Source: an uncultured Clostridia bacterium (GTDB lineage Bacteria; Bacillota; Clostridia; TANB77; CAG-508). Taken from it: 64,000 nucleotides of DNA. Below, in pieces: positions 1 through 64,000 of this stretch; positions within the stretch are counted from its first letter, which is position 1; every line of letters begins with the position of its first letter. The notes beneath the pieces are model-generated. The model had not been told where the DNA came from, searched no databases, and saw only the letters and a program-made list of their open reading frames with translations. A program made the position numbers and the translations under genes. Location of the stretch: contig CAKPSH010000007.1 of the NCBI GenBank assembly GCA_934183325.1, positions 1,029-65,028 of the forward strand. The letters are read 5' to 3'.

Positions 1-202
1 TTTCAATAATTTCTTCTATTGTTTCCTTCTTATTTTCTGTAGCTCCTGTTACCTTTGCATAATCATTATATGTAGTTTCCATCTTATATAGCATACTCAA
101 TAATAAGCTTTTTACATCTGTAGAAAAATCTTTTTCTTCTAAAATTGCCTCTAGTTGTTCATTATAATTTGTATATTTATGAAACCACTCTTTTTTTGGC
201 AT
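1..202 (-). CDS. hypothetical protein, N-terminal part only (gene runs off the left edge)
   Basis: Own reading: ATG at 202-200 opens MPKKEWFHKYTNYNEQLEAILEEKDFSTDVKSLL... with no stop down to base 2. It is absent from the ORF track because it has no in-window stop. The GGAGG at 235-231 is far from the ATG, so the start is uncertain. Confidence 0.4.
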   Translation of the reverse strand, partial: MPKKEWFHKYTNYNEQLEAILEEKDFSTDVKSLLLSMLYKMETTYNDYAKVTGATENKKETIEEIIE

Positions 203-294
203 CCCTTTTACGTTAGTTAAAAACTAACATCCTCCTTCTATAAAAATCATAATTTATATGTATTCTTTTTATATTATGTACAAATATTTTTTTA

Positions 295-2742
295 CTATTC
301 CTTGTTTTCTGTTGGGTTTGTAGTCATTTTTAATTCTTCCCATCTTTCTTTAGTCATAAGAACTTCTCTGGGTTTACTTCCCTGATATCCAGAAATAATA
401 CCTCTTTCTTCCATTTGATCTATAATTCTACCAGCACGAGCATAACCCACCTTGAATTTTCTTTGTATTGCTGAAGCTGAAGCTTGTCCCATTTCAATAA
501 CCACCTCAATTGCATCATTTAAAAATGGATCTGCATCATCTCCGCCTTCTTCCTCAAGCATTACTTTTTCTTTGTCTGATACATTTGCCTTTTCTATTTT
601 TTCAATTATTTCTTCATTATATGTTGCTTCTCCGTCTTTCTTCAAGAAACTAACTATTTTTTCAACTTCTTTATCTGATACAAAACATCCTTGTACTCTT
701 ACAGGTTTTGGAACTCCTGTTGGATAGAATAACATATCACCCTTTCCAAGTAATTTTTCTGCTCCAGCCATATCTAATATTGTTCTTGAATCTATTTGTG
801 ATGATACAGCAAATGCTATTCTTGATGGAATATTTGCTTTAATTAAACCTGTAATTACATCAACAGAAGGTCTTTGTGTTGCAATTACCAAATGCATTCC
901 TGCTGCTCTTGCTTTTTGTGCTAATCTACATATTGCGTCCTCTACATCTTTTGCTGCAACCATCATTAAATCAGCCAACTCGTCAATTATTATTACTATT
1001 TGTGGTAATTTTCCAACTACTTCTTCATCCTGCGATTCTGCTTCTGCTATAAGAGCTTGGTTATATCCTTTTATGTCTCTCACTCCTTTTGCAGCAAATA
1101 GAGCATATCTATTTTCCATTTCTTGAACTGCCCAAGCAAGAGCTCCTGCTGCTTTTCTTGGATCAGTAACAACAGGTATTAATAAATGTGGTATTCCATT
1201 ATAAACTGAAAGTTCAACAATTTTTGGATCTACCATTACAAGTTTTACTTCACTTGGTTTGGCTTTATAAATAATACTTGTAATTAAAGTATTAATACAT
1301 ACACTTTTTCCAGATCCTGTGCTTCCTGCTACAAGTAAATGTGGCATTTTTGCAATATCAGCAATTATTCTTTTTCCACTAACATCTTTTCCAAGTCCAA
1401 TAGCTAATTTTGAATTTGCAGTAACAAACTCTTCAGAATCTATTACATCTCTTAAATGTACGATTTCATTTTCAGCATTTGGTATTTCTATTCCAACAGC
1501 TTGTTTTCCTGGTATTGGAGCTTCGATTCTTATACTTTGAGCTGCAAGATTTAATGCTATATCATCTGCTAAATTTGCTATTTTATTAACTCTGACTCCC
1601 TCTGCTGGTTTTAGCTCATATCTTGTTATTGCAGGACCAATTGATACATTTTCTACTTTTGCAGATACTCCAAAACTAAATAATGTTTTTTGTAATTTTG
1701 CTGCATTGTCAGCAATTGCTTTTTTTCCCCCTTTAACTTGTTTTACTTCTCCTTTTTCTAGAATTGCTATTGGTGGGAATTCGTAATTTTCATCCTCTAC
1801 AACTTGAGTATGTTCTAATTGCAAAATTTGTTTTGTTTTTTCTTCTTTCTCTTCTTGCTGTTCTTTAAATAAATTAGCATCTATTACTTCTGGATTTATC
1901 TTTTCTTCTTTTTTATTCATGAATGGTAATTTTAAATCATATTTTCCTTTTGGAATATCGTCGTTTTCTTCATTCAAATTATTAATCGTAATTTGTTCAG
2001 GAATTTGTTCTGATATTTGATCTGAATGATCTTGTATTGCTGCAATTTCTTTACTAACTTGCTTTATTACTTTTTTCTTGTTTTTTCTTTCTGCTCTTGG
2101 TTCTTCCATTGGTATTTCCTGTTGAACATATCTTTCTTCTTCGTCATCTTCTCCTCTATTTCCGCTTAATGCTGTTAATATATTATTTATAAGTTCTCCA
2201 GGTTTTATTCCAAATGTAAATATCATTAATATTAGGGCCATTCCTACAGATATAGTTGTTGCACCTAACATTCCAAATAATTTTATCATTGGATAAGCTA
2301 TAATTGCCCCGAAAATTCCACCACCATTATTAACTTTTCCAGTTTCAAAAGCTGTATCTATAATTGATGATAAATCATCATTCATATTTATCTCATGGTT
2401 ATTTACTTGTATAATTGTCATTATTGAACATATACACATAATTGCGACTATATATTGTATAATTTTAGATTGTAAAATACTTTTGTCTTCTTTTAATAAA
2501 GTTACTCCTATTAAAAATGTGCCTATTGGTACGATATATTTTATTGGTCCCATAATCCCACCTAACCAAGGGCTTAGTGTTTTTCCAATATAACCAGACT
2601 TAATATATATTAATATTCCTAATAAAATACTTGCTATAAACATCATAAAAAATTGAAGATTTTTATCAATCTTTCTTTTTTTAACTGTTTTTCTTGTATT
2701 ACTTGTTTTTCCATTTTTTCTTCTTTTTTTCTTATTTGCCAT
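295..2742 (-). CDS. ftsK: DNA translocase FtsK/SpoIIIE
   Basis: ORF 295-2811. N-terminal TM helices, Walker [15 protein letters not shown] motif, C-terminal gamma winged helix ([32 protein letters not shown]). Start is either ATG 2742 (MANKKKRR) or ATG 2811. Confidence 0.93.
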
Positions 2743-2846
2743 TTTTCTCGTACTAGAATTGTAGTACTTCCTCCTTTTCTTTTCAAGCTTTTCATTTTTA
2801 TTATAACACAAAACTTAAAAATTCAACTACTTTTTTTCATTTTTAA

Positions 2847-2874
2847 AGGCAGGAGGCTTTTTCCCCTCCTGCCT
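2847..2874 (-). terminator. stem-loop after the 147-aa gene
   Basis: AGGCAGGAGG (2847-2856) pairs with CCTCCTGCCT (2865-2874), directly downstream of the stop at 2881. Confidence 0.55.
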
Positions 2875-2880
2875 CTATAA

Positions 2881-3324
2881 TTATTGTAGCTCTTTTCTAT
2901 TATTTTGAATTGTTTTTAGCGTATCAAGCAATACAACTTCTATTTTTTCTAAGATTGCATCTGCATGTTCTTTTGTTCCGTTTGAAATTTCTCTTGCCAT
3001 TTCATTAGCTGTTTGTATTATTTCATTTTTCTGTTCATAAGCTTTTCTTGTGATTTCGTTTTCATCAACCATTGCTATTATTCTATTTTCAGCTTCCTTA
3101 ACAATGTCTTCTGCCTCTTTTTGTGCTTCTACTAATATTCTTGTTCGTTCTTCTTTTACCCATTTAGCTTGTTTCAATTCTTCTGGCATTTTTAACCTAA
3201 TTTCCTTAACAAGATCTAGAGCTTCTTCTCTATCAACTATCGCTTTTCCTTTATTTGTAAATGGAATTGACTTTCCTCTTTCTAAAAGTTCTTCTATAGT
3301 ATCTAATAATGTAAATACTTCCAT
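2881..3324 (-). CDS. coiled-coil protein, tentatively V-ATPase subunit G/H-like; function unknown
   Basis: 147-aa E/K/A-rich helical ORF with AAGGAG SD upstream of the ATG. No catalytic motif recognised. Confidence 0.6.
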   Translation of the reverse strand: MEVFTLLDTIEELLERGKSIPFTNKGKAIVDREEALDLVKEIRLKMPEELKQAKWVKEERTRILVEAQKEAEDIVKEAENRIIAMVDENEITRKAYEQKNEIIQTANEMAREISNGTKEHADAILEKIEVVLLDTLKTIQNNRKELQ

Positions 3325-3339
3325 TAATTATTTCTCCTT

Positions 3340-3885
3340 TCAATTTAAGAAAAATAAACTCACTCTTCCATATTTTCTTATATCATATATGTTTATATCC
3401 AACTTTTCTAATTTTTTTTTCTTTTCATCAGCTCTGTCTGTTTCCAGGATAATTCTTCCTTCGTTTAAAAGCATATTGTTTTCTTTAATAAGTTTTATTG
3501 CTTCTACATCAAATTCTGTTTTATATGGTGGATCTAAAAATATTATATCAAATTGCTCTTTTTTTAAATATTCAATAGCTTTATTATATTCCATATTTAA
3601 AATTTTAGCCTTAGACTCAAAATGAGTTTTTGCTACATTTTCTTTTATAATTTGAACTGCTTTTTTTGAATTATCACATAAATATGCAAATTCAGCTCCT
3701 CTACTAAGAGTTTCCAATGCGAGTGCACCACTTCCAGAAAATAAATCCAATACTCTGGCTCCATATATTTTGTCTTGTATTATATTAAACAAAGATTCTT
3801 TTACTCTGTCTAGTGTTGGTCTTGTATCTAAACCTTCTAATGTATTTAATTTTGTACCTCTTGCACTACCACTTATAATTCTCAA
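3340..3885 (-). CDS. rsmD: 16S rRNA (guanine966-N2)-methyltransferase RsmD
   Basis: LDLFSGSGALALE SAM-binding motif and FLDPPY motif. TTG start preceded by GAAGGGGAAGG. Confidence 0.88.
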   Translation of the reverse strand: MRIISGSARGTKLNTLEGLDTRPTLDRVKESLFNIIQDKIYGARVLDLFSGSGALALETLSRGAEFAYLCDNSKKAVQIIKENVAKTHFESKAKILNMEYNKAIEYLKKEQFDIIFLDPPYKTEFDVEAIKLIKENNMLLNEGRIILETDRADEKKKKLEKLDINIYDIRKYGRVSLFFLN

Positions 3886-4152
3886 AAGACCTTCCCCTTC
3901 ATATTATTATATGTATATATTTTATTTCTTTCTTTGTATAAGTCAATAGTATTTACTAAAATGTAATAAAAATTTAATACTTCTGTAATATTTTTTTATA
4001 TTTTCGAAAGAATATATTATGTTGTTTGTAAATATTTACTTTTAAGTTTCTTTTAACTGTATAGTTCTCATGTTATATTACTAATAAAAGTTTTTTATTG
4101 GGAGTAAAAAGCTTTTTATAATTACAAGCATTTTTTATAGGGGGGCACAATT

Positions 4153-4476
4153 ATGGCTATTGATTATAAAATTATTGGAGAAAGATTGAAAAAAGCTAGA
4201 CTTTCTAAAAAATTAACACAAGAAAATTTAGCTGAATCATTAAATATTTCTATTGCTTATTTAAGTAGAATTGAAACTGGGACAACAAAAATCAATTTAA
4301 AACGTCTAAATGAAATTTGTAATATCTTAGAAATTTCAGAGTCTAGTATACTTTCTGGTGCAACAGATGATTCTTCAAATTACTTAAATTCAGATTTAAG
4401 TGAGATTTTAAAGAATTGTTCTCCAGAAAAGCAAAGACTTATATATAAAATTGCAAATATTATTTCTGAAAGTTAA
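4153..4476 (+). CDS. XRE-family helix-turn-helix transcriptional regulator
   Basis: N-terminal HTH_3 pattern (IGERLKKARLSKKLTQENLAESLNISIAYLSRIETG). GGGGGG SD upstream of the ATG. Confidence 0.85.
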   Translation: MAIDYKIIGERLKKARLSKKLTQENLAESLNISIAYLSRIETGTTKINLKRLNEICNILEISESSILSGATDDSSNYLNSDLSEILKNCSPEKQRLIYKIANIISES

Positions 4477-4499
4477 TTTCAACTTAATTATTTTTAAAC

Positions 4500-4532
4500 C
4501 CAAGAATTTTTCAAATAAATTCTTGGTTTTTT
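4500..4532 (+). terminator. intrinsic terminator of the XRE gene
   Basis: CCAAGAATTT (4500-4509) pairs with AAATTCTTGG (4517-4526), followed by a T-run. Confidence 0.7.
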
Positions 4533-4662
4533 CTTTATTTTATTGCTAGAATTTTTATCAATCCAATTTTAATTTTTTCTTTTTTAAGCCTTTTAGATTT
4601 TTATACACTATTATAAAACTTTTTTATATTTTATTTTTTGAATTTAAAAACCTCAATATTAT

Positions 4663-4697
4663 AAAAACCGCCCCTCGAAGTAAACTTCGAAGGGCGG
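4663..4697 (-). terminator. GC-rich intrinsic terminator of the secreted-protein cassette
   Basis: 13-bp stem, CCGCCCCTCGAAG (4668-4680) with CTTCGAAGGGCGG (4685-4697). U-tract lies on the minus strand (A-run 4663-4667). Confidence 0.8.
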
Positions 4698-4712
4698 GGA
4701 GGATTTTCCTGT

Positions 4713-5222
4713 TTAACTAGCAGTATCCATGCTTGAAGTCGCATAGTTAAACAGGGTCAGAGCAGTCTGCCAGTTTACCGGTCCAACCGAGAAACTGTAG
4801 CCTGCGTCCGAGCCAGAATACTGACTCGTGGTAATCGTCAATCCTTCAATAGGCGACGTTACCTGATGACTTTGGTCATAGGTATTTCCCTTGACTGTAA
4901 AGTCAAAGTACATTCCATTGACCATCGAGCCGTGAATACGTACCGAGCTTCCCTGTCCAAAGCCGTAGCTTTGCCAGTTACCCGAGCCAAGGTCAATCGT
5001 CTGATCAACCTGATCCCAGTTAGACTGGTTCATGTTGATACTACCTCCGAACATCAGCATCGGCAGCATCATCTGCATCTGGTTAGGCATCATCGCCGTG
5101 ATCGAAGCAGTTGTGCCTGTCGTTTGATTGCCATCAATCGGCTGCCAGTTTCCTGCGAGAGAGCCACCAGTCAGCAAATTGAAAAGCAGTGAAAGAATGA
5201 CGAGCAGAATTTGGATATTCAT
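4713..5222 (-). CDS. secreted protein of unknown function (signal peptide, Q/N/M/G/S/T-rich)
   Basis: ORF 4713-5270, start moved to ATG 5222 (MNIQILLVILSLLFNLLTGGSLAG...), 7 nt after GGAGG (5234-5230). Hydrophobic signal-like N-terminus. DNA is much more GC-rich than the flanks (32/60 G+C at 4921-4980). Confidence 0.7.
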   Translation of the reverse strand: MNIQILLVILSLLFNLLTGGSLAGNWQPIDGNQTTGTTASITAMMPNQMQMMLPMLMFGGSINMNQSNWDQVDQTIDLGSGNWQSYGFGQGSSVRIHGSMVNGMYFDFTVKGNTYDQSHQVTSPIEGLTITTSQYSGSDAGYSFSVGPVNWQTALTLFNYATSSMDTAS

Positions 5223-5282
5223 TATATATCCTCCTTTTTGAATGTGCCTATGTGAGAGACTTTCTCTCACTCGTACACTTTT

Positions 5283-5311
5283 ATTTTACCCTATTTTTAC
5301 ATTTTTGTCAA
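5283..5311 (-). promoter_or_regulatory. sigma-A type promoter of the secreted-protein cassette
   Basis: Minus strand reads TTGACA (5311-5306), a 17-nt spacer, then TAAAAT (5288-5283). The leader carries the hairpin GTGAGAG/CTCTCAC (5252-5270). Confidence 0.55.
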
Positions 5312-5504
5312 TTTTATAACTGATATCTATTACTTAAACATTTAAATCCTCTTAAAATTCTTATTTAATAAATACTTAATTTAAATAGTTATTATCTTAC
5401 ATCTTCTATTATCATTAATTTATTAAAATAAGATGAACTATTGCATACATTTTATAACAGTAAAGTCCTATACGCATTGATATTGCATATAGGACTTTTT
5501 ATTC

Positions 5505-5591
5505 TGGTGCCGCTGGTGGGACTCGAACCCACACACCATTGCTGGTAACAGATTTTGAGTCTGCCTCGTCTACCAATTCCAACACAGCGGC
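5505..5591 (-). tRNA. tRNA-Leu (anticodon CAA)
   Basis: Reverse complement GCCGCTGTGTTGGAATTGGTAGAC...CTCAAAA...GGTTCGAGTCCCACCAGCGGCACCA. It has a long variable arm, a 7-bp acceptor stem and an encoded CCA. Confidence 0.9.
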
Positions 5592-5654
5592 ATATTAATT
5601 TTGCTTATTAATATTAACATCTTTTACTAATTTTGTAAAGAGCTTTTTTACATT

Positions 5655-6134
5655 TTATCTGTGATATGTTTCATTATTAGCAATCTTAAACCCTCTAAAT
5701 ATTTGTTCCAATAGAAAAACTCTTATTAACTGATGTGGAAATGTCATTTTAGAAAAGCATATTTTTTCTTTTGAAGTTTTTAGCACTTCATCTCCTATTC
5801 CTAAAGTTCCTCCAATAACAAATGTTATCGAACTACTGTAATTTGAAATATTCTCAATCTTTTTAGAAAATTCTTCAGATGTTAACTCTTTTCCTTTTAA
5901 ATCCAAACATACACAATAAGTTTCTTTTTTTAGATGTTCCAGCATTTTTTTAGCTTCTATGTCTTTTATTCCTTTTATAACACTGTTGCTAAGTTTTTCT
6001 GGAACCTTTTCATCTGGTATTTCAATTATATTTAATTTACAATATTTAGATAATCTTTTTGAATATTCATTTATTGCATCTTTCAAGTAATTTTCTTTAA
6101 TTTTTCCAACACACAATATATTTATTGTTAACAT
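5655..6134 (-). CDS. rlmH: 23S rRNA (pseudouridine1915-N3)-methyltransferase RlmH
   Basis: 159-aa SPOUT protein with the typical RlmH layout (MLTINILCVGKIKE..., C-terminal FPHQLIRVFLLEQIFRGFKI). Confidence 0.88.
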   Translation of the reverse strand: MLTINILCVGKIKENYLKDAINEYSKRLSKYCKLNIIEIPDEKVPEKLSNSVIKGIKDIEAKKMLEHLKKETYCVCLDLKGKELTSEEFSKKIENISNYSSSITFVIGGTLGIGDEVLKTSKEKICFSKMTFPHQLIRVFLLEQIFRGFKIANNETYHR

Positions 6135-6279
6135 TTTTACCTCTTTTATTTACTCTAATTTATATAACAGGGAAGTATTTTGCTTCCCTATTATATAATC
6201 TACAAATCTTTTATAATACTTATTATCTTTCAAAATCAAATAACTTTTTATGCAAATTATTTTTTATCTGTTTTAATTA

Positions 6280-7572
6280 TTATTTATTTTCGTAACCAGG
6301 TTTTCCTAGTAATCTAAACATATTTTTCTTATATTCTTCTACTCCTGGTTGATTAAATGGATTAACTCCTAAAATACTTCCAGACATTGCACATGCAAGT
6401 TCAAAGAAATAAATTAACGCACCTAGATTTTCTTCATTCAAAGTTTCTAAATCAATTAGAACATTTGGAACTCCTCCATTTACATGTGCTTGGATTGTTC
6501 CTTCCATAGCTTTTTTACAAACATAATCTAATGTTTTTCCTGCGACAAAATTCATTCCATCTAAGTTATCTTCATCTTTTTTTATCTCAATATCTGATTG
6601 TGGTTTTACAACATTTATAACTGTTTCAATTAAATTTCTTTGTCCTTGTTGTATATATTGTCCCATAGAATGTAAATCAGTTGTGAAATCAACTCCAGCA
6701 GGGAAAATTCCTTTTTCATCTTTTCCTTCGCTTTCTCCAAATAGTTGTTTCCACCATTCTACAAAATAATGTAATTTAGGATTATAGTTAGCTAATATCT
6801 CAATCTCTTTACCATCATCGTATAAAATATTTCTTGATACAGCATATTGATAGCATTCATTATATTTTAAATCTGATTCAGAATATTTTACTTGTGCCAT
6901 TCTTGCTCCAGCCATTAAGTCATCAATATTTATTCCTGCAACAGCTATTGGTAGAAGTCCAACCGCCGTTAAAACTGAGTATCTTCCTCCTATATTATCT
7001 GGTACAATAAATGTCTCATATCCTTCTTCATTTGCAAGTTGTTTTAAAGCACCTTTTTCTTTATCAGTAGTTACATATATTCTTTTTCTTGCTTCTTCTA
7101 ATCCATATTTACTTTCTAGAAATTCTCTAAAAATTCTAAATGCTATTGCTGGTTCTGTTGTTGTTCCTGATTTTGATATTACATTTATTGATATATCCTT
7201 ATTTCCAATAGCATTTAACATTTCATTCAAATAATCAGAGCTTAAATTATTTCCTGCATAATATATTTGTATTCCATTCTTATCAAAACTATCTGTTAAT
7301 GCTTCTATTACAGCTCTAGCTCCTAAATATGACCCTCCTATTCCAATACATACAAAAACCTTAGAATCATTTCTAATCTTTTCAGCTGCTTTTTTTATTT
7401 TCTCAAATTCTTCTTTGTTATATGTTGTTGGTAATTCTATCCATCCTAAAAATTCTCTTTCATCATTTGCTTTTTCTCTTAATTCATTATCTATTTTTTT
7501 CACTTTTTCCTTATATTCCATCACTTTTTGGTTATCAATTCCAGTATTTTCTAAATTAACTTTAATATTCAT
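6280..7572 (-). CDS. pgi: glucose-6-phosphate isomerase
   Basis: 430-aa Firmicutes-type PGI with [20 protein letters not shown] and [14 protein letters not shown] motifs. Confidence 0.93.
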
Positions 7573-7698
7573 ATACTAATTCACCCTTTCTCTTATGATT
7601 TTCTATTTTATAATAACATTTTCATTAATGCAAGTTATTATTATAAAATATCAAGAATCTATATTAGAATAACAAAGTAGATAACTTTCCTAGAAAGA

Positions 7699-7728
7699 TA
7701 AAAAAAATACAGATATCAATATCTGTAT
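7699..7728 (-). terminator. intrinsic terminator of rpmE
   Basis: ATACAGATAT/ATATCTGTAT hairpin (7707-7728) followed on the minus strand by a U-tract (A-run 7700-7706). Confidence 0.7.
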
Positions 7729-7736
7729 CCTTATTA

Positions 7737-7937
7737 TTAAGCAAGTCCATATTTCTTCTTGAATTTTTCTGCTCTTCCACCTGTTGTATTTTGTTTTAAA
7801 TTTCCTGTCCAAAATGGATGACATTTAGAACATATATCAACACTCATAGATTTTTTTGTTGACATTGTTTTTATAACATTTCCACAAGCACAAGTAATTG
7901 TACTTTCTACAAATTCTGGATGTATTCCTTCTTTCAT
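7737..7937 (-). CDS. rpmE: 50S ribosomal protein L31
   Basis: MKEGIHPEF... with CxxC...[10 protein letters not shown] zinc motif, 66 aa. Confidence 0.95.
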
Positions 7938-7983
7938 TTTGTATTCACCTCTTCCTTATATCTTCTTATAATTAAAAACTATT

Positions 7984-8160
7984 TTATTTTTGAATTTTGT
8001 TTTCAGTGTTTTCTGTATTTTCATGAGTAATAACATATTCAGCTGACTGAAGAATTGCATTTTTTAAAGATGTTTTATTTATTAGCTTAATTGTTATATT
8101 AAATAAAACAGCTATTATTAAAATAAAAAAACCAATTTGTTTCCAATATTTAGCTAACAT
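7984..8160 (-). CDS. small membrane protein, unknown function
   Basis: ORF 7984-8193. TTGACA-17-TATAAT ends just before 8193, so the start is moved to MLAKYWKQ (ATG 8160) after AAGGAGAGG. One TM helix. Confidence 0.5.
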   Translation of the reverse strand: MLAKYWKQIGFFILIIAVLFNITIKLINKTSLKNAILQSAEYVITHENTENTENKIQK

Positions 8161-8329
8161 AATTATCCTCTCCTTAAAAACATAACAATACATATTATAT
8201 ATTCTTTTCCTGACTTTGTCAACAATAAATTTTACATTTAAGTTGACTTATGGTATATTGTTAGACAAATTGTATAAGATATTTATTTTTCAAAATATCT
8301 CATACAATTCTAAACACTTTTATTATATT

Positions 8330-10462
8330 CTAGTTTTCTTCTTTATTAGTTTCTTCTTCATCTGGTTCAAATTCTTTATGTGTTAAGTTTATTCTTCCTT
8401 GATCATCTATTTCATAAACTCTAACTTTTACAATATCTCCAACCTTCAAAACATCTTCTACTTTGTTTACTCTTTTTTTAGATATTTTTGAAATATGAAG
8501 TAATCCTTCTTTTCCACATCCAACATCCACAAAAGCTCCAAATTGCATTAATCTTGTAACTTTTCCTTCATAGATTCCATCAACTTCAATTTCTTTTACA
8601 ATTTCTTTTACCATCTCTAAAGCTCTATTTCCACTTTCTGGATTTGTTGCATATATAAATACATTACCATCTTCTTCAATATCCATTTTAACTCCTGTTT
8701 CATCAATAATTTTATTGATTACTTTTCCACCAGGCCCTATTACATCTTTGATCTTTTCTACTTTAATTTTTGTTGTAATTATTTTTGGTGCATATTTAGA
8801 TATTTCTTCTCTTGGTTTTGATATTTGTGGTGCCATAATTTGATCTAATATATACATTCTTGCAATTCTTGTTCTTTCAAATGCTTGTGCTATTATGTCA
8901 TAAGTTAATCCATCTATTTTTATATCAACTTGAATTGCTGTTATACCTTTATGTGTTCCACCAACTTTAAAATCCATATCTCCAAAGAAATCCTCTAATC
9001 CTTGAATATCTGTTAACATAACATATCTATTTGGATCATTTGCATCAGTTACAAGTCCTGTTGAAATACCTGCTACTGGTGTTTTTATCGGAACTCCTGC
9101 ATCCATAAGTGCTAATGTACTGCCACATATACTTGCTTGAGATGTTGAACCATTAGAGCTTAATACTTCTGATACAACTCTTATTGCATAAGGAAATTCT
9201 TCTACAGATGGTAATACTGGAACTAATGCTTTTTCAGCTAATGCTCCATGTCCTATTTCACGTCTTCCTGGTCCTCTAGATGTTCTAGCTTCTCCAACAC
9301 TGTATGCTGGGAAATTATATTGGTGCATATATCTTTTTGATGTTTGTTCATCAAGTCCATCTAATTCTTGTTCTTCGCTCATCATTCCAAGAGTTGCAAC
9401 AGATAATACTTGTGTTTGTCCACGTGTGAATATTGCACTTCCATGTACTCTAGGAAGTACTCCTACTTCACAAGAAAGAGGTCTAATTTCATCTAATTTT
9501 CTTCCATCAGGACGTTTATGTTCTTCAAGAATCATCTTTCTAACACATTTTTTCTCTAATTTATATAGAATTTCTCCTATTTCTTGTTTTCTTTTTTCTA
9601 CTTCTTCTTCGCCAAGTTCATTTTTTAAGTATTCCATTACTTCTTCTTTTATTTTATCAACATTTGCATCTCTTACTGTCTTATCTATTTCTTGTACATC
9701 ATTGTACATTCTGTCTTCGTATTTTTCTGCAATTTTATCAAATAAATCATGATCAACTTCAAATGATTTATAAGCAAATTTTGGTTTACCTATTTCAGCT
9801 TTTATGTCTGAAATAAATTTGCATAATTTTTTTATTTCAACATGTGCTTGCTTAATTGCTTCTAGCATAATGTCATCTGGTATTTCATTTGCTCCTGCTT
9901 CAATCATTGCAATCTTTTCTTCTGTTCCTGCTACTGTTAATGTTAAATCTGTCTTTTCTCTTTGTTCTAATGTTGGATTTATTACAATTTGTCCATCAAC
10001 ATATCCTACATTAACCGCAGCTGTTGGTCCACCAAATGGAATATCTGATATTGATAGTGCTGCTGATGCACCAATCATTGCTGCAACTTCTGGTGAATTA
10101 TCTGGTTCTACTGATAATACAGTTGCAATTACACATACATCATTTCTAAAATCTTTTGGGAATAAAGGTCTTAAAGGTCTATCAATTGCTCTTGATGTTA
10201 AAATAGCCTTATCCGCTGGTTTTCCCTCTCTTTTTGTAAAACTTCCTGGTATTTTTCCTGCAGCATATAATTTTTCTTCATAATCTACTGATAATGGGAA
10301 AAAGTCAATTCCTTCCTTTGGCTCTTTAGATGCTGTAACATTTACCATTACAACAGTTTCTCCATATCTAACCCAAACGCTTCCATTAGCTAGTTCTGAT
10401 GTTTTTCCACTTTCGATTACAAGTTTTCTTCCTGCAAGTTCTGTTTCAAATGTTCTAAACAT
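8330..10462 (-). CDS. pnp: polyribonucleotide nucleotidyltransferase (PNPase)
   Basis: 710 aa with two RNase PH domains, then KH and S1 domains (FGAFVDVGCGKEGLLHIS). Confidence 0.97.
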   Translation of the reverse strand: MFRTFETELAGRKLVIESGKTSELANGSVWVRYGETVVMVNVTASKEPKEGIDFFPLSVDYEEKLYAAGKIPGSFTKREGKPADKAILTSRAIDRPLRPLFPKDFRNDVCVIATVLSVEPDNSPEVAAMIGASAALSISDIPFGGPTAAVNVGYVDGQIVINPTLEQREKTDLTLTVAGTEEKIAMIEAGANEIPDDIMLEAIKQAHVEIKKLCKFISDIKAEIGKPKFAYKSFEVDHDLFDKIAEKYEDRMYNDVQEIDKTVRDANVDKIKEEVMEYLKNELGEEEVEKRKQEIGEILYKLEKKCVRKMILEEHKRPDGRKLDEIRPLSCEVGVLPRVHGSAIFTRGQTQVLSVATLGMMSEEQELDGLDEQTSKRYMHQYNFPAYSVGEARTSRGPGRREIGHGALAEKALVPVLPSVEEFPYAIRVVSEVLSSNGSTSQASICGSTLALMDAGVPIKTPVAGISTGLVTDANDPNRYVMLTDIQGLEDFFGDMDFKVGGTHKGITAIQVDIKIDGLTYDIIAQAFERTRIARMYILDQIMAPQISKPREEISKYAPKIITTKIKVEKIKDVIGPGGKVINKIIDETGVKMDIEEDGNVFIYATNPESGNRALEMVKEIVKEIEVDGIYEGKVTRLMQFGAFVDVGCGKEGLLHISKISKKRVNKVEDVLKVGDIVKVRVYEIDDQGRINLTHKEFEPDEEETNKEEN

Positions 10463-10687
10463 ATTTTTACCTCTTTTCTTCTTTTTTGGAGATTCTACAT
10501 TTCTCCTTGCATAAATTAGTTTGTAACTTCGATAATGTTCTAATTAGTATCGTATTTTTAGAATATTATCCAAGCTACCTCTAATTTATGCCCTATTTAG
10601 TTTAATAGGACGCTTGTAATAATCAAACGTCCTACTAATTTGGCGCATTTCAACTCGCCCAAATCACAGAACATACAATTTCTGTGA

Positions 10688-10951
10688 TTATTTTCTTAAA
10701 CCTAATTTTTCAACGATTTCTCTGTATTTTTCAACATCGTTTTTCTCTAAGTAGTTAAGTAAATTTCTTCTCTTACCTACCATTTTTAAAAGTCCACGTC
10801 TAGAATGATTATCTTTTTTATGAACTTTTAAGTGCTCTGTTAATTCTTTGATTCTTTCTGTTAAAAGAGCTATTTGTACTTCAGAAGATCCTGTATCTTT
10901 TTCGTCTCTTCTATAAGTAGCTATAATTTCTTGTTTTCTTTCTGCTGTCAT
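10688..10951 (-). CDS. rpsO: 30S ribosomal protein S15
   Basis: 87 aa, ...[35 protein letters not shown]... A hairpin (10663-10688) abuts the stop (rpsO terminator / pnp leader). Confidence 0.97.
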
Positions 10952-11130
10952 TTTTGCACCTCCTAAATTTTACATTCGCCTAATTCGTAGAAAAAGTGGT
11001 GTTATAACCTTTTTCCAAGAAATAGGTAATAATACTTTTCTAGTATACTATAAAAATTCTAAAAAATCAATACTTTTATAGAAATAAAATCTATTATCAT
11101 TTCTCACAATTTCAGTATTATATATTTATA

Positions 11131-11159
11131 TTGTATTATTATGTAAAGTGTACTATAAT
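11131..11159 (+). promoter_or_regulatory. candidate promoter of the interrupted small-ORF cassette
   Basis: TTGTAT (11131-11136), 17-nt spacer, TATAAT (11154-11159). Confidence 0.45.
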
Positions 11160-11223
11160 ATTTATGTTGTCAAAGCGAATGTCCGAAAAGTAAACACTAT
11201 TAACAGTGACTTGGAGGTTCATT

Positions 11224-11442
11224 ATGAAAGTTATTTACAAAGATGGTAGCGAAGGAGTTTTATCCGCAGAAGCTTCTGAAAAGTTGCACCTTTAGGGGCG
11301 CTTTACTTTGGAAGCTTGGCAGGAGCTTGAACAAGAGATGACTCGACTCGGCATTATCAAGTTTGAGGATCCTCTTCTTAAGATGTGGGGCGCAGGATAT
11401 GCATCGATTGAATATGTTCGAAATCAGGTAGCAGCTCACTAA
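11224..11442 (+). pseudogene. GC-rich small ORF (72 codons) interrupted by an in-frame TAG at 11293-11295
   Basis: Own reading: GGAGG, then ATG 11224 and MKVIYKDGSEGVLSAEASEKLHL, then TAG. The same frame continues GRFTLEAWQELEQEMTRLGIIKFEDPLLKMWGAGYASIEYVRNQVAAH to TAA 11440-11442. Both halves are under 60 aa, so it is absent from the ORF track. 29/60 G+C at 11281-11340. Confidence 0.5.
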
Positions 11443-11478
11443 TTTTTTATTCCTTCGCTAAGACAACTTTTTTCAAAA

Positions 11479-11518
11479 GGAGCCAGCAATCCTATAGATT
11501 GATTGCTGGCTCCTTTTG
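11479..11518 (+). terminator. intrinsic terminator of the interrupted cassette
   Basis: Perfect 13-bp stem, GGAGCCAGCAATC (11479-11491) with GATTGCTGGCTCC (11501-11513), then TTTT. Confidence 0.8.
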
Positions 11519-11544
11519 AGATTGTAAATTGTAACTAATATTTT

Positions 11545-11934
11545 CTAATTATAAAGTTTTTTGAAAAAATCGTCTATGTCATCACATATATATTCAAATT
11601 TATTTTCTTCATGTAAATATAGTTCTACAGCTTTTGTTTTTTTATTTATACATATTATATCTCCAAATGGTGTAGTTGCAAAAGGAATATATTCCATATT
11701 AAATATACTTTCATACATATATATACTCTCTTTTGATTCTTTATTATATGATATTAAATTTTGAACAACTCTTTCTTTACTATCTTTTGTATCAAATACT
11801 TTTTTTGAAGGGCATCCTCCATTATATTTTAATATAACTTCTTTTAGTTTTTTTGGTATCTCTAGTTTATATTTTTGTTCTATATTTTCTATGCTCTTAC
11901 TATCAACTAGTGGTTCTACATACTTCCAATCCAT
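11545..11934 (-). CDS. SMI1/KNR4 (SUKH-1) family protein, immunity-protein-like
   Basis: ORF 11545-11982, start moved to MDWKYVEPL (ATG 11934) after GGAGG. Pattern IEQKYKLEIPKKLKEVILKYNGG ... FATTPFGDIICI ... is typical of SMI1/KNR4. Confidence 0.75.
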   Translation of the reverse strand: MDWKYVEPLVDSKSIENIEQKYKLEIPKKLKEVILKYNGGCPSKKVFDTKDSKERVVQNLISYNKESKESIYMYESIFNMEYIPFATTPFGDIICINKKTKAVELYLHEENKFEYICDDIDDFFKKLYN

Positions 11935-12189
11935 ATAATACCTCCTCATTAAATATTTTTCATTCATCAAAACCTTTTGCATACTATTATTTTAACTCTT
12001 TTTCCATTGATTATCAAGATATTTTTGATTTTTAATTAATATCTTTTTATATTTTACATATTGTTAAAAATAAAATTTAAAATAAATTTGACACACTAAA
12101 CTATAAAAAATATTTAAAATATTGCTAATATTCATTAAATTTTATAAAAAAAGAAAAGCACTATATCTATTGATACAGCGCTTTTTCTT

Positions 12190-12265
<76 letters not shown>

Positions 12266-12282
12266 ATATTTAAGCAAAAAAA

Positions 12283-12359
12283 TGGCGACCTGGAACGGGC
12301 TCGAACCGTCGACCTCTAGCGTGACAGGCTAGCGTTCTAACCAACTGAACTACCAGGCC
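12283..12359 (-). tRNA. tRNA-Asp (anticodon GTC)
   Basis: Reverse complement GGCCTGGTAGTTCAGTTGGTTAGAAC...CTGTCAC...GGTTCGAGCCCGTCCAGGTCGCCA-like cloverleaf with encoded CCA. Confidence 0.9.
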
Positions 12360-12369
12360 GTAAAAAAAA

Positions 12370-12445
12370 TGGTGGGCGCTATAGGGCTCGAACCTATGAC
12401 CTCCTGCTTGTAAGGCAGATGCTCTCCCAGCTGAGCTAAGCGCCC
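12370..12445 (-). tRNA. tRNA-Val (anticodon TAC)
   Basis: Reverse complement GGGCGCTTAGCTCAGCTGGGAGAGC...CTTACAA...GGTTCGAGCCCTATAGCGCCCACCA. Confidence 0.9.
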
Positions 12446-12465
12446 ATTTCCTTTCGACATTGACT

Positions 12466-12494
12466 ATTATACGCATTTTTCTTTAAGATGTCAA
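12466..12494 (-). promoter_or_regulatory. promoter of the tRNA Val-Asp-Phe operon
   Basis: Minus strand reads TTGACA (12494-12489), 17-nt spacer, TATAAT (12471-12466), about 20 nt upstream of tRNA-Val. Confidence 0.6.
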
Positions 12495-12970
12495 TAGTTT
12501 TTTTAATTTTTTTTATTTTTTTTATTTTATTTTTTTAAAATTGGCTTTTTCCAATAGTTTGACAGTCTAATTTTTTAAAATCAAATAATGTTTATCTAAA
12601 CTTTTTCTTAATTCCTATCTTTATTATTATCTTATTCATGTCACATGATATTAATAATTTTTTCTTCGACATACTTAGCTTTTATTTTTCATTAATGTGT
12701 ATAAATATTTGCACTTATTCAGCATATTCTCGTATATTTTCAATAACAATGTATTTACTAATTAAAATATTTAAATTCTACTTTTCTTTTTATTTCAAAG
12801 TATTTCATAATTGTTTTATATTTACTGTTTTTATACACTAAAAAGTTCATAAAACTTTTACAATATACAAGAAAATATTTTATTGATATTTTTTTTCTTT
12901 TGTGTTATCCTAATACAGAAATAATAAATATATATTAAGTATATTTTTACTTAAGAAAGGATGAAAAATT

Positions 12971-15208
12971 ATGAGATTTACTGAATGGAATGGTTTCAAT
13001 GGCGGAGACTGGGAAAACGAAATTGATGTTAGAGAATTTATTCAAAAGAACTATACGCCATATTGTGGTGATGCTAGCTTTTTAGCAGGTGCTACACCAA
13101 AAACTCAAGAATTATGGAATAAAGTTCTTGAATTATATAAAAAAGAAAAAGATTCACAAGGTGGAGTTTTAGATATTGATACAAAAACACCTTCTGGAGT
13201 TGATGCATATCAACCAGGATATATTGATAAAGATTTAGAAGATATTGTTGGTCTTCAAACTGATGCCCCTTTAAAAAGAGCTATTATGCCTAATGGTGGT
13301 ATAAGAATTGTAGAAAAATCTTGTGAAGCATGTGGAAAAGAAGTTGATCCTGAATTAGATAAAATTTATCATACTATAAGAAAAACACACAATGATGGTG
13401 TATTTAGTGTATATACTCCTGATATTAGAGCTGCAAGAAGTTCTCATCTACTTACAGGTCTTCCTGATGGATATGGTCGTGGTAGAATAATTGGTGATTA
13501 TAGACGTGTTGCTCTATATGGTGTAGATATATTAATAGAAGAAAAGAAACATGAATTAGAATTAGTTGATCTTGATAACCTTACAGAAGAGATTATTCGT
13601 GAACGCGAAGAGATTAGTGACCAAATTCTTGCATTAAAAGCATTAAAAAGTATGGCTTCAAAATATGGTTTTGATATTTCTAAACCTGCTTGTAATTCAA
13701 GAGAAGCTGTTCAATGGTTATATTTTGGATATTTAGGTGCAATAAAAGATCAAAATGGTGCTGCAATGAGCCTAGGTAGAACTTCTACTTTCTTAGATAT
13801 CTATTTTGAAAGAGATTTAAAAGCAGGATACATTACAGAAGAAGAAGCACAGGAAATAATGGACCATTTTGTTATGAAATTAAGATTAGTTAGATTTTTA
13901 AGAACTCCTGAATACAATGAATTGTTCTCTGGAGATCCAGTATGGGTTACAGAATCAATTGGTGGTATGGGAATTGATGGTAGAACATTAGTTACTAAAA
14001 ATTCTTTTAGAATTTTAAATACTTTAAATACTTTAGGATCTGCTCCAGAGCCAAATTTAACAGTTTTATGGTCTACTAGACTTCCAGAAGGATTTAAGAA
14101 ATTTGCAACAGGTCTTTCAATAAAGACATCTTCTATTCAATATGAAAATGATGATTTAATGAGAGTTACTTTAGGTGATGATTATGGTATAGCTTGTTGT
14201 GTTTCTGCTATGAAAATAGGTAAACAAATGCAATTCTTTGGTGCAAGAGCAAACTTAGCAAAAGCTTTATTATATGCAATAAATGGTGGTAGAGATGAAT
14301 TAACTGGAAAACAAGTCACTCCTGAATTTGCTCCTATTACATCTGAATATTTAAATTATGATGAAGTAATAGCTAAATATAATGTTATGATGGATTATGT
14401 TGCTAAAATCTATTTAAAAGCTTTAAATTGCATACATTACATGCATGATAAATATTCTTATGAAGCATTAGAAATGGCTTTACATGATAAAGATATTTTA
14501 AGAACTATGGCTTGTGGAATTTCAGGTTTCTCTGTTGTAGTTGATTCACTTTCAGCAATTAAATATGCTAAAGTAAAAGTTATAAGAGATGAAACAGGAT
14601 TAGCTGTTGATTATGAGATTGAAGGAGACTTTCCTAAATTCGGCAATGATGATAATAGAGTTGATGAAATTGCAGTTGAATTAGTAAAAGTATTTTTAGG
14701 CAAATTAAAAAGATATAACACATATAAACATTCAAAAACTACAATGTCTATCCTTACAATTACTTCAAATGTTGTTTATGGAAAACACACTGGTAATACT
14801 CCTGATGGTAGACGTTATGGAGCTCCATTTGGACCTGGTGCAAATCCTCTTCATGGAAGAGATGTTAATGGTGCTCTTGCGGTTATGAATAGTATTGCAA
14901 AATTACCTTATGATTACTCAGAAGATGGAATTTCTTATACATTTTCTATTACACCTGGAACATTAGGAAATGATTCTGAAACTCAAGTAAATAATCTAGT
15001 ATCAATGTTAGATGGTTTCTTTGCTAGAAAAGGTCATCATATTAATGTTAATGTTTTTGATAGAGCTCTTCTTGTTGACGCAATGGAACATCCAGAAAAA
15101 TACCCACAATTAACCATAAGAGTATCTGGATATGCTGTTAAATTTATTAATTTAACTCGTGAACAACAATTAGACGTAATTAATAGAACAATTCATGAAA
15201 AAATTTAA
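12971..15208 (+). CDS. pflB: pyruvate formate-lyase (formate C-acetyltransferase)
   Basis: 745 aa with active-site CCVSAM and glycyl-radical motif RVSGYAV near the C-terminus. Confidence 0.97.
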
Positions 15209-15297
15209 TTAAATTTTGATTTATACTAGAGCATTGTATAGTATTAATTCTAATTTTAATACTATACTTGCTCATATTTTATATAATGGAGGTTATT

Positions 15298-16017
15298 ATG
15301 GAACAAGATTTTTTTAGAGTACACTCCTTCGAATCTTTTGGAGCGGTTGATGGTCCAGGAATAAGATATGTTGTATTTCTTCAAGGATGTTTTTTAAAAT
15401 GTAAATATTGTCAAAATCGTGACACTTGGGATTTCAACTGTGGTGAAAGGGTTTCAGTTGATGAACTTGTTGAAAAAATTTTAAATTATAAAGATTATAT
15501 TTGCCCATCTGGTGGTGTTACAATTTCTGGTGGTGAACCTCTTGCTCAAGTAAAACCTTTAATTAGTTTATTTAAAAAATTAAAGTCCTATAATATTCAT
15601 ACAGCTATTGATACCTCTGGTATGTTTGAGATTACAGATGATATAAAAGAATTATTAAAATATACCGATTTAGTATTATTAGATATTAAACATATTGATC
15701 CTATTAAATGCAAAAATCTAGTTGGATTTTCTAATGAAAAAGAGTTAAATTTTGCTAAATATTTAAGTGACAATAATATTGATATTTGGATAAGACAGGT
15801 TTTAATCCCTACTCTTACAGATGATGAAAATGACTTAATAAAATTACGTGAATTTCTTTCATCTTTGAAAACCTTAAAACATGTCGATATTTTACCATAT
15901 CATACCATGGGGAAATTTAAATGGGATAATCTTGGTATTCCCTATGAACTTGATGGTATTCCTGCCGCTACAAATGATGATGTATTAAGAGCAAAAAAAA
16001 TATTGCAGTTGAGTTAA
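15298..16017 (+). CDS. pflA: pyruvate formate-lyase activating enzyme (radical SAM)
   Basis: ORF 15268-16017, start moved to MEQDFF (ATG 15298) after GGAGG. CxxxCxxC cluster motif GCFLKCKYCQN. Confidence 0.95.
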   Translation: MEQDFFRVHSFESFGAVDGPGIRYVVFLQGCFLKCKYCQNRDTWDFNCGERVSVDELVEKILNYKDYICPSGGVTISGGEPLAQVKPLISLFKKLKSYNIHTAIDTSGMFEITDDIKELLKYTDLVLLDIKHIDPIKCKNLVGFSNEKELNFAKYLSDNNIDIWIRQVLIPTLTDDENDLIKLREFLSSLKTLKHVDILPYHTMGKFKWDNLGIPYELDGIPAATNDDVLRAKKILQLS

Positions 16018-16034
16018 TTTCAACTGCAATATTT
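15999..16034. terminator. bidirectional stem-loop between pflA and the rhodanese gene
   Basis: ATATTGCAGTTGA/TCAACTGCAATAT inverted repeat spans the pflA stop and lies between convergent genes. Confidence 0.55.
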
Positions 16035-16385
16035 TTATATTCCCTCTAAACCTCCATCAAGTTCAAATATATTAATGTATCCCATTCTTTTTAACATTCT
16101 TCCTGCTTTCTCACTTCTTCCTCCCATTTGGCAATACACAATAATTGTTTGTCCTTTATTCGGAACTAAAAAGTTTATCTTATTTTTCAATTCACATAAT
16201 GGAATATTTACAGCACCTAACAAGTGACCTTCGCAAAATTCTTTTCTGCTTCTGACATCTAATAAAATTATATTTCCATTTTCCTTCATTAAATTTTGTA
16301 ATGTTCTATAATCTATTTTTTGTATATCTTCTCCTCTTGTTAGACCTTTCCTCATATTATAAAAGAATTTATATAAAATATTCAT
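16035..16385 (-). CDS. rhodanese-domain sulfurtransferase
   Basis: LLDVRSRKEFCEGHLLGAVNIP and active-site loop YCQMGGRS. Start moved to ATG 16385, 9 nt after GAGGT. Confidence 0.85.
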   Translation of the reverse strand: MNILYKFFYNMRKGLTRGEDIQKIDYRTLQNLMKENGNIILLDVRSRKEFCEGHLLGAVNIPLCELKNKINFLVPNKGQTIIVYCQMGGRSEKAGRMLKRMGYINIFELDGGLEGI

Positions 16386-16456
16386 ATTATTCAAACCTCA
16401 TATATTAAGTCTTATTATATAATATGCTTTTCTCTTATAATATTTACATAATTTTA

Positions 16457-16771
16457 TCATATTATTAACATATATAACAAAAATGCTGTTTCAAGTCCAA
16501 GTATTACTGGCATTCCTATTGTAAATTTCTTTTTCATAGTTTTATGTCTAAACTTATACATTCCAGCTATGGTACCAATGCCACCACCAAGCCAAGTGAA
16601 CATAAATAATGTTTTTTCTGGTATTCTCCACTTTCCTTTTTCAGCTTTTCTTTTGTCTATATACATAATTAAAAAACCTAATAAATTTATAATTAGTAAA
16701 TATAAGAAAATATTTTTAAAATTAATAATTGGTAATGTCAATAACCAACTTTTAAATTCCTTCATCTTCAT
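16457..16771 (-). CDS. DUF1294-family membrane protein
   Basis: DKRKAEKGKWRIPEKTLF...GGGIGTIAGMYKFRHKTMKKKF pattern. Overlaps the 3' end of the U32 gene by 20 nt. Confidence 0.75.
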   Translation of the reverse strand: MKMKEFKSWLLTLPIINFKNIFLYLLIINLLGFLIMYIDKRKAEKGKWRIPEKTLFMFTWLGGGIGTIAGMYKFRHKTMKKKFTIGMPVILGLETAFLLYMLII

Positions 16772-18017
16772 TTTCTCCTAATATTGAATGTTTACTTCTT
16801 CTTATTATCCAATCTTTTTCACATTTTATTGGTAATCTTATTCTAACTTTCTGTCCTGCTTTTCCAGGGCTAACAGCTTCAATTTCTTCTCCTGTTTCAT
16901 AATCCCATAATCTATCTATTTCAAATCTATGTACATCTATTGTGCCAGGAATTATAATCTCTAAAATATCACCTATTTTTAATTTGTTTTTTATTTCAAT
17001 TATAGATTGTTCTGGTAAATATTCTACAACTTTTCCTCCAAATTCATAATCTGGGTTATACTGTTTTCCTTCATATTCTTGGAAATCCTTATTATTCCTG
17101 TCATTAAAATAAAAAGTTGTTAGGCTTCTTGTCTTTACTTTATCTATTTCCTTTAAATACTTTGTATAATCGTAATTTTGAGGATCTTTTATATAATCAT
17201 CTATTGCATTTCTATATGCATTTATAACACTAGCCAAATAATATTCAGTTTTTAATCTTCCCTCTATTTTTAAACTATCAACACCAATATCTATAATTTC
17301 AGGAATTTCCTTTAATAAACATAAATCTTTTGATGAAAATATATATGTTCCTTTTTCATCATATTCTACTGGCATTAGATTTCCTGGATTATTTTTTTCT
17401 TCAACATAAACATTATAAGCCCATCTACAGCTTTGAGCACAGTCACCTAAATTTGCACTTCTAGATGCTAAGAAATCACTTAAGAAACATCTTCCAGAAT
17501 ATCCAAAGCATAATGCACCATGAACAAAAATTTCTGTTTCCAATCCCATTGGTGTATTATCTACAATATATTTTATTTGATCTTTTGAAAGTTCTCTTCC
17601 TAAAATTACTCTTTTAGCTCCATTTTTATACCAAAACATTGCGTCATGTGCACTTACTGTATTTGCTTGTGTACTTATATGAATATCTATATCTGGTGCT
17701 TCTTCCTTTAATACTTCAATTACTCCCCCATCTGATGCTATAATTCCATCAACCTTTAATTCATTTAGCATTCTTGCTTGTTTTCTTATTTCTGTATATG
17801 TGTCATCCCAAGCATATATATTAACTGCAGCATATACTTTTTTTCCTATACTATGTGCATATCTTATTGTATTAGCTAAGTCTTCATTATCAACTTCTGC
17901 TCTACTTCTAAGAGAAAGTTCTGCGGTCCCGCAATATACAGCATCTGCTCCATACATAAATGCAATTTTAGCTTTTTCAAAAGATCCTGCTGGTGCCAAT
18001 AATTCTGGTTTTTTCAT
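16752..18017 (-). CDS. peptidase U32 family protein
   Basis: U32 signature EIFVHGALCFGYSGRCFLS, 421 aa. Confidence 0.9.
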   Translation of the reverse strand: MKKPELLAPAGSFEKAKIAFMYGADAVYCGTAELSLRSRAEVDNEDLANTIRYAHSIGKKVYAAVNIYAWDDTYTEIRKQARMLNELKVDGIIASDGGVIEVLKEEAPDIDIHISTQANTVSAHDAMFWYKNGAKRVILGRELSKDQIKYIVDNTPMGLETEIFVHGALCFGYSGRCFLSDFLASRSANLGDCAQSCRWAYNVYVEEKNNPGNLMPVEYDEKGTYIFSSKDLCLLKEIPEIIDIGVDSLKIEGRLKTEYYLASVINAYRNAIDDYIKDPQNYDYTKYLKEIDKVKTRSLTTFYFNDRNNKDFQEYEGKQYNPDYEFGGKVVEYLPEQSIIEIKNKLKIGDILEIIIPGTIDVHRFEIDRLWDYETGEEIEAVSPGKAGQKVRIRLPIKCEKDWIIRRSKHSILGENEDEGI

Positions 18018-18088
18018 AGATTTTCCTTCCTTCTTTTCATAATATGAATTAGTATAACATATTTATTAAAATTTTGCATTATTTTTTA

Positions 18089-18121
18089 TAAAAGTGGTAT
18101 CAAATAATTGATACCACTTTT
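18089..18121 (-). terminator. terminator after RNase P RNA
   Basis: AAAAGTGGTATCAA/TTGATACCACTTTT hairpin immediately 3' of rnpB. Confidence 0.7.
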
Positions 18122-18122
18122 G

Positions 18123-18473
18123 TAAGTGAACCTATAAGCCGGGTTCTGTCTAGAATAGTCATTTATCTACTATTTATATTACTATAAATCTCAAGCGACC
18201 AAATTAAGAAGATGAAAAGAGCAATCTTATTCTTCTTGTCTCGGTCTTGCCTCAGGTGGGGTTTACATGGACCAACTGTGTCACCACAGTCGCGGTAAGC
18301 TCTTACCTCACCTTTTCACCCTTACCACTACTATAAGTGGCGGTAATTTTCTGTTGCACTTTCCTTAAGGTTTCCCTCACTGGACGTTATCCAGCACCCT
18401 GCTCTTTAGAGGCCCGGACTTTCCTCGTACGCTATCTTTCGATCTTGCTATACGCGACTATTCAATTCACTCA
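18123..18473 (-). ncRNA. rnpB: RNase P RNA (bacterial, type B-like)
   Basis: Minus strand carries the universal P4 motifs GAGGAAAGTCCGGGC (18426-18412) and ACAGAACCCGGCTTA (18149-18135). P1 pairs AGTGAA/TTCACT at the two ends. The block is GC-rich with no credible ORF. Ends are approximate. Confidence 0.85.
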
Positions 18474-18561
18474 TTATTTTATTTTAATTGATTTTCAATT
18501 AAAAGTCAATACTACTTTTCTTTGTTTTACGGCAAAATTAACCAATTAAGCAATATTTTCC

Positions 18562-18590
18562 TTGACATTTACATAAAATAATAGTATAAT
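18562..18590 (+). promoter_or_regulatory. consensus sigma-A promoter of an orphan transcription unit
   Basis: TTGACA (18562-18567), 17-nt spacer, TATAAT (18585-18590). Confidence 0.6.
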
Positions 18591-18596
18591 AATAGT

Positions 18597-18806
18597 TGTA
18601 GATGGCTAAATGCCATTTGCAGGAATGTACATTGAGTGAGTGTAAAAAAAAGCGTCCTGTCAGGTTTTTTCTTGATTACGAGGTGTAAATCCCCGTCGAA
18701 TGTTAGGTCTCCTCACCGAGCATTCTTTAGGAAGGACGTTCTTTGGTTCCGTGCTGGTTCCAAAGTACTAACCCCGCTGATTCAGAATCAGCGGGGTTTC
18801 TTTTTA
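18597..18806 (+). ncRNA. candidate structured ncRNA (~210 nt), family unassigned
   Basis: Lies between the consensus promoter and a 14-bp palindromic terminator AACCCCGCTGATTC/GAATCAGCGGGGTT (18770-18798) plus T-run. GC-enriched, with internal pairings (ATGGC/GCCAT 18602-18616; CGTCCT 18652-18657 with AGGACG 18732-18737). Only SD-less ORFs up to 28 codons. Confidence 0.5.
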
Positions 18807-18919
18807 TATTCTTAGGAAAGTCATCTATGAAATAGTGAGTTTCCTTAGAAGATAATTATGGAAGAATTAAATTTCCTTATGTGCCTTGGGCACTTAGAAA
18901 ATATTATTCTTGTTTTTTA
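18801..18919 (-). repeat. ~118-bp terminator-associated dispersed repeat, copy 1 (inverted relative to copies 2-6)
   Basis: Reverse complement matches copies 2-4 with about 3 substitutions; one lies in the loop of the GTGCC...GGCAC hairpin. Starts in the T-run of the preceding terminator and ends on the htpG stop codon. Confidence 0.85.
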
Positions 18920-20794
18920 TTTCGAAATTATTTCACAAATATAATTACTTATCTCTGTTGGATTTTCTATTGGTAAGCCTTCAATTAATCTGGCCTGTGA
19001 ATATAATACCTTTGTATATTTTTTTAATTCTTCTTTATTATTTTCAAATAAATCTTTTAGTTTTTTTGCAATTTCATGATTTTCATTTATCTCTAGAACA
19101 GTTTGTGCCTTAACCCCTTGACTGTTTGGCATAGCACTTAATGTCTTTGCCATTTCAATTGATACTGCTCCCTCACTGCTTAAGCATACTGGATGATTCT
19201 TTAATCTGTGAGTAAATCTTATTTCTTTTACTTCACCACTTATTGCTTCTAACATTGTATCAAACATTTCTTTGCTTTCTTCATTTTTCTTTTCAAGTTC
19301 TTCTTTCTCTTCTGCTGTATCTAAATCTATACTTTCAGAACTTACATTCTTAAATGTCTTTTCTTCATAATTCATTATAACTTGTAGAACAAATTCATCT
19401 ACATTATCTGTTAAATATAATACTTCAAAGCCTTTATCTTTAAATGCTTCTACTTGTGGTAATAAATCTATTTTATCTATTGTTTCACCTGCTGCATAAT
19501 AAATTTCTTTTTGTCCTTCCTTCATTCTTTGAACATATTCTTTTAATGTAACTAATTTCTTTTCTGTTGATGAATAGAACATTAATAAATCTTTTAATTT
19601 ATCCTTGTCCATTCCATAATTTCCATAAGTTCCATATTTTAATTGTAAACCAAATGTATTAAAGAATTTTTCATATTTAGTCCTATCTGTTTTTAACATA
19701 TTCTCTAATTCAGCTCTTATTTTATTTTCGATATTTTTAGCTATAATTTTTAATTGTCTATCATGTTGTAGCATTTCTCTTGAAATGTTTAAAGACAAAT
19801 CCTGACTATCTACCAATCCTGTTACAAATCCAAAATAATCTGGTAGCAAATCTTTGCATTTATCCATTATCAATACACCATTTGCATATAATTGTAGTCC
19901 TCTTTCATATTCTTGAGAATAGTAATCATAAGGCAAATGTTCTGGTATAAATAGTAAAGCATCATAAGTAAATTGACCTTCAACTGATGTATGAATTACT
20001 TTCATAGGATTTTCAAAATCACGTATTTTTTCTTTATAAAATTCATTATATTCTTCATCTTTTATAGTCTTTTTATCTCTTTTCCATATAGGAATCATAG
20101 AATTTATTGTTTCTATTTTCTTTACTTTTTCATTTTCTTTTCCTTCTTTTTGAACTTGTTCCTCTAATTCCATTTGAATTGGATAACGAATATAATCAGA
20201 ATATCTCTTAATTAATCCTTCAATTGTAAAATCTTCTAAATATTGACTATATTTTTCTTCATCAGTATCTTCTTTTATATGAAGTGTTATCTTTGTTCCT
20301 ATATCACTTTTTTCACATTCTTCTATTGAGTACCCCTCTACTCCTTTTGATATCCATTTATAAGCTTTTTCTGAATCCATTGATTTTGTTTCAACAGTTA
20401 CTTCATCACTTACCATAAATGACGAATAAAATCCCACACCAAATTGTCCTATAATATCTATATCTTTTCCTTTTTCTATTTCTTCTTTAAAGCTTAACGA
20501 ACCACTTTTAGCAATAGTTCCAAGATTATTATCTAATTCTTCTTCTGTCATTCCACAACCATTATCTGTTATTGTTATTGTTCTTTTTTCTTTATCCAAG
20601 TCAACTTTTATTTTCAAATCTTCTTTTTTTAATGTAGTATTTTTATCTGTTAATGAACGATAATAACGTTTATCAATTGCATCACTCGCATTTGAAATAA
20701 GTTCTCTTAAAAATATCTCTTTATTTGTATAAATTGAATTAATCATTAAATCTAATACTCTTTTAGATTCTGCTTTAAATTCTTTATTCTCCAT
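18917..20794 (-). CDS. htpG: molecular chaperone HtpG (Hsp90)
   Basis: ORF 18917-20872, start moved to MENKEFKAE (ATG 20794) after AAGGAAGGA. Motifs ELISNASDA and GQFGVGFYS. Confidence 0.95.
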
Positions 20795-20859
20795 TATAAC
20801 CAATCCTTCCTTTATTAAGACATTTCTTCTTAACATATTGTGTATTATATATCTATTTT

Positions 20860-20886
20860 TTAGCAATGTCAAGTGTAGACTGCTAA
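20860..20886. promoter_or_regulatory. degenerate CIRCE-like inverted repeat upstream of htpG
   Basis: TTAGCAATG-N9-GACTGCTAA compared with CIRCE consensus TTAGCACTC-N9-GAGTGCTAA. Lies 66-92 nt upstream of the htpG start. Confidence 0.35.
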
Positions 20887-20896
20887 TTATTGTCTT

Positions 20897-20949
20897 AAAA
20901 AATGCAAGAATAGTTTTTCTAAAATAATTTTATTTTTTGCTATTCTTGC
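20897..20949 (-). terminator. stem-loop after the ABC exporter operon
   Basis: GCAAGAATAG (20904-20913) pairs with CTATTCTTGC (20940-20949), with a long loop. U-tract on the minus strand. Confidence 0.5.
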
Positions 20950-20956
20950 TTTTATT

Positions 20957-23080
20957 TTAAAGTTCAAATTGTGAATTATATAATTCTGCATATGCACCTT
21001 TTTTTGCCATTAATTCTTCATGATTTCCTTGTTCTATTATATTTCCGTTTCCTATAACTAAAATCAAATCTGCATTTTTTATTGTTGATAATCTATGTGC
21101 TATTATAAATGAAGTCTTTCCTTCTGTTAATTTATCCATTGCTTTTTGAACAAGTTCTTCTGTTCTTGTATCTACATTTGAAGTTGCTTCATCAAGTATT
21201 AAAAATGGAGTATGTTCTAACATTCCTCTTGCTATTGTTAGCAATTGTCTTTGTCCTGCTGATACACTATCATTTTCAGATATCTGTGAATCATATCCAT
21301 GTGGAAGTGTTCTTATAAAATGATCTAATCCCACTGTTTTGCACACTTCTTTAACTCTTTCATCACTTATATTTTCACTATTATAAATAATATTTTCTTT
21401 TATTGTTCCTTCAAATAACCATGTATCTTGTAATACCATTGTAAATAGTTCATGTATATTTTCCCTTGTTAATTCATTTATTGATACTCCGTCTATTTTT
21501 ATATCTCCTGAATTAATATCATAGAATTTCATTAATAAATTAACCAAAGTTGTTTTTCCTGCTCCAGTAGGTCCTACGATTGCTATTTTTTGTCCTGGTT
21601 TTGCAACAGCACTAAAATTATTTATTGTTGGTTTGTTATTATTATCATATTGAAATACAACATTTTCAAATCTAACTTCCCCTTTTACTTCGTCTTTATT
21701 TAATTTTTTAGTTATATTGCTTTGATCTCTCATTTCTTCTTCATCTAAAAATTCAAATACTCTTTCACTTGCAGCAGCTGTTGATTGTAATGATGTCATT
21801 GCTTGTGCTATTTGGCTTAATGGATTTGTAAATAATCTTACATAAGTTATAAATGCAACTATTACACCAAAAGAAATTACATTATTCATTGTTAATAATG
21901 CACCTACTATACATACTGCTACATATCCAAAGTTTCCTATAAATCCCATTATTGGTTGCATTAATCCAGATAAGAATTGACTCTTTCTATTAGCTTCATA
22001 TACACTTTTATTGTATTCATCAAATTTCTTATTTGCTTCTTCTTTTCCATTATATACTTTTACAACATTTAGGCCTGAATAAATTTCTTCAATGTGTCCA
22101 TTTAATTTTCCTAGTTCTTCTTGTCTTTTTACAAAGTATTTTTGAGATTTTCCTAGTATTGCAAACATAAGTGCAAAACCTACAATACTAGATAATATAG
22201 CTGTTATTGCCATTATCCAATTTGTATAGAACATCATTACTATAGTTCCAACAAATAATGTTGTACTACTTACTAATGTTGCTAATGATTGGTTCATACT
22301 TTGAGCAATTGTATCTATATCATTTGTTACTCTAGATAGAATATCTCCCTTTGTATGTCTATCAAAATACTTTAATGGTAAATTATTTATTTTTAAAGAA
22401 ATTCTTCTTCTTAATTGATTTGCAAATTTATTAGCTACATCTGTCATACAAATTGATTGTATAAATGTAAATAGGGCACTTAATATATATGTTACTGCTA
22501 ATAAAATTGCTATGTTCTTTATTGCTTCAATATCCATTTTAGGTTCAATAACACTTTTTACGCTTTCAGGCATTTCATCTATTTTTGAATAAATATTTGA
22601 TTTACTATCATTTTGATCTATTGTACTCATAATTTTCATATATTCAATTTGATCATCTGATGATATTGTTACACCATCTATCTCAAATTCAGGAAATATC
22701 ATACTTTTTTGTTCTTCAGTCATATTTTCTAATATGCTAAAATCAATTTCTGAACTTGTTTCATTTTCTGTATTTTCAGAACTTGGAAGTTCACTTGCTA
22801 TATTACTACTTATAGCTTTTAAATTATCACTATTCAAAACTAATCCTTCTGAAATTTTATCTGTTAATTTAGATAATCTATTTGGAGCTGAAATTGATAA
22901 TATTGCTCCAAGTATTGCTAATGTTAATGCTATATATATTAATATTCTAAAATCTTTTAATTCTTTAAATAATCTTTTTATTGCTCCTTTAAAATCTTTT
23001 GCTTTTTCAGCAGGACCTCCTCCCATTCCTGGGCCCATTGGTCCTCTTCTTCTAGGAGTAAATTTTTCATTATTAGCCAT
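20957..23080 (-). CDS. ABC exporter, fused permease/ATPase subunit (multidrug/lipid type)
   Basis: Six-TM domain with a large extracytoplasmic insert, Walker A GPTGAGKTT, signature VSAGQRQ, Walker B ILDEATS. Confidence 0.9.
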   Translation of the reverse strand: MANNEKFTPRRRGPMGPGMGGGPAEKAKDFKGAIKRLFKELKDFRILIYIALTLAILGAILSISAPNRLSKLTDKISEGLVLNSDNLKAISSNIASELPSSENTENETSSEIDFSILENMTEEQKSMIFPEFEIDGVTISSDDQIEYMKIMSTIDQNDSKSNIYSKIDEMPESVKSVIEPKMDIEAIKNIAILLAVTYILSALFTFIQSICMTDVANKFANQLRRRISLKINNLPLKYFDRHTKGDILSRVTNDIDTIAQSMNQSLATLVSSTTLFVGTIVMMFYTNWIMAITAILSSIVGFALMFAILGKSQKYFVKRQEELGKLNGHIEEIYSGLNVVKVYNGKEEANKKFDEYNKSVYEANRKSQFLSGLMQPIMGFIGNFGYVAVCIVGALLTMNNVISFGVIVAFITYVRLFTNPLSQIAQAMTSLQSTAAASERVFEFLDEEEMRDQSNITKKLNKDEVKGEVRFENVVFQYDNNNKPTINNFSAVAKPGQKIAIVGPTGAGKTTLVNLLMKFYDINSGDIKIDGVSINELTRENIHELFTMVLQDTWLFEGTIKENIIYNSENISDERVKEVCKTVGLDHFIRTLPHGYDSQISENDSVSAGQRQLLTIARGMLEHTPFLILDEATSNVDTRTEELVQKAMDKLTEGKTSFIIAHRLSTIKNADLILVIGNGNIIEQGNHEELMAKKGAYAELYNSQFEL

Positions 23081-24836
23081 TTTCCAATTCCTCCTTTGAT
23101 AATTGTGATAAAGCTATTTGTTCGTATACAGGGCAATTCTTTAATAACTCTTTATGAGTTCCCATTCCTACTACTTTTCCTTCATCTAAAACAATTATTT
23201 TATCTGCATTCATTATTGTACCTATTCTTTGTGCAACAATTAAAGTTGTAGCATCTTTAGTATATTTTTTTAATTCTTTTCTTAAAACACTATCTGTTTT
23301 ATAATCAAGTGCTGAAAAGCTATCATCAAAAATATAAATTTCCGGCTCTCTTGCTATTGCTCTTGCAATTGAAATTCTTTGCTTTTGTCCTCCAGATACA
23401 TTTGTTCCACCTTGTGACATTTCTGTATCATATTGATTTTCCATTTTTTCTATAAATTCTTTTCCTTGTGCAACTTCTATGGCCTTCTTTATTTTTTCTT
23501 CTGTGATTTCACCTTTTCCATTTTCTCCATAAGATACATTATTTTTTACAGTATCATTAAAGATTACTGCTTTTTGTGATACATATCCCAATTTATTATG
23601 AAGAAATTCTTGTGTATAATCTTTTACATTTACACCATCAATTAAAATCTCACCATCAGTAACATCATAAAATCTTGGTACTAAGTTTATTAATGTAGAT
23701 TTTCCGCTTCCTGTTGAACCAATAAATGCTACTGTTTCTCCCTTATTTGCTTTAAATGAAATATCTTTTAACAAATACTCATCTGCATCTGGATATTTAA
23801 ATGATACATTTTTAAATTCAACAGTTCCTCTCTCATCTGTTAAATCTTTATTAACTTTTCCGTCTTTAATGCTAATCTCTGTATCTAAAACCTCATTAAT
23901 ACGTTCTGCTGATACTTCAGCACGAGGTAACATCATAAATATCATTGCAAGCATTAGGAATGACATTATAATTTGCATAGCATAAGAACTAAATACTACC
24001 ATATCTCCAAATAAACCTATTTTTTCTGCCATTAAAGCATCTTTTATTAAAAATGCACCTACAAAATAAATAGCTAATGTTAAGAAATACATAACTAAAT
24101 ACATAACTGGAGAAAGTACAGAAAATGCTTTTTGGTTAAATAATTGCATATTTGTTAAATCCGTATTTACTTTTTCAAATTTTTCTTCTTGATATTTTTC
24201 TGCATTAAAAGCTCTTACAACACGTATACCAGTTAGGTTTTCTCTAGTTACACCATTTATTCTATCTATAAGTTTTTGAACTTTTTTGAATCTTGGCATT
24301 ACAATTGCCATTAATGTAGATATAACACCCAATAATACTACAATTCCTACACCTGTAATTGCACTCCATTGCCAACTTTTATTTAGAATTTTAGTTATTG
24401 CCCAAACTGCTGTAATTGGTGCTTTTATCATTAATTGTAATCCCATTGCAACTAACATCTGTATCTGCGTTATGTCATTTGTAGTTCTTGTAATTAAGCT
24501 ACTAGTAGAAAACATTTTAACTTCATTCATAGCTAAATTTCCTACTTTATTAAATATTTTTTTTCTTACTTTCATAGAAAAACTGGCAGATATATTAGAA
24601 GCTAAATATCCTACAATCACTGCTGAAATTAAGCTTCCTAAAGCACATGCTAACATATATACACCATTTGTTATTATTTCTGACATTTGACTTCCTTCTG
24701 TTTGCACTAAAACAGTAATTTCAGACATATAGTCTGGCATTTTTAGTTCTAACCATACTTGAGCTATTATTAAAACTAAACTAATTATCATCAATAGCCA
24801 TTCTTTTTTTCCTAAGTTTTTTAGTAATTTTAACAT
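23073..24836 (-). CDS. ABC exporter, fused permease/ATPase subunit (partner of the heterodimer)
   Basis: Walker [10 protein letters not shown], signature VSGGQKQR, Walker B IFDDSFS. Overlaps the downstream subunit by 8 nt. Confidence 0.9.
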   Translation of the reverse strand: MLKLLKNLGKKEWLLMIISLVLIIAQVWLELKMPDYMSEITVLVQTEGSQMSEIITNGVYMLACALGSLISAVIVGYLASNISASFSMKVRKKIFNKVGNLAMNEVKMFSTSSLITRTTNDITQIQMLVAMGLQLMIKAPITAVWAITKILNKSWQWSAITGVGIVVLLGVISTLMAIVMPRFKKVQKLIDRINGVTRENLTGIRVVRAFNAEKYQEEKFEKVNTDLTNMQLFNQKAFSVLSPVMYLVMYFLTLAIYFVGAFLIKDALMAEKIGLFGDMVVFSSYAMQIIMSFLMLAMIFMMLPRAEVSAERINEVLDTEISIKDGKVNKDLTDERGTVEFKNVSFKYPDADEYLLKDISFKANKGETVAFIGSTGSGKSTLINLVPRFYDVTDGEILIDGVNVKDYTQEFLHNKLGYVSQKAVIFNDTVKNNVSYGENGKGEITEEKIKKAIEVAQGKEFIEKMENQYDTEMSQGGTNVSGGQKQRISIARAIAREPEIYIFDDSFSALDYKTDSVLRKELKKYTKDATTLIVAQRIGTIMNADKIIVLDEGKVVGMGTHKELLKNCPVYEQIALSQLSKEELENG

Positions 24837-24857
24837 AATTTATAATCCTCTCCTTTT

Positions 24858-25292
24858 TTAATTTAACTTTTCCACATTATTTTTCATTTTTTGGATTACT
24901 TCAAAAAATATTTCTAATTCTTCTTCTGATATTCCATCAACTATCACTTTTTCAATCTCTTCAAACTGTTTTAAATGCCTTAAAAATATATTTTTAGTTT
25001 CCTCATTTAAAATAATTTTTTTTGCTCTTGTATCTTCAATATCTGTAACTCTTGTAATCAAATGATTCTTTTCCATAGTTTGCAATACTCCTGACACAGT
25101 TGCTCTTCTTAAATTTAAAACATTTTCTAAGTCCTTTTGGTATATATCTTTATCTTCGTTTTTAAAAATATATAGTAATATTTCCATTTGTGTAGGGGTA
25201 ATTTCTTTGTCTTTAATGCTTTTTTCCTTATTATGTCTCAAAATGCTTTTCTCTAAGCTTTTAATTTGATACAGAACTCTTCTATTTTTCAA
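24858..25292 (-). CDS. MarR-family transcriptional regulator
   Basis: 144 aa with a winged-HTH core (ITPTQMEILLYIF...DLENVLNLRRATVSGVLQTMEKNHLITR). First gene of the exporter operon. Confidence 0.9.
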   Translation of the reverse strand: MKNRRVLYQIKSLEKSILRHNKEKSIKDKEITPTQMEILLYIFKNEDKDIYQKDLENVLNLRRATVSGVLQTMEKNHLITRVTDIEDTRAKKIILNEETKNIFLRHLKQFEEIEKVIVDGISEEELEIFFEVIQKMKNNVEKLN

Positions 25293-25410
25293 AGTATTCT
25301 CTCCTTTCTTTTTGTGTGCATTTTATTATAAGATATTTTTTCTTTTATTGTCAATAGCCTTACAATTTTTTCACAAAACTTTCACATTTCCATTGAATAC
25401 CTCAAACAAA

Positions 25411-25531
25411 TAAAAAACAAGAATAACATTTTCTAAGTGCCAAAGGCACATAAGAAAATTTAATTCTTCCATAATTATCTTCTAAGGAAACTCACTATTT
25501 CATAGATGACTTTCCTAAGAATATAAAAAAA
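25411..25531 (+). repeat. ~118-bp terminator-associated dispersed repeat, copy 2 (full length)
   Basis: ATAAAAAACAAGAATAACATTTTCTAAGTGCCAAAGGCACATAAGAAAATTTAATTCTTCCATAATTATCTTCTAAGGAAACTCACTATTTCATAGATGACTTTCCTAAGAATATAAAAAAA. Core is identical to copy 4. Confidence 0.9.
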
Positions 25532-25567
25532 GAATTTAAAATTAACTTTAAATTCCTTTTTTATTAT

Positions 25568-25999
25568 TTATCTTTTCTTAAATAATGATTTTATTTTATT
25601 TAAAATTTTTGTAAATACTGTTTCTTTTTTCTTTATTGTTACCATAGTATTAATTTTTTGTGTATTTTCTTCTTTATTTCTATTTTTAAACATATTTTCT
25701 GTGCTATACTTTTCACTTAACTGTTTTTCATTTTCTTTTAGTACATCTTCAACCTCTTTTTTTTCTTCTTCATTTGCTATATAGTCTAAATATAATGATG
25801 TTAATAATATCGCTGTTTTTTCTTCTATATTATTTTCATTAATATCATCTAATGTATTATATTGATTAATATATTCTTTTGATTTTTGACTTTTTATATT
25901 TTCATATATTTTTGTTGGTATCTTGTTTTTTTCACTTTCATCAAGTAAATTTATAATTTCAAATAATTCTGAATATGCTTTTGCATCAATATTGCTCAT
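25568..25999 (-). CDS. hypothetical acidic/lysine-rich protein
   Basis: 143-aa ORF, overlaps the upstream gene by 14 nt. N-terminal AYSELFEIINLLDESEKNKIPTKIYENI pattern resembles an uncharacterised domain often fused to XRE regulators (recollection only). Confidence 0.55.
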   Translation of the reverse strand: MSNIDAKAYSELFEIINLLDESEKNKIPTKIYENIKSQKSKEYINQYNTLDDINENNIEEKTAILLTSLYLDYIANEEEKKEVEDVLKENEKQLSEKYSTENMFKNRNKEENTQKINTMVTIKKKETVFTKILNKIKSLFKKR

Positions 26000-27104
26000 G
26001 TGTTCCTCCTTCTATTTTTCTTTGTTCATTATCTCTTTGTATTTGATAAGAAGCCGCCTTTACCTCTTCCTTTCTAAATCCAAATTTTTTTGCAAGTGCA
26101 ATTATACTTTTTTTCAATAACCCATTAGTTTTTTCATCTTTTCCCTTACTAACAGGTTCTGCATCTCTATATAACTGTTTTCCTATTAAAATTCTTGCTT
26201 CTGCTAACCCATACAGATTTGGATGTGCTGTTAAGAATTCTTCTTTTCCCTCATCTGTTAATCCAGCTGCTAATTGTGCAACACACATTTGTCTAGCCTG
26301 CAATTTTAAAGATGATTCAGAATCTTCTAAAAATGAAATCATTTGATTTAATTTTGAATCAGAATATCCTCCTTTTCCAATCAAACCTAAAAGTTCATAT
26401 ATTTCTTGTTCTCTTCTAATATCTTTTGTTGTCATATATATATCTGTTTTTCTTTTCTCACCTGTTTGTATTACAGAGTTATATTCATCTTCTGATATTA
26501 TTACTGCATATCTATCTCCAGCTTCACCTTTACATGATTCATTTAGCAATGTTTCAAATTTTTCTTTATCTAGATCATCAGCATCTAACACATCTATAAT
26601 TGGTTTCAATGCTCTTTTATATTCTTCAGTATTTATTATTTCTCCGTTTATTTTACAATAATCAGATTTTTTTGCTCTAGCCAATGCTATCATATAATCT
26701 TCTTTTCTATATTCTAATGCATCTTCTCTACATCCTTCATCCCATTTTATTGGATCTCTTCTATACCCTTCTGTTGCGACTTTCTTATAATAAAAGTTGT
26801 TTCCCTGTTGAAACATTTCCATTAATTGTTGTGCATAAGTTTCATCTCCGTTTATTGCCGCTGTAGCATACATTGATCTTACATTTAAGCTTAATCCTTC
26901 TTTTACATATTGTTTTATTAAAATATCTCTTGCATCTCTATCTGATAAACTCATTAACATATCAGAAAGCATTCTATGAGTTCGATAAAATCCATTTTGA
27001 CTCCATTCTGAACTTTTATTTTCCTTCTTTTCAGAATGTAATATATATGTATGTAGTTCACTTATATCAGCTAATAATTTGCTATTTTTTTCAATTTCAT
27101 TCAT
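25986..27104 (-). CDS. hypothetical protein (372 aa)
   Basis: Long ORF with host-like composition. No motif recognised. Confidence 0.6.
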   Translation of the reverse strand: MNEIEKNSKLLADISELHTYILHSEKKENKSSEWSQNGFYRTHRMLSDMLMSLSDRDARDILIKQYVKEGLSLNVRSMYATAAINGDETYAQQLMEMFQQGNNFYYKKVATEGYRRDPIKWDEGCREDALEYRKEDYMIALARAKKSDYCKINGEIINTEEYKRALKPIIDVLDADDLDKEKFETLLNESCKGEAGDRYAVIISEDEYNSVIQTGEKRKTDIYMTTKDIRREQEIYELLGLIGKGGYSDSKLNQMISFLEDSESSLKLQARQMCVAQLAAGLTDEGKEEFLTAHPNLYGLAEARILIGKQLYRDAEPVSKGKDEKTNGLLKKSIIALAKKFGFRKEEVKAASYQIQRDNEQRKIEGGTHEQY

Positions 27105-27210
27105 TATGATTCTCCCTTATAATTTATATAGAATATAAAATATATTATAATTCTAATTAAAATTTTTTGCAATATTTATACATTTTTGTAATATTTTTGT
27201 AATGCTTTTG

Positions 27211-27250
27211 AAACAAAAAAATGTTAGCAGTACAACCTTACTAACATTTT
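27211..27250 (-). terminator. terminator of the heavy-metal ATPase operon
   Basis: AAAATGTTAG (27217-27227 region) pairs with CTAACATTTT (27241-27250). U-rich tail on the minus strand. Confidence 0.55.
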
Positions 27251-27256
27251 TATATT

Positions 27257-29092
27257 CTAGTTTTTTAAGACTCTTAAAGCATTAATTATTGCTATTATTG
27301 AAACACCAACATCTGCGAATACTGCTTCCCACATTGTAGCCATTCCTATAGCACTTAATACCAAAACTGCAATCTTTACAAAAATTGCAAATATAATATT
27401 TTCTTTAACAATTCTCATTGTCTTTTTTGATATTTTTATAGCATTAACTATCTTAGATGGTTCATCTGTCATAATTACTATATCTGCTGCTTCTACTGCT
27501 GCATCAGATCCCAATCCACCCATAGCTATTCCAATATCAGCTAAAGTAAGTACTGGTGCATCATTTATACCATCACCTGCAAATACAACTTTCCCTTGTT
27601 CACTTTTTTGTTTAAGTAGTTCTTCTACTTTCTTTACTTTTCCGTCTGGTAATAGTTCTGTATATACTGTGTCCATTTCTAGTTTTTTAGCAACATCTTT
27701 TCCTACATTTTCTTTATCACCAGTTAACATTACTGTTTGTTTTATATTGTTTTTCTTTAATTCTTTTATAGCTTTAAATGAATCATCTTTTATCTTATCT
27801 GCTATTAATATATAACCAATATATTCACCATTTCTGGCAACATATAATATAGTTCCAACCTCTACACATTTTTCAAAATTAATTGAATTTTCATTCATTA
27901 ATTTTTCATTTCCTACTAAAATCTCTTGATTATCTATTTGAGCTGATATACCTCTTCCAGATAACTCTTGTGGATTTTTTACTATATTTTCATCAATTTC
28001 CTTATTATATGCCTTTTTTATAGATTTTGAAATTGGATGATTTGAATAATTTTCTGCATGTGCTACCAATTTTAATAGTTCTTCTTCACTTACACCTACT
28101 GGTGCTATTTTTTGAACATCAAAAACTCCTTCTGTTAAAGTTCCTGTTTTATCAAATACAACTATCTCTGTTTGCGCCAAAGCCTCTAAGTAGTTACTTC
28201 CTTTTATTAGTATTCCGTCTTTAGATGCTCCTCCAATCCCTCCAAAAAAGCTTAAAGGGATTGATATTACAAGTGCACATGGACAAGATACTACTAAAAA
28301 TGATAAAGCTCTATACAGCCAATCTGAAAATGTATTCCATCCTAAAAATATTGGTGGAATTATAGCTATTATTACAGCAATAATAACGACTATTGGAGTA
28401 TAATATTTTGCAAATTTTGTTATAAAGTTCTCTGACTTTGATTTTTTATTACTTGCATTTTCTACTAAATCTAATATTTTACTTACTGTAGATTCTTCAA
28501 ATTCTTTTGTAACTTTAATTTTTAATAATCCATTCTGATTAATGCTTCCACTTAATACTTCATCATTTACCTTAACACTTCTTGGAACAGATTCTCCTGT
28601 TAAAGCCATTGTATCTAGCATTGAATTTCCTTCAATAATTATTCCATCTAAAGGTATTTTTTCCCCTGTTTTAACAACTATTGTTTCTCCTAATTTTACC
28701 TCGTCTGGTTCTACCTTTTCTATTTCATTATTTCTAACTACGTTTGCAAAATCAGGTCTTATATCCATTAAACTAGCAATTGATTTTCTTGATTTATCAA
28801 CTGCATAGCTTTGAAACAATTCTCCTACTTGATAAAAAAGCATAACTGCAACTGCTTCTGGAAATTCATTAATTCCAAATGCTCCTATTGTTGCTACTGT
28901 CATAAGAAAATTTTCATCAAATACTTTCCCTTTAAATATATTTCTTATTGCTTTTTTTACTATATCTAATCCCACTATAATATAACTAATTATATAAATA
29001 GCATCTGTAATATAAACATTGTTAAAAGGTACCACCATTGCAATAATAAATAAAATAAATGCTATTACTATTTTAATTGCCCTTTTTTTCAC
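27257..29092 (-). CDS. heavy-metal (Cd/Zn/Co-type) translocating P1B-type ATPase
   Basis: CPC metal-transduction motif (SCPCALVIS), DKTGTLT phosphorylation site, GDGINDAP hinge. No N-terminal HMA domain; that is encoded separately upstream. Confidence 0.92.
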   Translation of the reverse strand: MKKRAIKIVIAFILFIIAMVVPFNNVYITDAIYIISYIIVGLDIVKKAIRNIFKGKVFDENFLMTVATIGAFGINEFPEAVAVMLFYQVGELFQSYAVDKSRKSIASLMDIRPDFANVVRNNEIEKVEPDEVKLGETIVVKTGEKIPLDGIIIEGNSMLDTMALTGESVPRSVKVNDEVLSGSINQNGLLKIKVTKEFEESTVSKILDLVENASNKKSKSENFITKFAKYYTPIVVIIAVIIAIIPPIFLGWNTFSDWLYRALSFLVVSCPCALVISIPLSFFGGIGGASKDGILIKGSNYLEALAQTEIVVFDKTGTLTEGVFDVQKIAPVGVSEEELLKLVAHAENYSNHPISKSIKKAYNKEIDENIVKNPQELSGRGISAQIDNQEILVGNEKLMNENSINFEKCVEVGTILYVARNGEYIGYILIADKIKDDSFKAIKELKKNNIKQTVMLTGDKENVGKDVAKKLEMDTVYTELLPDGKVKKVEELLKQKSEQGKVVFAGDGINDAPVLTLADIGIAMGGLGSDAAVEAADIVIMTDEPSKIVNAIKISKKTMRIVKENIIFAIFVKIAVLVLSAIGMATMWEAVFADVGVSIIAIINALRVLKN

Positions 29093-29111
29093 TTTATTTT
29101 CCTCCTATGTT

Positions 29112-29333
29112 TTACATTTCCTCTATTGTAGCATCTGGTTCTTCTTTCTTTACAGCTTTTCTTACTTTTTCCATTACTTCGTCTTTTCTATCGTCAGCAC
29201 ATTCTATAACCATTCTTTCTGTCATAAAACTAATTGACGCATTATCGACTCCATCAATTTTTTGAATTGCTAATTCTAGTTGTGCAGCACAATTTGCACA
29301 ATCAATTCCCTTTATTTTAAATTTCATTTTCAT
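29112..29333 (-). CDS. heavy-metal-associated (HMA) domain protein / metallochaperone
   Basis: 73 aa with GIDCANCAAQLE (CxxC) motif. Confidence 0.85.
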   Translation of the reverse strand: MKMKFKIKGIDCANCAAQLELAIQKIDGVDNASISFMTERMVIECADDRKDEVMEKVRKAVKKEEPDATIEEM

Positions 29334-29351
29334 AAAACTTCACTCCTTTTT

Positions 29352-29714
29352 CTATCTTCTATGTTCTATATGCTCTATTCCAACTTCAAATACTTCTTTT
29401 ACATGTTCATCATCTAACATGTAAAAAACTTCTTTTCCTTTTTTTCTACACTTCACAACTCCACTTCTTCTAAGTGTTCCTAATTGATGAGATATAGATG
29501 ATTTACTCATTCCTAATATATTTGCAATATCACATACACATAGTTCATTTTTATCTAATGCATATAAAATTTTAACTCTTGTTGTATCTCCTAAAATTTT
29601 AAAAAATTCTGCTAATTTATTAAGTATTTCTTCATCTTCCATTTCATTCTTAGTTTTATTTACTAAGTCCTCATGTATTATATTACAATCACATATAAAT
29701 TCGTTCCTTGACAC
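29352..29714 (-). CDS. ArsR/SmtB-family metalloregulator (CadC-like)
   Basis: ELCVCDIANILGMSKSSISHQLGTLRRSG HTH with metal-site cysteines. N-terminal CDC motif. Confidence 0.9.
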   Translation of the reverse strand: MSRNEFICDCNIIHEDLVNKTKNEMEDEEILNKLAEFFKILGDTTRVKILYALDKNELCVCDIANILGMSKSSISHQLGTLRRSGVVKCRKKGKEVFYMLDDEHVKEVFEVGIEHIEHRR

Positions 29715-29741
29715 ATTTTCCTCCTCTCATTATCCTTAGTA

Positions 29742-29796
29742 CAGTTGAGTATTTGTTCAACTATATTTATATTATAGTTGAACAGATACTCAACTG
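29742..29796. promoter_or_regulatory. palindromic operator in the cad-like operon promoter
   Basis: 24-nt arms, CAGTTGAGTATTTGTTCAACTATA (29742-29765) and TATAGTTGAACAGATACTCAACTG (29773-29796), with 1 mismatch. Lies 28 nt upstream of the ArsR start. Confidence 0.65.
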
Positions 29797-29820
29797 TCAA
29801 TGGTTTTATGAAAAAATTAC

Positions 29821-29853
29821 AAAAAAAGTCACAGCAAAAGCTGTGACTTTTTA
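29821..29853 (-). terminator. intrinsic terminator of hup
   Basis: AGTCACAGC/GCTGTGACT hairpin (29827-29848) with a U-tract on the minus strand. Confidence 0.75.
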
Positions 29854-29868
29854 TATTTTTAATCTTAA

Positions 29869-30147
29869 TTAACCATTGTTAACTAATTCTTTTAAAGCTT
29901 TTCCTGCTTTGAAAGCTGGTGCTTTTGATGCAGGTATTTTTATTTCTTCTTTAGTTCTAGGGTTTCTACCTTTTCTAGCTGCTTTTTTTCTTGTTTCAAA
30001 AGAACCAAAACCAACTAATTGTACTTTTTCTCCTTTAACTAAAGCTTCAGCTATAACATCTGTAAAAGCATTTACATTAGCTTCTGCACTTTTCTTTGTT
30101 TCTCCTGTTTTTGCAGCTATGGCTGCGATTAATTCAGATTTGTTCAT
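29869..30147 (-). CDS. hup: DNA-binding protein HU
   Basis: [11 protein letters not shown]...[20 protein letters not shown]...[10 protein letters not shown], 92 aa. Confidence 0.95.
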
Positions 30148-30310
30148 CTTTATTACCTCCTAAATGTTCGTATGTAGACTTTTATTATCTACTCCTATAA
30201 ATGATTATTCGTCAATTTCATACAAAATCCTTCTTTTTTTTTCGTGATTTTTTTGTTTTTTCTTAGAAACATCTTGTATTTCAGTTTTATTGTCTTTTTT
30301 ATACAATATT

Positions 30311-31951
30311 TTATTCAACTTCTTTTGCATATATACCAAGCTTTTCAAGCATTTTTACTATTTTAGTTCCATAAGGAATCATTTTTATTTCTTCCTTAGA
30401 TAAAATCTTAAGTGCAACTACAGCTAATAAATATATAATTATTGCAAATACTATTGCTATTATTGTTGCAATTCTTGTAGAAATTATACCTGATAAAATA
30501 AAATATAAATAATATGAGCATATTCCCATTATTGCTGTTGCAATTATAGGTTTTATTACACATTTTCCAAATTTCAAATCCAATTTTATAGTTTTGGCTA
30601 AAACTATGTAACTTAATCCAAATGCAACAATATTATTTACAATAGAAGCAATTGTTGCTCCATATACTCCTATTTCTGGAATTGGTATTAATTTTATATT
30701 CATAAATAATTTCACTAACAAACCAATAGTAGAGGTTATTGCTGGTACCATTATTTTTCCTAAGCCTTGTAATGCACCATTTACCGTTTGAGCCAGTACC
30801 GAAAATATTATTGTTACAGCTGTAACTTGTAATAATAATGCACCATTTGTTGCATTTGGGAATAATAATCCTATAATTTGTTCAGAAAATACCATCATTC
30901 CTATTGTACATGGAAGTCCTATTAATATTGAAACCAATATTGAAAAAGATATTCTTTTTCCTGCATTTTCTTTTTCACCTTTTGCAATAGCTGATGATAC
31001 ATAAGGAACTAATGCTGTTGCAAAGGCAATATTAAATGATAATGGTAAAGTTGTTAATGTATCTACTTTTCCACTTAATATTCCATATTGTGCTTTTGCT
31101 TCTGCTTCTGATAAAAATTTTTTTAAGCCTCTAACTACTGTTATTGAATCTATATTTTTATTTAATGTTGACATTATTGCACTTAAGGTTATTGGTGTTG
31201 ATACAAATAAAATTTTCTTAACTAGAGTTAAAACACTTTCTTTTTTGTAATTTACAGAATTTTTTATTTCCTCTGCAATACCTTTCTTATAAATATTATA
31301 GTATAAAGTTAAATATCCAAAACTTAATAATACAGATAATGTAGTAGCTAAATTTGCTCCTGCTGACATTAAGGCTGTATTTAAATTAGTCGTAAATCCT
31401 ACTATTTCTACTACTACAATTGTTAATATTGTTTTGAAAACTTGTTCTAATGTTTGAGATTTTGCTGTTACAGATATTTTCTCTCTTCCATTAAAATATC
31501 CTCTCATAACTGATGCAATTGTTACAAAAAATACTGATGGTGATAATGCAACAAGTGTCATTTCTGCTTCTGGGATTTGTAAAATTACTGATGAAATATA
31601 ACCTGCACCCACAAATAAGATCATTGTTCCAATGAATCCTATAATTCCAAAAGTTAATAATGATACTTTAAAAATTCTATGTGCACCTTTGCTGTCTCCT
31701 ACAACTACCCTTTCAGAAACTAATTTTGATATTGCATTTGGAACACCTATCGACGATATTGTAAGCAATAATGCATAAATTTGGTATCCACCACTCCTAA
31801 TTGCATTTCCTGTATCTCCAAATCCTTCTTTGTTTGTAAGATAAATTTGATAAACAAGACCTAACAATTTAATAAGAAGTTGTGAAACCATTAAAATCAA
31901 GACACTTTGCATGAAACCTTCTTTTTTGTTTCTTTTTTCTGTTTTCTCCAT
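30311..31951 (-). CDS. MOP-superfamily flippase (MurJ / SpoVB-like polysaccharide biosynthesis protein)
   Basis: About 14 TM helices with the N-terminal pattern QSVLILMVSQLLIKLLGLVYQIYLTN. Start moved to MEKTEK (ATG 31951) after GGGAAGGA. Confidence 0.8.
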   Translation of the reverse strand: MEKTEKRNKKEGFMQSVLILMVSQLLIKLLGLVYQIYLTNKEGFGDTGNAIRSGGYQIYALLLTISSIGVPNAISKLVSERVVVGDSKGAHRIFKVSLLTFGIIGFIGTMILFVGAGYISSVILQIPEAEMTLVALSPSVFFVTIASVMRGYFNGREKISVTAKSQTLEQVFKTILTIVVVEIVGFTTNLNTALMSAGANLATTLSVLLSFGYLTLYYNIYKKGIAEEIKNSVNYKKESVLTLVKKILFVSTPITLSAIMSTLNKNIDSITVVRGLKKFLSEAEAKAQYGILSGKVDTLTTLPLSFNIAFATALVPYVSSAIAKGEKENAGKRISFSILVSILIGLPCTIGMMVFSEQIIGLLFPNATNGALLLQVTAVTIIFSVLAQTVNGALQGLGKIMVPAITSTIGLLVKLFMNIKLIPIPEIGVYGATIASIVNNIVAFGLSYIVLAKTIKLDLKFGKCVIKPIIATAIMGICSYYLYFILSGIISTRIATIIAIVFAIIIYLLAVVALKILSKEEIKMIPYGTKIVKMLEKLGIYAKEVE

Positions 31952-32048
31952 ATTCCTTCCCTTCATTCTTATGTTTTGATTTTACTATTATATTATTAAC
32001 TTTATTTTTTATCAATAATTTATAAAAATTCTTTTATACTTGCTCCAA

Positions 32049-32113
32049 GAACAAAAGCGGACATTAATAACATTTCTACTAATTAAGGAATTTTTAAGTC
32101 CGCGTCTTTGTTC
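32049..32113. other. long-range inverted repeat enclosing an AT-rich loop
   Basis: GAACAAAAGCGGAC (32049-32062) pairs with GTCCGCGTCTTTGTTC (32098-32113). Lies in the 5' region of the flippase gene. Function unknown. Confidence 0.3.
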
Positions 32114-32190
32114 TCGTGCCAAAATTACTATGTAATTTTGTGTACAATGTATTTTATATACTAAAAAGTTCAGAGAACTTTCTTAGTATA

Positions 32191-32311
32191 TAAAAAACAA
32201 GAATAACATTTTCTAAGTGCCAAAGGCACATAAGAAAATTTAATTCTTCCATAATTATCTTCTAAGGAAACTCTCTATTTCATAGATGACTTTCCTAAGA
32301 ATATAAAAAAA
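32191..32311 (+). repeat. ~118-bp terminator-associated dispersed repeat, copy 3 (full length)
   Basis: One substitution relative to copies 2 and 4 (CTCTCTATTT vs CTCACTATTT). Preceded by a 17-bp hairpin at 32155-32192. Confidence 0.9.
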
Positions 32312-32345
32312 GACAACAGCAGTGGCTAAACAATCCACTGCTGTT
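32304..32345 (-). terminator. terminator of the 223-aa membrane-protein gene
   Basis: AACAGCAGTGG (32315-32325) pairs with CCACTGCTGTT (32335-32345). Its U-tract is the A-run that ends repeat copy 3. Confidence 0.75.
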
Positions 32346-32352
32346 ATCTTTT

Positions 32353-33024
32353 TTAATGTTTCTTTATTACTGTCTCGTATCCTAAATCATAAAGTTTATT
32401 AAATCTCTCCCACAAAATCGCTGACGCAAAATACGAAATGATCAAAATACAATTTAATGTTACCTCTCCCTGTTTTAGTACAGTTGTTAGCACAATTGGG
32501 ATATACCACAAAATGTTAATCACTCCTGAGGTTACAAATGTTGTAAGCATAACATCAGTTCTTATTTCGTAAGAAGGCTCAGCAACCGTACACACCCATG
32601 TAGCTTTTCTTTCTTTACTTATGATGCTTGATAGCGCAATCGCTACACCAATCATAACCGTTTTGTTATATTTAGTTATATTTTCACTGATACTTCTCAT
32701 TATTAAACTAAATACTACAGACCCCATCATAACACATTGAAAATACTGTATTTTCTTACCTAACAATTCGTCTACCTTTATTCCAAAGCTAAAAGTTAAA
32801 ATAGAAATAAGATAAATTGCATAAAACAAGCAAAAATTATTTCTATCCCCAACATACATTCTCAGATACTGTGCTCCTACAATTGTGTATTCAGATTTGC
32901 TTTTTTCCATTGCAAAACATATAACTTGAATTAAATCAGAAAAAAGTATGTGCATTAGTTTTGCAAAGAAATAAGTGTAAATCACCCGCTGAAGATTGCT
33001 AAAGAACCATTTTTGTTTCTGCAT
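32353..33024 (-). CDS. polytopic membrane protein, unknown function
   Basis: ORF 32353-33039, start moved to MQKQKWFF (ATG 33024), 8 nt after GGAGG. About 6 hydrophobic segments. Confidence 0.6.
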   Translation of the reverse strand: MQKQKWFFSNLQRVIYTYFFAKLMHILFSDLIQVICFAMEKSKSEYTIVGAQYLRMYVGDRNNFCLFYAIYLISILTFSFGIKVDELLGKKIQYFQCVMMGSVVFSLIMRSISENITKYNKTVMIGVAIALSSIISKERKATWVCTVAEPSYEIRTDVMLTTFVTSGVINILWYIPIVLTTVLKQGEVTLNCILIISYFASAILWERFNKLYDLGYETVIKKH

Positions 33025-33175
33025 TAGGAAGTCCTCCATTTCTTTTAGTTCTTATATTATATACTTTTTAATTAATTATGTCAATTAGCAGAATATTATT
33101 ATTATATTTTGTAACAATTTTGTCTTAACACTTGTTTTTTTCTATAATTTATGGGATAATATATGAAGTAAAATT

Positions 33176-35476
33176 TTGTTGAAAGTGGTGGGAATTTTGA
33201 AATATATAGACAAATTTCTAAAAATATTAAAAACAGATAGAAATACTTTTTTTACATATGTACTAACATTAATATCAATATATATAGCAATTGATAGAGT
33301 AGTTGAGTTACTATTCCTATGTTTAACAGGTATTTCTGTATCATATTGGGGACCGATAGCATATACAATTGCATTTGCCTGTCCTGTATTTGCATTTTTG
33401 TTTTCATTTTCATCTAAGTTTGTTAAGGATACAACTCAAAAATTTGCATTTACAATTTTGTATATTATTATGTTATATATAATGGCTATTTCAATGTTTG
33501 TTCAATGGTTTAACCAGGCTGGTTGGTTGCTTTTACTTTCTGTACCAAATTATGCAGAAATTGTTACAAATTTTTATCCTGAAGTAAAAAGAGCTTTTTG
33601 TGCAATAGCAATATATCTACCAGTAACTACATTTTTCTCATTATTCTGGTTTATATATACAGAGTTAAATGATACTCCTTTAGAGTATCAATCTATAATG
33701 GACTATACTGGACTTGATATTTCTAAGAAGCCTGAAAAACTTGGACCTTATGCATATGAAATTGCTTTTGGAACTGACTATGAAACAGGAGCTCCTGCAA
33801 AAATAGTTGATGTAAGAAGATATGAGCCTACATTTATATGTGGAACATCAGGAACAGGAAAAACTTCCCTTGTTTTTGAACCCATGATTGCTCATGATAT
33901 AAAACAAAAAAGTTTCTTTAAAGAATCTTCTAAAGCTTTAGGTTATGTTGCTTTAAAAACAGGTCTTGCATCACTAAGCTGTCCTTATGATAATGAATAT
34001 TTAAATAAAAATTTCAATCTTAATATGTTAACAATAAATGATGGAAAAGAAAAATTATATAAAGCATATATGCATAAAATGCTTTTAAATGAAAATTCAT
34101 TAGTTTATAGAGATTTAGGAATAACCTTTCTTTCTCCAGACTATGAAGCAACCTCTCACATGATGGATGTTGCAGATAATTTTAATATTCCTTATACATT
34201 AGTTGATCCATCAAATTCAAAATCAGCTGGTATAAATCCATTTGCTTATGGTTCTCCTGAAGAAGTTGCTGTAGTAATCTCTACAATATTATCTAATACA
34301 TACTTTTCATTACATCCAACACCAGAAGAAGCTTATGCACAAAATCTTTCTTCTCAAGCTGTTGAAAATTTATCTATTTTATTAAGCGAAATGTATCCAA
34401 GATTACATGATGGTGCACTGGCAAATATTGAAGATATTCTAGATATGCTTAATAATTTTGATTTAATATTAGATTTATGTAAAAAGGTAGAAGAAATACC
34501 TGAGTTAGCCGTAAAATATAAATTACAATTAAACTATTTTAGAAAATATTTTGCTCCAGGTGATTTTATTCAACAAACAGAATCATCAATATATTCTGCA
34601 ATAAATCAATTAGATAGTATTTTAAGAATGAGTGGTTTGAGAAATATTTTATGTAATAGAACTAATAATATAAATTTTGAGGATGCTTTAAAAAATGGTG
34701 AACTTATATTTGTATGTACAAGACGTGGAGATTTAGGCCCTATGCTTCATAAAGCTTTTGGATTATTCTTTATATTATCAATGCAATATGCTGTATTAAA
34801 AAGACCTGGAAATGAAAATACTCGTATTCCAAACTTTTTATACATTGATGAATTTTCAGACTTTATATGTAAAAATACTTTACCTCTATTTACAATGTAT
34901 AGAAAATATAGAGTTGGAACCATTATATCTACTCAAAATATAGATCAATTAGATGCATTTGAAGGCTCTAAACAAACAATTCTTGCTAATTGTACAACTA
35001 AAATGGTATTTGGAAATAATAGTCCTAAAGATAATGAATTCTGGTCTAAAGAACTTGGATATAAGAAGAAATGGTTAATGAGTGTTGACTATCATCTTGA
35101 GCCTGGAAATAATCATTCTAGTGACCTAAAAGGTGCTAAATGGGATTGGACACCTTACTTTAAACCTGAAGCAATTCAAAACTTTAAGTTTAAAATTGCT
35201 GGATTTAAGTCTAAAGATGAAAAAGGAAAAACCTATGCAGCTAAGGTTACATTAAATTTCTTGGACTCTGAATATAAGGAACCTCATTCTTCAAAGACAT
35301 ATGATTTCAGTAAATATAATTCATCAACTGTTGCTGATCAAAATACTCATTCCAAAAATGATTATGGGCTTTCATATGATAACGGCTCAGATCCAATTCA
35401 AGCAGATCCAAATTTATTATTTCACAACGATGATGCAATAATATTCGATATAAATAAGCATAATAATAATAATTAA
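33176..35476 (+). CDS. type IV coupling protein-like (TraD/TraG/VirD4-type) membrane ATPase
   Basis: About 5 N-terminal TM helices, Walker A GTSGTGKTS, Walker B FLYIDEFSDF, N-rich tail. No ATG near the 5' end, so a TTG/GTG start somewhere in 33176-33200 is uncertain. Confidence 0.75.
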   Translation: MLKVVGILKYIDKFLKILKTDRNTFFTYVLTLISIYIAIDRVVELLFLCLTGISVSYWGPIAYTIAFACPVFAFLFSFSSKFVKDTTQKFAFTILYIIMLYIMAISMFVQWFNQAGWLLLLSVPNYAEIVTNFYPEVKRAFCAIAIYLPVTTFFSLFWFIYTELNDTPLEYQSIMDYTGLDISKKPEKLGPYAYEIAFGTDYETGAPAKIVDVRRYEPTFICGTSGTGKTSLVFEPMIAHDIKQKSFFKESSKALGYVALKTGLASLSCPYDNEYLNKNFNLNMLTINDGKEKLYKAYMHKMLLNENSLVYRDLGITFLSPDYEATSHMMDVADNFNIPYTLVDPSNSKSAGINPFAYGSPEEVAVVISTILSNTYFSLHPTPEEAYAQNLSSQAVENLSILLSEMYPRLHDGALANIEDILDMLNNFDLILDLCKKVEEIPELAVKYKLQLNYFRKYFAPGDFIQQTESSIYSAINQLDSILRMSGLRNILCNRTNNINFEDALKNGELIFVCTRRGDLGPMLHKAFGLFFILSMQYAVLKRPGNENTRIPNFLYIDEFSDFICKNTLPLFTMYRKYRVGTIISTQNIDQLDAFEGSKQTILANCTTKMVFGNNSPKDNEFWSKELGYKKKWLMSVDYHLEPGNNHSSDLKGAKWDWTPYFKPEAIQNFKFKIAGFKSKDEKGKTYAAKVTLNFLDSEYKEPHSSKTYDFSKYNSSTVADQNTHSKNDYGLSYDNGSDPIQADPNLLFHNDDAIIFDINKHNNNN

Positions 35477-35564
35477 CTAAAATAAGAACTATAATCCTTA
35501 AAGGATTATAGTTCTTTTAAAAATGTAAAAAGCCTTCATTAAAATTGAAGGCTCTTATATTATT

Positions 35565-36512
35565 CTATTTATTATCTAATAATTTTAATTCTACATTTTC
35601 CATTTTGTACTTATTCGTTTCTTCATCTAGTTTAAATTCAATAAGGGAATTTGATAAGCTTTCCTGATTTTGCCTTAAATCTGTTGTAAAGTATAATTTT
35701 ATCTTTGGAATCTCTAATCCCTTTAAAACTATATTTTTGTATGTTTCAACTATATGTTTTTCATCCTCACAATCAATTATTAATTGTGGAAGTGATTCAT
35801 ATCCAGAATCTCCTGGTGTATAATTTGTATAAAAATCTGAATAAAATTTCATTTTATCTTCTAGCTTTTTCTCCCAGTCATCTTCTCTTCTAATTACTTC
35901 AAATAAAAATGAAATTGACTTACCATTTTTAGCTAATTTTACATTTCCACCAGTAGCTCTAAATGTTTTTCCTAATGATTTAGCTGTTAATTGTGGTTTT
36001 ACAATATATGAATCAAATGCAGGAACTTTTCTTAAATAAGCAAGTAATATTTGATTTCCTGCTAATCTCTTTTTTATCATTCCTACTGGTTTTGTGTTAT
36101 CACTAGGTTGCCATTTACATTCTATTCCTCTTGATTCTATTAAATATTTTCCCATTTTTTCAAGTGAATATACTCTATATGTTCCTTTTCCCTCTTCAAT
36201 AGATGAAAAGTAATATCTAGTAAGCATTTTTGATTTTATCATTTGCTCTAATTTATTATTTAATTTATCTTGATTTCCATATTCTACACCTTTGCTATCA
36301 AGTACTTGGCATAATTGTCTTGATGTTATAAATTCAAATTCATTTAAAATTTCTAATATTTTAAAATGTAATTCATTTATATGTCCTAAGTTTATCTTGT
36401 TAACAATTTGTTGCATTGACACATATCCATCTTTTCCATCAAATACTTTTATTTCACCTTTTTTTACAGCAAATGGTGATACTTTTGCTTCAATTTGATT
36501 ATCTTCAATCAT
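35565..36512 (-). CDS. replication-relaxation family-like protein (putative wHTH DNA-processing protein)
   Basis: 315 aa. N-terminal winged-helix-like segment (LHFKILEILNEFEFITSRQLCQVL) and overall layout resemble PF13814-type proteins that accompany coupling ATPases in Firmicutes elements. GGAGGA SD 8 nt from the ATG. Confidence 0.55.
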   Translation of the reverse strand: MIEDNQIEAKVSPFAVKKGEIKVFDGKDGYVSMQQIVNKINLGHINELHFKILEILNEFEFITSRQLCQVLDSKGVEYGNQDKLNNKLEQMIKSKMLTRYYFSSIEEGKGTYRVYSLEKMGKYLIESRGIECKWQPSDNTKPVGMIKKRLAGNQILLAYLRKVPAFDSYIVKPQLTAKSLGKTFRATGGNVKLAKNGKSISFLFEVIRREDDWEKKLEDKMKFYSDFYTNYTPGDSGYESLPQLIIDCEDEKHIVETYKNIVLKGLEIPKIKLYFTTDLRQNQESLSNSLIEFKLDEETNKYKMENVELKLLDNK

Positions 36513-36688
36513 TGATTATTTCCTCCTTATAATGAATATAATTGATATTCACTTTGCATGTACATTTTCATTATAAGCCATTTACCAATATTTTGCAAGT
36601 TTTTTTATTTATTTTTTCTTATTTATTGCATTATGTCAATATATGTTGTATAATGTATAAAATTGTAATATATAAGGTAGGTATTATA

Positions 36689-37306
36689 ATGAAAACAATA
36701 ATTATAGGAGTTGCCGGTGGTAGTGGATCTGGTAAAACTACATTGGCACAAAATTTACAAAAAGAATTTCAAGATGATATTCTTTTATTATCTCACGATT
36801 TTTACTATAAACGTCATGATGAATTATCTTTTGATGAAAGAAAGAAATTAAATTATGATCATCCTGATGCCTTTGATACTTCGCTTTTAATAGAACATTT
36901 AAAAGAATTAAAAAAAGGCCATTCTATTGAACATCCAGTTTATTCTTTTATAAATCATAATCGAGAAGATTTTACTGTTAAAGTTGAACCTAAAAAGATT
37001 ATAATTGTTGAAGGTATTCTTATCTTTGAAAACAAAGAATTATGCAATATGATGGATATAAAAATATTTGTTGATACTGACGCAGATATACGTTTCATTA
37101 GAAGACTTGTTAGAGATGTTAATGAAAGAGGAAGAAGTATTGATTCAGTAATTACTCAATACTGTGATACAGTTAAACCTATGCATGAGCAATTTGTTGA
37201 ATATAGTAAAAAGAATGCTAACATAATTGTTCCAGAAGGCGGAGATAATGTTATAGCATTAGATATGATAACACAACATATAAAAAATATGTTACCTAAT
37301 TTATAA
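36689..37306 (+). CDS. udk: uridine kinase
   Basis: ORF 36542-37306, start moved to MKTIIIGVAGGSGSGKTT (ATG 36689). P-loop and the uridine kinase core. Confidence 0.95.
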   Translation: MKTIIIGVAGGSGSGKTTLAQNLQKEFQDDILLLSHDFYYKRHDELSFDERKKLNYDHPDAFDTSLLIEHLKELKKGHSIEHPVYSFINHNREDFTVKVEPKKIIIVEGILIFENKELCNMMDIKIFVDTDADIRFIRRLVRDVNERGRSIDSVITQYCDTVKPMHEQFVEYSKKNANIIVPEGGDNVIALDMITQHIKNMLPNL

Positions 37307-37348
37307 AAGATATACTATTTTTGTAGATAATTTTCATAAAATATAACC

Positions 37349-37390
37349 AAAACACCGCCCTGGCATTTAATGTCAGGGCGGTGTTTTTTG
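37349..37390 (+). terminator. intrinsic terminator of udk
   Basis: AACACCGCCCTG (37351-37362) pairs with CAGGGCGGTGTT (37374-37385), followed by TTTTT. Confidence 0.85.
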
Positions 37391-37411
37391 TTCCACGTAT
37401 TTTATTTATAT

Positions 37412-37532
37412 TAAAAAAACAAGAATAACATTTTCTAAGTGCCAAAGGCACATAAGAAAATTTAATTCTTCCATAATTATCTTCTAAGGAAACTCACTAT
37501 TTCATAGATGACTTTCCTAAGAATATAAAAAA
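37412..37532 (+). repeat. ~118-bp terminator-associated dispersed repeat, copy 4 (full length)
   Basis: Core identical to copy 2. Confidence 0.9.
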
Positions 37533-37540
37533 TCATAAAT

Positions 37541-37571
37541 TTAAGGAGTACTACTATGTAATACTCCTTAA
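37541..37571 (-). terminator. stem-loop after the SSB-like gene
   Basis: TTAAGGAGTA/TACTCCTTAA hairpin followed on the minus strand by AUUUAUGAUUUUUU, which runs into repeat copy 4. Confidence 0.6.
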
Positions 37572-37600
37572 TATATGTGATTTATATGGTGTAGGCTTTT

Positions 37601-38314
37601 TTATACAGCTTCTTGATTTTCTGTATTTTCTACAGTATTCTCTGTTGATGTTTCTCCATCTTCTTTTATAACTTCTAAGCTTGATATTGAAACTTCATAA
37701 GCTGTTCTATCTTCAACTGTTCCATCTTCGTGTTTCTTTTGATACACTCTTGATTGAACTCTTCCTATTGCTTTTACTTGTGTTCCTGTTTCTAATGTAT
37801 CGCAAAATCTAGCTGTTCTTCCCCAAGCAATAGCAGGAATGTAATCTGATTTACTATAAGCTCTATTTACTGCTAATAATGCATCTGCAATTTCACGTCC
37901 AAAAGGAGTTTTTCTATAAATAGGCTTTTTGCAAATATGACCAATTAATGTAACTTCATTTGATACATTTAAATCAATGTCACCATCTGTCTCTGCTCTA
38001 CTTTCAATTTCTTCTTCTGGAATTATGTCTTTTGCAAATACAGTTAGTACTAATCTACTTTTTTCATTTTCATAACTATTATATGATCTAAATTGTCCTT
38101 TTACAATTACTTTTTTTCCAATTTCTAATTCTCCATCTTTAATTAGTCTTTCTGAAATTGTTATTGGTATTAAATCGTAAGTTTCACTTAAACGAGGTAT
38201 TTCCATATCAAATATGTAAAAACTTTCTCCATAAATTTCATGACTAAATCTCTTTTCACTTGCTACTTTTCCAACCAATACTAAATGGTTATTTTCTGAA
38301 TAATTTGTATTCAA
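37601..38314 (-). CDS. single-stranded DNA-binding (SSB/OB-fold) family protein with two OB-like halves
   Basis: ORF 37601-38395. ATG 38395 has no SD, whereas GGGAGG lies 8 nt before TTG 38314 (NTNYSENNHLVLVGKV...). Two repeats of the VxLxGxV...G...V.V.G.....Y pattern and an acidic tail. Confidence 0.6.
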   Translation of the reverse strand: MNTNYSENNHLVLVGKVASEKRFSHEIYGESFYIFDMEIPRLSETYDLIPITISERLIKDGELEIGKKVIVKGQFRSYNSYENEKSRLVLTVFAKDIIPEEEIESRAETDGDIDLNVSNEVTLIGHICKKPIYRKTPFGREIADALLAVNRAYSKSDYIPAIAWGRTARFCDTLETGTQVKAIGRVQSRVYQKKHEDGTVEDRTAYEVSISSLEVIKEDGETSTENTVENTENQEAV

Positions 38315-38431
38315 TTTCTTTTCCTCCCTATTTTTCTTTAATTTTTCTATTGTTTTTTTAACTAATTTCGTCGTACAATACCTATTATACAACATTTTTT
38401 TGTCTTTGTCTACATAATTTGTTAAATATTT

Positions 38432-38941
38432 TCAGTTTTTTTGACTAATTTTTCCATATAATAGCATAATTGATGATATTCCTATAAGATTATTTGTATT
38501 TATGCCTATATTTTCTTGAAAAGAAGTTATCTTTATTTCTTGTTGTTCTATAACCTTATCTTCTATATCCTTTATTTTCCTCTGAATACACAATAAAATA
38601 TCTTCTTCTACGCTTGAAGCTGTAATCGTTGACTTTGGGTTAAATCCAAAAGTTATAACATTTAAAGTTTTTTCTGGAATAATTTCCAAATTAATTTCCT
38701 CATCTGCATTTATAATTAAGTATTTTGCATTTTCTATTATTTTTTTTATTGCTTCCGTATTGCTCTTTAAAATCGCACTATTTTCTGCTATTAAGATAGT
38801 TTCAAATTTTATATTTTTTAAATTTTCAACACTATTTGAATTTATAATAAAAATATTTGTTTCCTTCTCGAAGCAATTTTCCAGTATTTTTTTTATTATT
38901 TTTTCACTTTTAGAATCCGAAATAATCCCTATAAATGGCAT
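38432..38941 (-). CDS. hypothetical protein (169 aa)
   Basis: AAGGAG SD. No motif recognised. Confidence 0.55.
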   Translation of the reverse strand: MPFIGIISDSKSEKIIKKILENCFEKETNIFIINSNSVENLKNIKFETILIAENSAILKSNTEAIKKIIENAKYLIINADEEINLEIIPEKTLNVITFGFNPKSTITASSVEEDILLCIQRKIKDIEDKVIEQQEIKITSFQENIGINTNNLIGISSIMLLYGKISQKN

Positions 38942-38996
38942 AATCTTTTTTCTCCTTATTTTTATTGTGTATTATTTTTTCTTTTTTATTCAATTA

Positions 38997-39728
38997 TTAA
39001 TACACTTTATCTAATGCGACAATTTTATATTCTCTATTCTTTAATTCTTTTATTACAAGTTTTAGTTCTTCTATAATATATTTTGAATTTGAATTCATAT
39101 TTATAATATCTCCATTTGTAAGTTTTACCTTTATGTTATTCCATATTGTCTCTGCTTCAATTCCTTGATAATCTAATGTATCTATATTTCCTCTTATAAC
39201 TTTTAAATTTTTCTCTTTACAGGCTTTTAAAACATTATCGTTTTCTACACTGCAAGGAATTTTAAAAAGTCTTATTTGCTTTTTTAATAAAGTATCTATT
39301 TTATTTACGCCTTCTGATATTTCTTTCACACTATCATTATAGTTTAATGTACTTAGATTTTTATAATTATTAGACATAGTTAAAATACAATTTGTTTTTT
39401 CATCCATCTTTTTTACTATTTCAGGATATTTTTTTACCCATTCTCCATATAATGCAAAATTTATTTCTATCTGCTCACTATCTAAAATTTCAAAAATTCT
39501 TTCTATATTATTATCATTTTCAAAACAATTAATTATAATTGCTACTTCTTTTTCTTTTGTATTAAACTTATCTATATACTCACTTTCTTCTTTAATCTCG
39601 CTCGATGTTATTAATGTTTCTATATTATTTGCTTCAGATAATACACTTGCTGTAAAAAAAAGAACAACCACTGTGCTGAACACTACTAAATATGAATAAA
39701 TTTTAGGTTTATTAAAAACAAAAAACAT
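38997..39728 (-). CDS. membrane-anchored, degenerate polysaccharide deacetylase (NodB-fold)-like protein
   Basis: ORF 38997-39752, start moved to MFFVFNKP (ATG 39728) after GGAGG. The layout parallels NodB motifs but the catalytic residues are replaced (see finding). Confidence 0.5.
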   Translation of the reverse strand: MFFVFNKPKIYSYLVVFSTVVVLFFTASVLSEANNIETLITSSEIKEESEYIDKFNTKEKEVAIIINCFENDNNIERIFEILDSEQIEINFALYGEWVKKYPEIVKKMDEKTNCILTMSNNYKNLSTLNYNDSVKEISEGVNKIDTLLKKQIRLFKIPCSVENDNVLKACKEKNLKVIRGNIDTLDYQGIEAETIWNNIKVKLTNGDIINMNSNSKYIIEELKLVIKELKNREYKIVALDKVY

Positions 39729-39818
39729 AAACTTTCCTCCTAACTTACACACGCATTACATTTATATGCTTTCGGATGAAAATTTATGCTTTTACATCAT
39801 TATTCAATTATTTTTAAT

Positions 39819-40013
39819 TTATCTATACACTGTATTATCTACTATTTCATTTTTTACTGTATTTTGTGTCACATTTTCCGCTTCAGTCCTTAATGAAAAT
39901 CCATTTTCTCCAAGTGCTAATAATATAGTAAATGCCACAATAACCATCACTACTGCTGCAACTACTGTGAATTGAACTTTTGTTAATCCTTTTTCTTCTT
40001 TTAAAAATTTCAT
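39819..40013 (-). CDS. small single-TM protein, unknown function
   Basis: 64-aa ORF starting 2 nt after the topA stop. Hydrophobic segment FTVVAAVVMVIVAFTILLAL. Confidence 0.5.
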   Translation of the reverse strand: MKFLKEEKGLTKVQFTVVAAVVMVIVAFTILLALGENGFSLRTEAENVTQNTVKNEIVDNTVYR

Positions 40014-40015
40014 TT

Positions 40016-42049
40016 TTATTCATTCCCTTCATCTTTTTTAGCTTTTTTCTTGGTTTTCTTTGTTTTTTCCTTTTCTCCTGGTTTCGTCCATGATATATAA
40101 TCACAAGTTCCATTCTCTTTGTTATTTTCACAGATATAGAATTTTCTGCCTCTTTTTGACTTTCTTACTATAACTGTTCCTCCACATTTTGGACATTTTT
40201 CATCAATTTTTTCAATAATTGGCTTTGCATTTTTACATTCAGGATATCCTGGACATGCTAAAAATCTACCATATCTACCATATTTATATACCATTAATCT
40301 TCCACATTTATCACACTTTACATCAGATACTTCATCTTCAATTTTTACATGTTCTAGTTCTTCTTCAACTTTTTTTACATTTTCCGCAAACGGTGTATAA
40401 AATTCTCTAATTATTTTTTTCCATTCTTCTTTTCCTTCTGCCACTTCATCAAATTGATTTTCTATCTTTGCAGTAAAATCTACATTTATTATATCACCAA
40501 AATTATTAATTAGCAATGTATTTACCACTCTTCCTAATTCAGTTGGTACTAATTGCTTTTTATCTTTTTGAATATATCTTCTTTCTAGTATTGTAGTAAT
40601 TGTTGGAGAATATGTACTTGGTCTTCCTATTCCTTTTTCTTCAAGAACTTTTACTAAGCTTGCTTCTGTATATCTTGCTGGAGGTTCTGTAAAGCTCTGT
40701 TTAGGATCTAACTTTTCTTTTTTTACTTCTTCATCTTTATCTAATTCTGGAATATTTGTATTTTCTTCTTCTTCTTTATCATCTTTTGTTTCAACATATA
40801 ATGTCATAAATCCTTTGAATTTTAATTTTTGTCCATTTGCTTTAAATTTATATTCTCCTGCCTTTATATCTACTGAAACAGTATCATATATAGCTGCTGA
40901 CATTTGACTTGCTATAAATCGATTATATATTAATTGATATAATTTAAATTGATCTTTTGTTAAGCTTTCTTTTATTTCATTTGGTAAAATATCAATATAT
41001 GTTGGTCTTATTGCTTCATGAGCATCTTGAGCCTCTTGACTAGTTTTATAATATCTATTTTCATAATATTCTGTGCCAAAATTTTTCTCTATTTGTTCTT
41101 TAGCTGCTGCTCTTGCCACATCTGAGATTCTTGTTGAATCCGTTCTCATATATGTAATTAAACCTATTGTTCCATGTCCAGGAATATTTACTCCTTCATA
41201 TAGACTTTGTGCTACTGACATTGTCTTTTTTAATGTAAATCCTAATTTTCTAGATGCTTCTTGTTGCATTGTACTTGTTGTAAATGGAGGTGCAGCCACT
41301 CTCTTTCTTTCGCTTTTTTTTACTTGTTCTACAATATATTTTTCATTTTCTAAATCTTTTAAAATTTCCTCTACGATTTTCTGGTTTGATAATTCAATTT
41401 TTTTATCGTTTTTACTTGTTAACTTTGCTTCAAATTTTCTTTTAGTTTTTTTATCTTCTAATATTGCATATATATTCCAATATTCCTGAGGAATAAATTT
41501 TTCAATTTCTTCTTCTCTATCTACTATCAATTTAACTGCTACTGATTGCACTCTTCCTGCTGATAGTCCTCTTTTTACTTTTTTCCATAATACAGGGCTG
41601 ATTTTATATCCTACAATTCTATCTAATACTCTTCTTGCTTGTTGAGCATCTACTAAGTTTAAATCTATTTTTCTTGGATTTTTTATTCCTTCCTGTACTG
41701 CACTTTTTGTTATTTCGTTAAAAGTCACCCTACATATCGTATCCTCTGGAATTCCCAAGATGTATGCAAGATGCCAAGATATTGCTTCTCCTTCACGATC
41801 AGGGTCAGTTGCAAGAAATACTTTTTTTGATGCCTTTGCATCCTTCTTTAAAGAATTAATTAGACTTGCCTTTCCTCTAATATTTATATACTCTGGTTCA
41901 AAATCATTTTCAATATTTATACCCATTTTTGACTTTGGTAAATCTCTAATATGACCCATGCTAGCAACTACTTTAGTATTTCCACCTAAAAACTTTTTTA
42001 TAGTATTTGCTTTGGCTGGGGATTCTACTATGATTAATCTATCTGTCAT
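40016..42049 (-). CDS. topA: DNA topoisomerase I
   Basis: Toprim start MTDRLIIVESPAKA, type IA core, C-terminal Cys4 zinc ribbons (CDKCGRLM...CPGYPEC; CPKCGG...C). Confidence 0.97.
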   Translation of the reverse strand: MTDRLIIVESPAKANTIKKFLGGNTKVVASMGHIRDLPKSKMGINIENDFEPEYINIRGKASLINSLKKDAKASKKVFLATDPDREGEAISWHLAYILGIPEDTICRVTFNEITKSAVQEGIKNPRKIDLNLVDAQQARRVLDRIVGYKISPVLWKKVKRGLSAGRVQSVAVKLIVDREEEIEKFIPQEYWNIYAILEDKKTKRKFEAKLTSKNDKKIELSNQKIVEEILKDLENEKYIVEQVKKSERKRVAAPPFTTSTMQQEASRKLGFTLKKTMSVAQSLYEGVNIPGHGTIGLITYMRTDSTRISDVARAAAKEQIEKNFGTEYYENRYYKTSQEAQDAHEAIRPTYIDILPNEIKESLTKDQFKLYQLIYNRFIASQMSAAIYDTVSVDIKAGEYKFKANGQKLKFKGFMTLYVETKDDKEEEENTNIPELDKDEEVKKEKLDPKQSFTEPPARYTEASLVKVLEEKGIGRPSTYSPTITTILERRYIQKDKKQLVPTELGRVVNTLLINNFGDIINVDFTAKIENQFDEVAEGKEEWKKIIREFYTPFAENVKKVEEELEHVKIEDEVSDVKCDKCGRLMVYKYGRYGRFLACPGYPECKNAKPIIEKIDEKCPKCGGTVIVRKSKRGRKFYICENNKENGTCDYISWTKPGEKEKTKKTKKKAKKDEGNE

Positions 42050-42138
42050 TTGTCTTCAATCCTTTCAGATTATCTTAATTTATTTATACATTTTTGCATT
42101 ATATATCAAATAGCTAAAAAGGTCAAGGTAAAAAAGTT

Positions 42139-42170
42139 CAAAAAAAGAACAAAGGTATCCCTTTGTTCTT
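42139..42170 (-). terminator. intrinsic terminator of the 106-aa gene
   Basis: AGAACAAAGG (42146-42155) pairs with CCTTTGTTCT (42160-42169). U-tract on the minus strand. Confidence 0.75.
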
Positions 42171-42172
42171 GT

Positions 42173-42493
42173 CTATACATAATTTAATTGATACATTAAA
42201 TCATATATTATGTAATCAGTAACCACAGGTGTTACTTCATTTTGCTTTAACTTATCTAAGATAGTGTCAATTATTTTTTCTTCCCTTGTTATTTTTCTAA
42301 TTTCTTTATTTTCAATGTTTATATCTTTATCCTTGTATTCAGTTTTTACAACTTCTAGTCCAAATTGGGTTATTTCTTTATTTTCTGTATTATCGCATAT
42401 TTTATAATATTCTACTTTTATTGGGTATTCTATTCCTTCATCAGATAATTTCTGCCTGTCAATAAAAATTCCTCCATAAAATTTCTTAATCAT
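42173..42493 (-). CDS. hypothetical protein
   Basis: ORF 42173-42508 opens with GTG and has no close SD. ATG 42493 (MIKKFYGG) was chosen tentatively. Confidence 0.45.
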   Translation of the reverse strand: MIKKFYGGIFIDRQKLSDEGIEYPIKVEYYKICDNTENKEITQFGLEVVKTEYKDKDINIENKEIRKITREEKIIDTILDKLKQNEVTPVVTDYIIYDLMYQLNYV

Positions 42494-42628
42494 TTGTAAA
42501 CACAGCACATCCCAATTGTATGGCTTCCTCCTTCCTAAATTTATAAACCTTAATTATTATAACTTAAAATTTATATATAGTTCAAGATTTTTCCATCGCA
42601 AGTTTTTGCGTTTTATGACATTATATAC

Positions 42629-43729
42629 TTATTTTACCAATTTTTTTACTTCTGAATATATTTTATCTTCTACATCCATAATTGCTATTTTTTTTGCATT
42701 TAACCCCATTTCTCTTAATTTTTCCTTATTTTGTATCATTGCTTGTATACTGCTATCCAATAATTCTCCTGTTAGTTCATCGTTCTTTATTATCTTTGCT
42801 GCATTTACTTTTTCTAGCACTTTTGCATTATATGTCTGATGATCATTAGATACATTTGGAAGTGGTATAAATATTGCTGGTTTCCCTATTCTTGCAATTT
42901 CAGCAATTGTTGTTGCTCCACTTCGGCAAATCATTATATCTGCCACTTTTTCCAATTCGCCCATATTATATATATATGGATATATTCTAACATTATTGTT
43001 ATTTGCAATATCTATATTATTTTTACTTAATTCTTCCATTACACTATCATACTGTTTGCTACCCGCTGATAGTATTATTTGATAGTTTAAGCTTTTTTCC
43101 TTTGATAATAATTCTATTACTGCTTCATTTATCTTCTTTGCTCCTTGGCTTCCTCCAAATATAAGAACTATTGGTTTTGTATTAGATAAATTGTGTTCTC
43201 TTATTATGTCTAATTTTCTGTCTATTGTTAGCTCTATATCATCAACTTTTATTGGTGTTCCTGTTAACACTATTTTTTTTGCCTTTGGGATTCTATCCCT
43301 TGCATCTTCAAAACTTATCAAAATTGTATCAGTAATATTAGCTAGCATTTTTACAGCTTTTCCAGGAAAAGCATTGCTTTCATGTAACATTGTCGGAATT
43401 TTCAACAAATGTGCTGCAATAATTGCTGGTCCACATATATATCCTCCAGCACCAATTACTATATCTGGCTTAAATTCTTTCATTATTTTTTTCGCTTGAA
43501 ATATTCCTTTAAATGTTTTTATGTTATTAATAATATTTTTTCCTAATCCATATGCTTCTATTGGTTTTAATTCATATCCAGCTCTTGGCACTAAATCGTT
43601 TTCTAGTCCTCTATTAGTTCCTATAAATATTATTTCTGAATTTGGTTCTTCTTCCTTTATTTTATTAGCAATTGCAATTCCTGGATTAATATGTCCTCCA
43701 GTTCCTGCTGCTGCTATGATTACTTTCAT
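42629..43729 (-). CDS. murG: UDP-N-acetylglucosamine--N-acetylmuramyl-(pentapeptide) pyrophosphoryl-undecaprenol GlcNAc transferase
   Basis: ORF 42629-43822, start moved to MKVIIAAAGTGGHINPG (ATG 43729) after AGGAGG. G-loop motif present. Confidence 0.93.
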   Translation of the reverse strand: MKVIIAAAGTGGHINPGIAIANKIKEEEPNSEIIFIGTNRGLENDLVPRAGYELKPIEAYGLGKNIINNIKTFKGIFQAKKIMKEFKPDIVIGAGGYICGPAIIAAHLLKIPTMLHESNAFPGKAVKMLANITDTILISFEDARDRIPKAKKIVLTGTPIKVDDIELTIDRKLDIIREHNLSNTKPIVLIFGGSQGAKKINEAVIELLSKEKSLNYQIILSAGSKQYDSVMEELSKNNIDIANNNNVRIYPYIYNMGELEKVADIMICRSGATTIAEIARIGKPAIFIPLPNVSNDHQTYNAKVLEKVNAAKIIKNDELTGELLDSSIQAMIQNKEKLREMGLNAKKIAIMDVEDKIYSEVKKLVK

Positions 43730-43773
43730 TTTTACTCCTCCTATTTGTAAAGGGTTGCTTCTGCAACCCTTTT

Positions 43774-44919
43774 TTATTGTTTTTGATATCTTGATATATT
43801 TAATAATATTCCAACTGTACATAGTAAAATCAACAATGCTGTTCCACCATAACTAAAGAATGGTAAAGGCATACCTGTATTAGGCATTGAAGACGTAACA
43901 ACTGCTATGTTTATAAGTGCTTGAATTCCTATTAATGATGTTATCCCAATTGCAACTAAACTTCCAAAAGTGTCTCTTGCTTTCATTGCAATTACAACTC
44001 CACGCCATATAAATATTCCAAATAGTATAATAACCACTAGACACCCTATAAATCCTAATTCTTCAGCAATTATTGCAAATATAAAGTCATTTTGTGGCTC
44101 TGGCAAATATAAATATTTTTGTGTACTATTTCCAAGCCCTACACCAAACAATCCTCCTGAACCTATTGCATACAAACTTTGTACAATTTGAAATCCTTTA
44201 TCTGTTGGATCTGACCATGGATCCAAAAATGTTTCAACTCTTCCAAATCTATATGATCCTTTATTTAAAAATTTTGAAGCAAAATATAATCCTGCTCCAA
44301 GAGCACCTGCTCCTGCTAGACCTGCTGTTAAAAAATATCTTATTTTTGTTCCTGCCATAAGCATTAATATACATACTATAATTCCTATTACTCCTGCTGC
44401 ACTTAAGTGTGATTGTACTACAACTAATATTAATATTATTGGTGCAACATATAATAGCGGTATAAAAAAGCCATGCCAAAATTTCCCCATTTTATCTATA
44501 TTTTCAGTAAAATATCTTGAAAAAAATATTATCATTCCAACTTTTACAATTTCTGAAGGTTGAAATGTTAAACTTTCTGTTATTTTTATCCATCTTGTTG
44601 CTCCATTGGCTGAGTGTCCAATTTTTGGTATTAATACAGCAAAAAGTAATATTATAGATATTACATATATTGGTCTATATAATTTTCCCCAAAATTTATA
44701 ATTAATTTTTGAAATCAATATCATAGCAAAAATACCAGCAACTGCACTTATTGCTTGTGTTTGAACATATTTATAACTGTTTCCACTTTCAGATAAAGCC
44801 TTTGGAGAACTTGCTGATAAAACCATTATAAGCCCAAAAGCAAGCATTATTAATACATCTATAAATAGTATAAAGTCAAATTGCCCCTGACGTGGCTTTT
44901 TAGTATTATCTTTTGCCAT
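43774..44919 (-). CDS. ftsW: SEDS-family peptidoglycan glycosyltransferase FtsW/SpoVE
   Basis: 381 aa, about 10 TM helices, conserved ...FQPSE...LPEPQNDFIFA...PFFSYGG motifs. Confidence 0.9.
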   Translation of the reverse strand: MAKDNTKKPRQGQFDFILFIDVLIMLAFGLIMVLSASSPKALSESGNSYKYVQTQAISAVAGIFAMILISKINYKFWGKLYRPIYVISIILLFAVLIPKIGHSANGATRWIKITESLTFQPSEIVKVGMIIFFSRYFTENIDKMGKFWHGFFIPLLYVAPIILILVVVQSHLSAAGVIGIIVCILMLMAGTKIRYFLTAGLAGAGALGAGLYFASKFLNKGSYRFGRVETFLDPWSDPTDKGFQIVQSLYAIGSGGLFGVGLGNSTQKYLYLPEPQNDFIFAIIAEELGFIGCLVVIILFGIFIWRGVVIAMKARDTFGSLVAIGITSLIGIQALINIAVVTSSMPNTGMPLPFFSYGGTALLILLCTVGILLNISRYQKQ

Positions 44920-44974
44920 TTACTTCCCCCGTTCCTTTCTCAAGGTAAAAAACATTTTTTCCTTTTCTTTATCT

Positions 44975-45928
44975 TTAGACCATGAATATTCCTATAATCG
45001 ATACTGCTAATGTGATTAAACTAAAAACTGATACTACCGTACTTTCTTTCCATCCACTTAATTCAAAATGATGATGTAATGGTGCCATTTTAAAAATTCT
45101 ATTACCTGTTTTTCTAAAATATGTTACTTGAATAATTACAGACAGAGTTTCTAATAATGGTATTATCGCTATGACTAAAAGTAATAATGGTACTTTCAAA
45201 TATAATGCCATTGCTACTATAACTCCTCCTAATAATAAGGATCCTGTATCCCCCATAAATACTTTTGCTGGATGTAAATTAAACAATAAAAAGCCTAAAC
45301 ATGCTCCACTTACTAAAGCTCCAAATAGAGCAACTTCTAATTCATTTTTTAATATTCCTATTGCAGTTAAACAGCAAATTATAGTCATTGATACACTTGC
45401 TGATAATCCATCTATTCCATCTGTTAAATTTATTGCATTAGTTGTTGCAAGCATTGTACAAATTACAAATGGTATATATATTAATACAGGAATATTTACA
45501 TATACTTTTAAAATTGGTATTAAAGTTTGTGGTCCTATTTTTTCATTATTTGCCAAAAATAATGAATATAATACTGAGATTACCAATAATCCTAGCATCT
45601 TTGATGAAGGGCTTATTCCCTTGGTATTTTGATATCTTAATTTTGTTGAATCATCTATACACCCTATTAATCCAAAACCTATTGATACTAATATTAATGG
45701 AATAATCTCTTTGGTTGTAATAGCTAGTATTGTTCCAATTATAATTATTGTTATTGCTATTATTATTCCTCCCATTGTTGGAGTTCCCTGCTTTTGTAAA
45801 TGACTTTGAGGTCCATCGGTTCTTTCAATTTGCCCAACCTTTAGTTTTCTTAATATCGGGATAATAATTAGTGCTAAAACAACCGTAAGTGAGAATGATG
45901 CAACTAATACTTTCAATTCCGATTCCAT
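44975..45928 (-). CDS. mraY: phospho-N-acetylmuramoyl-pentapeptide transferase
   Basis: 317 aa, with motifs TPTMGG, NLTDGIDGL, FMGDTGS, HHHFE. Confidence 0.95.
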   Translation of the reverse strand: MESELKVLVASFSLTVVLALIIIPILRKLKVGQIERTDGPQSHLQKQGTPTMGGIIIAITIIIIGTILAITTKEIIPLILVSIGFGLIGCIDDSTKLRYQNTKGISPSSKMLGLLVISVLYSLFLANNEKIGPQTLIPILKVYVNIPVLIYIPFVICTMLATTNAINLTDGIDGLSASVSMTIICCLTAIGILKNELEVALFGALVSGACLGFLLFNLHPAKVFMGDTGSLLLGGVIVAMALYLKVPLLLLVIAIIPLLETLSVIIQVTYFRKTGNRIFKMAPLHHHFELSGWKESTVVSVFSLITLAVSIIGIFMV

Positions 45929-45930
45929 TT

Positions 45931-47403
45931 TTATTTCTCCATTCCGTCTATTATTTCGTTTACAATTATTCTTTCATCAAATGGATATTTCTTATGATTA
46001 ATTTCTTGATATGGTTCATGTCCTTTTCCAGCAAGAACAATTATATCGTTTTTATTTGCCATAGCTATTGCTTTTTTTATTGCTTCTGTTCTATCTACTA
46101 TACATTCATATTTACCTTTTGTATTTTTTATTCCTAATTCTATTTCTTTTACAATTTCTTCTGGATTTTCTGTTCTTGGATTATCAGATGTTATTATTGT
46201 ATAATCTGCAACTCTTCCTGATATTTCTCCCATCATTGGACGCTTTGCTGAGTCTCTGTCTCCACCACATCCAAATACAGAAATAACTCTACCTCTTGTA
46301 TATGCAGCAACAGCTTGTAAAATGCTTTCCAAACTTTTTGGTGAATGTGCATAATCAATCATTATTGTTAAACCTTTTTTGTTAGGAATTAATTCACTTC
46401 TTCCTGGTACTTTAATATCAGTTAAAGCTTCTTTTATATTATCAACTGTTGCATTAAATTTTACAGCAACACAAATAGCTGCTAAAGCATTATATATACT
46501 AAATCTTCCTGGTATGCCTACTTTAATTCTTTCATTTTTACCATATAATTTTTCTTTAAAATCAGCATAAGAATTAGTTATTGTAATATCTTTTGCAATA
46601 TTATTTGCTTCATTATCTATTCCATAAGTCTTTATCTCACATTTTGCTTCTCTAATAACTCTTTGTCCATATAAGTCATCAGCATTTACATATGCTATAT
46701 CACACATATCAAATAATTTTAATTTTGACTCAAAATAATCTTCCATGTCTGGATGTTCTTTTAAGCTTATATGGTCTTCTGATAAATTAGTAAATACTCC
46801 TACATTAAAATGTATGCCATATACTCTATTTAGTTTTAAACTTTGAGAAGATACTTCCATAACTGCAATCTCTGTTTCTGCATCTACCATTTTTCTTAAT
46901 ATTTCAAATAAATGAATACTATCTGGTGTTGTTCTATCTGAATCTTCATATTTTTTTCCATTTATATATGTAGCAACTGTACCTATTAAACCTACTTTAC
47001 TTCCTTGTTTTTCTAGTATTTCCTTTATCATGAATGTAGTTGTAGTTTTTCCTTTTGTACCTGTAACTCCAACCATTTTTAATTTTTCTTCAGGATGTTC
47101 ATAAAAATTAGCTGCACAAATTGCCTCAGCTAATCTTGTATCTGGTACCATTACTAATGTAATATTCTCATATTGTAATAATTTTTTATAATCATATCCT
47201 TCTTGTATCATTATTACTTCTGCGCCATTTTCAATTGCTTTTTCAATATAATTATGACCATCAGTTTCAAAGCCTTTAATTGCTATAAATAAAGAACCTT
47301 CTTTTACTACCCTTGAATCTGTTGTGATTTGATTTATATCAATATCAGCTCTTCCTTTCGCTTTAATTCCTGTAATTCCATTTAAAATATTTTTTAAATT
47401 CAT
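45931..47403 (-). CDS. murE: UDP-N-acetylmuramoyl-L-alanyl-D-glutamate--2,6-diaminopimelate ligase
   Basis: Mur ligase P-loop GVTGTKGKTTT and DNPR motif (TSDNPRTE). Confidence 0.92.
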   Translation of the reverse strand: MNLKNILNGITGIKAKGRADIDINQITTDSRVVKEGSLFIAIKGFETDGHNYIEKAIENGAEVIMIQEGYDYKKLLQYENITLVMVPDTRLAEAICAANFYEHPEEKLKMVGVTGTKGKTTTTFMIKEILEKQGSKVGLIGTVATYINGKKYEDSDRTTPDSIHLFEILRKMVDAETEIAVMEVSSQSLKLNRVYGIHFNVGVFTNLSEDHISLKEHPDMEDYFESKLKLFDMCDIAYVNADDLYGQRVIREAKCEIKTYGIDNEANNIAKDITITNSYADFKEKLYGKNERIKVGIPGRFSIYNALAAICVAVKFNATVDNIKEALTDIKVPGRSELIPNKKGLTIMIDYAHSPKSLESILQAVAAYTRGRVISVFGCGGDRDSAKRPMMGEISGRVADYTIITSDNPRTENPEEIVKEIELGIKNTKGKYECIVDRTEAIKKAIAMANKNDIIVLAGKGHEPYQEINHKKYPFDERIIVNEIIDGMEK

Positions 47404-47522
47404 TAATTAGTCTATCTCCTTCCATAATATATTATATTACAGCATATTTTATATTATATAATTCTTTAAAATATTTGTAAAGTTTTTTTAAGATTTAATT
47501 TGCTTTTTTTAGATATGAAAGC

Positions 47523-47564
47523 AAAAGAAGATATTATTAACTTTTTTAATAATATCTTCTTTTA
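47523..47564 (-). terminator. stem-loop after the 1243-aa gene
   Basis: 18-bp AT-rich stem, AAAAGAAGATATTATTAA with TTAATAATATCTTCTTTT. Confidence 0.65.
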
Positions 47565-47589
47565 TATGTATCTTTAATGTTCTTATGCA

Positions 47590-50500
47590 TTATCCTGTTC
47601 TATCATATTCATCATCATTTTCATCTCTATTTGGATTTTGCAATTCTATTGTATTACTTTGATCTGAATTAGAATATTCCATTATTCCATCCGTTTTTGC
47701 CTCATCTATTATTCGATTCAAAAATTTTTCTTTCTTATTCTTCATTTCATCTTCTACATTATCTTCAGTGTTACCTTCTGGTAAAGCCTTTGTTCCATTT
47801 TTTTTATTACTAATCCATTGCTTTAGTCTTTTCCAAAAACTTTGCTTTTTACTTGTACTATTGTCTTTCTTAGTTTCATCTTTTTTTCCTTCATTATTTT
47901 TATCTGCTTCATTGGTTTTACTCATCTCATTCAGTTTATCAAAATTTGTGCTATTAGTAGCAAAAACTGAAACTATTTCATTATTTTCTATTCTAAAAAA
48001 GCTTACTGCATTTCCTGATGATACTGCAATATTTTTTCCACTCCATTCTATTTTTGCATTAGGATCAATCGCCTGTACTGTTCGTTTAAATTTTTCAAAA
48101 GCACCTGCTATACTTGAGTATTCTCTCAAAGTCATTTCTTCTGGGATAATTTTTCCATTCTTCAATAATATATTTCCTTTAGTACCATTTTCTTGACTAC
48201 TACTATTTTGTTGTTGCATTTCTGTAGCTATTATTTGATATTGTGGTAATTCATTCAATTTTCCTGTACTTTCTAATTGCTGTATTAAATTAATTACAGC
48301 TAATTTATTTTCTTCTCCTAAAACTTCTCCCAGAAACTCATTATATCTTTCTTTATAGCCAACCTCATCGACTCCATTTTCTGGATAAAATTCTCGTATT
48401 CTTTTCTTTGCTTCATTAATATCTTCCATTGAAAAAGTTCCATTGTTCATTTTTTCTGCTTGTTCATCTAAAAACTGATTAAATTGTCTTTGCCTTAAAA
48501 AAAAGAAATTTCTATTAAAAGCAGTTACATCCCCCATATACTCTCCATTATACTTTGCATCTGTTGTATTAATTGACTGTGATAATTTAGAATATTTTTC
48601 GAATAACTTATCTGGGATTGTTTCTCTCCCTTTTATTTGTTCATATTCTCTTTTAAAATATCTATCAAATATTTCATTATCTACATCTGCTATGTTTTGT
48701 TTTCTACTGCTTTGAATTTCTGCCAATTTTTGTTCAAAATAATTTTGTTTTACTGTTTCTGTACTAGTCAAACCTCGTTCTTGTAAAAATTGGATATAAT
48801 CTGGATCATTTTCTATTCCTCGATATGTATCTGATTTTTCCAAATAGTTTTCAGCCCAACTAATTTGTTCTGCTCCATATGATTTTTTTCTGTTTAATAT
48901 ACTTATAGCATCATTTAAGTTAGATAAATTTCTAATTTTTGATTCATCTATTTCTATCTGATCTATTTTACTAAAAAACTCTATCAGCTCTTCTTGATTT
49001 AGGTTCAATATTTGAGCCATTTCATTAAAATTTCCTTTTCCCATTCTAAGTACGTTTTTTTCTCCTATTGCCTGTTCTAGCTGATTTATATAATTAGTTT
49101 CTGTTTCGTATCTTATATCATTATAGCCAAGTTTAGAACACATCCATTCTGTTAGTCCTTCATTTGCTCCTCTGCCTATTTCTCTGTAATGATCTGTATT
49201 ATCTATTCGATTGCTGAGAATTCCTGTTCCTTTATCTTCTTTTCTATTCAAAATTGCATGCAAAGCTTCATGTGTTGCAACATGTGAAATCTCTCTATCA
49301 TTTAAAATATCTTCTATCGTTAGCATTGTTCCATTTTTTCCTTCTCTACAAATGGTTAGAGCTTTATTTGTTCCATTATAATACCCTGCCCAAGCTGTTC
49401 CTTGCTCATTGGTATATACACTTCTAATATTTTCTTTTAACTTTTTCCTTATAAATTCTTTTCCATATACTTTTTCAAATGCTTCATATTCATTTAGCTG
49501 TTGCTCAATAAATTGACTTATTTTTTCTTTGACTTCTTGATTATATACTCCTTGTTTTATTACTATATTTCTTTGCATTCCCTCTTGATGTACTTCTTGC
49601 TCATCAACTCTTTCTCCAACTTCTAACATTTGTTGTAATTTTTCTTTACTATCTGATGTTGGACTTTTTTCACTCTCTAATCCTATATCTTTTGTATCAC
49701 TCACACCTGTTCTATTTTCAGAACTTGTTTGTATTGTATTATCTTTACTTGCCCTTTGTTTAAGCTTAAAATTACCATTAGTTATTGCATTCATTGCTAA
49801 AGTTGAAAGACTCGTCACTAATGCTGTATTTTGCCAATCAGATAAAGTATATTCAGCATTTGGATCAACTGTATTTCTATCTATTGCTGTATCAACAATA
49901 TCAGAAATTGTTTCTTCTAATACTTCTCCACTAACTTCCATACATTTTTCTGCTAATTTTTTTAATACTTGATTTTTTATATTTTTCGTTAAACCATTTG
50001 CAATATCATCTAATGTTCCTTTTCCAAATACATTTACTCCTCCAGTAAGTTTTTCTGTTCCTACTTCTACTGCTGCTTTCATATTTCCTATTTCAACTGC
50101 TTCCTCTAAACTCGCTCCTTTTTCCATTGCTTCTGCTGTAGATCTCCCTCTTGCACTAACCGCCATAGTAGCTAATCCTGCTTCTGGTCCTGCTACAACT
50201 CCTGCTGCAGCACTAACCCCCATATTTCCTAGATTTTGTCCTACATCTCCTAAAACTTGAGTAACTTTTCCATAATTAGCACCTTCTTCATCTAGCTTTT
50301 CTTGCATATTTCTTAGTGGTTCTGAGATAGCTTCATTTGCTTGTTTAACAGCCTCTTTAGTTTGTTCTGGATACATCTTGCCTACTGTATTCCCTATAGT
50401 ATAAAATCCTTTTATTTCTGGTACTACTTCTTCTACATATGAATCTATGGCATTTGTAAATGTACTGCCTATTTTTTTTATTATAACTTTTGGAATCGTA

Positions 50501-51321
50501 GTTTCACCATTTTCTAACTTTTCCTCTATCTCTTTTGATTCATTTACTTCTTTTTCAATTTTTTTTGCCATCACCGCTTTCGTTCCTCTTTTGCGAATCC
50601 CTTCCTCCATTGTGTCACCTGTTATTGCATCTTTGAGTCCTCCAGCAAAAAAAATTTTTCCCCCCATTGCCAAATCTAGTATGTCTTCCCCTACGTCTAA
50701 CACTATCTCTGATAATTCCATATCCTGTCCATCTTCTATTTTATTACCAAAAGCACTAAGTAACTGTGATTTTACACCAGTTGACTCTTCCGCATTTTTT
50801 TGAAACTTTTCTTTTAAATTTATTTTTCCATCTTTTGAAAAGTATCCTACAGTGTGCAAAGTTGCTGTCACACCTGGTATTCTTTCCATTAAATCTTCAC
50901 ATGCAAATGAAAGAATTCCACTCCAATTTTTGTTATTAATATCATTTTCAAATTTTTGCATAGCTTCTGTATCTTCTTGCATTTCTCTTGTTACTAGTAT
51001 ATTAATTCCTAAGTTAGTAGCTAGTTCTTTGATTTCTGCATTATCAACACCATCTGAGGCTTCATCAACAAATTTTACAACTGTGTTAAAAATATTCTTG
51101 GTTTTTGCATCTTTAAAATAACTTTTAGCACCTTCTATTGTTATTTCTGCTGGCAATTTCATTTCCTCAGGAAGCATTGTTATAAAATATTCTTCACTGT
51201 TCATCTCTTGCCCTTTAGTTACTCTTTTAGTGGCTTCTTGTACTGCTGTTTCTCCTACTCCTCCAACTCCATCAAGAACACCTTTACCTGTCTTTTTTAT
51301 TACATATACAGTTCTTCCCAT
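47590..51321 (-). CDS. very large (1243 aa) protein with a central zincin-type HExxH motif; function unknown
   Basis: AGAGGGGA SD. No signal peptide or TM segment. Gly/Ala-rich helical region at about aa 350-520. THEALH at aa 683-688 (nt 49258-49272), with a candidate third ligand in GANEGLTEW 33 residues later. Charged low-complexity tail. Confidence 0.8.
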   Translation of the reverse strand: MGRTVYVIKKTGKGVLDGVGGVGETAVQEATKRVTKGQEMNSEEYFITMLPEEMKLPAEITIEGAKSYFKDAKTKNIFNTVVKFVDEASDGVDNAEIKELATNLGINILVTREMQEDTEAMQKFENDINNKNWSGILSFACEDLMERIPGVTATLHTVGYFSKDGKINLKEKFQKNAEESTGVKSQLLSAFGNKIEDGQDMELSEIVLDVGEDILDLAMGGKIFFAGGLKDAITGDTMEEGIRKRGTKAVMAKKIEKEVNESKEIEEKLENGETTIPKVIIKKIGSTFTNAIDSYVEEVVPEIKGFYTIGNTVGKMYPEQTKEAVKQANEAISEPLRNMQEKLDEEGANYGKVTQVLGDVGQNLGNMGVSAAAGVVAGPEAGLATMAVSARGRSTAEAMEKGASLEEAVEIGNMKAAVEVGTEKLTGGVNVFGKGTLDDIANGLTKNIKNQVLKKLAEKCMEVSGEVLEETISDIVDTAIDRNTVDPNAEYTLSDWQNTALVTSLSTLAMNAITNGNFKLKQRASKDNTIQTSSENRTGVSDTKDIGLESEKSPTSDSKEKLQQMLEVGERVDEQEVHQEGMQRNIVIKQGVYNQEVKEKISQFIEQQLNEYEAFEKVYGKEFIRKKLKENIRSVYTNEQGTAWAGYYNGTNKALTICREGKNGTMLTIEDILNDREISHVATHEALHAILNRKEDKGTGILSNRIDNTDHYREIGRGANEGLTEWMCSKLGYNDIRYETETNYINQLEQAIGEKNVLRMGKGNFNEMAQILNLNQEELIEFFSKIDQIEIDESKIRNLSNLNDAISILNRKKSYGAEQISWAENYLEKSDTYRGIENDPDYIQFLQERGLTSTETVKQNYFEQKLAEIQSSRKQNIADVDNEIFDRYFKREYEQIKGRETIPDKLFEKYSKLSQSINTTDAKYNGEYMGDVTAFNRNFFFLRQRQFNQFLDEQAEKMNNGTFSMEDINEAKKRIREFYPENGVDEVGYKERYNEFLGEVLGEENKLAVINLIQQLESTGKLNELPQYQIIATEMQQQNSSSQENGTKGNILLKNGKIIPEEMTLREYSSIAGAFEKFKRTVQAIDPNAKIEWSGKNIAVSSGNAVSFFRIENNEIVSVFATNSTNFDKLNEMSKTNEADKNNEGKKDETKKDNSTSKKQSFWKRLKQWISNKKNGTKALPEGNTEDNVEDEMKNKKEKFLNRIIDEAKTDGIMEYSNSDQSNTIELQNPNRDENDDEYDRTG

Positions 51322-51346
51322 TATTTTCCCCTCTTATGTTTATATC

Positions 51347-51589
51347 TTAATATACTCTTTCATCTTCTATTTCTTGTATTTCTCTCAATCTTTTTAATGT
51401 TTTATCATCTTGTACTTCATAACATTCTCCATTATCAAATTCAAAATACACATATTTAAATTTTGAATCATCTTCTACTTTTATTGCTTTTATATATTCT
51501 TTTCCACAATCTTTAAATAACGTAATAAATCCTACGTTTTTTTCTTTTCTTAGACGTTCTTTTAATTCCATTCTTTCGATATAATCCAC
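51347..51589 (-). CDS. hypothetical 80-aa protein co-transcribed with the large HExxH protein
   Basis: GTG start 8 nt after GGGAGG. Ends 25 nt before the large gene. Confidence 0.6.
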   Translation of the reverse strand: MDYIERMELKERLRKEKNVGFITLFKDCGKEYIKAIKVEDDSKFKYVYFEFDNGECYEVQDDKTLKRLREIQEIEDERVY

Positions 51590-51681
51590 TTTTATTTCCT
51601 CCCTTTTTATTTTACCATATAGTTTAATTTTTTTGCAATATTTAAAATATTTTTTATACTAATCAAACACGTTTGCAATTT

Positions 51682-51733
51682 TTCTAAGGAAACTCACTAT
51701 TTCATAGATGACTTTCCTAAGAATATAAAAAAA
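51682..51733 (+). repeat. terminator-associated repeat, copy 5 (terminator-proximal 52 bp only)
   Basis: TTCTAAGGAAACTCACTATTTCATAGATGACTTTCCTAAGAATATAAAAAAA. Begins exactly at the second internal TTCTAAG of the full unit. Confidence 0.85.
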
Positions 51734-51774
51734 GTATATATTAGTTATTATCAACTTAATATATACTTTTTCAT

Positions 51775-52161
51775 TTATTTTTCATTTACACAATTAATTT
51801 CATATTTTTTTACATTTGCATATTTATATTTAATTTCAAATTCTTTACTTTCTCCTGCTTTTAAATTTGTTACTTCATAGTATTCTGTTCCCATATTAGT
51901 ATCCACTTTAGAAAATAAATCTAATTTTATATAAACTTTTTCTATATCTTGTTCTGTATTATTTTTTATAATTCCTTTTGCATATCCGTTTACATCCGTT
52001 GTTTTTACATCTGTCATAACAATCTCTGGTGTAGCAGATTTAATTTCTCCTGATATTGCTTTATATGTATTTCTTATTCCTACTTTTATCATAAAATCTG
52101 AAAAAAATATAAAAATTATAATTAATATTGCAAACATCATTATTTGTTTAAATCTAGCCAT
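51775..52161 (-). CDS. membrane-anchored protein with a small beta-rich ectodomain
   Basis: ORF 51775-52170, start moved to MARFKQ (ATG 52161), 10 nt after GGGGGA. One N-terminal TM helix. Terminator 51731-51769 shares its U-tract with repeat copy 5. Confidence 0.6.
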   Translation of the reverse strand: MARFKQIMMFAILIIIFIFFSDFMIKVGIRNTYKAISGEIKSATPEIVMTDVKTTDVNGYAKGIIKNNTEQDIEKVYIKLDLFSKVDTNMGTEYYEVTNLKAGESKEFEIKYKYANVKKYEINCVNEK

Positions 52162-52179
52162 TTTATACATTCCCCCTTT

Positions 52180-53967
52180 TTATTGTTGATATTTAATTAA
52201 GTTTTTTAAATTTGCTTCTTCTTTTACTTTTTCTAAAAATTCTTCTAATGACATTGCTCCAATGTCTCCTTCAACTCTTGAACGTACACCAACAGTATTG
52301 TTTTCCTGTTCTTTTTTTCCAATTACTATCATATAAGGAACTTTTTCAAGTTGAGCTTTTCTTATTTTATAGCCTATCTTTTCGTTAGAATCATCTAATT
52401 CTACTCTCATTCCAGCTAATCTTAAATCTCTTGTAACATTTTTTGCATACTCATTATTGTCTTCTGATATTTGTAAAACTTTTATTTGAACTGGTGCTAG
52501 CCATAAAGGTAAAGCTCCTTTTGTCTCTTCAATTAAGAATGACATAAATCTGTCTAATGTTCCAAGTATTGCTCTATGAATTACGACTGGTCTATGTTCT
52601 TTTCCATCTTCTCCTATATACTCTAGTTCAAATCTTTGTGGTAACAAGAAGTCTAATTGACATGTTGAAACTGTTATATCATGGCCTAAGGCTGTTTTTA
52701 TTTGTACATCTAATTTTGGTCCATAAAATGCTGCTTCTCCTTTTGCTTCATAGAAATCTACATTTAATTCTGTTAATATTTCTCTTAATTGGTTTTCTGC
52801 ATTATCCCACATCTCATCATCATCGTAATATTTTACTTTATCTTCTTTATCTCTTAAAGATAATCTAAATGAATAATCTTTAAATCCAAAGTCTTCATAT
52901 ACTGAAAGAATTAATTTTACAACATTTCCAAATTCTTCTTTTATTTGATCTGGTCTTACAAATAAATGTGCATCATTTTGACACATTTCACGAACTCTTT
53001 CAAGTCCACAAACTGTACCACTAGCTTCATATCTAAAGTCATGTGCTAATTCACCAATTCTTATTGGTAATTCTCTATATGAATGTGTTTTATTTTTATA
53101 TACTAACATATGATGTGGACAATTCATAGGTCTTAAAACTAATTGTTCATTTTCCATTTGCATTACTGGGAACATGCTATCCTTATAATGAGCCCAATGT
53201 CCACTTGTTTCATATAACTTTACATTTGCAAGTGATGGTGTATAAACATGCTTGTATCCTAAAGCTATTTCTTTATCTTGAATATATCTTTCTAATATTC
53301 TTCTAATTGTTGCTCCGTTTGGTAAATACATTGGTAATCCTGAACCAACTAACTCATGTGTCATAAATAGTTCTAGTTCTTTTCCTATTTTTCTATGATC
53401 TCTTTGTTTTGCTTCTTCTAATTTTGCTAAATATTCATCTAATTGAGATTGTTTTGGAAAAGAAATACCATATATTCTTTTTAGCATTTTATTCTTTTCA
53501 TTACCTCTCCAATATGCTCCTGATGTAGATAATAATTTTATGCTTTTTACACATCCTGTTGTTGGTAAATGAGGTCCCCTACATAAATCTGTATATTCTC
53601 CTTGTTTATAAAAAGAGATAATTTCTCCTTCTGGTAATTCTTTAATTAACTCTACTTTATAATCTTGTCCTTGTTCTTCCATAAGCTTTATTGCTTCGTC
53701 TTTTGGAAGCTCAAATCTTTCTATTGGTAAATTTTCTTTTTCAATTTTTTTCATTTCTTCTTCTATTTTTAATAAATCCTCATCTGAAAAAGAATTTTCA
53801 ACATCAAAATCATAATAAAAACCATTTTCTATTGATGGTCCTATTGCCATTTTTGCTTCTGGAAATAATCTTTTAACAGCTTGTGCCATCATATGTGATG
53901 TTGTATGCCAATACATACTTTCCTCTACTTCTCTTGTTTTTCCGCCTTCTAATTTAATTTTAAACAT
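52180..53967 (-). CDS. thrS: threonine--tRNA ligase
   Basis: ORF 52180-54000, start moved to MFKIKLEGG (ATG 53967) after AAGGAGG. Editing-domain HTTSHMMAQA, class II core (FRYEASG, GEAAFYGPKLD) and anticodon-binding domain. Confidence 0.95.
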   Translation of the reverse strand: MFKIKLEGGKTREVEESMYWHTTSHMMAQAVKRLFPEAKMAIGPSIENGFYYDFDVENSFSDEDLLKIEEEMKKIEKENLPIERFELPKDEAIKLMEEQGQDYKVELIKELPEGEIISFYKQGEYTDLCRGPHLPTTGCVKSIKLLSTSGAYWRGNEKNKMLKRIYGISFPKQSQLDEYLAKLEEAKQRDHRKIGKELELFMTHELVGSGLPMYLPNGATIRRILERYIQDKEIALGYKHVYTPSLANVKLYETSGHWAHYKDSMFPVMQMENEQLVLRPMNCPHHMLVYKNKTHSYRELPIRIGELAHDFRYEASGTVCGLERVREMCQNDAHLFVRPDQIKEEFGNVVKLILSVYEDFGFKDYSFRLSLRDKEDKVKYYDDDEMWDNAENQLREILTELNVDFYEAKGEAAFYGPKLDVQIKTALGHDITVSTCQLDFLLPQRFELEYIGEDGKEHRPVVIHRAILGTLDRFMSFLIEETKGALPLWLAPVQIKVLQISEDNNEYAKNVTRDLRLAGMRVELDDSNEKIGYKIRKAQLEKVPYMIVIGKKEQENNTVGVRSRVEGDIGAMSLEEFLEKVKEEANLKNLIKYQQ

Positions 53968-53989
53968 AAATAAAACCTCCTTTTTTATA

Positions 53990-54195
53990 AACACACACAA
54001 AACCCCTATAGGATTTTGTACATCCTATAGGGGTAATACATTCAATATTACGGTTCCACCCTAATGTTTAACTTAATTCTAGATTTTATCGATAATCCTA
54101 AACGCTAACTTTTCAGCTAGGAACTCCAAGGTAGTTTTTCAAATATGTTTTCTAAAATTAGTTTTCAGCCACGACTAATTCTCTCTGTTAGTAAC
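53990..54195 (-). promoter_or_regulatory. T-box leader (Thr) with terminator/antiterminator
   Basis: Minus strand carries the T-box sequence AGGGTGGAACCGTAATATTG (54063-54046). The terminator is CCCCTATAGGAT/ATCCTATAGGGG (54033-54003) plus a U-tract. There is an AGAGA motif near 54185 and candidate specifier ACU/ACC at 54135-54130. The 5' limit is approximate. Confidence 0.75.
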
Positions 54196-55326
54196 CTCTA
54201 TTTTACTTCCGTCCTCTTCAACATTCTTTAAATTATCTTTATTATACTCTCTTACTTCTCTCTTGTCAATATTTTCTTCAATAAGATGTACTGCTGTTGG
54301 TGGCATAGCTAATTTTATATTTTTATCTTCTAATAATTTTATAATACTTAAATTTACTTTTGTTTTAAAATTTAAAAACTCAGTATAATCAACAATACTT
54401 AGATATGCAAATATCTCTATTTTTATTGCATTTTGTGTAATTTCATTTATATAAACAATTACTGAATTTGCCATTACTTCTGTATTACTATATAATAGCA
54501 TTTTTATAGACTCCATTAATTCTTTTACTTTTATTGAGCTTGTATCTAGTGGAATTCCATAGCTTAATGCTAACTTTCTTTTTTCTATTTTTGAAATATT
54601 AATTACTGCCCCACTTACAATTTTTGCATTTTGTATTGTTACAATTGTATTATCAGTCATCCTAATCTTTGTGCTTCTAAATTTAATATCTATTACTGTT
54701 CCTTCATAATCTCCTATTCTCACATAATCTCCAAGTTCAAAAGGCTTATCTGAGACAATTGCCATTCCACTAAGTAAATTTTCTACCAGTTCTTGAGCAG
54801 CAAGTGCGATTACCACACTGCTTAATCCTAAACCTGTTATTAATCCACTTAAATCATATCCTAAATCTGCTATTATCATAAATCCTGCTATTATATATAC
54901 TACTGCTTTTATTATTTTGCTTACAACTCCAATTGTAATTTTATTTTCAGAAAGCCTTTCACTTTTTCCTACTTTTTTCATTATCTTTGATTCTGGAGAT
55001 ATTAATTCAGAAATAATTCTTGTTACACTTATTATAATAACAATTCTTAAAATTTTACTGCATAAACTAAACCAGCTAGCTTCTAAATTCAATATTAATA
55101 GTGCAATATATACACCAATACATATAAAAATAGTTTTTAATCCTTTACTTGTTTCACTATTTTTTAGCTTCTGTTTTTCGCTTCCCTTAACCTTAAAAAT
55201 TTTTATAATCATATTTGAAAATACATTTCTCATAATATAAAATAATATGATTATACCTATAGCTATTAGAACATCTATTAATTCTTTTTGCTTTATTGTT
55301 TCAATAAAATTGTTTATTTGCTCCAT
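54175..55326 (-). CDS. mechanosensitive ion channel (MscS family)
   Basis: 383 aa. N-terminal TM helices followed by the MscS beta-domain pattern (PFELGDYVRIGDYEGTVIDIKFRSTKIR). TAG stop. Confidence 0.88.
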   Translation of the reverse strand: MEQINNFIETIKQKELIDVLIAIGIIILFYIMRNVFSNMIIKIFKVKGSEKQKLKNSETSKGLKTIFICIGVYIALLILNLEASWFSLCSKILRIVIIISVTRIISELISPESKIMKKVGKSERLSENKITIGVVSKIIKAVVYIIAGFMIIADLGYDLSGLITGLGLSSVVIALAAQELVENLLSGMAIVSDKPFELGDYVRIGDYEGTVIDIKFRSTKIRMTDNTIVTIQNAKIVSGAVINISKIEKRKLALSYGIPLDTSSIKVKELMESIKMLLYSNTEVMANSVIVYINEITQNAIKIEIFAYLSIVDYTEFLNFKTKVNLSIIKLLEDKNIKLAMPPTAVHLIEENIDKREVREYNKDNLKNVEEDGSKIEVTNREN

Positions 55327-55429
55327 ATTTTATTCCCTTCTTCTTTATAAATTGTTTTTATATTTTATAATATACATTTAAAAAAATCAATACAAAATAT
55401 AGCTAACTTTCCTAAAACAAAAACAGATA

Positions 55430-55500
55430 TAAAAAACAAGAATAACATTTTCTAAGGAAACTCACTATTTCATAGATGACTTTTCTAAGAATATAAAAAA
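55430..55500 (+). repeat. terminator-associated repeat, copy 6 (internal 50-bp deletion)
   Basis: Both ends of the unit are present, but the segment between the two TTCTAAG direct repeats is missing. Confidence 0.85.
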
Positions 55501-55536
55501 ACCGATGGTGGTGATCTTTCGACCACCACCATCGGT
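55495..55536 (-). terminator. GC-rich terminator of island cassette A
   Basis: 13-bp stem, ACCGATGGTGGTG (55501-55513) with CACCACCATCGGT (55524-55536). Its U-tract is the A-run that ends repeat copy 6. Confidence 0.85.
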
Positions 55537-55543
55537 TTAGGTA

Positions 55544-55927
55544 TTACTTATCGCAATATGCAATTGCGATAATATTAACACCTTCAGTGTTTGTGTATGC
55601 ACACAAGCGCATCCACGAACCTTCCTTATACTGGAAGTCCTTAGAATACTTCCAGTGCTTGGTGCCAATCATTGCCTCTGCCGGGCAATCATACTTGCGT
55701 ACTCTCACCACACAGCTGAGACCACTGAGATAGTTAAGGAAGTTAAAGACTTCCGCCTTCAGTTCCTTATTTTTCAGAATCCCAATTACTTGGGACCCCT
55801 TGCTATTGTTGGGACATTGCCACGTCAGGTCATGTCCACCATCAGCTCTAAACTGGCTATTAGCCAGTTCAGCTTCACCATCGGTTTTCCACTCGACAGC
55901 GCCAAACTCAAGCTCCTCGTAGGGCAT
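55544..55927 (-). CDS. island cassette A: small cytoplasmic protein (127 aa), unknown family
   Basis: ORF 55544-55954, start moved to MPYEELEF (ATG 55927) after AAGGAGGG. GC-rich coding DNA (29/60 at 55801-55860). Shares a C-terminal core with cassettes B-D. Confidence 0.7.
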   Translation of the reverse strand: MPYEELEFGAVEWKTDGEAELANSQFRADGGHDLTWQCPNNSKGSQVIGILKNKELKAEVFNFLNYLSGLSCVVRVRKYDCPAEAMIGTKHWKYSKDFQYKEGSWMRLCAYTNTEGVNIIAIAYCDK

Positions 55928-55980
55928 AAAGCCCTCCTTTCTTTCTCTGCTCACGGAACTTTTCCGTTCTTGCTTTTTAT

Positions 55981-56009
55981 ATTATACAATTTTATGTAAA
56001 TTTTGTCAA
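55981..56009 (-). promoter_or_regulatory. promoter of cassette A
   Basis: Minus strand reads TTGACA (56009-56004), 17 nt, TATAAT (55986-55981). Full sequence TTGACAAAATTTACATAAAATTGTATAAT. Confidence 0.6.
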
Positions 56010-56116
56010 ATTCTAAATATAAACTAAATATTAATAGCATTTACATTAGCAAAAATCTTTTACTTTTCATCCTTATTTTATAAGTCATCTTTCTTATACA
56101 ATATTTATATAACACA

Positions 56117-56140
56117 ATGAGGTGGCCTAAGCCACCTCAT
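56117..56140 (-). terminator. terminator hairpin of cassette B
   Basis: ATGAGGTGGC-CTAA-GCCACCTCAT. Same sequence as the cassette C hairpin. The U-tract is weak. Confidence 0.6.
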
Positions 56141-56158
56141 CGTGTTTGATGGGATATT

Positions 56159-56557
56159 TTAACGATTGCGCTGAGAGAATGCAATGTTCAGCGCCTTTCT
56201 GCCATCATCCATGGTATAGCCACAGATTTCAGCAAAATACCGAACACTAGAAATCTCAATCCCCCTGTTCCAGTTTTTTACACCCTCGACTGTGTCGAGG
56301 ATGCAATCATAGAAGCGAACATTGACGACCTCGTATTCAACAAAGTCAACAAAGTTCATCAAGCGGAATAATTCCCGTCTCAGTGCGTCGTCAGACATGA
56401 GTATTTTGGTAGGGGACATCACTGCATTTTCAGGCTTCCTCCATACCTTCTCACTCTTTCCTTCTGACCCTTTGTAGAGGTAATTAGCCTCTTCACTATA
56501 AGGATCTTTTTCCCATCGGGTCTTCTCGAATCGAAGACCATCAGAGTAAACAGACAT
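56159..56557 (-). CDS. island cassette B: small cytoplasmic protein (132 aa), paralog of C
   Basis: GAGGAG SD (56569-56564) and ATG 56557. MSVYSDGLRFEKTRWEKDPY... GC-rich coding DNA. Confidence 0.7.
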   Translation of the reverse strand: MSVYSDGLRFEKTRWEKDPYSEEANYLYKGSEGKSEKVWRKPENAVMSPTKILMSDDALRRELFRLMNFVDFVEYEVVNVRFYDCILDTVEGVKNWNRGIEISSVRYFAEICGYTMDDGRKALNIAFSQRNR

Positions 56558-56610
56558 ATATGTCTCCTCTCTTTAATGACTCACAGAACCACTCTGGTCT
56601 TGTCTTTTTT

Positions 56611-56639
56611 ATTATACAATTTTATGTTAATTTTGTCAA
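56611..56639 (-). promoter_or_regulatory. promoter of cassette B
   Basis: TTGACA (56639-56634), 17 nt, TATAAT (56616-56611). Full sequence TTGACAAAATTAACATAAAATTGTATAAT. Confidence 0.6.
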
Positions 56640-56665
56640 ATCTAAAATGCCTACATATATCAATA

Positions 56666-56689
56666 ATGAGGTGGCCTAAGCCACCTCAT
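56666..56689 (-). terminator. terminator hairpin of cassette C
   Basis: ATGAGGTGGC-CTAA-GCCACCTCAT, identical to the hairpin at 56117-56140. Confidence 0.6.
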
Positions 56690-56713
56690 CGTGTTTGATG
56701 GGATATTCAGCTA

Positions 56714-57151
56714 TTAACGCTTAACAAATGCAATATTCAGGGCCTTTCTGCCATCCTCCATGGTACAACCACAGATTTCGGTAAAATACCAAAGACTAGG
56801 AATCTTGATTCCTCCCTTCCATTCTTTTACACCTTCAACCTTATCGAGGATACAATCATAGCAGCGAACATTGACGACCTCATATTCAACAAATTCAATA
56901 AAGTTCATGAGATGGAACAATTCATCTCTCAGACCCACATCAGATAAAAGTTTCTTGGTTGGCGACATTACCTCTCCTTCAGGCTTACGCCAAACCTTAT
57001 CCTTCTTTCCATTTGCCTCTCCTTTAGGCCCACGCCAAACAATCTCATTCTTTCCTCTTGCCTCTTTATAGAGGTAATTAGCCTCCTCGCAATATGGGTC
57101 TCTCTCCCATCTCGTCTTCTCGAATCGAAGACCATCAGAGTAAACAGACAT
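56714..57151 (-). CDS. island cassette C: small cytoplasmic protein (145 aa), paralog of B with a 13-aa internal repeat
   Basis: MSVYSDGLRFEKTRWERDPY... Differs from B at 2 of the first 29 residues. Contains GKNEIVWRGPKGEAN followed by GKKDKVWRKPEGEV. Confidence 0.7.
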   Translation of the reverse strand: MSVYSDGLRFEKTRWERDPYCEEANYLYKEARGKNEIVWRGPKGEANGKKDKVWRKPEGEVMSPTKKLLSDVGLRDELFHLMNFIEFVEYEVVNVRCYDCILDKVEGVKEWKGGIKIPSLWYFTEICGCTMEDGRKALNIAFVKR

Positions 57152-57204
57152 ATATGTCTCCTCTCTTTAAAGACTCACAGAACCACTCTGGTCTTGTCTT
57201 TTTT

Positions 57205-57233
57205 ATTATACAATTTTATGTAACTTTTGTCAA
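57205..57233 (-). promoter_or_regulatory. promoter of cassette C
   Basis: TTGACA (57233-57228), 17 nt, TATAAT (57210-57205). Leader is nearly identical to that of B. Confidence 0.6.
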
Positions 57234-57280
57234 TTTTTTAAATTTTTTCCGTTGACTTTTTTATTTTTATTACTGTATAA

Positions 57281-57321
57281 CAAAAACTCAAAGGTCTATG
57301 GCGTAGCCATAGACCTTTGAG
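57281..57321 (-). terminator. terminator of cassette D
   Basis: 16-bp stem, CTCAAAGGTCTATGGC (57287-57302) with GCCATAGACCTTTGAG (57306-57321). U-tract on the minus strand (A-run 57282-57286). Confidence 0.85.
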
Positions 57322-57322
57322 T

Positions 57323-57628
57323 TTAGAGTTTCACAACTGCAACCTTTGCCTGTTTATCGAAATGGCAAATTTTTGCAATAAAACGCTTGCCAGAAACTAC
57401 AACTGGACCTTTCCAGCCTTCCGTTTCTTTAGCTAAAACCTCCTTGTCGCGGTACAGTCTCATGAAGACTACATCTCCCTCATTCAAGAACCCCCTCATT
57501 CTCCACAGCAGCTCCGTATCTTTGAATATGTCGCATGCTTTGAACTCGCTGACATACCATCTCATAGGCATATCAAATTCTTTAATCCGTTCGATGTTCT
57601 TAGGATTTGTAATACGGCTCCAGCCCAT
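57323..57628 (-). CDS. island cassette D: small cytoplasmic protein (101 aa), distant paralog of A-C
   Basis: GAGGAG SD 8 nt from ATG 57628. MGWSRITNPKNIERIKEF... GC-rich coding DNA. Confidence 0.65.
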   Translation of the reverse strand: MGWSRITNPKNIERIKEFDMPMRWYVSEFKACDIFKDTELLWRMRGFLNEGDVVFMRLYRDKEVLAKETEGWKGPVVVSGKRFIAKICHFDKQAKVAVVKL

Positions 57629-57689
57629 TTTGCATTCTCCTCACTCTTTTTTTGTTTTGCAGGCAGGTTTCTCCTGTCTCGTATCTTTA

Positions 57690-57718
57690 ATTATACTATT
57701 TTATAAGCATTTTGTCAA
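57690..57718 (-). promoter_or_regulatory. promoter of cassette D
   Basis: TTGACA (57718-57713), 17 nt, TATAAT (57695-57690). Confidence 0.6.
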
Positions 57719-57749
57719 TTTTTAAGCTCTATTCCTGGTTGTTCTTTAT

Positions 57750-58454
57750 TTACATTGATATTTGTAAAAAGCTCATTATTATTGCTGCTATGTAATATAT
57801 TCCTTCTATTATAGCAAAAGTCTTTATAAATTTTTTATCATCATCTTCATTAAAAATAAACTTAATTCCAAAATACAATAACACTGTACTAATAACAGAA
57901 CACAAAGTTGTAAATCTTGTTGTTAATCTTGAAATATCACTACTAAATAATACTAATAATGATATAACTCTTGCCATTACTACTGGAAGTTTTGTAGCAG
58001 TAACAACAGATATTATTGTCATTAATCCCTTATCTTTGTTCTTATTCATTACAAATATTATTAATGACATTATAAACACTATTGCAATTGGTGAAAGTAT
58101 TAATTTTATTATAGGTAATATATATCTAAAAACATTAATTGTTCTTATTCCTGCTGAAAAAGAAATAAGTACTGCTAAAATCCACACAGCCACTAATATT
58201 ATTGAATATTTAAAATAACTATTATTTGTATCATTTGCAATCTTTTTCAATTCTTCTATTGGATTTTTAAACATTCCAAATATGAAATTTTTTGTTTCAT
58301 TTGCATTTTTCTTTAAATCCTCCTTATTAAAAGACCCCTTTACTTGGTCTTTTACTTCATTAAAAGTATTAGCTGTTTCTTTTAATATTTCATCTGTATT
58401 TATTTTGTTTTCTTTTACTTCTTCAGTATCATTATTTTTGTTTTCTTCTTCCAT
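57750..58454 (-). CDS. polytopic membrane protein with an acidic N-terminal tail, unknown function
   Basis: 234 aa. Charged N-terminal 90 residues followed by about 5 TM helices. Host-like composition. Confidence 0.65.
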   Translation of the reverse strand: MEEENKNNDTEEVKENKINTDEILKETANTFNEVKDQVKGSFNKEDLKKNANETKNFIFGMFKNPIEELKKIANDTNNSYFKYSIILVAVWILAVLISFSAGIRTINVFRYILPIIKLILSPIAIVFIMSLIIFVMNKNKDKGLMTIISVVTATKLPVVMARVISLLVLFSSDISRLTTRFTTLCSVISTVLLYFGIKFIFNEDDDKKFIKTFAIIEGIYYIAAIIMSFLQISM

Positions 58455-58685
58455 TTTTCAAATTCAGTTAAACTTTAAATTTAACTTTCTCCTTTCCTCT
58501 TTATTACACTGTATATTATAATATTTTTTCAATATATTGTCATTATTTTTTTGAAATTTTTTTCATTTTGTGTAATTTTTGTTTGAATATTTATTTTATT
58601 TTTTTCTAACAATAATAATAAGTTTATTTGTATAAAATCGTTTTATACATTCTAACTTTTATTTTTATATATGGAGGTTTTTATA

Positions 58686-59132
58686 ATGTTTAAGAAAATT
58701 TTAGCAATATCATTAACATTTTTAGTAGCTTTATTTATATCATCTACTGTCTTTGCAAATTCTGAAAACGTAATGGAAAATGGTAAAAATGCTATTAATA
58801 ATATAATGCATGATGCACAAAATATGGTTACAAATGCTACTGACGGAATAAAAGATGCTACTGGAAGCTTTGAAAATAGTGCAAATAATATGACAAATGA
58901 CCTAAAAGATAATGAAAATATTGATGATAATATGAATAATAGAAATACAACTGCAGTGCCTGGTGGTACTTCTGGCTTAGATGATTATTCTGCAACCAGA
59001 ACAACTACAACTAATATAACCAATAATTCATTTTCTATAATGTGGATAATTTTAGCTGTTGCTGTTTTAGTTATAGTAGCAGCCCTTTGGTTTTATGCTA
59101 CGCAAAATAATATTGATAATAATAGGCATTAA
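58686..59132 (+). CDS. secreted/C-terminally anchored Asn-rich protein
   Basis: ORF 58671-59132, start moved to MFKKILAISL (ATG 58686) after GGAGG. Signal peptide, N/D/T-rich middle and a C-terminal TM helix. Confidence 0.6.
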   Translation: MFKKILAISLTFLVALFISSTVFANSENVMENGKNAINNIMHDAQNMVTNATDGIKDATGSFENSANNMTNDLKDNENIDDNMNNRNTTAVPGGTSGLDDYSATRTTTTNITNNSFSIMWIILAVAVLVIVAALWFYATQNNIDNNRH

Positions 59133-59153
59133 TTTTATTTTTTTATATATCGT

Positions 59154-59195
59154 AAAAAGTAATTCTAATTTTTCTAATTTTAGAATTACTTTTTA
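59154..59195 (+). terminator. intrinsic terminator of the Asn-rich protein gene
   Basis: AAAAGTAATTCTA/TAGAATTACTTTT hairpin plus T-run. Confidence 0.65.
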
Positions 59196-59382
59196 TTGTA
59201 CATACCTTACAACATATTGTTTCAACTTCATACTCTTTTTCTATCTATCCAAATTTCTAACAATTACTTTAGCTATCAAATAATATTCCCCTTTTGTTAT
59301 ACTCAAAAACATTTTTATGCATTTGAATTTTTCTATAATCAATGCTATAATAGTTACGATTTACTTTTGAAAGGAGCTTATT

Positions 59383-59841
59383 ATGTCTGATAGAATAAAA
59401 GTAATTGCAAATAACCCAAGTGCAAATCATAATTATACAATAAATGATAAAATTGAAGCCGGTATTGTTTTAACTGGTACAGAAATAAAATCAATTAGAA
59501 AAGGAAGAGTTAATTTAAAAGAAAGCTATGTCAATATAAAAAATGGAGAGGTATTTGTTTATGGAATGCATATTAGTCCATATGAACAAGGAAACATTTA
59601 TAATAAAGATCCTTTAAGAGATAGAAAACTATTATTAAATAAAAGAGAGATTTTTCGTCTATTAGGACTTATAAAACAACAAGGTTGTTCGCTTGTACCT
59701 TTGAGTCTATATTTTAAAAATAATATAATAAAACTCGAAGTTGGTATTGGAAAAGGTAAAAAATTGTATGATAAAAGACAAGATATTGCAAAAAAAGATG
59801 CTGAACGTAGAATGCAACAAGCTATGAAAAATAGATATTAA
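59383..59841 (+). CDS. smpB: SsrA-binding protein SmpB
   Basis: 152 aa, ...NHNYTINDKIEAGIVLTGTEIKSIR...LLLNKREI... pattern. Confidence 0.95.
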   Translation: MSDRIKVIANNPSANHNYTINDKIEAGIVLTGTEIKSIRKGRVNLKESYVNIKNGEVFVYGMHISPYEQGNIYNKDPLRDRKLLLNKREIFRLLGLIKQQGCSLVPLSLYFKNNIIKLEVGIGKGKKLYDKRQDIAKKDAERRMQQAMKNRY

Positions 59842-59844
59842 AAA

Positions 59845-59886
59845 AACTACCTCATAATGTTATTTCAACATTTGAGGTAGTTTTTA
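59845..59886 (+). terminator. intrinsic terminator of smpB
   Basis: AACTACCTCA...TGAGGTAGTT hairpin followed by TTTTT. Confidence 0.8.
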
Positions 59887-59953
59887 TATTTAAATTCAAG
59901 TTATTTATAAAAAATTAATTTTCTTATGTTTATATAAATATTTGGAATTTTTT

Positions 59954-60118
59954 TTATCTTCCGCAACATCCAAAGTTTGTAAATAATAATAAAAATATTA
60001 TTATAAAAAATAATATTTCACTGTTTCCACAGCTATTTCCACCAAATAAATTTCCTAAACCTCCACAACAATTGTTATTATTGTTTGAGCAACCACAATT
60101 TCTTGATTCTTCTGGCAT
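59954..60118 (-). CDS. unannotated 54-aa Cys/Gly/Asn-rich protein with a C-terminal TM helix
   Basis: Own reading: GGAGGAACATATT, then ATG 60118 and MPEESRNCGCSNNNNNCCGGLGNLFGGNSCGNSEILFFIIIFLLLFTNFGCCGR, then TAA 59956-59954. Below the 60-aa cutoff of the ORF track. Confidence 0.6.
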   Translation of the reverse strand: MPEESRNCGCSNNNNNCCGGLGNLFGGNSCGNSEILFFIIIFLLLFTNFGCCGR

Positions 60119-60237
60119 AATATGTTCCTCCTTTTATAAACATTCATATAATATACTATGAATATTATCTTTTTTATGATACAATATATTGTGAAATCAT
60201 AAGTAATTTAAATGAAATAAGAAAGGTAATAATATAA

Positions 60238-62652
60238 ATGAACAATAAAATAGAACTATTAGCACCAGCTGGTAATTTGGACTGCTTAAAGGCAGCAGTT
60301 CAAAATGGAGCTGATGCAATTTATATTGGTGCTTCAAGTTTTAGTGCTAGAGCTGGGGCTACCAATTTTAATAAAGAGCAATTAAAAGAAGCTGTTGATT
60401 ATGCACATATACGAAATGTAAAAATCCATTTAGCACTAAATACTCTAATAAAAAATAATGAATTAGATTCTGCATTAAATCTAGCTACCTATGCTTATGA
60501 GATTGGTGTAGATGCAATTATTATACAAGATTTAGGACTAGCAAAAATTTTGATTAAAAGTTTTCCAAAAATGCCTATACATGCTAGTACACAAATGACC
60601 ATTCATAATTTAGAAGGTGTTCAACAAGCAGAAAAATTAGGTTTTTCTAGAGTAATCTTATCTAGAGAACTTTCACTTGATGAAATTAATTATATTTGTA
60701 GAAATTCAAATATAGAAATTGAATCTTTTGTTCACGGTGCCCTTTGTATTTCATATTCTGGTCAATGCTTGTTTTCAAGTATGATTGGCGGTCGTTCTGC
60801 TAATCGTGGAAAATGTGCACAAGCTTGTAGGCTTCCTTATGAGCTATTGGAAGATAATAAAACCACCATAGACAGAGGCTTTTTATTAAGTCCACGTGAT
60901 CTATGTGGTCTAGACTATCTTAAAGGACTCATTTCATCTGGTCTATCTTCTTTAAAAATTGAAGGTCGCTTAAAATCACCTGAGTATGTTGCAACAGTTA
61001 CTAAAATATATAGAAAATATATTGATTTATACTATAAAGACGGTAATTTTAAAATTGATGATGAAGATAGAATTGCCCTACTTCAGGTATTTAATAGAGG
61101 TGGTTTTTCATCAGGACATTTAACAGATTCACCAAATCATGACCTAATTTTTAAAGAGCGTCCTAGTAATATTGGTGTTTACATTGGAAATGTGTCTAAC
61201 TTTAATTCAAATAAAGGACATATAAAAATCAACTTAGCAAGTCCTGTTGAAATTGGTGATACTGTAACTTTTGAGAAAGAAAATACTAGATATACAATCT
61301 CAGAATTAATGATAGGAAATTCCAATCTACGACAAGCAAACATTGGGCAAATTGTAACTATTGGCAGAATGAAAGGAAATATACATTTAGGTGACAAAAT
61401 ATATAAGCTTTCTAGTAATTCTCTATCAGAAGATGCTTTAAAGAGTTTTGAAAAAGAAAATAAAAAAATTCTTTTGGATGCAAAAATCACTATAAAAAAA
61501 GATGAACCTATAACCGTTAAATTAAATGCAAATGATGAATTTGCAAACTATAATGATATTACAATCAACTATATTTCTAATATAGTTCCGACCACAGCAC
61601 TAAATCGTCCTATAACAAAAGAACGTATTGCAGAGCAATTTAATAAAACAGGAAATACTCCTTATACTTTTTCTAACTTAGAAATTATATTAGATGACAA
61701 CTTGTATATTTCTCACATTTCTGATTTAAATGAACTAAGACGAACTGTATTACAAGAATTAGAAAATACTATCATAAAAAAATTTACAAGAGTACCAAAT
61801 GAGTTAAAAATGAAAAACAGTCAATTTGAAGATTTTGTTGAAAAGCCTTTAACTAAAAAGACTTCACTATTATTAAATATTTTAAATCTTGATTTTGATT
61901 ATACTATTTTAGAAAATGTTGATAGAATATATCTTCCACTTCATTTTTTCTCTGCTCAAAACTATGAGAAATTAGTAAAACACTTAACTTCAAAGCACAA
62001 AGTATACATCTATATGCCATTAATAATAAAAAACAACTACAAAAATATATTTATAAATACTATAAATGAAGCTTTATCTAAATTTGAAATTGCAGGCTTT
62101 ATTATTTCAAATTTATCTCAGCTTCAACTTTTAAAAGATTACAAATCTAAATATGAATTTATTGGAAATTATACATTAAACGTTTATAATGACTATACTT
62201 CAAGTGAATTGAACAATTTAGGGCTTAATACAATTACACTTTCACCTGAATTAAATAATTTTGATATTGATAATATATGCAAAGGACTTACATCAGAATT
62301 GATTGTTTATGGAAATACCCCATTAATGAATATGAGATATTGCGTATTAGGTAAATCTAATCAATGTTATCCTGAATGCGACAGAAAATGTATTTCACAC
62401 CACAAATATTATTTAAAAGATAGAATGGGCTTCTCTTTACGAGTTATTCCAGACAATATACAAACAATAACAACTATATATAATACAAAAATAACATCAT
62501 TAGCAAGTAAAGATTTAAACATTGATTATGCAAGAATAGATATTCTAGATGAAGATATTGATACCATCAATAATATTATAAAAACTGTAAAATCAGGTAA
62601 ACGTTTAGAAGGACAAGATTACACTAATGGAAATATAAATAGAGATGTATAA
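60238..62652 (+). CDS. peptidase U32 family protein (long form with C-terminal extension)
   Basis: 804 aa, U32 signature ESFVHGALCISYSGQCLFS. Confidence 0.9.
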   Translation: MNNKIELLAPAGNLDCLKAAVQNGADAIYIGASSFSARAGATNFNKEQLKEAVDYAHIRNVKIHLALNTLIKNNELDSALNLATYAYEIGVDAIIIQDLGLAKILIKSFPKMPIHASTQMTIHNLEGVQQAEKLGFSRVILSRELSLDEINYICRNSNIEIESFVHGALCISYSGQCLFSSMIGGRSANRGKCAQACRLPYELLEDNKTTIDRGFLLSPRDLCGLDYLKGLISSGLSSLKIEGRLKSPEYVATVTKIYRKYIDLYYKDGNFKIDDEDRIALLQVFNRGGFSSGHLTDSPNHDLIFKERPSNIGVYIGNVSNFNSNKGHIKINLASPVEIGDTVTFEKENTRYTISELMIGNSNLRQANIGQIVTIGRMKGNIHLGDKIYKLSSNSLSEDALKSFEKENKKILLDAKITIKKDEPITVKLNANDEFANYNDITINYISNIVPTTALNRPITKERIAEQFNKTGNTPYTFSNLEIILDDNLYISHISDLNELRRTVLQELENTIIKKFTRVPNELKMKNSQFEDFVEKPLTKKTSLLLNILNLDFDYTILENVDRIYLPLHFFSAQNYEKLVKHLTSKHKVYIYMPLIIKNNYKNIFINTINEALSKFEIAGFIISNLSQLQLLKDYKSKYEFIGNYTLNVYNDYTSSELNNLGLNTITLSPELNNFDIDNICKGLTSELIVYGNTPLMNMRYCVLGKSNQCYPECDRKCISHHKYYLKDRMGFSLRVIPDNIQTITTIYNTKITSLASKDLNIDYARIDILDEDIDTINNIIKTVKSGKRLEGQDYTNGNINRDV

Positions 62653-62682
62653 CCAAAAGGCAAAAGGAGTTAATAATATAAA

Positions 62683-63525
62683 ATGAAAGAATTAATTGTT
62701 CCAAATAAATATAATAATAAAAAAATTTGCAATTTCATTCTAGATAATTTTAGTGATTTAAAACAAAGTACACTCTTCAAAGCCTTAAGACAAAAAGATA
62801 TTAGAATTAATGATAAAAGAATTAACTCTAATGAAATTGTTCATACTAATGATATAGTAAAAATATATATAGACGATAAACTACTATATCTTTCACCAAA
62901 AATTGATATAATATTTGAAGATCAAAATCTTCTTATTGTTAATAAGCCATCTGGAATTGAAGTAGAAGGTTCTCATTCACTTACAAATATCATACAAGAA
63001 CTTTATCCTTCCGCTTCTCCTTGCCATAGACTTGATAGAAACACTTCTGGTTTGATTATTTTTGCCAAAAATGATACTGCTCTACAAATAATGTTTAACA
63101 AATTTAAAAATCATGAAATTCTAAAATATTATAAATGTACTGTTTACGGTATTCCCAAAGAGAAACATAAAATTTTAAGAGCCTATCTATTTAAAGATAC
63201 AAAAAAATCATTAGTATATATTTCTGATACACCAAAGCCTAAATATAGAGAAATCATTACAGAATACACCATACTATCTTCAAACAAGGATGAAAACACA
63301 TCAAAACTAGAAATACTACTTCACACAGGCAGAACACATCAAATAAGAGCTCATCTTGCACACATAGGCTTTCCAATAATCGGAGACGGGAAATATGGAA
63401 ACAACGAAATAAACAAACACTTCAACAAAAAAACACAAGACCTAACATCCTATAAAATTATTTTCAACTTCACTACAGATGCCGGACAACTAAATTACCT
63501 TAACCAAAAAATTATAGAATTATAA
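62683..63525 (+). CDS. RluA-family pseudouridine synthase
   Basis: S4-like N-terminus, catalytic motif HRLDRNTSGLIIFAK and C-terminal GRTHQIRAHLA. Confidence 0.9.
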   Translation: MKELIVPNKYNNKKICNFILDNFSDLKQSTLFKALRQKDIRINDKRINSNEIVHTNDIVKIYIDDKLLYLSPKIDIIFEDQNLLIVNKPSGIEVEGSHSLTNIIQELYPSASPCHRLDRNTSGLIIFAKNDTALQIMFNKFKNHEILKYYKCTVYGIPKEKHKILRAYLFKDTKKSLVYISDTPKPKYREIITEYTILSSNKDENTSKLEILLHTGRTHQIRAHLAHIGFPIIGDGKYGNNEINKHFNKKTQDLTSYKIIFNFTTDAGQLNYLNQKIIEL

Positions 63526-63535
63526 AATATCCCCA

Positions 63536-63768
63536 ACATATATTAATTTTAGAGTCAATAGCCTCATCAAGCCTGCTGCTCACGGATTACTCCAGCGACC
63601 TGACGAGATTGACAATAAAATCAATCTCATTTGAATTATTCTATAACTTATTTAAAGACCTACATATATTAATTTTAGAATCAATAACCTCGTTAAGCCT
63701 GCTGCTTACGGATTACTCCAGCGACCTGACGAGATTGATGATAAAATTAATTATATGTAGGTCTTAAT
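63536..63768. repeat. tandem direct repeat (2 units, 126-bp period), each with a GC-rich ~60-nt hairpin core
   Basis: Units start at 63536 and 63662 (ACATATATTAATTTTAGA...). Hairpin cores lie at 63554-63613 and 63680-63739. The second unit is enclosed by a further 20-bp inverted repeat (63655-63674 with 63745-63765). Confidence 0.75.
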
Positions 63769-63796
63769 AATTACCATAATAAACAATTAATTATTA

Positions 63797-63970
63797 CTAA
63801 TCATTATTTTCCCCATACTCATAGCTTCCACACATAGACTCATCACATTCACAAGTATCACAATCATCAATTGGCTCTACATTAATTTGAGACAAATTGC
63901 ATAATTCCTTTTCACTATTATTATATTTACAGCTTCTTACTGTACAATTAATTTTTTGATTCTTATCCAT
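63797..63970 (-). CDS. DUF1540-like cysteine-rich small protein
   Basis: ORF 63797-63979, start moved to MDKNQKINCTVRSCKYN (ATG 63970). C.V..C.YN....C....I.V pattern. Confidence 0.7.
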   Translation of the reverse strand: MDKNQKINCTVRSCKYNNSEKELCNLSQINVEPIDDCDTCECDESMCGSYEYGENND

Positions 63971-64000
63971 TACTATCATTCCTTTCTAAATAGAACAGTT

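Follow-up and report, generated by a model that had tools for sequence, protein, structure and literature searches.

A 105-bp repeat behind transcription terminators of a gut Clostridia species, probably a small non-autonomous transposable element

The stretch of DNA analysed here (the window) comprises 64,000 nucleotides of an uncultured Clostridia bacterium. Its G+C content is 28%, the + strand shows a negative GC skew throughout, and 39 of the 51 genes lie on the − strand. Gene content is mostly housekeeping, together with a TraG/relaxase/SSB remnant. Six copies of a short repeat were located by repeat finding, a six-way alignment and a 25-nt core pattern with up to 3 mismatches: four are full, one is half a unit and one is internally deleted (Table 1). 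The pattern gave 6 matches in the window, with 0 expected by chance, and an nhmmer search of the window found no further substantial copy. All six copies listed in the original prediction, which had been made from the sequence alone, were recovered in this way. The full copies of the window are 95–98% alike, and copies overall are 95–100% alike.

Table 1. Positions of the repeat copies, their flanks and the neighbouring features in the window (dG in kcal/mol)
Feature	Position	Strand	Remarks
Empty target site TATTTAT	5368–5374	−	~130 nt downstream of tRNA-Leu; full copy in L088 and L129
rpmE site, decayed short copy	7650–7704	−	after the rpmE terminator
sRNA-like gene	18596–18800	+	unannotated, strongly structured; perfect TTGACA-17-TATAAT promoter
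Terminator hairpin before copy 1	18770–18798	+	dG −27.5 (56 nt upstream of the T-run)
Copy 1, full core	18808–18912	+	hairpin 1, linker, hairpin 2; only inverted copy
Copy 1, flanks	18801–18807; 18913–18920		TTTTTAT; T+TTTTTAT
Copy 2, T-rich flanks	25523–25531; 25410–25417		upstream side; downstream side
Copy 2, full core	25418–25522	−	
AT-rich terminator hairpin before copy 2	25533–25558	−	dG −8.8; 143-aa gene at 25568–25999
Hairpin-1-like relic, older and decayed	32152–32189	−	directly downstream of copy 3
Copy 3, full core	32198–32302	−	flanks 32303–32311 and 32190–32197
Terminator hairpin before copy 3	32315–32345	−	dG −25.0; 228-aa gene at 32353–33039
Copy 4, full core	37420–37524	−	flanks 37525–37532 and 37411–37419
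Terminator hairpin before copy 4	37541–37571	−	terminator of the SSB-domain gene
Copy 5, hairpin 1 only	51680–51724	−	ends at the first CTTAGAA
Copy 5, T-run and terminator hairpin	51725–51733; 51734–51769	−	T-run; hairpin
Copy 6, short form	55437–55492	−	hairpin 1 and last 13 nt
Copy 6, flanks and terminator hairpin	55493–55501, 55429–55436; 55502–55540	−	flanks; hairpin

In the orientation of the upstream gene, a full copy consists of T5-7AT, hairpin 1 (ATTCTTAGGAAAGTCATCTATGAAATAGTGAGTTTCCTTAGAAGAT), a linker (AATTATGG), hairpin 2 (AAGAATTAAATTTTCTTATGTGCCTTTGGCACTTAGAAAATGTTATTCTTG) and T6AT. The core is 105 nt in length, spanning ATTCTTAGG to TTATTCTTG, and the T5-7AT found on both sides of each core corresponds to the ATAAAAAA noticed earlier at the ends of the unit. 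Within the core, two paralogous long imperfect hairpins stand in direct orientation, each with CTTAGRAA motifs and with arms related in sequence (CTTAGAAGATAATTAT versus CTTAGAAAATGTTATT); these arms account for the internal inverted repeats seen in self-matches. The small hairpin GTGCC-AAA-GGCAC of the original prediction is real, and the copy-1 substitution does sit in its loop, but the unit as a whole is made of the two long hairpins. Similarly, the CTAAG/CTTAG-centred motifs reported before are present, in the form of three direct CTTAGRAA repeats. At its two ends the element has a direct repeat of 6 bp, (A/C)TTCTT. Inspection of the copy ends revealed no terminal inverted repeats (left end ATTCTTAGGAAAG compared with the reverse complement of the right end, CAAGAATAACATT), in agreement with what had been said from the sequence.

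With shuffled sequences as baseline, the fold z-scores of the unit are −5.4 (sense) and −6.9 (antisense) as RNA, and −8.4 and −5.9 as DNA, where two long interrupted hairpins are predicted and both strands lie well beyond the shuffles. Both the DNA and the RNA predictions place subterminal imperfect hairpins at the two ends, on the same strand. The sole ORF of the unit (MEELNFLMCLW...) runs into the flank, giving 28 aa in copy 1 and ~33 aa in copy 2. A small protein gene was rejected, given that this ORF stops in the variable flank and is missing from short copies. The half, short and 7-nt remnant forms derive from internal deletions between short direct repeats, either CTTAGAA or the terminal (A/C)TTCTT. 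In copy 6 the deletion falls exactly between two CTTAGAA direct repeats, and L083 and L086 are two further loci with this short form.

In the window, all six copies are preceded by a hairpin with dG −8.8 to −31.8 kcal/mol and its T-run. Five of the six have the same orientation as the upstream gene, and copy 1 stands behind the sRNA-like gene of the + strand, so that the claim of a common orientation relative to the upstream gene holds for the whole set. The further claim that copies begin in or right after the U-tract of the terminator describes the general pattern, with the exception of copy 4, which lies between two convergent genes, an SSB-domain gene and a uridine kinase gene, and occupies a second T-run ~10 nt beyond the hairpin, not the hairpin's immediate tail. 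Among the 76 unoccupied intergenic T[TA]TTTAT sites of the window, 12 have such a hairpin upstream. Against this background, the probability of finding one at six of six copies by chance is P ~1e-4, with similar values for TTTTTAT or TTTTTTAT alone, and the motif alone is therefore insufficient to explain the terminator bias. The strong promoters of downstream genes fall outside the unit. A role as promoter or 5' leader of the downstream gene was discarded on this ground and because copies 1 and 4 face convergent genes.

The species of the window recurs in many human gut metagenomes (Hadza and others) at 97–100% nucleotide identity. A scan of metagenomes returned 16 further contigs with the core, 15 of which represent loci absent from the window, and another copy, after rpmE, came from strain contigs. 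For 14 further loci in metagenomes and other strains, the upstream sequence was long enough to assess the hairpin. Orientation and position relative to terminators were far from random in this sample: the arrangement seen in the window recurs at 12 of these 14 loci, with a hairpin (dG of −9.7 or lower) directly before the T-run, and the nearest upstream ORF is co-oriented in ~10 of 12 further loci. At one locus, L092, the upstream hairpin is the tail of another copy, behind which the element has inserted. The two remaining loci, L088 and L093, have no upstream hairpin. Since the L088/L129 site lacks a hairpin and copy 4 lies ~10 nt away from one, the terminator hairpin is not strictly required for insertion.

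The repeat family is lineage-specific, given that no copy was found outside this species in any of the collections searched. The core pattern was absent from species-representative genomes in an exact-pattern scan (the window's species is not among them) and from viral contigs. The repeat was also missing from 80 loci of related species, chosen as relatives of the window's P-type ATPase, whose closest relatives belong to uncultured gut Clostridia MAGs at no more than 78% identity. Searches of plasmids and phages with blastn gave nothing meaningful.

Comparison of orthologous loci between strains, which had been suggested as a way to look for empty sites, revealed clean presence and absence of copies that defines the ends of the element, and indicates that it is mobile and recently active. 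Copy 2 is cleanly absent in L115 (AAATTC-T9-ATTTG) and present in ~10 other strain contigs. L113 and L115 lack copy 3 (GTC-T7-AT-ATAC), as do L114/L117, where the older relic is all that remains. Copy 4 is missing from L114 and L115 (CTTA-TTTTTAT-AATAT). Where these three copies are missing, the flanks are 97–99.7% identical. The target site downstream of tRNA-Leu is empty in the window and in five other strains (L106–L109 and L128). The relic lies immediately downstream of copy 3 in all strains, and the L114/L117 version is less decayed (89% to hairpin 1); its presence beside copy 3 implies that this terminator was used twice. Three states exist at the rpmE site, namely a full copy in L124–L126, the decayed short copy of the window and a remnant in L129 (T8AT-CTTCTTG-T6AT) that reflects a deletion between the 6-bp terminal direct repeats. 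Copy 1 is present in all strains examined, where it differs at 3–9 of ~105 positions, its surroundings diverging by 0.1–0.5% on one side and 2–5% on the other. Copies 5 and 6 were likewise found in every strain examined.

The element inserts at an asymmetric motif, T(T/A)TTTAT, and always the same way round. The sequence ...TTTAT immediately 5' of the core is invariant at ~20 loci, and undecayed full copies also end in (T)TTTAT directly after the core. An empty site contains the motif once and a filled site contains it on each side, which makes of the ATAAAAAA ends either a target duplication or a TAM/TEM pair. Four of the five polymorphic sites are T-runs identical to the right-end tail of the element, and thus cannot separate a duplication from a TTTAT borne by the element. 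Among the targets, only the L088/L129 site differs from a plain T-run. There, both sides of the insertion read TTATTTAT, and the five empty strains carry GTATTTAT once (empty, AAG-TATTTAT-TAAAT; filled, AAT-TATTTAT-[core ...CTTGT]-TATTTAT-TAAAT). This site favours a true 7–8-bp target-site duplication, although it counts as one independent event because L088 and L129 share the same insertion. The duplication also needs one G/T difference beside the site.

IS200/IS605-type elements have gene-less derivatives, known as PATEs, that are moved in trans (bioRxiv 10.1101/2023.03.14.532601; PMC7290912). That the repeat is one of them is the main mechanistic alternative and a serious one, possible though rather unlikely. 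The repeat would then leave its site as single-stranded DNA through the action of a Y1 (HUH) TnpA encoded at another locus and be inserted 3' of TTTAT (the TAM), the TTTAT of the right end being the TEM, its own cleavage motif. Several features are shared with PATEs: the lack of terminal inverted repeats, the two related imperfect hairpins on the same strand at the two ends, the fixed pentanucleotide, with TTTAT invariant 5' of the left end and (T)TTTAT closing undecayed full copies, a strictly fixed orientation to the motif, and scarless empty alleles. Head-to-tail insertion behind another copy, as at L092, would be expected if TEM and TAM are the same. Moreover, in five of the six window copies this strand lies on the presumed lagging-strand template, given the negative GC skew of the + strand, and the IS200/IS605 family has a known bias for the lagging-strand template. 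In Geobacillus, which also has gene-less PATEs, experiments have defined TTTAT as the TAM of ISGst2 (bioRxiv 10.1101/2023.03.14.532601). However, the TAM and TEM of ISGst2 are TTTAT and TTCAC, whereas here they would have to be identical.

Under a PATE mechanism, the right-hand repeat would be a constant GTTTTTTAT at any target and nothing would be duplicated. The L088/L129 site fits this poorly, since its right end is TTATTTAT, which matches the left flank over 8 nt, and not the TTTTTTAT of the family. PATEs make no target duplication, whereas an apparent duplication of 8 nt is present at the single informative site. To dispense with a duplication at L088, a T-to-A change at the matching right-end position and a separate change in the flank would be needed. 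Two such coincident, independent substitutions are, roughly, ~100 times less likely than one flanking SNP, so that by this rough estimate, for a single event, duplication is favoured ~100:1. In addition, the left hairpin begins with the very first base of the element, so that a guide 5' of its foot, as in IS608, would have hardly any space, and three loci carry the short form without hairpin 2. The window and the metagenome contigs that carry copies yielded neither a Y1 transposase nor a full-length IS with such ends.

On balance, we consider it probable that the repeat is a small non-autonomous transposable element, whose 105-bp core has neither an ORF nor terminal inverted repeats. Its mobility would depend on an enzyme supplied in trans from another part of the genome. 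A non-autonomous element had been among the options of the original prediction, and its targeting of T-tracts is borne out here, the terminator hairpin itself being dispensable. In a genome of 28% G+C, the best versions of the motif (T5-7AT) are the T-tracts of intrinsic terminators. Given the fixed orientation to the motif and the position of the T-tract after a hairpin on the coding strand, co-orientation with the upstream gene follows. The excess at terminators may have two sources, a preference for hairpin-adjacent DNA and selection, as an insertion, which brings a terminator-like hairpin and U6 of its own, would be harmless behind a terminator and polar between a promoter and its gene. 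Transposase domains were absent from the window (Pfam on 20 ORFs and gene tables for most of the remaining genes), as noted from the outset, and no transposase was found in ~40 kb of metagenome contigs carrying copies.

Several points count against a small non-autonomous transposable element, among them the failure to find a mobilising enzyme in the window or in these contigs. Enzymes that duplicate 7–8 bp (DDE transposases) normally need terminal inverted repeats and insert either way round, whereas the element has no inverted ends and a single orientation. To our knowledge, Y1, serine and DEDD enzymes make no such duplication and DDE enzymes require inverted ends, and we know of no characterised bacterial transposition chemistry that combines duplication, absence of inverted ends and one orientation. 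A fixed 7–8-bp duplication of this kind could then point to an undescribed mobilisation route shared with the bcr1 repeat of Bacillus, a proposal that we regard as improbable. Such a route might depend on a transposase or recombinase of a new type, able to recognise DNA with a hairpin and a T-tract, or on SINE-like reverse transcription in which a U-tailed transcript would prime on the T-tract.

The SINE-like spread, taken as an explanation in its own right, is extremely improbable. In this scheme, the U-tail of a transcript that stops at the element's own hairpin-2 terminator would anneal to the A-rich strand of a genomic T-tract that has been nicked. Reverse transcription at that point would produce both the T-rich duplication and the fixed orientation. 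The apparent T-first duplication, with the T-tail of the element merging into it, would suit this scheme, as would the absence of inverted repeats and the strictly fixed orientation. The L084 contig encodes a partial group-II-intron-like reverse transcriptase (RVT_1, E = 4e-13) ~1.3 kb upstream of its copy, but this protein is not otherwise linked to the element. The scheme is pure analogy, and we know of no bacterial precedent for it. Furthermore, the constant duplication length of 7–8 nt is unlike target-primed reverse transcription, and no conserved promoter exists upstream of the 5' end of the element.

A further explanation is that the repeat is a selected functional module (a 3'-UTR stabiliser, back-up terminator, sRNA or protein-binding insulator) kept behind terminators, which we consider very unlikely. 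The fold is significantly stable on both strands, and the three direct CTTAGRAA motifs could bind a protein. Judged by eye, hairpin 2 and U6 resemble an intrinsic terminator in the sense direction, in which the element would end in a terminator-like hairpin of its own; a simple terminator scan did not list hairpin 2. Other small repeats, such as the bcr repeats (PMC3446304) and SPRITE (PMC3049150), are transcribed or have been suggested to act as terminators. The presence of copies 1, 5 and 6 in every strain examined would also fit a function. In contrast, closely related strains can do without copies 2, 3 and 4, the genes beside the copies have unrelated functions, and decayed, half and remnant copies are common. 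The 19 distinct variants contain 34 distinct substitutions, of which 15 break predicted pairs, 4 keep a wobble pair, 15 are unpaired and none is compensated. Rfam gave no family at gathering score, the best hits being ncr1175 with 29.9 bits (gathering 60) and LhrC with 25 bits (gathering 110), and the family is likewise absent from the 80 related-species loci, the plasmids and the phages. Neither a 3'-UTR/sRNA module nor an insulator, both of which had been put forward from the sequence, finds support in these dispensable copies, uncompensated substitutions and Rfam results. Moreover, a function fails to explain how identical copies reach new sites. Individual copies may have been co-opted, for example as back-up terminators.

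Several other candidates were also set aside. Group IIC introns insert immediately behind intrinsic terminator hairpins, in the orientation of the transcript that ends there, and the element behaves likewise. However, these introns measure 700–2000 bp and the element 105 bp, and the element has flanking direct repeats and does not need a hairpin (L088). A group IIC intron or its remnant, one of the leads of the original prediction, is excluded by this size and by the lack of a ribozyme signal: the unit of 105 nt begins with AUUCUU, and no Rfam intron matched at E<=1. A tyrosine-recombinase att site was rejected given that the sequences flanking the 7-bp core are direct, not inverted, repeats, and a TnpB guide-RNA scaffold because a T-tract terminator stands exactly where the guide would start.

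Classical MITEs (Correia/NEMIS, RUP and ERIC) are small, non-coding, intergenic, strongly structured and strain-variable, with a likely target duplication (PMC3184786, PMC10969869). The element resembles them in small size, lack of coding capacity and the apparent 7–8-bp duplication. In contrast, MITEs possess inverted ends that match a parent IS and usually duplicate TA, whereas the element has the 6-bp terminal direct repeat (A/C)TTCTT and one fixed orientation. A classical MITE was therefore rejected for its lack of terminal inverted repeats, and no related IS was found in the window, the loci, the plasmids or the phages.

Compared by description, the best match in architecture and behaviour appears to be bcr1 of the Bacillus cereus group, a repeat of ~155 bp with two independent stem-loops and flanking TTTAT direct repeats, which varies between strains and whose mechanism of mobility is still unexplained in the literature (PMC3184786, PMC6199540, PMC6542083). 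Both are small, gene-less and AT-rich, confined to one lineage and built of two stem-loops. Both have TTTAT on each side, once at empty sites, and sets of copies that vary between strains. The element differs from bcr1 in being shorter, in its flanking repeat of 7–8 nt, T(T/A)TTTAT, and in its host, a gut Clostridia species and not Bacillus. A systematic position behind terminators is not described for bcr1 in the literature found. A blastn search of a plasmid collection that includes Bacillus plasmids gave no matches to the element.

In terms of position, the analogue is the pneumococcal SPRITE (PMC3049150). Like the element, SPRITE is AT-rich and ~100 bp long, comes from a Firmicute and has a U-rich tract after a long stem; it is enriched near gene 3' ends and between convergent genes, and has no matching IS (PMC3049150). 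SPRITE forms one long duplex with AAAA/TTTT ends, unlike the two hairpins seen here. No empty sites were available for SPRITE to define its ends or any duplication, whereas the ends of the element are set by four independent filled/empty sites.

Our results indicate that the family is a further, newly recognised case of a known kind of small bacterial mobile repeat and does not represent a novel regulatory system. A T-tract-seeking element of fixed orientation can accumulate behind terminators, where each insertion adds a second terminator-like hairpin and ~120 nt (core and second motif copy) to transcript ends. Copies may also seed rearrangements. If the duplication is real, the family would provide a second, variant-rich system for working out bcr1-type mobility. 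A confirmed duplication without inverted ends would add further interest, given that no characterised bacterial mechanism is known to give that combination. If it is not real, the family would be a clear-cut IS200/IS605 PATE with a TAM that falls on the tails of terminators, an outcome that bears on where TnpA/TnpB-type elements settle in AT-rich genomes.

The repeat also has consequences for the study of its host. Many metagenome contigs end inside the unit, as expected for a dispersed repeat, and the repeat accounts for the many intergenic breaks in short-read assemblies of this common lineage of gut Clostridia. The presence or absence of copies offers a marker for strain typing. One synteny breakpoint coincides with a copy.

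Downstream of rpmE, gene order depends on the strain, with either PGI or a CTP-transferase/CoaE block following, and synteny breaks exactly where a copy of the element has its right end (7650-7704 in the window; 13247-13366 in the strain contigs L124-L126; ~13215-13260 in contig L129). In L129, a 7-nt remnant flanked by two T-runs is all that is left of the element after rpmE. Orthologues of copy 1 (18808-18912 in the window, compared with contigs L124-L131) differ between strains at 3-9 of ~105 positions and carry a mixture of subfamily markers (CTTCTAAGG, AATAACATTTT), while one flank of this copy shows a mere 0.1-0.5% divergence in the same comparison. Turnover or gene conversion at a single site may account for these differences.

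Close to copy 1, an unannotated sRNA-like gene of ~205 nt (18562-18800, + strand, including its promoter) adjoins the RNase P RNA (18119-18473, - strand). Its fold is highly stable (z = -6.1), and it matched no family in Rfam. A simple palindromic unit, TATAYACTAARAAGTTC...GAACTTT.TTAGTATA, has two more weak members, at 11009-11054 and 12829-12874. They are similar to hairpin 1 of the element and may belong to an older or ancestral hairpin family.

Features of the sRNA-like gene and of the region between element copies 3 and 4 (window coordinates)
Feature	Position	Strand	Remark
sRNA-like gene promoter	18562-18590	+	perfect TTGACA-17-TATAAT
sRNA-like gene terminator	18770-18798	+	strong
TraG-type coupling protein	33176-35476	+	
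Replic_Relax	35565-36512		weak match

Copies 3 and 4 stand on either side of a putative mobilisable-element remnant (32353-38941), in which the TraG-type gene, the weak Replic_Relax match and a gene for an N-terminally extended SSB-domain protein together look like what is left of such an element. Some strains carry, beside tRNA-Leu, an island of ~5 kb (10761-15059 in contig L106, and in L110-L112) that encodes a large serine recombinase and a Mob_Pre relaxase; the window is without it at the corresponding site (~5500). In one strain, a DDE (rve) insertion sequence occurs near rpsO (L108, 116-1081); it is not similar to the ends of the element with the 105-bp core. On contig L084, a partial reverse transcriptase gene (RVT_1, E = 4e-13; 1374-1964, - strand) lies upstream of a copy of the element, at a distance of ~1.3 kb, and therefore at least one reverse transcriptase is encoded by the organism of this contig, which is presumably of the same species as the window. 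The enzyme looks group-II-intron-like.

Four small paralogous genes (101-145 aa) occupy 55544-57628 on the - strand; their upstream regions are repeated, as is a GC-rich hairpin (repeat families D3-D5 and D11), and no Pfam match was found in a scan of one of them or in precomputed tables. This locus is strain-variable: a 291-aa gene on the opposite strand replaces two of the four in several strains (L134-L136, L138 and L140). After the pseudouridine synthase gene, a 126-bp intergenic tandem repeat is present in two copies that are 90% alike (63533-63751). This intergenic region measures 272 nt or 500 nt depending on the strain (L118/L137 versus L134), and the copy number of the repeat therefore probably varies between strains.

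What the first reader, a model, noticed from the sequence alone, without database searches (positions are those of the whole stretch)
55495..57718. Island of four tandem, self-contained small-protein cassettes with foreign base composition
Seen: four minus-strand ORFs (55544-55927, 56159-56557, 56714-57151, 57323-57628) lie between the MscS gene and a membrane-protein gene. Each has its own exact TTGACA-17nt-TATAAT promoter, a short leader with a small hairpin, a GGAGG/GAGGAG SD 7-9 nt from the ATG, and its own GC-rich terminator. That makes four independent transcription units in 2.2 kb. The coding parts are compositionally foreign. By hand count, G+C is 29/60 at 55801-55860, against 8/60 in the flank at 55201-55260 and 21/60 in thrS at 52561-52620. 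Codons that the neighbours avoid (CTG, GCC, CGC) are frequent, while the spacers between cassettes are host-like AT-rich DNA. The four products align over a shared C-terminal core: a helix (ELFRLMNF / EVFNFLNY / LLWRMRGF); a strand ending basic-aromatic (VVNVRFYDC / VVRVRKYDC / VVFMRLYRD); a G.K.W turn (GVKNW / GTKHW / EGWKG); an aromatic..IC segment (YFAEIC / WMRLC / FIAKIC); and a final strand (ALNIAF / NIIAIAY / KVAVV). They therefore look like one divergent paralog family, which I cannot assign to any named family. None has a signal peptide, TM segment or catalytic motif. Inference: this is a horizontally acquired array of small cytoplasmic binding-type proteins. Tandem divergent paralogs that are individually and strongly expressed fit the pattern of immunity, antitoxin or anti-defence arrays, but no cognate toxin or defence gene is adjacent. 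Consensus promoters also precede native genes here (the tRNA operon and the 8160 ORF), so the promoters alone do not mark the island as foreign.
Basis: partly seen in the sequence, partly recalled or inferred. Interest (0 to 1): 0.82.

Follow-up and report, generated by a model that had tools for sequence, protein, structure and literature searches.

The report
GC-rich, hairpin-dense small-protein gene array
Four neighbouring small genes in a very AT-rich gut Clostridium encode an unknown, fast-evolving protein family; their odd GC-rich make-up looks like a long-maintained trait tied to unusually tightly folded messenger RNAs, not a sign of recent import.

Summary
Four minus-strand genes (A 55544-55927, B 56159-56557, C 56714-57151, D 57323-57628) each have a perfect TTGACA-17-TATAAT promoter, a leader hairpin, a strong SD and a terminator hairpin. 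GC3 is 0.41-0.52 against a host median of 0.13. They are real coding genes (dN/dS 0.08-0.18) and form one orphan family: no Pfam, PHROG, PADLOC, NCBIfam, PDB or Foldseek match, and about five 50%-identity clusters among 1.8 billion representatives.

"Horizontally acquired island" is not supported. The array sits at the same Yip1/ThrS locus in two lineages whose ThrS is 95% identical, while the cassette proteins are only 36-41% identical. No donor, phage or plasmid relative was found. Third-position GC>AT and AT>GC changes are balanced, so the GC-richness is being maintained.

The coding regions, above all gene A, fold far better than synonymous-codon shuffles (z -5.3 to -7.7 in every A allele, including the 41%-identical lineage). 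Promoter and leader are more conserved than the CDS.

Best reading: a resident array of expression modules built like sRNA genes, giving nuclease-resistant messages for small, fast-evolving binding-type proteins. Protein function is unknown; an immunity-like role is possible but untested.

The parts
57690..57718 (-). Cassette D promoter (TTGACA-17-TATAAT)
   Evidence: 12/12 match. Member of the 29-nt shared promoter consensus.
57629..57689 (-). Cassette D leader: weak hairpin at 57679-57661, then SD GAGGAG 8 nt before the ATG
   Evidence: Sequence, hairpin, SD spacing.
57323..57628 (-). Gene D: 101 aa, basic (pI 9.5), carrying only the core domain of the family
   Evidence: ORF. GC3 0.48. hhalign probability 92% to the A/B profile. 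pI. Orthologue D' is 38% identical at the same position.
57284..57324 (-). Cassette D intrinsic terminator (19-bp stem plus T run)
57205..57233 (-). Cassette C promoter
   Evidence: 12/12 match; shared consensus.
57152..57204 (-). Cassette C leader: A-rich start, CAAGA, hairpin 57194-57179, GTGAG, SD GAGGAG
56714..57151 (-). Gene C: 145 aa, a duplicate of B (77% identity) with a 13-aa internally repeated insert (VWRGPKGE / VWRKPEGE)
   Evidence: dN/dS 0.18 vs B. C replaces B in L037.
56660..56695 (-). Cassette C terminator hairpin, identical to that of B, with no clean U tract
   Evidence: 43-nt 100% repeat D9.
56611..56639 (-). Cassette B promoter
56558..56610 (-). Cassette B leader: hairpin 56600-56584, GTGAG, SD GAGGAG. 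It is 90% identical to the B' leader in the diverged lineage.
56159..56557 (-). Gene B: 132 aa, predicted alpha/beta fold. CDS folds better than synonymous shuffles (z -4.1 and -5.0).
   Evidence: ORF. AF2 pLDDT 82, pTM 0.80. z-scores. dN/dS 0.08-0.17.
56111..56146 (-). Cassette B terminator hairpin (16-bp extended stem)
55981..56009 (-). Cassette A promoter
55928..55980 (-). Cassette A leader: hairpin 55967-55953 (ACGGAA-AAG-TTCCGT), GTGAG, SD AAGGAGG. The hairpin shows a compensatory change in A' (CGGCA-AAG-TGCCG).
55544..55927 (-). Gene A: 127 aa, acidic, present in every array variant. The CDS is a string of about ten hairpins (z -7.4 against synonymous-codon shuffles).
   Evidence: Structure is kept in 95% of cells across 7 alleles, with compensatory pairs 96-111 and 219-244.
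55499..55538 (-). Cassette A intrinsic terminator (18-bp stem plus T run)
55358..55500 (-). Copy of a host interspersed AT-rich repeat (6 copies in the window, always directly after a terminator T tract). It marks the downstream edge of the array, before mscS.

Best explanation
The region is a long-resident, chromosomal tandem array of paralogous genes for a clade-restricted orphan family of small (about 100-145 aa) soluble alpha/beta proteins. It is not a recent import.

Each gene is its own expression module: a consensus sigma-A promoter, an A-rich start, a small 5' hairpin, a strong SD, a GC-rich coding body and a terminator hairpin. This is the build of an sRNA gene with an ORF inside it.

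The 'foreign' GC-rich codon usage is held in place by selection at synonymous sites. The best-supported target of that selection is the transcript itself. The coding region, gene A above all, is packed with stable hairpins and lacks the AU-rich unstructured stretches that RNase Y-type decay enzymes prefer. Together with the 5' hairpin plus SD and the 3' hairpin, this should give unusually long-lived messages in an organism whose other mRNAs are about 72% A+U.

The proteins are under purifying selection overall but diverge much faster than the flanking genes. Alleles are reshuffled between strains, and amino-acid changes concentrate in three loops. This fits binding or neutralising proteins engaged with a changing partner.

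Shown: the anatomy, coding status, family relation, residency at the locus, stationary GC3, excess RNA folding, and conservation of the leader.
Inferred: mRNA stabilisation as the purpose of the structure, high expression, and the binding or conflict role of the proteins.
For: Coding status: substitutions pile up at codon position 3 and dN/dS is 0.08-0.18. The AF2 model of B has pLDDT 82 and pTM 0.80.

Family: A vs B gives E = 5e-15. D joins by hhalign at 92% probability. Only 7 clusters appear in 5.8e9 and 5 real representative clusters in 1.8e9.

Residency:
- The locus and gene order are the same in the window (D-C-B-A), L002 and L036 (D-B-A), L037 (D-C-A), L001, L005 and L034 (B-A), L029 and L030 (D'-A'), and L031 (D'-B'-A').
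- Between the window and the L031 lineage, ThrS is 95% and Yip1 77% identical, but A, B and D are only 36-41% identical.

GC-richness is maintained:
- GC3 is 0.35-0.55 in the diverged lineage even though dS is saturated.
- Polarised third-position changes are GC>AT 15 vs AT>GC 18 in A, and 32 vs 25 in B.
- No donor was found anywhere.

RNA structure:
- Whole transcripts score z = -10.7 (A), -7.7 (B) and -5.1 (D).
- CDS only, against synonymous-codon shuffles: A -7.4, B -4.1, and host genes 0 to -1.5.
- All other A alleles score -5.3 to -7.1, including A' at 41% amino-acid identity.
- The sense strand folds better than the antisense beyond the composition effect in 4 of 5 cases.
- The consensus structure is kept in 95% of cells, matched by 0/500 shuffles, with compensatory pairs.
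- Hairpins sit at homologous codons in A and A' despite different sequence.

Regulatory module: promoter plus leader identity between lineages is 90% (B) and 77% (A), against 54-58% for the CDS.

Literature:
- RNase Y prefers AU-rich regions of low structure (PMC11780869).
- 5' stem-loops and strong SDs stabilise B. subtilis mRNAs (PMC3997798).
- CDS structure lengthens functional mRNA half-life (PMC6883848).

A wider class: an unrelated secreted orphan gene at 4713-5222 has the same build, with GC3 0.56 and z = -3.0. It is also clade-restricted. Its 46%-identical homologue in another AT-rich host keeps GC3 0.59 and the same promoter and leader build.

Protein evolution:
- A has dS 0.41 where thrS has 0.08 and mscS 0.026 in the same strain pair, while B matches the flanks, so alleles are mosaic.
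- Variation clusters at residues 10-12, 35, 40-44 and 101-104.
- Between the window and L037 there are 7 nonsynonymous and 0 synonymous changes in those 12 codons, against 1 and 2 in the rest.
Against: - There are no expression, TSS, half-life or proteomic data. High expression and stability are inferred from sequence only.
- The excess folding is strong only for A and moderate for B. C (z -0.8) and D (z -1.6) are near the host range, yet they are equally GC-rich.
- GC3 at predicted unpaired third positions is still 0.34, against 0.13 in the host. Structure alone therefore does not explain the composition.
- Covariation rests on 7 sequences (about 4 independent alleles). The structure tested was derived from the same alignment.
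- Polarisation by minority state is crude.
- Heavy use of host-rare codons plus stable hairpins should slow translation, which sits badly with a simple 'maximal output' reading.
- The hypervariable sites were picked after seeing the alignment.
- No partner, fold match or domain hints at what the proteins bind.
Confidence: 0.5

Rival explanations
1. Recently acquired genomic island. The four genes came by horizontal transfer from a donor of about 45-50% GC and have not yet ameliorated. The AT-rich promoters were recruited or evolved afterwards.
For: GC3 is 0.41-0.52 against 0.10-0.16 in neighbours, and the CAI-like index is 0.25-0.35 against a median of 0.72. Cassette number varies between strains. 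MscS is absent from the locus in L031.
Against: - No homologue exists outside this clade in any collection.
- The locus and order are the same in two lineages whose cassettes are saturated at synonymous sites yet still GC-rich.
- GC>AT and AT>GC third-position changes are balanced, not the several-fold GC>AT excess that amelioration predicts.
- Promoter and leader are homologous among paralogs and between lineages.
- There is no integrase, tRNA or flanking direct repeat.
Confidence: 0.08
2. Orphan immunity, antitoxin or anti-defence array. The proteins neutralise toxins or defence or phage factors encoded elsewhere. Tandem divergent copies broaden specificity. This concerns protein function and could be true together with the best explanation.
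For: - The proteins are small, soluble, tandem divergent paralogs with variable copy number.
- They diverge far faster than the flanks, and alleles are mosaic.
- Nonsynonymous changes cluster in three loops among near-identical alleles, and dN/dS exceeds 1 for the closest pairs.
Against: - No toxin, defence or recombinase gene is adjacent in any of about 20 contigs.
- There is no PADLOC, Pfam or PHROG hit.
- No fold match to known immunity proteins was found.
- The true SUKH immunity gene in this window (11545-11982) is AT-rich and unrelated.
- The D-B-A triad, with conserved charge differences (D basic, A acidic), is kept across lineages, which looks more like subfunctionalised partners than a turnover array.
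- Gene-wide dN/dS is 0.1-0.2.
Confidence: 0.2
3. The transcripts are primarily functional structured RNAs, either dual-function RNAs or RNPs with their own products. The ORFs are secondary, or the proteins bind the hairpin-rich RNAs that encode them.
For: - The build is that of an sRNA gene, and the fold z-scores are extreme.
- Some stems are invariant even at synonymous sites, for example columns 272-298 and 356-380 of A.
- The excess stability is specific to the sense strand.
- A non-coding-looking GC-rich transcript with a similar promoter lies at 18597-18806 (z -6.7, no Rfam family).
Against: - No Rfam match was found.
- Helix positions are mostly not conserved between A and A': 6-9 shared pairs out of about 130. 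This argues for general compactness rather than a specific RNA architecture.
- Clear purifying selection on the protein and a confident fold show that the protein matters.
- No complementarity to other window sequences was found.
- No RNA-binding domain was detected.
Confidence: 0.12
4. Non-adaptive local process. The locus is a recombination hot spot, and GC-biased gene conversion, or template-switch repair at quasi-palindromes in a heavily transcribed region, drives up GC and perfects hairpins without any benefit.
For: - Adjacent genes in the same strain pair differ more than 10-fold in dS, so alleles are mosaic.
- B and C have 100% identical terminators but 78-88% identical bodies, which suggests conversion.
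- Many stems are perfect.
Against: - GC rises only inside coding bodies, while the spacers between them stay at 25-34% GC although they recombine with them.
- The paralogs are too diverged (26% amino-acid identity) for conversion between most of them.
- The same GC-rich build occurs at an unlinked single-copy gene, 4713-5222.
- From general knowledge, gBGC effects reported in bacteria are a few percent of GC3, not 0.13 to 0.5.
Confidence: 0.07
5. The ORFs are spurious, and these are purely non-coding GC-rich RNAs.
For: GC-rich islands in AT-rich genomes usually mark structured RNA genes (PMC6429828). Long stop-free antisense frames also occur over A and D.
Against: - There is a third-position excess of substitutions, and dN/dS is 0.08-0.18 in all comparisons.
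- SD and ATG are conserved.
- Protein-level homology holds among paralogs whose DNA is unalignable.
- The AF2 model is confident.
- The antisense ORFs are not kept in A' and D'.
Confidence: 0.02

Closest known systems
GC-rich islands that mark structured non-coding RNA genes in AT-rich genomes (the basis of the GC/length intergenic-region screens, PMC6429828 and PMC11109978)
   Same: A sharp local GC rise in an AT-rich genome, an own promoter and terminator, and folding energy far below shuffled controls.
   Different: Here the GC-rich body is a translated ORF under purifying selection. No Rfam family matches.
5' mRNA stabilisers of Firmicutes (aprE and ermC leaders, cryIIIA STAB-SD; reviewed in PMC3997798)
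   Same: A small hairpin close to the predicted 5' end, followed by a very strong SD. The leader is more conserved than the gene it precedes.
   Different: The TSS is not mapped and stabilisation has not been measured. Here the whole coding body is also structured and GC-rich, which those examples are not.
Orphan immunity-gene arrays of polymorphic toxin systems (SUKH/Imm families; acquired interbacterial defence clusters of gut bacteria) - recalled from general knowledge
   Same: Tandem, divergent, small cytoplasmic paralogs with variable copy number, fast divergence, and a gut-commensal host.
   Different: There is no homology or fold match to any immunity family, and no toxin or recombinase nearby. 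Each gene has its own promoter and terminator. A conserved three-paralog set is kept, rather than free turnover.
Dual-function RNAs such as SR1/SR1P, RNAIII/hld and SgrS/SgrT - recalled from general knowledge
   Same: A compact, highly structured transcript with its own promoter and terminator that also encodes a small protein.
   Different: In those RNAs the ORF is a minor part and a base-pairing function is documented. Here the ORF fills the transcript and no RNA target is known.
Compositionally atypical genomic islands acquired by horizontal transfer
   Same: Base composition and codon usage are strongly deviant from the host.
   Different: There are no mobility genes, no donor and no amelioration. 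The chromosomal position is fixed across diverged lineages.

Membership tests
Horizontally acquired genomic island | Base composition and codon usage deviate from the host | tested here: met
   GC3 0.41-0.52 vs 0.10-0.16. CAI-like index 0.25-0.35 vs median 0.72.
Horizontally acquired genomic island | Mobility signatures: integrase or transposase, tRNA or att site, flanking direct repeats | tested here: not met
   No tRNA lies near the array. No flanking repeats were found other than a host interspersed repeat. The neighbours are thrS, mscS, yip1 and smpB.
Horizontally acquired genomic island | Relatives exist in a plausible donor or mobile gene pool | tested here: not met
   Only same-clade hits appear in 5.8e9 clusters and 1.8e9 representatives. 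There are none in phages, plasmids, IMG/VR or GTDB representatives.
Horizontally acquired genomic island | Composition drifts toward the host (amelioration); empty site in close relatives | tested here: not met
   Third-position GC>AT vs AT>GC counts are 15:18 (A) and 32:25 (B). GC3 is kept in the diverged lineage. No empty site was found, though only about 20 contigs were seen.
Polymorphic-toxin immunity array (SUKH/Imm and similar) | Sequence or fold membership in a known immunity family | tested here: not met
   Pfam, NCBIfam and PADLOC give no hit. Foldseek against PDB and BFVD finds nothing at E < 1e-3.
Polymorphic-toxin immunity array (SUKH/Imm and similar) | Linked toxin gene or toxin remnant | tested here: not met
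   None is present in the window or in any related contig.
Polymorphic-toxin immunity array (SUKH/Imm and similar) | Tandem divergent paralogs with variable copy number and fast evolution | tested here: met
Polymorphic-toxin immunity array (SUKH/Imm and similar) | Neutralises a cognate toxin | not testable with these tools
   Needs co-expression or competition experiments.
Type II toxin-antitoxin module | Two-gene operon with a toxin; antitoxin with a DNA-binding domain | tested here: not met
   Each gene is monocistronic with its own promoter and terminator. No toxin or HTH/RHH domain was found.
Anti-defence (anti-CRISPR-like) locus | Located on a phage or mobile element, usually with an HTH regulator | tested here: not met
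   The context is chromosomal and housekeeping. There is no PHROG hit and no phage or IMG/VR relative.
Structured non-coding RNA family (Rfam) | Match to a covariance model | tested here: not met
   Nothing at gathering score, and nothing meaningful at E <= 1.
Structured non-coding RNA family (Rfam) | Absence of coding constraint | tested here: not met
   dN/dS is 0.08-0.18 with a third-position excess of substitutions.
Structured non-coding RNA family (Rfam) | Fold much more stable than controls and conserved across relatives | tested here: met
   z = -5.3 to -7.7 for all A alleles against synonymous shuffles. 95% of cells are paired, with compensatory pairs. The signal is weak for C and D.
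Firmicute 5' stabiliser leader (aprE/ermC/STAB-SD type) | Hairpin within a few nt of the 5' end plus a strong SD | tested here: inconclusive
   The hairpin starts 12-16 nt after the -10 box, and the SD is GGAGG or GAGGAG. The TSS is not mapped.
Firmicute 5' stabiliser leader (aprE/ermC/STAB-SD type) | Confers a longer mRNA half-life | not testable with these tools
   Needs rifampicin-chase experiments with leader mutants.
Integron cassette array | Integrase, attI, attC sites, promoterless cassettes | tested here: not met
   There is no integrase. Every cassette has its own promoter, and the 3' hairpins look like terminators, with T runs at A and D.

The most novel reading that the evidence does not exclude
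These cassettes, with the unrelated GC-rich cassette at 4713-5222 and the non-coding-looking one at 18597-18806, may represent a distinct class of genes in very AT-rich gut Clostridia. They would be protein-coding genes built like sRNA genes, whose synonymous sites are selected for dense RNA structure and GC-richness. Three roles for the RNA are possible. The transcripts could be nuclease-proof messages that keep being translated when bulk AU-rich mRNA is destroyed, for example under stress, toxin activation or phage attack. They could form RNPs with their own fast-evolving products. Or the genes could have been born from structured sRNA genes, whose GC-rich bodies are naturally poor in stop codons.
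Probability: 0.2. Interest if true: 0.85.

Novelty: new variant of a known kind. Interest (0 to 1): 0.62.

Why it matters
Atypical GC content is routinely read as horizontal transfer. Here the same signal is stationary, tied to a fixed locus and linked to RNA folding. These genes would therefore be a clear natural case of selection on synonymous sites for whole-message structure in bacteria, and a warning for island-calling methods.

Practically, the promoter-leader-terminator module looks like a ready-made strong expression cassette for low-GC Clostridia.

The proteins form a family with no relative and no recognisable fold. They evolve many times faster than their neighbours in a human-gut commensal, so they are candidates for an undescribed interaction or conflict system.

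Tried and rejected
- Rfam at gathering and at E <= 1 found nothing in the region.
- Pfam, PHROGs, PADLOC, NCBIfam and PDB sequence searches gave no credible hit.
- Foldseek with the B model against PDB and BFVD gave the best E-values of 0.12 and 0.015 with TM < 0.4. The weak glyoxalase/bleomycin-type beta-alpha-beta-beta-beta hits were not pursued as evidence.
- The AF2 model of D was too poor for a fold search (pLDDT 57). It shows the same order of secondary-structure elements as the core of B.
- The GTDB representative scan with B-type peptides found no relative.
- MscS relatives in GTDB are at most 65% identical and not syntenic, so no empty-site comparison was possible.
- Phage and plasmid tblastn and the IMG/VR scan found nothing. 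The JGI metagenome scan found one more same-species contig.
- The 371-aa representative hit P0010 is a eukaryote-type repeat protein that matches only a short motif five times. It is treated as spurious.
- Long antisense ORFs over A and D are not conserved in A' and D'. They follow from avoidance of TTA, CTA and TCA codons.
- An integron or mobile-cassette reading was rejected: there is no integrase or attC, and each cassette has its own promoter.
- The comparison of GC3 in paired and unpaired positions is confounded, because G/C bases are predicted paired more often. It was used only as a caveat.

Full report
**1. Checking the observation**

The window is 28% GC. Between mscS (54175-55326) and a Yip1-family membrane-protein gene (57750-58454) lie four minus-strand ORFs:
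- A, 55544-55927, 127 aa
- B, 56159-56557, 132 aa
- C, 56714-57151, 145 aa
- D, 57323-57628, 101 aa

A 200-nt sliding window shows four GC peaks of 0.43-0.47, separated by troughs of about 0.30, in surroundings of 0.16-0.30.

Each ORF is preceded by a 12/12 TTGACA-17-TATAAT match. The four promoters share a 29-nt consensus, TTGACAAAAnnnnnATAAAAnnnTATAAT. It occurs four times in the window, against 0.02 expected.

SDs are GGAGG or GAGGAG, 5-8 nt before the ATG.

A and D end in canonical terminators. B and C share an identical strong hairpin without a clean U tract, so some read-through is possible.

GC3 is 0.41-0.52, against 0.10-0.16 in six neighbouring genes and a median of 0.13 for all long ORFs. 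A CAI-like index built on bulk host genes gives 0.25-0.35 for the cassettes, against a median of 0.72.

**2. The ORFs are genes and form one family**

Orthologues were recovered from gut-metagenome contigs. Among them, substitutions concentrate at codon position 3, for example 8/8/28, 10/8/35 and 26/14/53. Nei-Gojobori dN/dS is 0.08-0.18.

- A and B are homologous (BLASTP E = 5e-15, 26% identity).
- B and C are 77% identical. C carries a 13-aa internally repeated insert.
- D matches B weakly (E = 2e-4). A profile of D-type sequences alone matches a profile of A/B-type sequences alone with hhalign probability 92% and E = 6e-7 over 69 columns.

AlphaFold2 on B with an 11-sequence alignment gives pLDDT 82 and pTM 0.80. 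The order of elements is beta-alpha-beta-alpha-alpha-beta-alpha-beta-beta-beta. D is modelled poorly (pLDDT 57) but shows the same order for the shared core.

**3. No known relatives**

- Pfam, PHROGs, PADLOC, NCBIfam and PDB sequence searches give nothing credible.
- Foldseek finds nothing at E < 1e-3 in PDB or BFVD.
- A profile search of 5.8 billion clusters returns 7 clusters, all close.
- An exhaustive HMMER scan of 1.8 billion 50%-identity representatives returns five real clusters plus one spurious repeat protein.
- Nothing turns up in phage or plasmid records, IMG/VR or GTDB species representatives.
- No source names any member.

The host is an uncultured low-GC gut Clostridium. Its MscS is at most 65% identical to any GTDB representative.

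**4. The array is resident, not a recent insert**

Every contig that carries a family member shows the same locus and order:
- window: Yip1-D-C-B-A-MscS-ThrS
- L002 and L036: D-B-A
- L037: D-C-A
- L001, L003, L005 and L034: B-A, with a different AT-rich gene upstream
- a second lineage, L029 and L030: Yip1-D'-A'
- L031: Yip1-D'-B'-A'-ThrS, without MscS

A is always present. Individual cassettes come and go, but the array as a whole does not.

Between the window and the second lineage, ThrS is 95% and Yip1 77% identical, while A, B and D are 36-41% identical. Synonymous sites in the cassettes are saturated, against dS of 0.48-0.68 in the flanks.

Within the species, adjacent genes differ more than ten-fold in dS for the same strain pair. 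Against L001, A has dS 0.41, B 0.08, thrS 0.08 and mscS 0.03. Against L002, A has 0.013 and B 0.105. Alleles are therefore reshuffled by recombination.

**5. The GC-richness is maintained**

The diverged lineage keeps GC3 at 0.35-0.55. Third-position changes, polarised by minority state, are balanced: GC>AT 15 vs AT>GC 18 in A, and 32 vs 25 in B. A foreign gene decaying toward a GC3 of 0.13 should show a several-fold GC>AT excess.

With no donor anywhere, recent HGT is a poor explanation. Selection, or some biased process, must be holding synonymous sites GC-rich.

**6. The transcripts are exceptionally structured**

Whole predicted transcripts fold with z = -10.7 (A), -7.7 (B) and -5.1 (D) against dinucleotide shuffles.

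With terminators removed, and with a null that permutes synonymous codons within each gene (same protein, same codon usage), the CDS scores are:

| Gene | z-score |
|---|---|
| A | -7.4 |
| B | -4.1 |
| C | -0.8 |
| D | -1.6 |
| Four host gene segments | 0.07 to -1.5 |

Every other A allele scores -5.3 to -7.1, including A' at 41% amino-acid identity. B-type alleles score -1.1 to -3.2, B' -2.7 and D' -2.2 to -2.5.

A is essentially a chain of about ten hairpins, several with perfect stems of 8-11 bp. Across seven A alleles (up to 24% nucleotide divergence), the RNAalifold consensus has 117 pairs:
- 95% of cells are paired. This was matched by 0/500 column shuffles, against 33-40% when partners are slid.
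- Compensatory pairs occur at 96-111 (CG<->UA, both synonymous) and 219-244.
- Two stems (columns 272-298 and 356-380) are invariant even at synonymous sites.

A and A' share few exact pairs. They do place hairpins over the same codons, namely the invariant Trp and the AE[VL]F[NS]F segment, using different sequence.

The sense strand is more stable than the antisense, beyond the composition effect, in 4 of 5 tests. This points to RNA rather than DNA palindromes.

Caveats:
- The structure was derived from the same few sequences.
- C and D show little excess folding.
- Unpaired third positions are still 34% GC.

Avoidance of AU-rich single-stranded stretches may matter as much as pairing.

**7. 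The regulatory module is the most conserved part**

From -35 to ATG, B and B' are 90% identical and A and A' are 77% identical. Their coding regions are 54-58% identical at the DNA level.

All leaders share an A-rich start, CAAGA, a small hairpin with an A-rich loop, GTGAG and a strong SD. The A hairpin shows a compensatory change in A'.

In B. subtilis, 5' stem-loops and strong SDs stabilise whole mRNAs (PMC3997798). RNase Y targets AU-rich regions of low structure (PMC11780869). Coding-region structure lengthens functional mRNA half-life in other systems (PMC6883848).

This supports, but does not prove, the reading that these are nuclease-resistant, long-lived messages.

**8. A wider class**

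The only other ORFs in the window with GC3 >= 0.41 are an 80-aa ORF at 45895-46137 (GC3 0.41, not examined) and a gene at 4713-5222 with the antisense ORF over it. That gene encodes a 169-aa orphan protein with an N-terminal hydrophobic segment. It has a TTGACA promoter, a leader hairpin, an AAGGAGG SD, GC3 0.56, a strong terminator and z = -3.0.

It too is clade-restricted. Its 46%-identical homologue in a different AT-rich host keeps GC3 0.59 and the same promoter and leader build, next to another GC-rich small gene with a Spo0A_C domain.

At 18597-18806 (+), a similar promoter drives a roughly 210-nt GC-rich transcript that looks non-coding. It scores z = -6.7 and matches no Rfam family.

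**9. The proteins**

Overall they are under purifying selection, yet they are far more diverged than their neighbours.

Among A alleles, amino-acid differences cluster at residues 10-12, 35, 40-44 and 101-104. Between near-identical alleles, almost all changes are nonsynonymous and fall there: for window vs L037, 7 nonsynonymous and 0 synonymous in those 12 codons, against 1 and 2 elsewhere. These sites were chosen after seeing the alignment.

D and D' are basic (pI 9.4-9.5), A and A' are acidic (4.9-5.7), and B and B' are near neutral. These conserved differences, plus the conserved D-B-A order, suggest distinct and possibly co-operating roles.

None of this identifies a ligand. An immunity-like or other conflict role is compatible but unproven. 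The one recognisable immunity gene in the window (SUKH, 11545-11982) is AT-rich and unrelated.

**10. Verdict**

The 'foreign island' inference is not.

The most likely account (about 0.5) is a resident array of sRNA-gene-like expression modules. Their GC-rich, hairpin-dense coding bodies are kept by selection on the transcript, and they produce small, fast-evolving binding-type proteins of a new family.

Sub-claims and rough confidence:

| Sub-claim | Confidence |
|---|---|
| Real genes | 0.95 |
| One family | 0.9 |
| Not recent HGT | 0.75 |
| Selection for RNA structure in A | 0.75 |
| mRNA stabilisation as its purpose | 0.4 |
| Immunity-like protein role | 0.2 |

Noticed in passing
window 4665-5310 (-): This is another self-contained GC-rich cassette. 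It has a TTGACA-17-TAAAAT promoter, a leader hairpin (GTGAGAG-AAAGT-CTCTCAC), an AAGGAGG SD, a 169-aa orphan protein with an N-terminal hydrophobic/signal-like segment (CDS 4713-5222, GC3 0.56, CDS fold z -3.0) and a strong terminator. The family is clade-restricted. A 46%-identical homologue in L038 keeps GC3 0.59 and the same build.
   Followed up: partly
window 18562-18806 (+): A TTGACA-17-TATAAT promoter (18562-18590), similar to the cassette promoters, drives a roughly 210-nt GC-rich transcript that looks non-coding. It ends in a strong terminator. It folds with z -6.7 and has no Rfam match above gathering, so it is a candidate new sRNA next to the RNase P RNA gene.
   Followed up: partly
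window 18801-18922 (+), 25388-25530 (-), 32168-32310 (-), 37390-37532 (-), 51682-51731 (-), 55358-55500 (-): This is an interspersed AT-rich repeat of about 50-143 nt, with core TTCTTAGGAAAGTCATCTATGAAATAGTGAGTTTCCTTAGAA (itself an inverted repeat). It always begins right after a terminator T tract. Six copies occur against 0 expected. One copy forms the downstream edge of cassette A.
   Followed up: partly
window 11224-11442 (+): This is a small GC-rich ORF with its own SD, interrupted by an in-frame TAG (MKVIYKDGSEGVLSAEASEKLHL*...EAWQELEQEMTRLGIIKFEDPLLKMWGAGYASIEYVRNQVAAH). It ends at a bidirectional terminator. It may be a pseudogene or a read-through gene.
   Followed up: no
window 11545-11982 (-): An AT-rich gene here encodes a bona fide SUKH/SMI1-KNR4 immunity-type protein (Pfam SUKH_6, E = 6e-17). 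It has no obvious toxin gene beside it.
   Followed up: partly
L038 4615-5097 (-): In a related AT-rich host, a 160-aa stand-alone Spo0A_C-domain protein gene is also GC-rich (GC 0.50, GC3 0.59). It sits beside the GC-rich homologue of the 4713-5222 gene, so GC-rich small genes seem to cluster.
   Followed up: no
L008, L009, L010 positions 1-700: Three related MAG contigs all begin with a GC-rich (45-52%) gene for a repeat-containing, cell-wall-hydrolase-like protein (a resemblance by eye, not run against any family library), about 2.8 kb upstream of their mscS. The contigs break there.
   Followed up: no
window 59954-60118 (-): This is a 54-aa ORF rich in Cys, Gly and Asn with a hydrophobic tail (MPEESRNCGCSNNNNNCCGG...), between smpB and the U32 peptidase gene. 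It is also called as a gene in L002. It has no Pfam hit.
   Followed up: no
window 63533-63751 (+): Two tandem 93-nt copies (90% identical, 126-nt period) lie near the end of the window.
   Followed up: no
window 56116-56158 and 56665-56707: The terminator regions of B and C are 100% identical over 43 nt, while the gene bodies are 78-88% identical. This suggests recent gene conversion limited to the 3' ends.
   Followed up: no
L031 2024-2545: In the diverged lineage, thrS follows cassette A' directly and mscS is missing from the locus. The mscS gene is therefore itself variable at this site.
   Followed up: no
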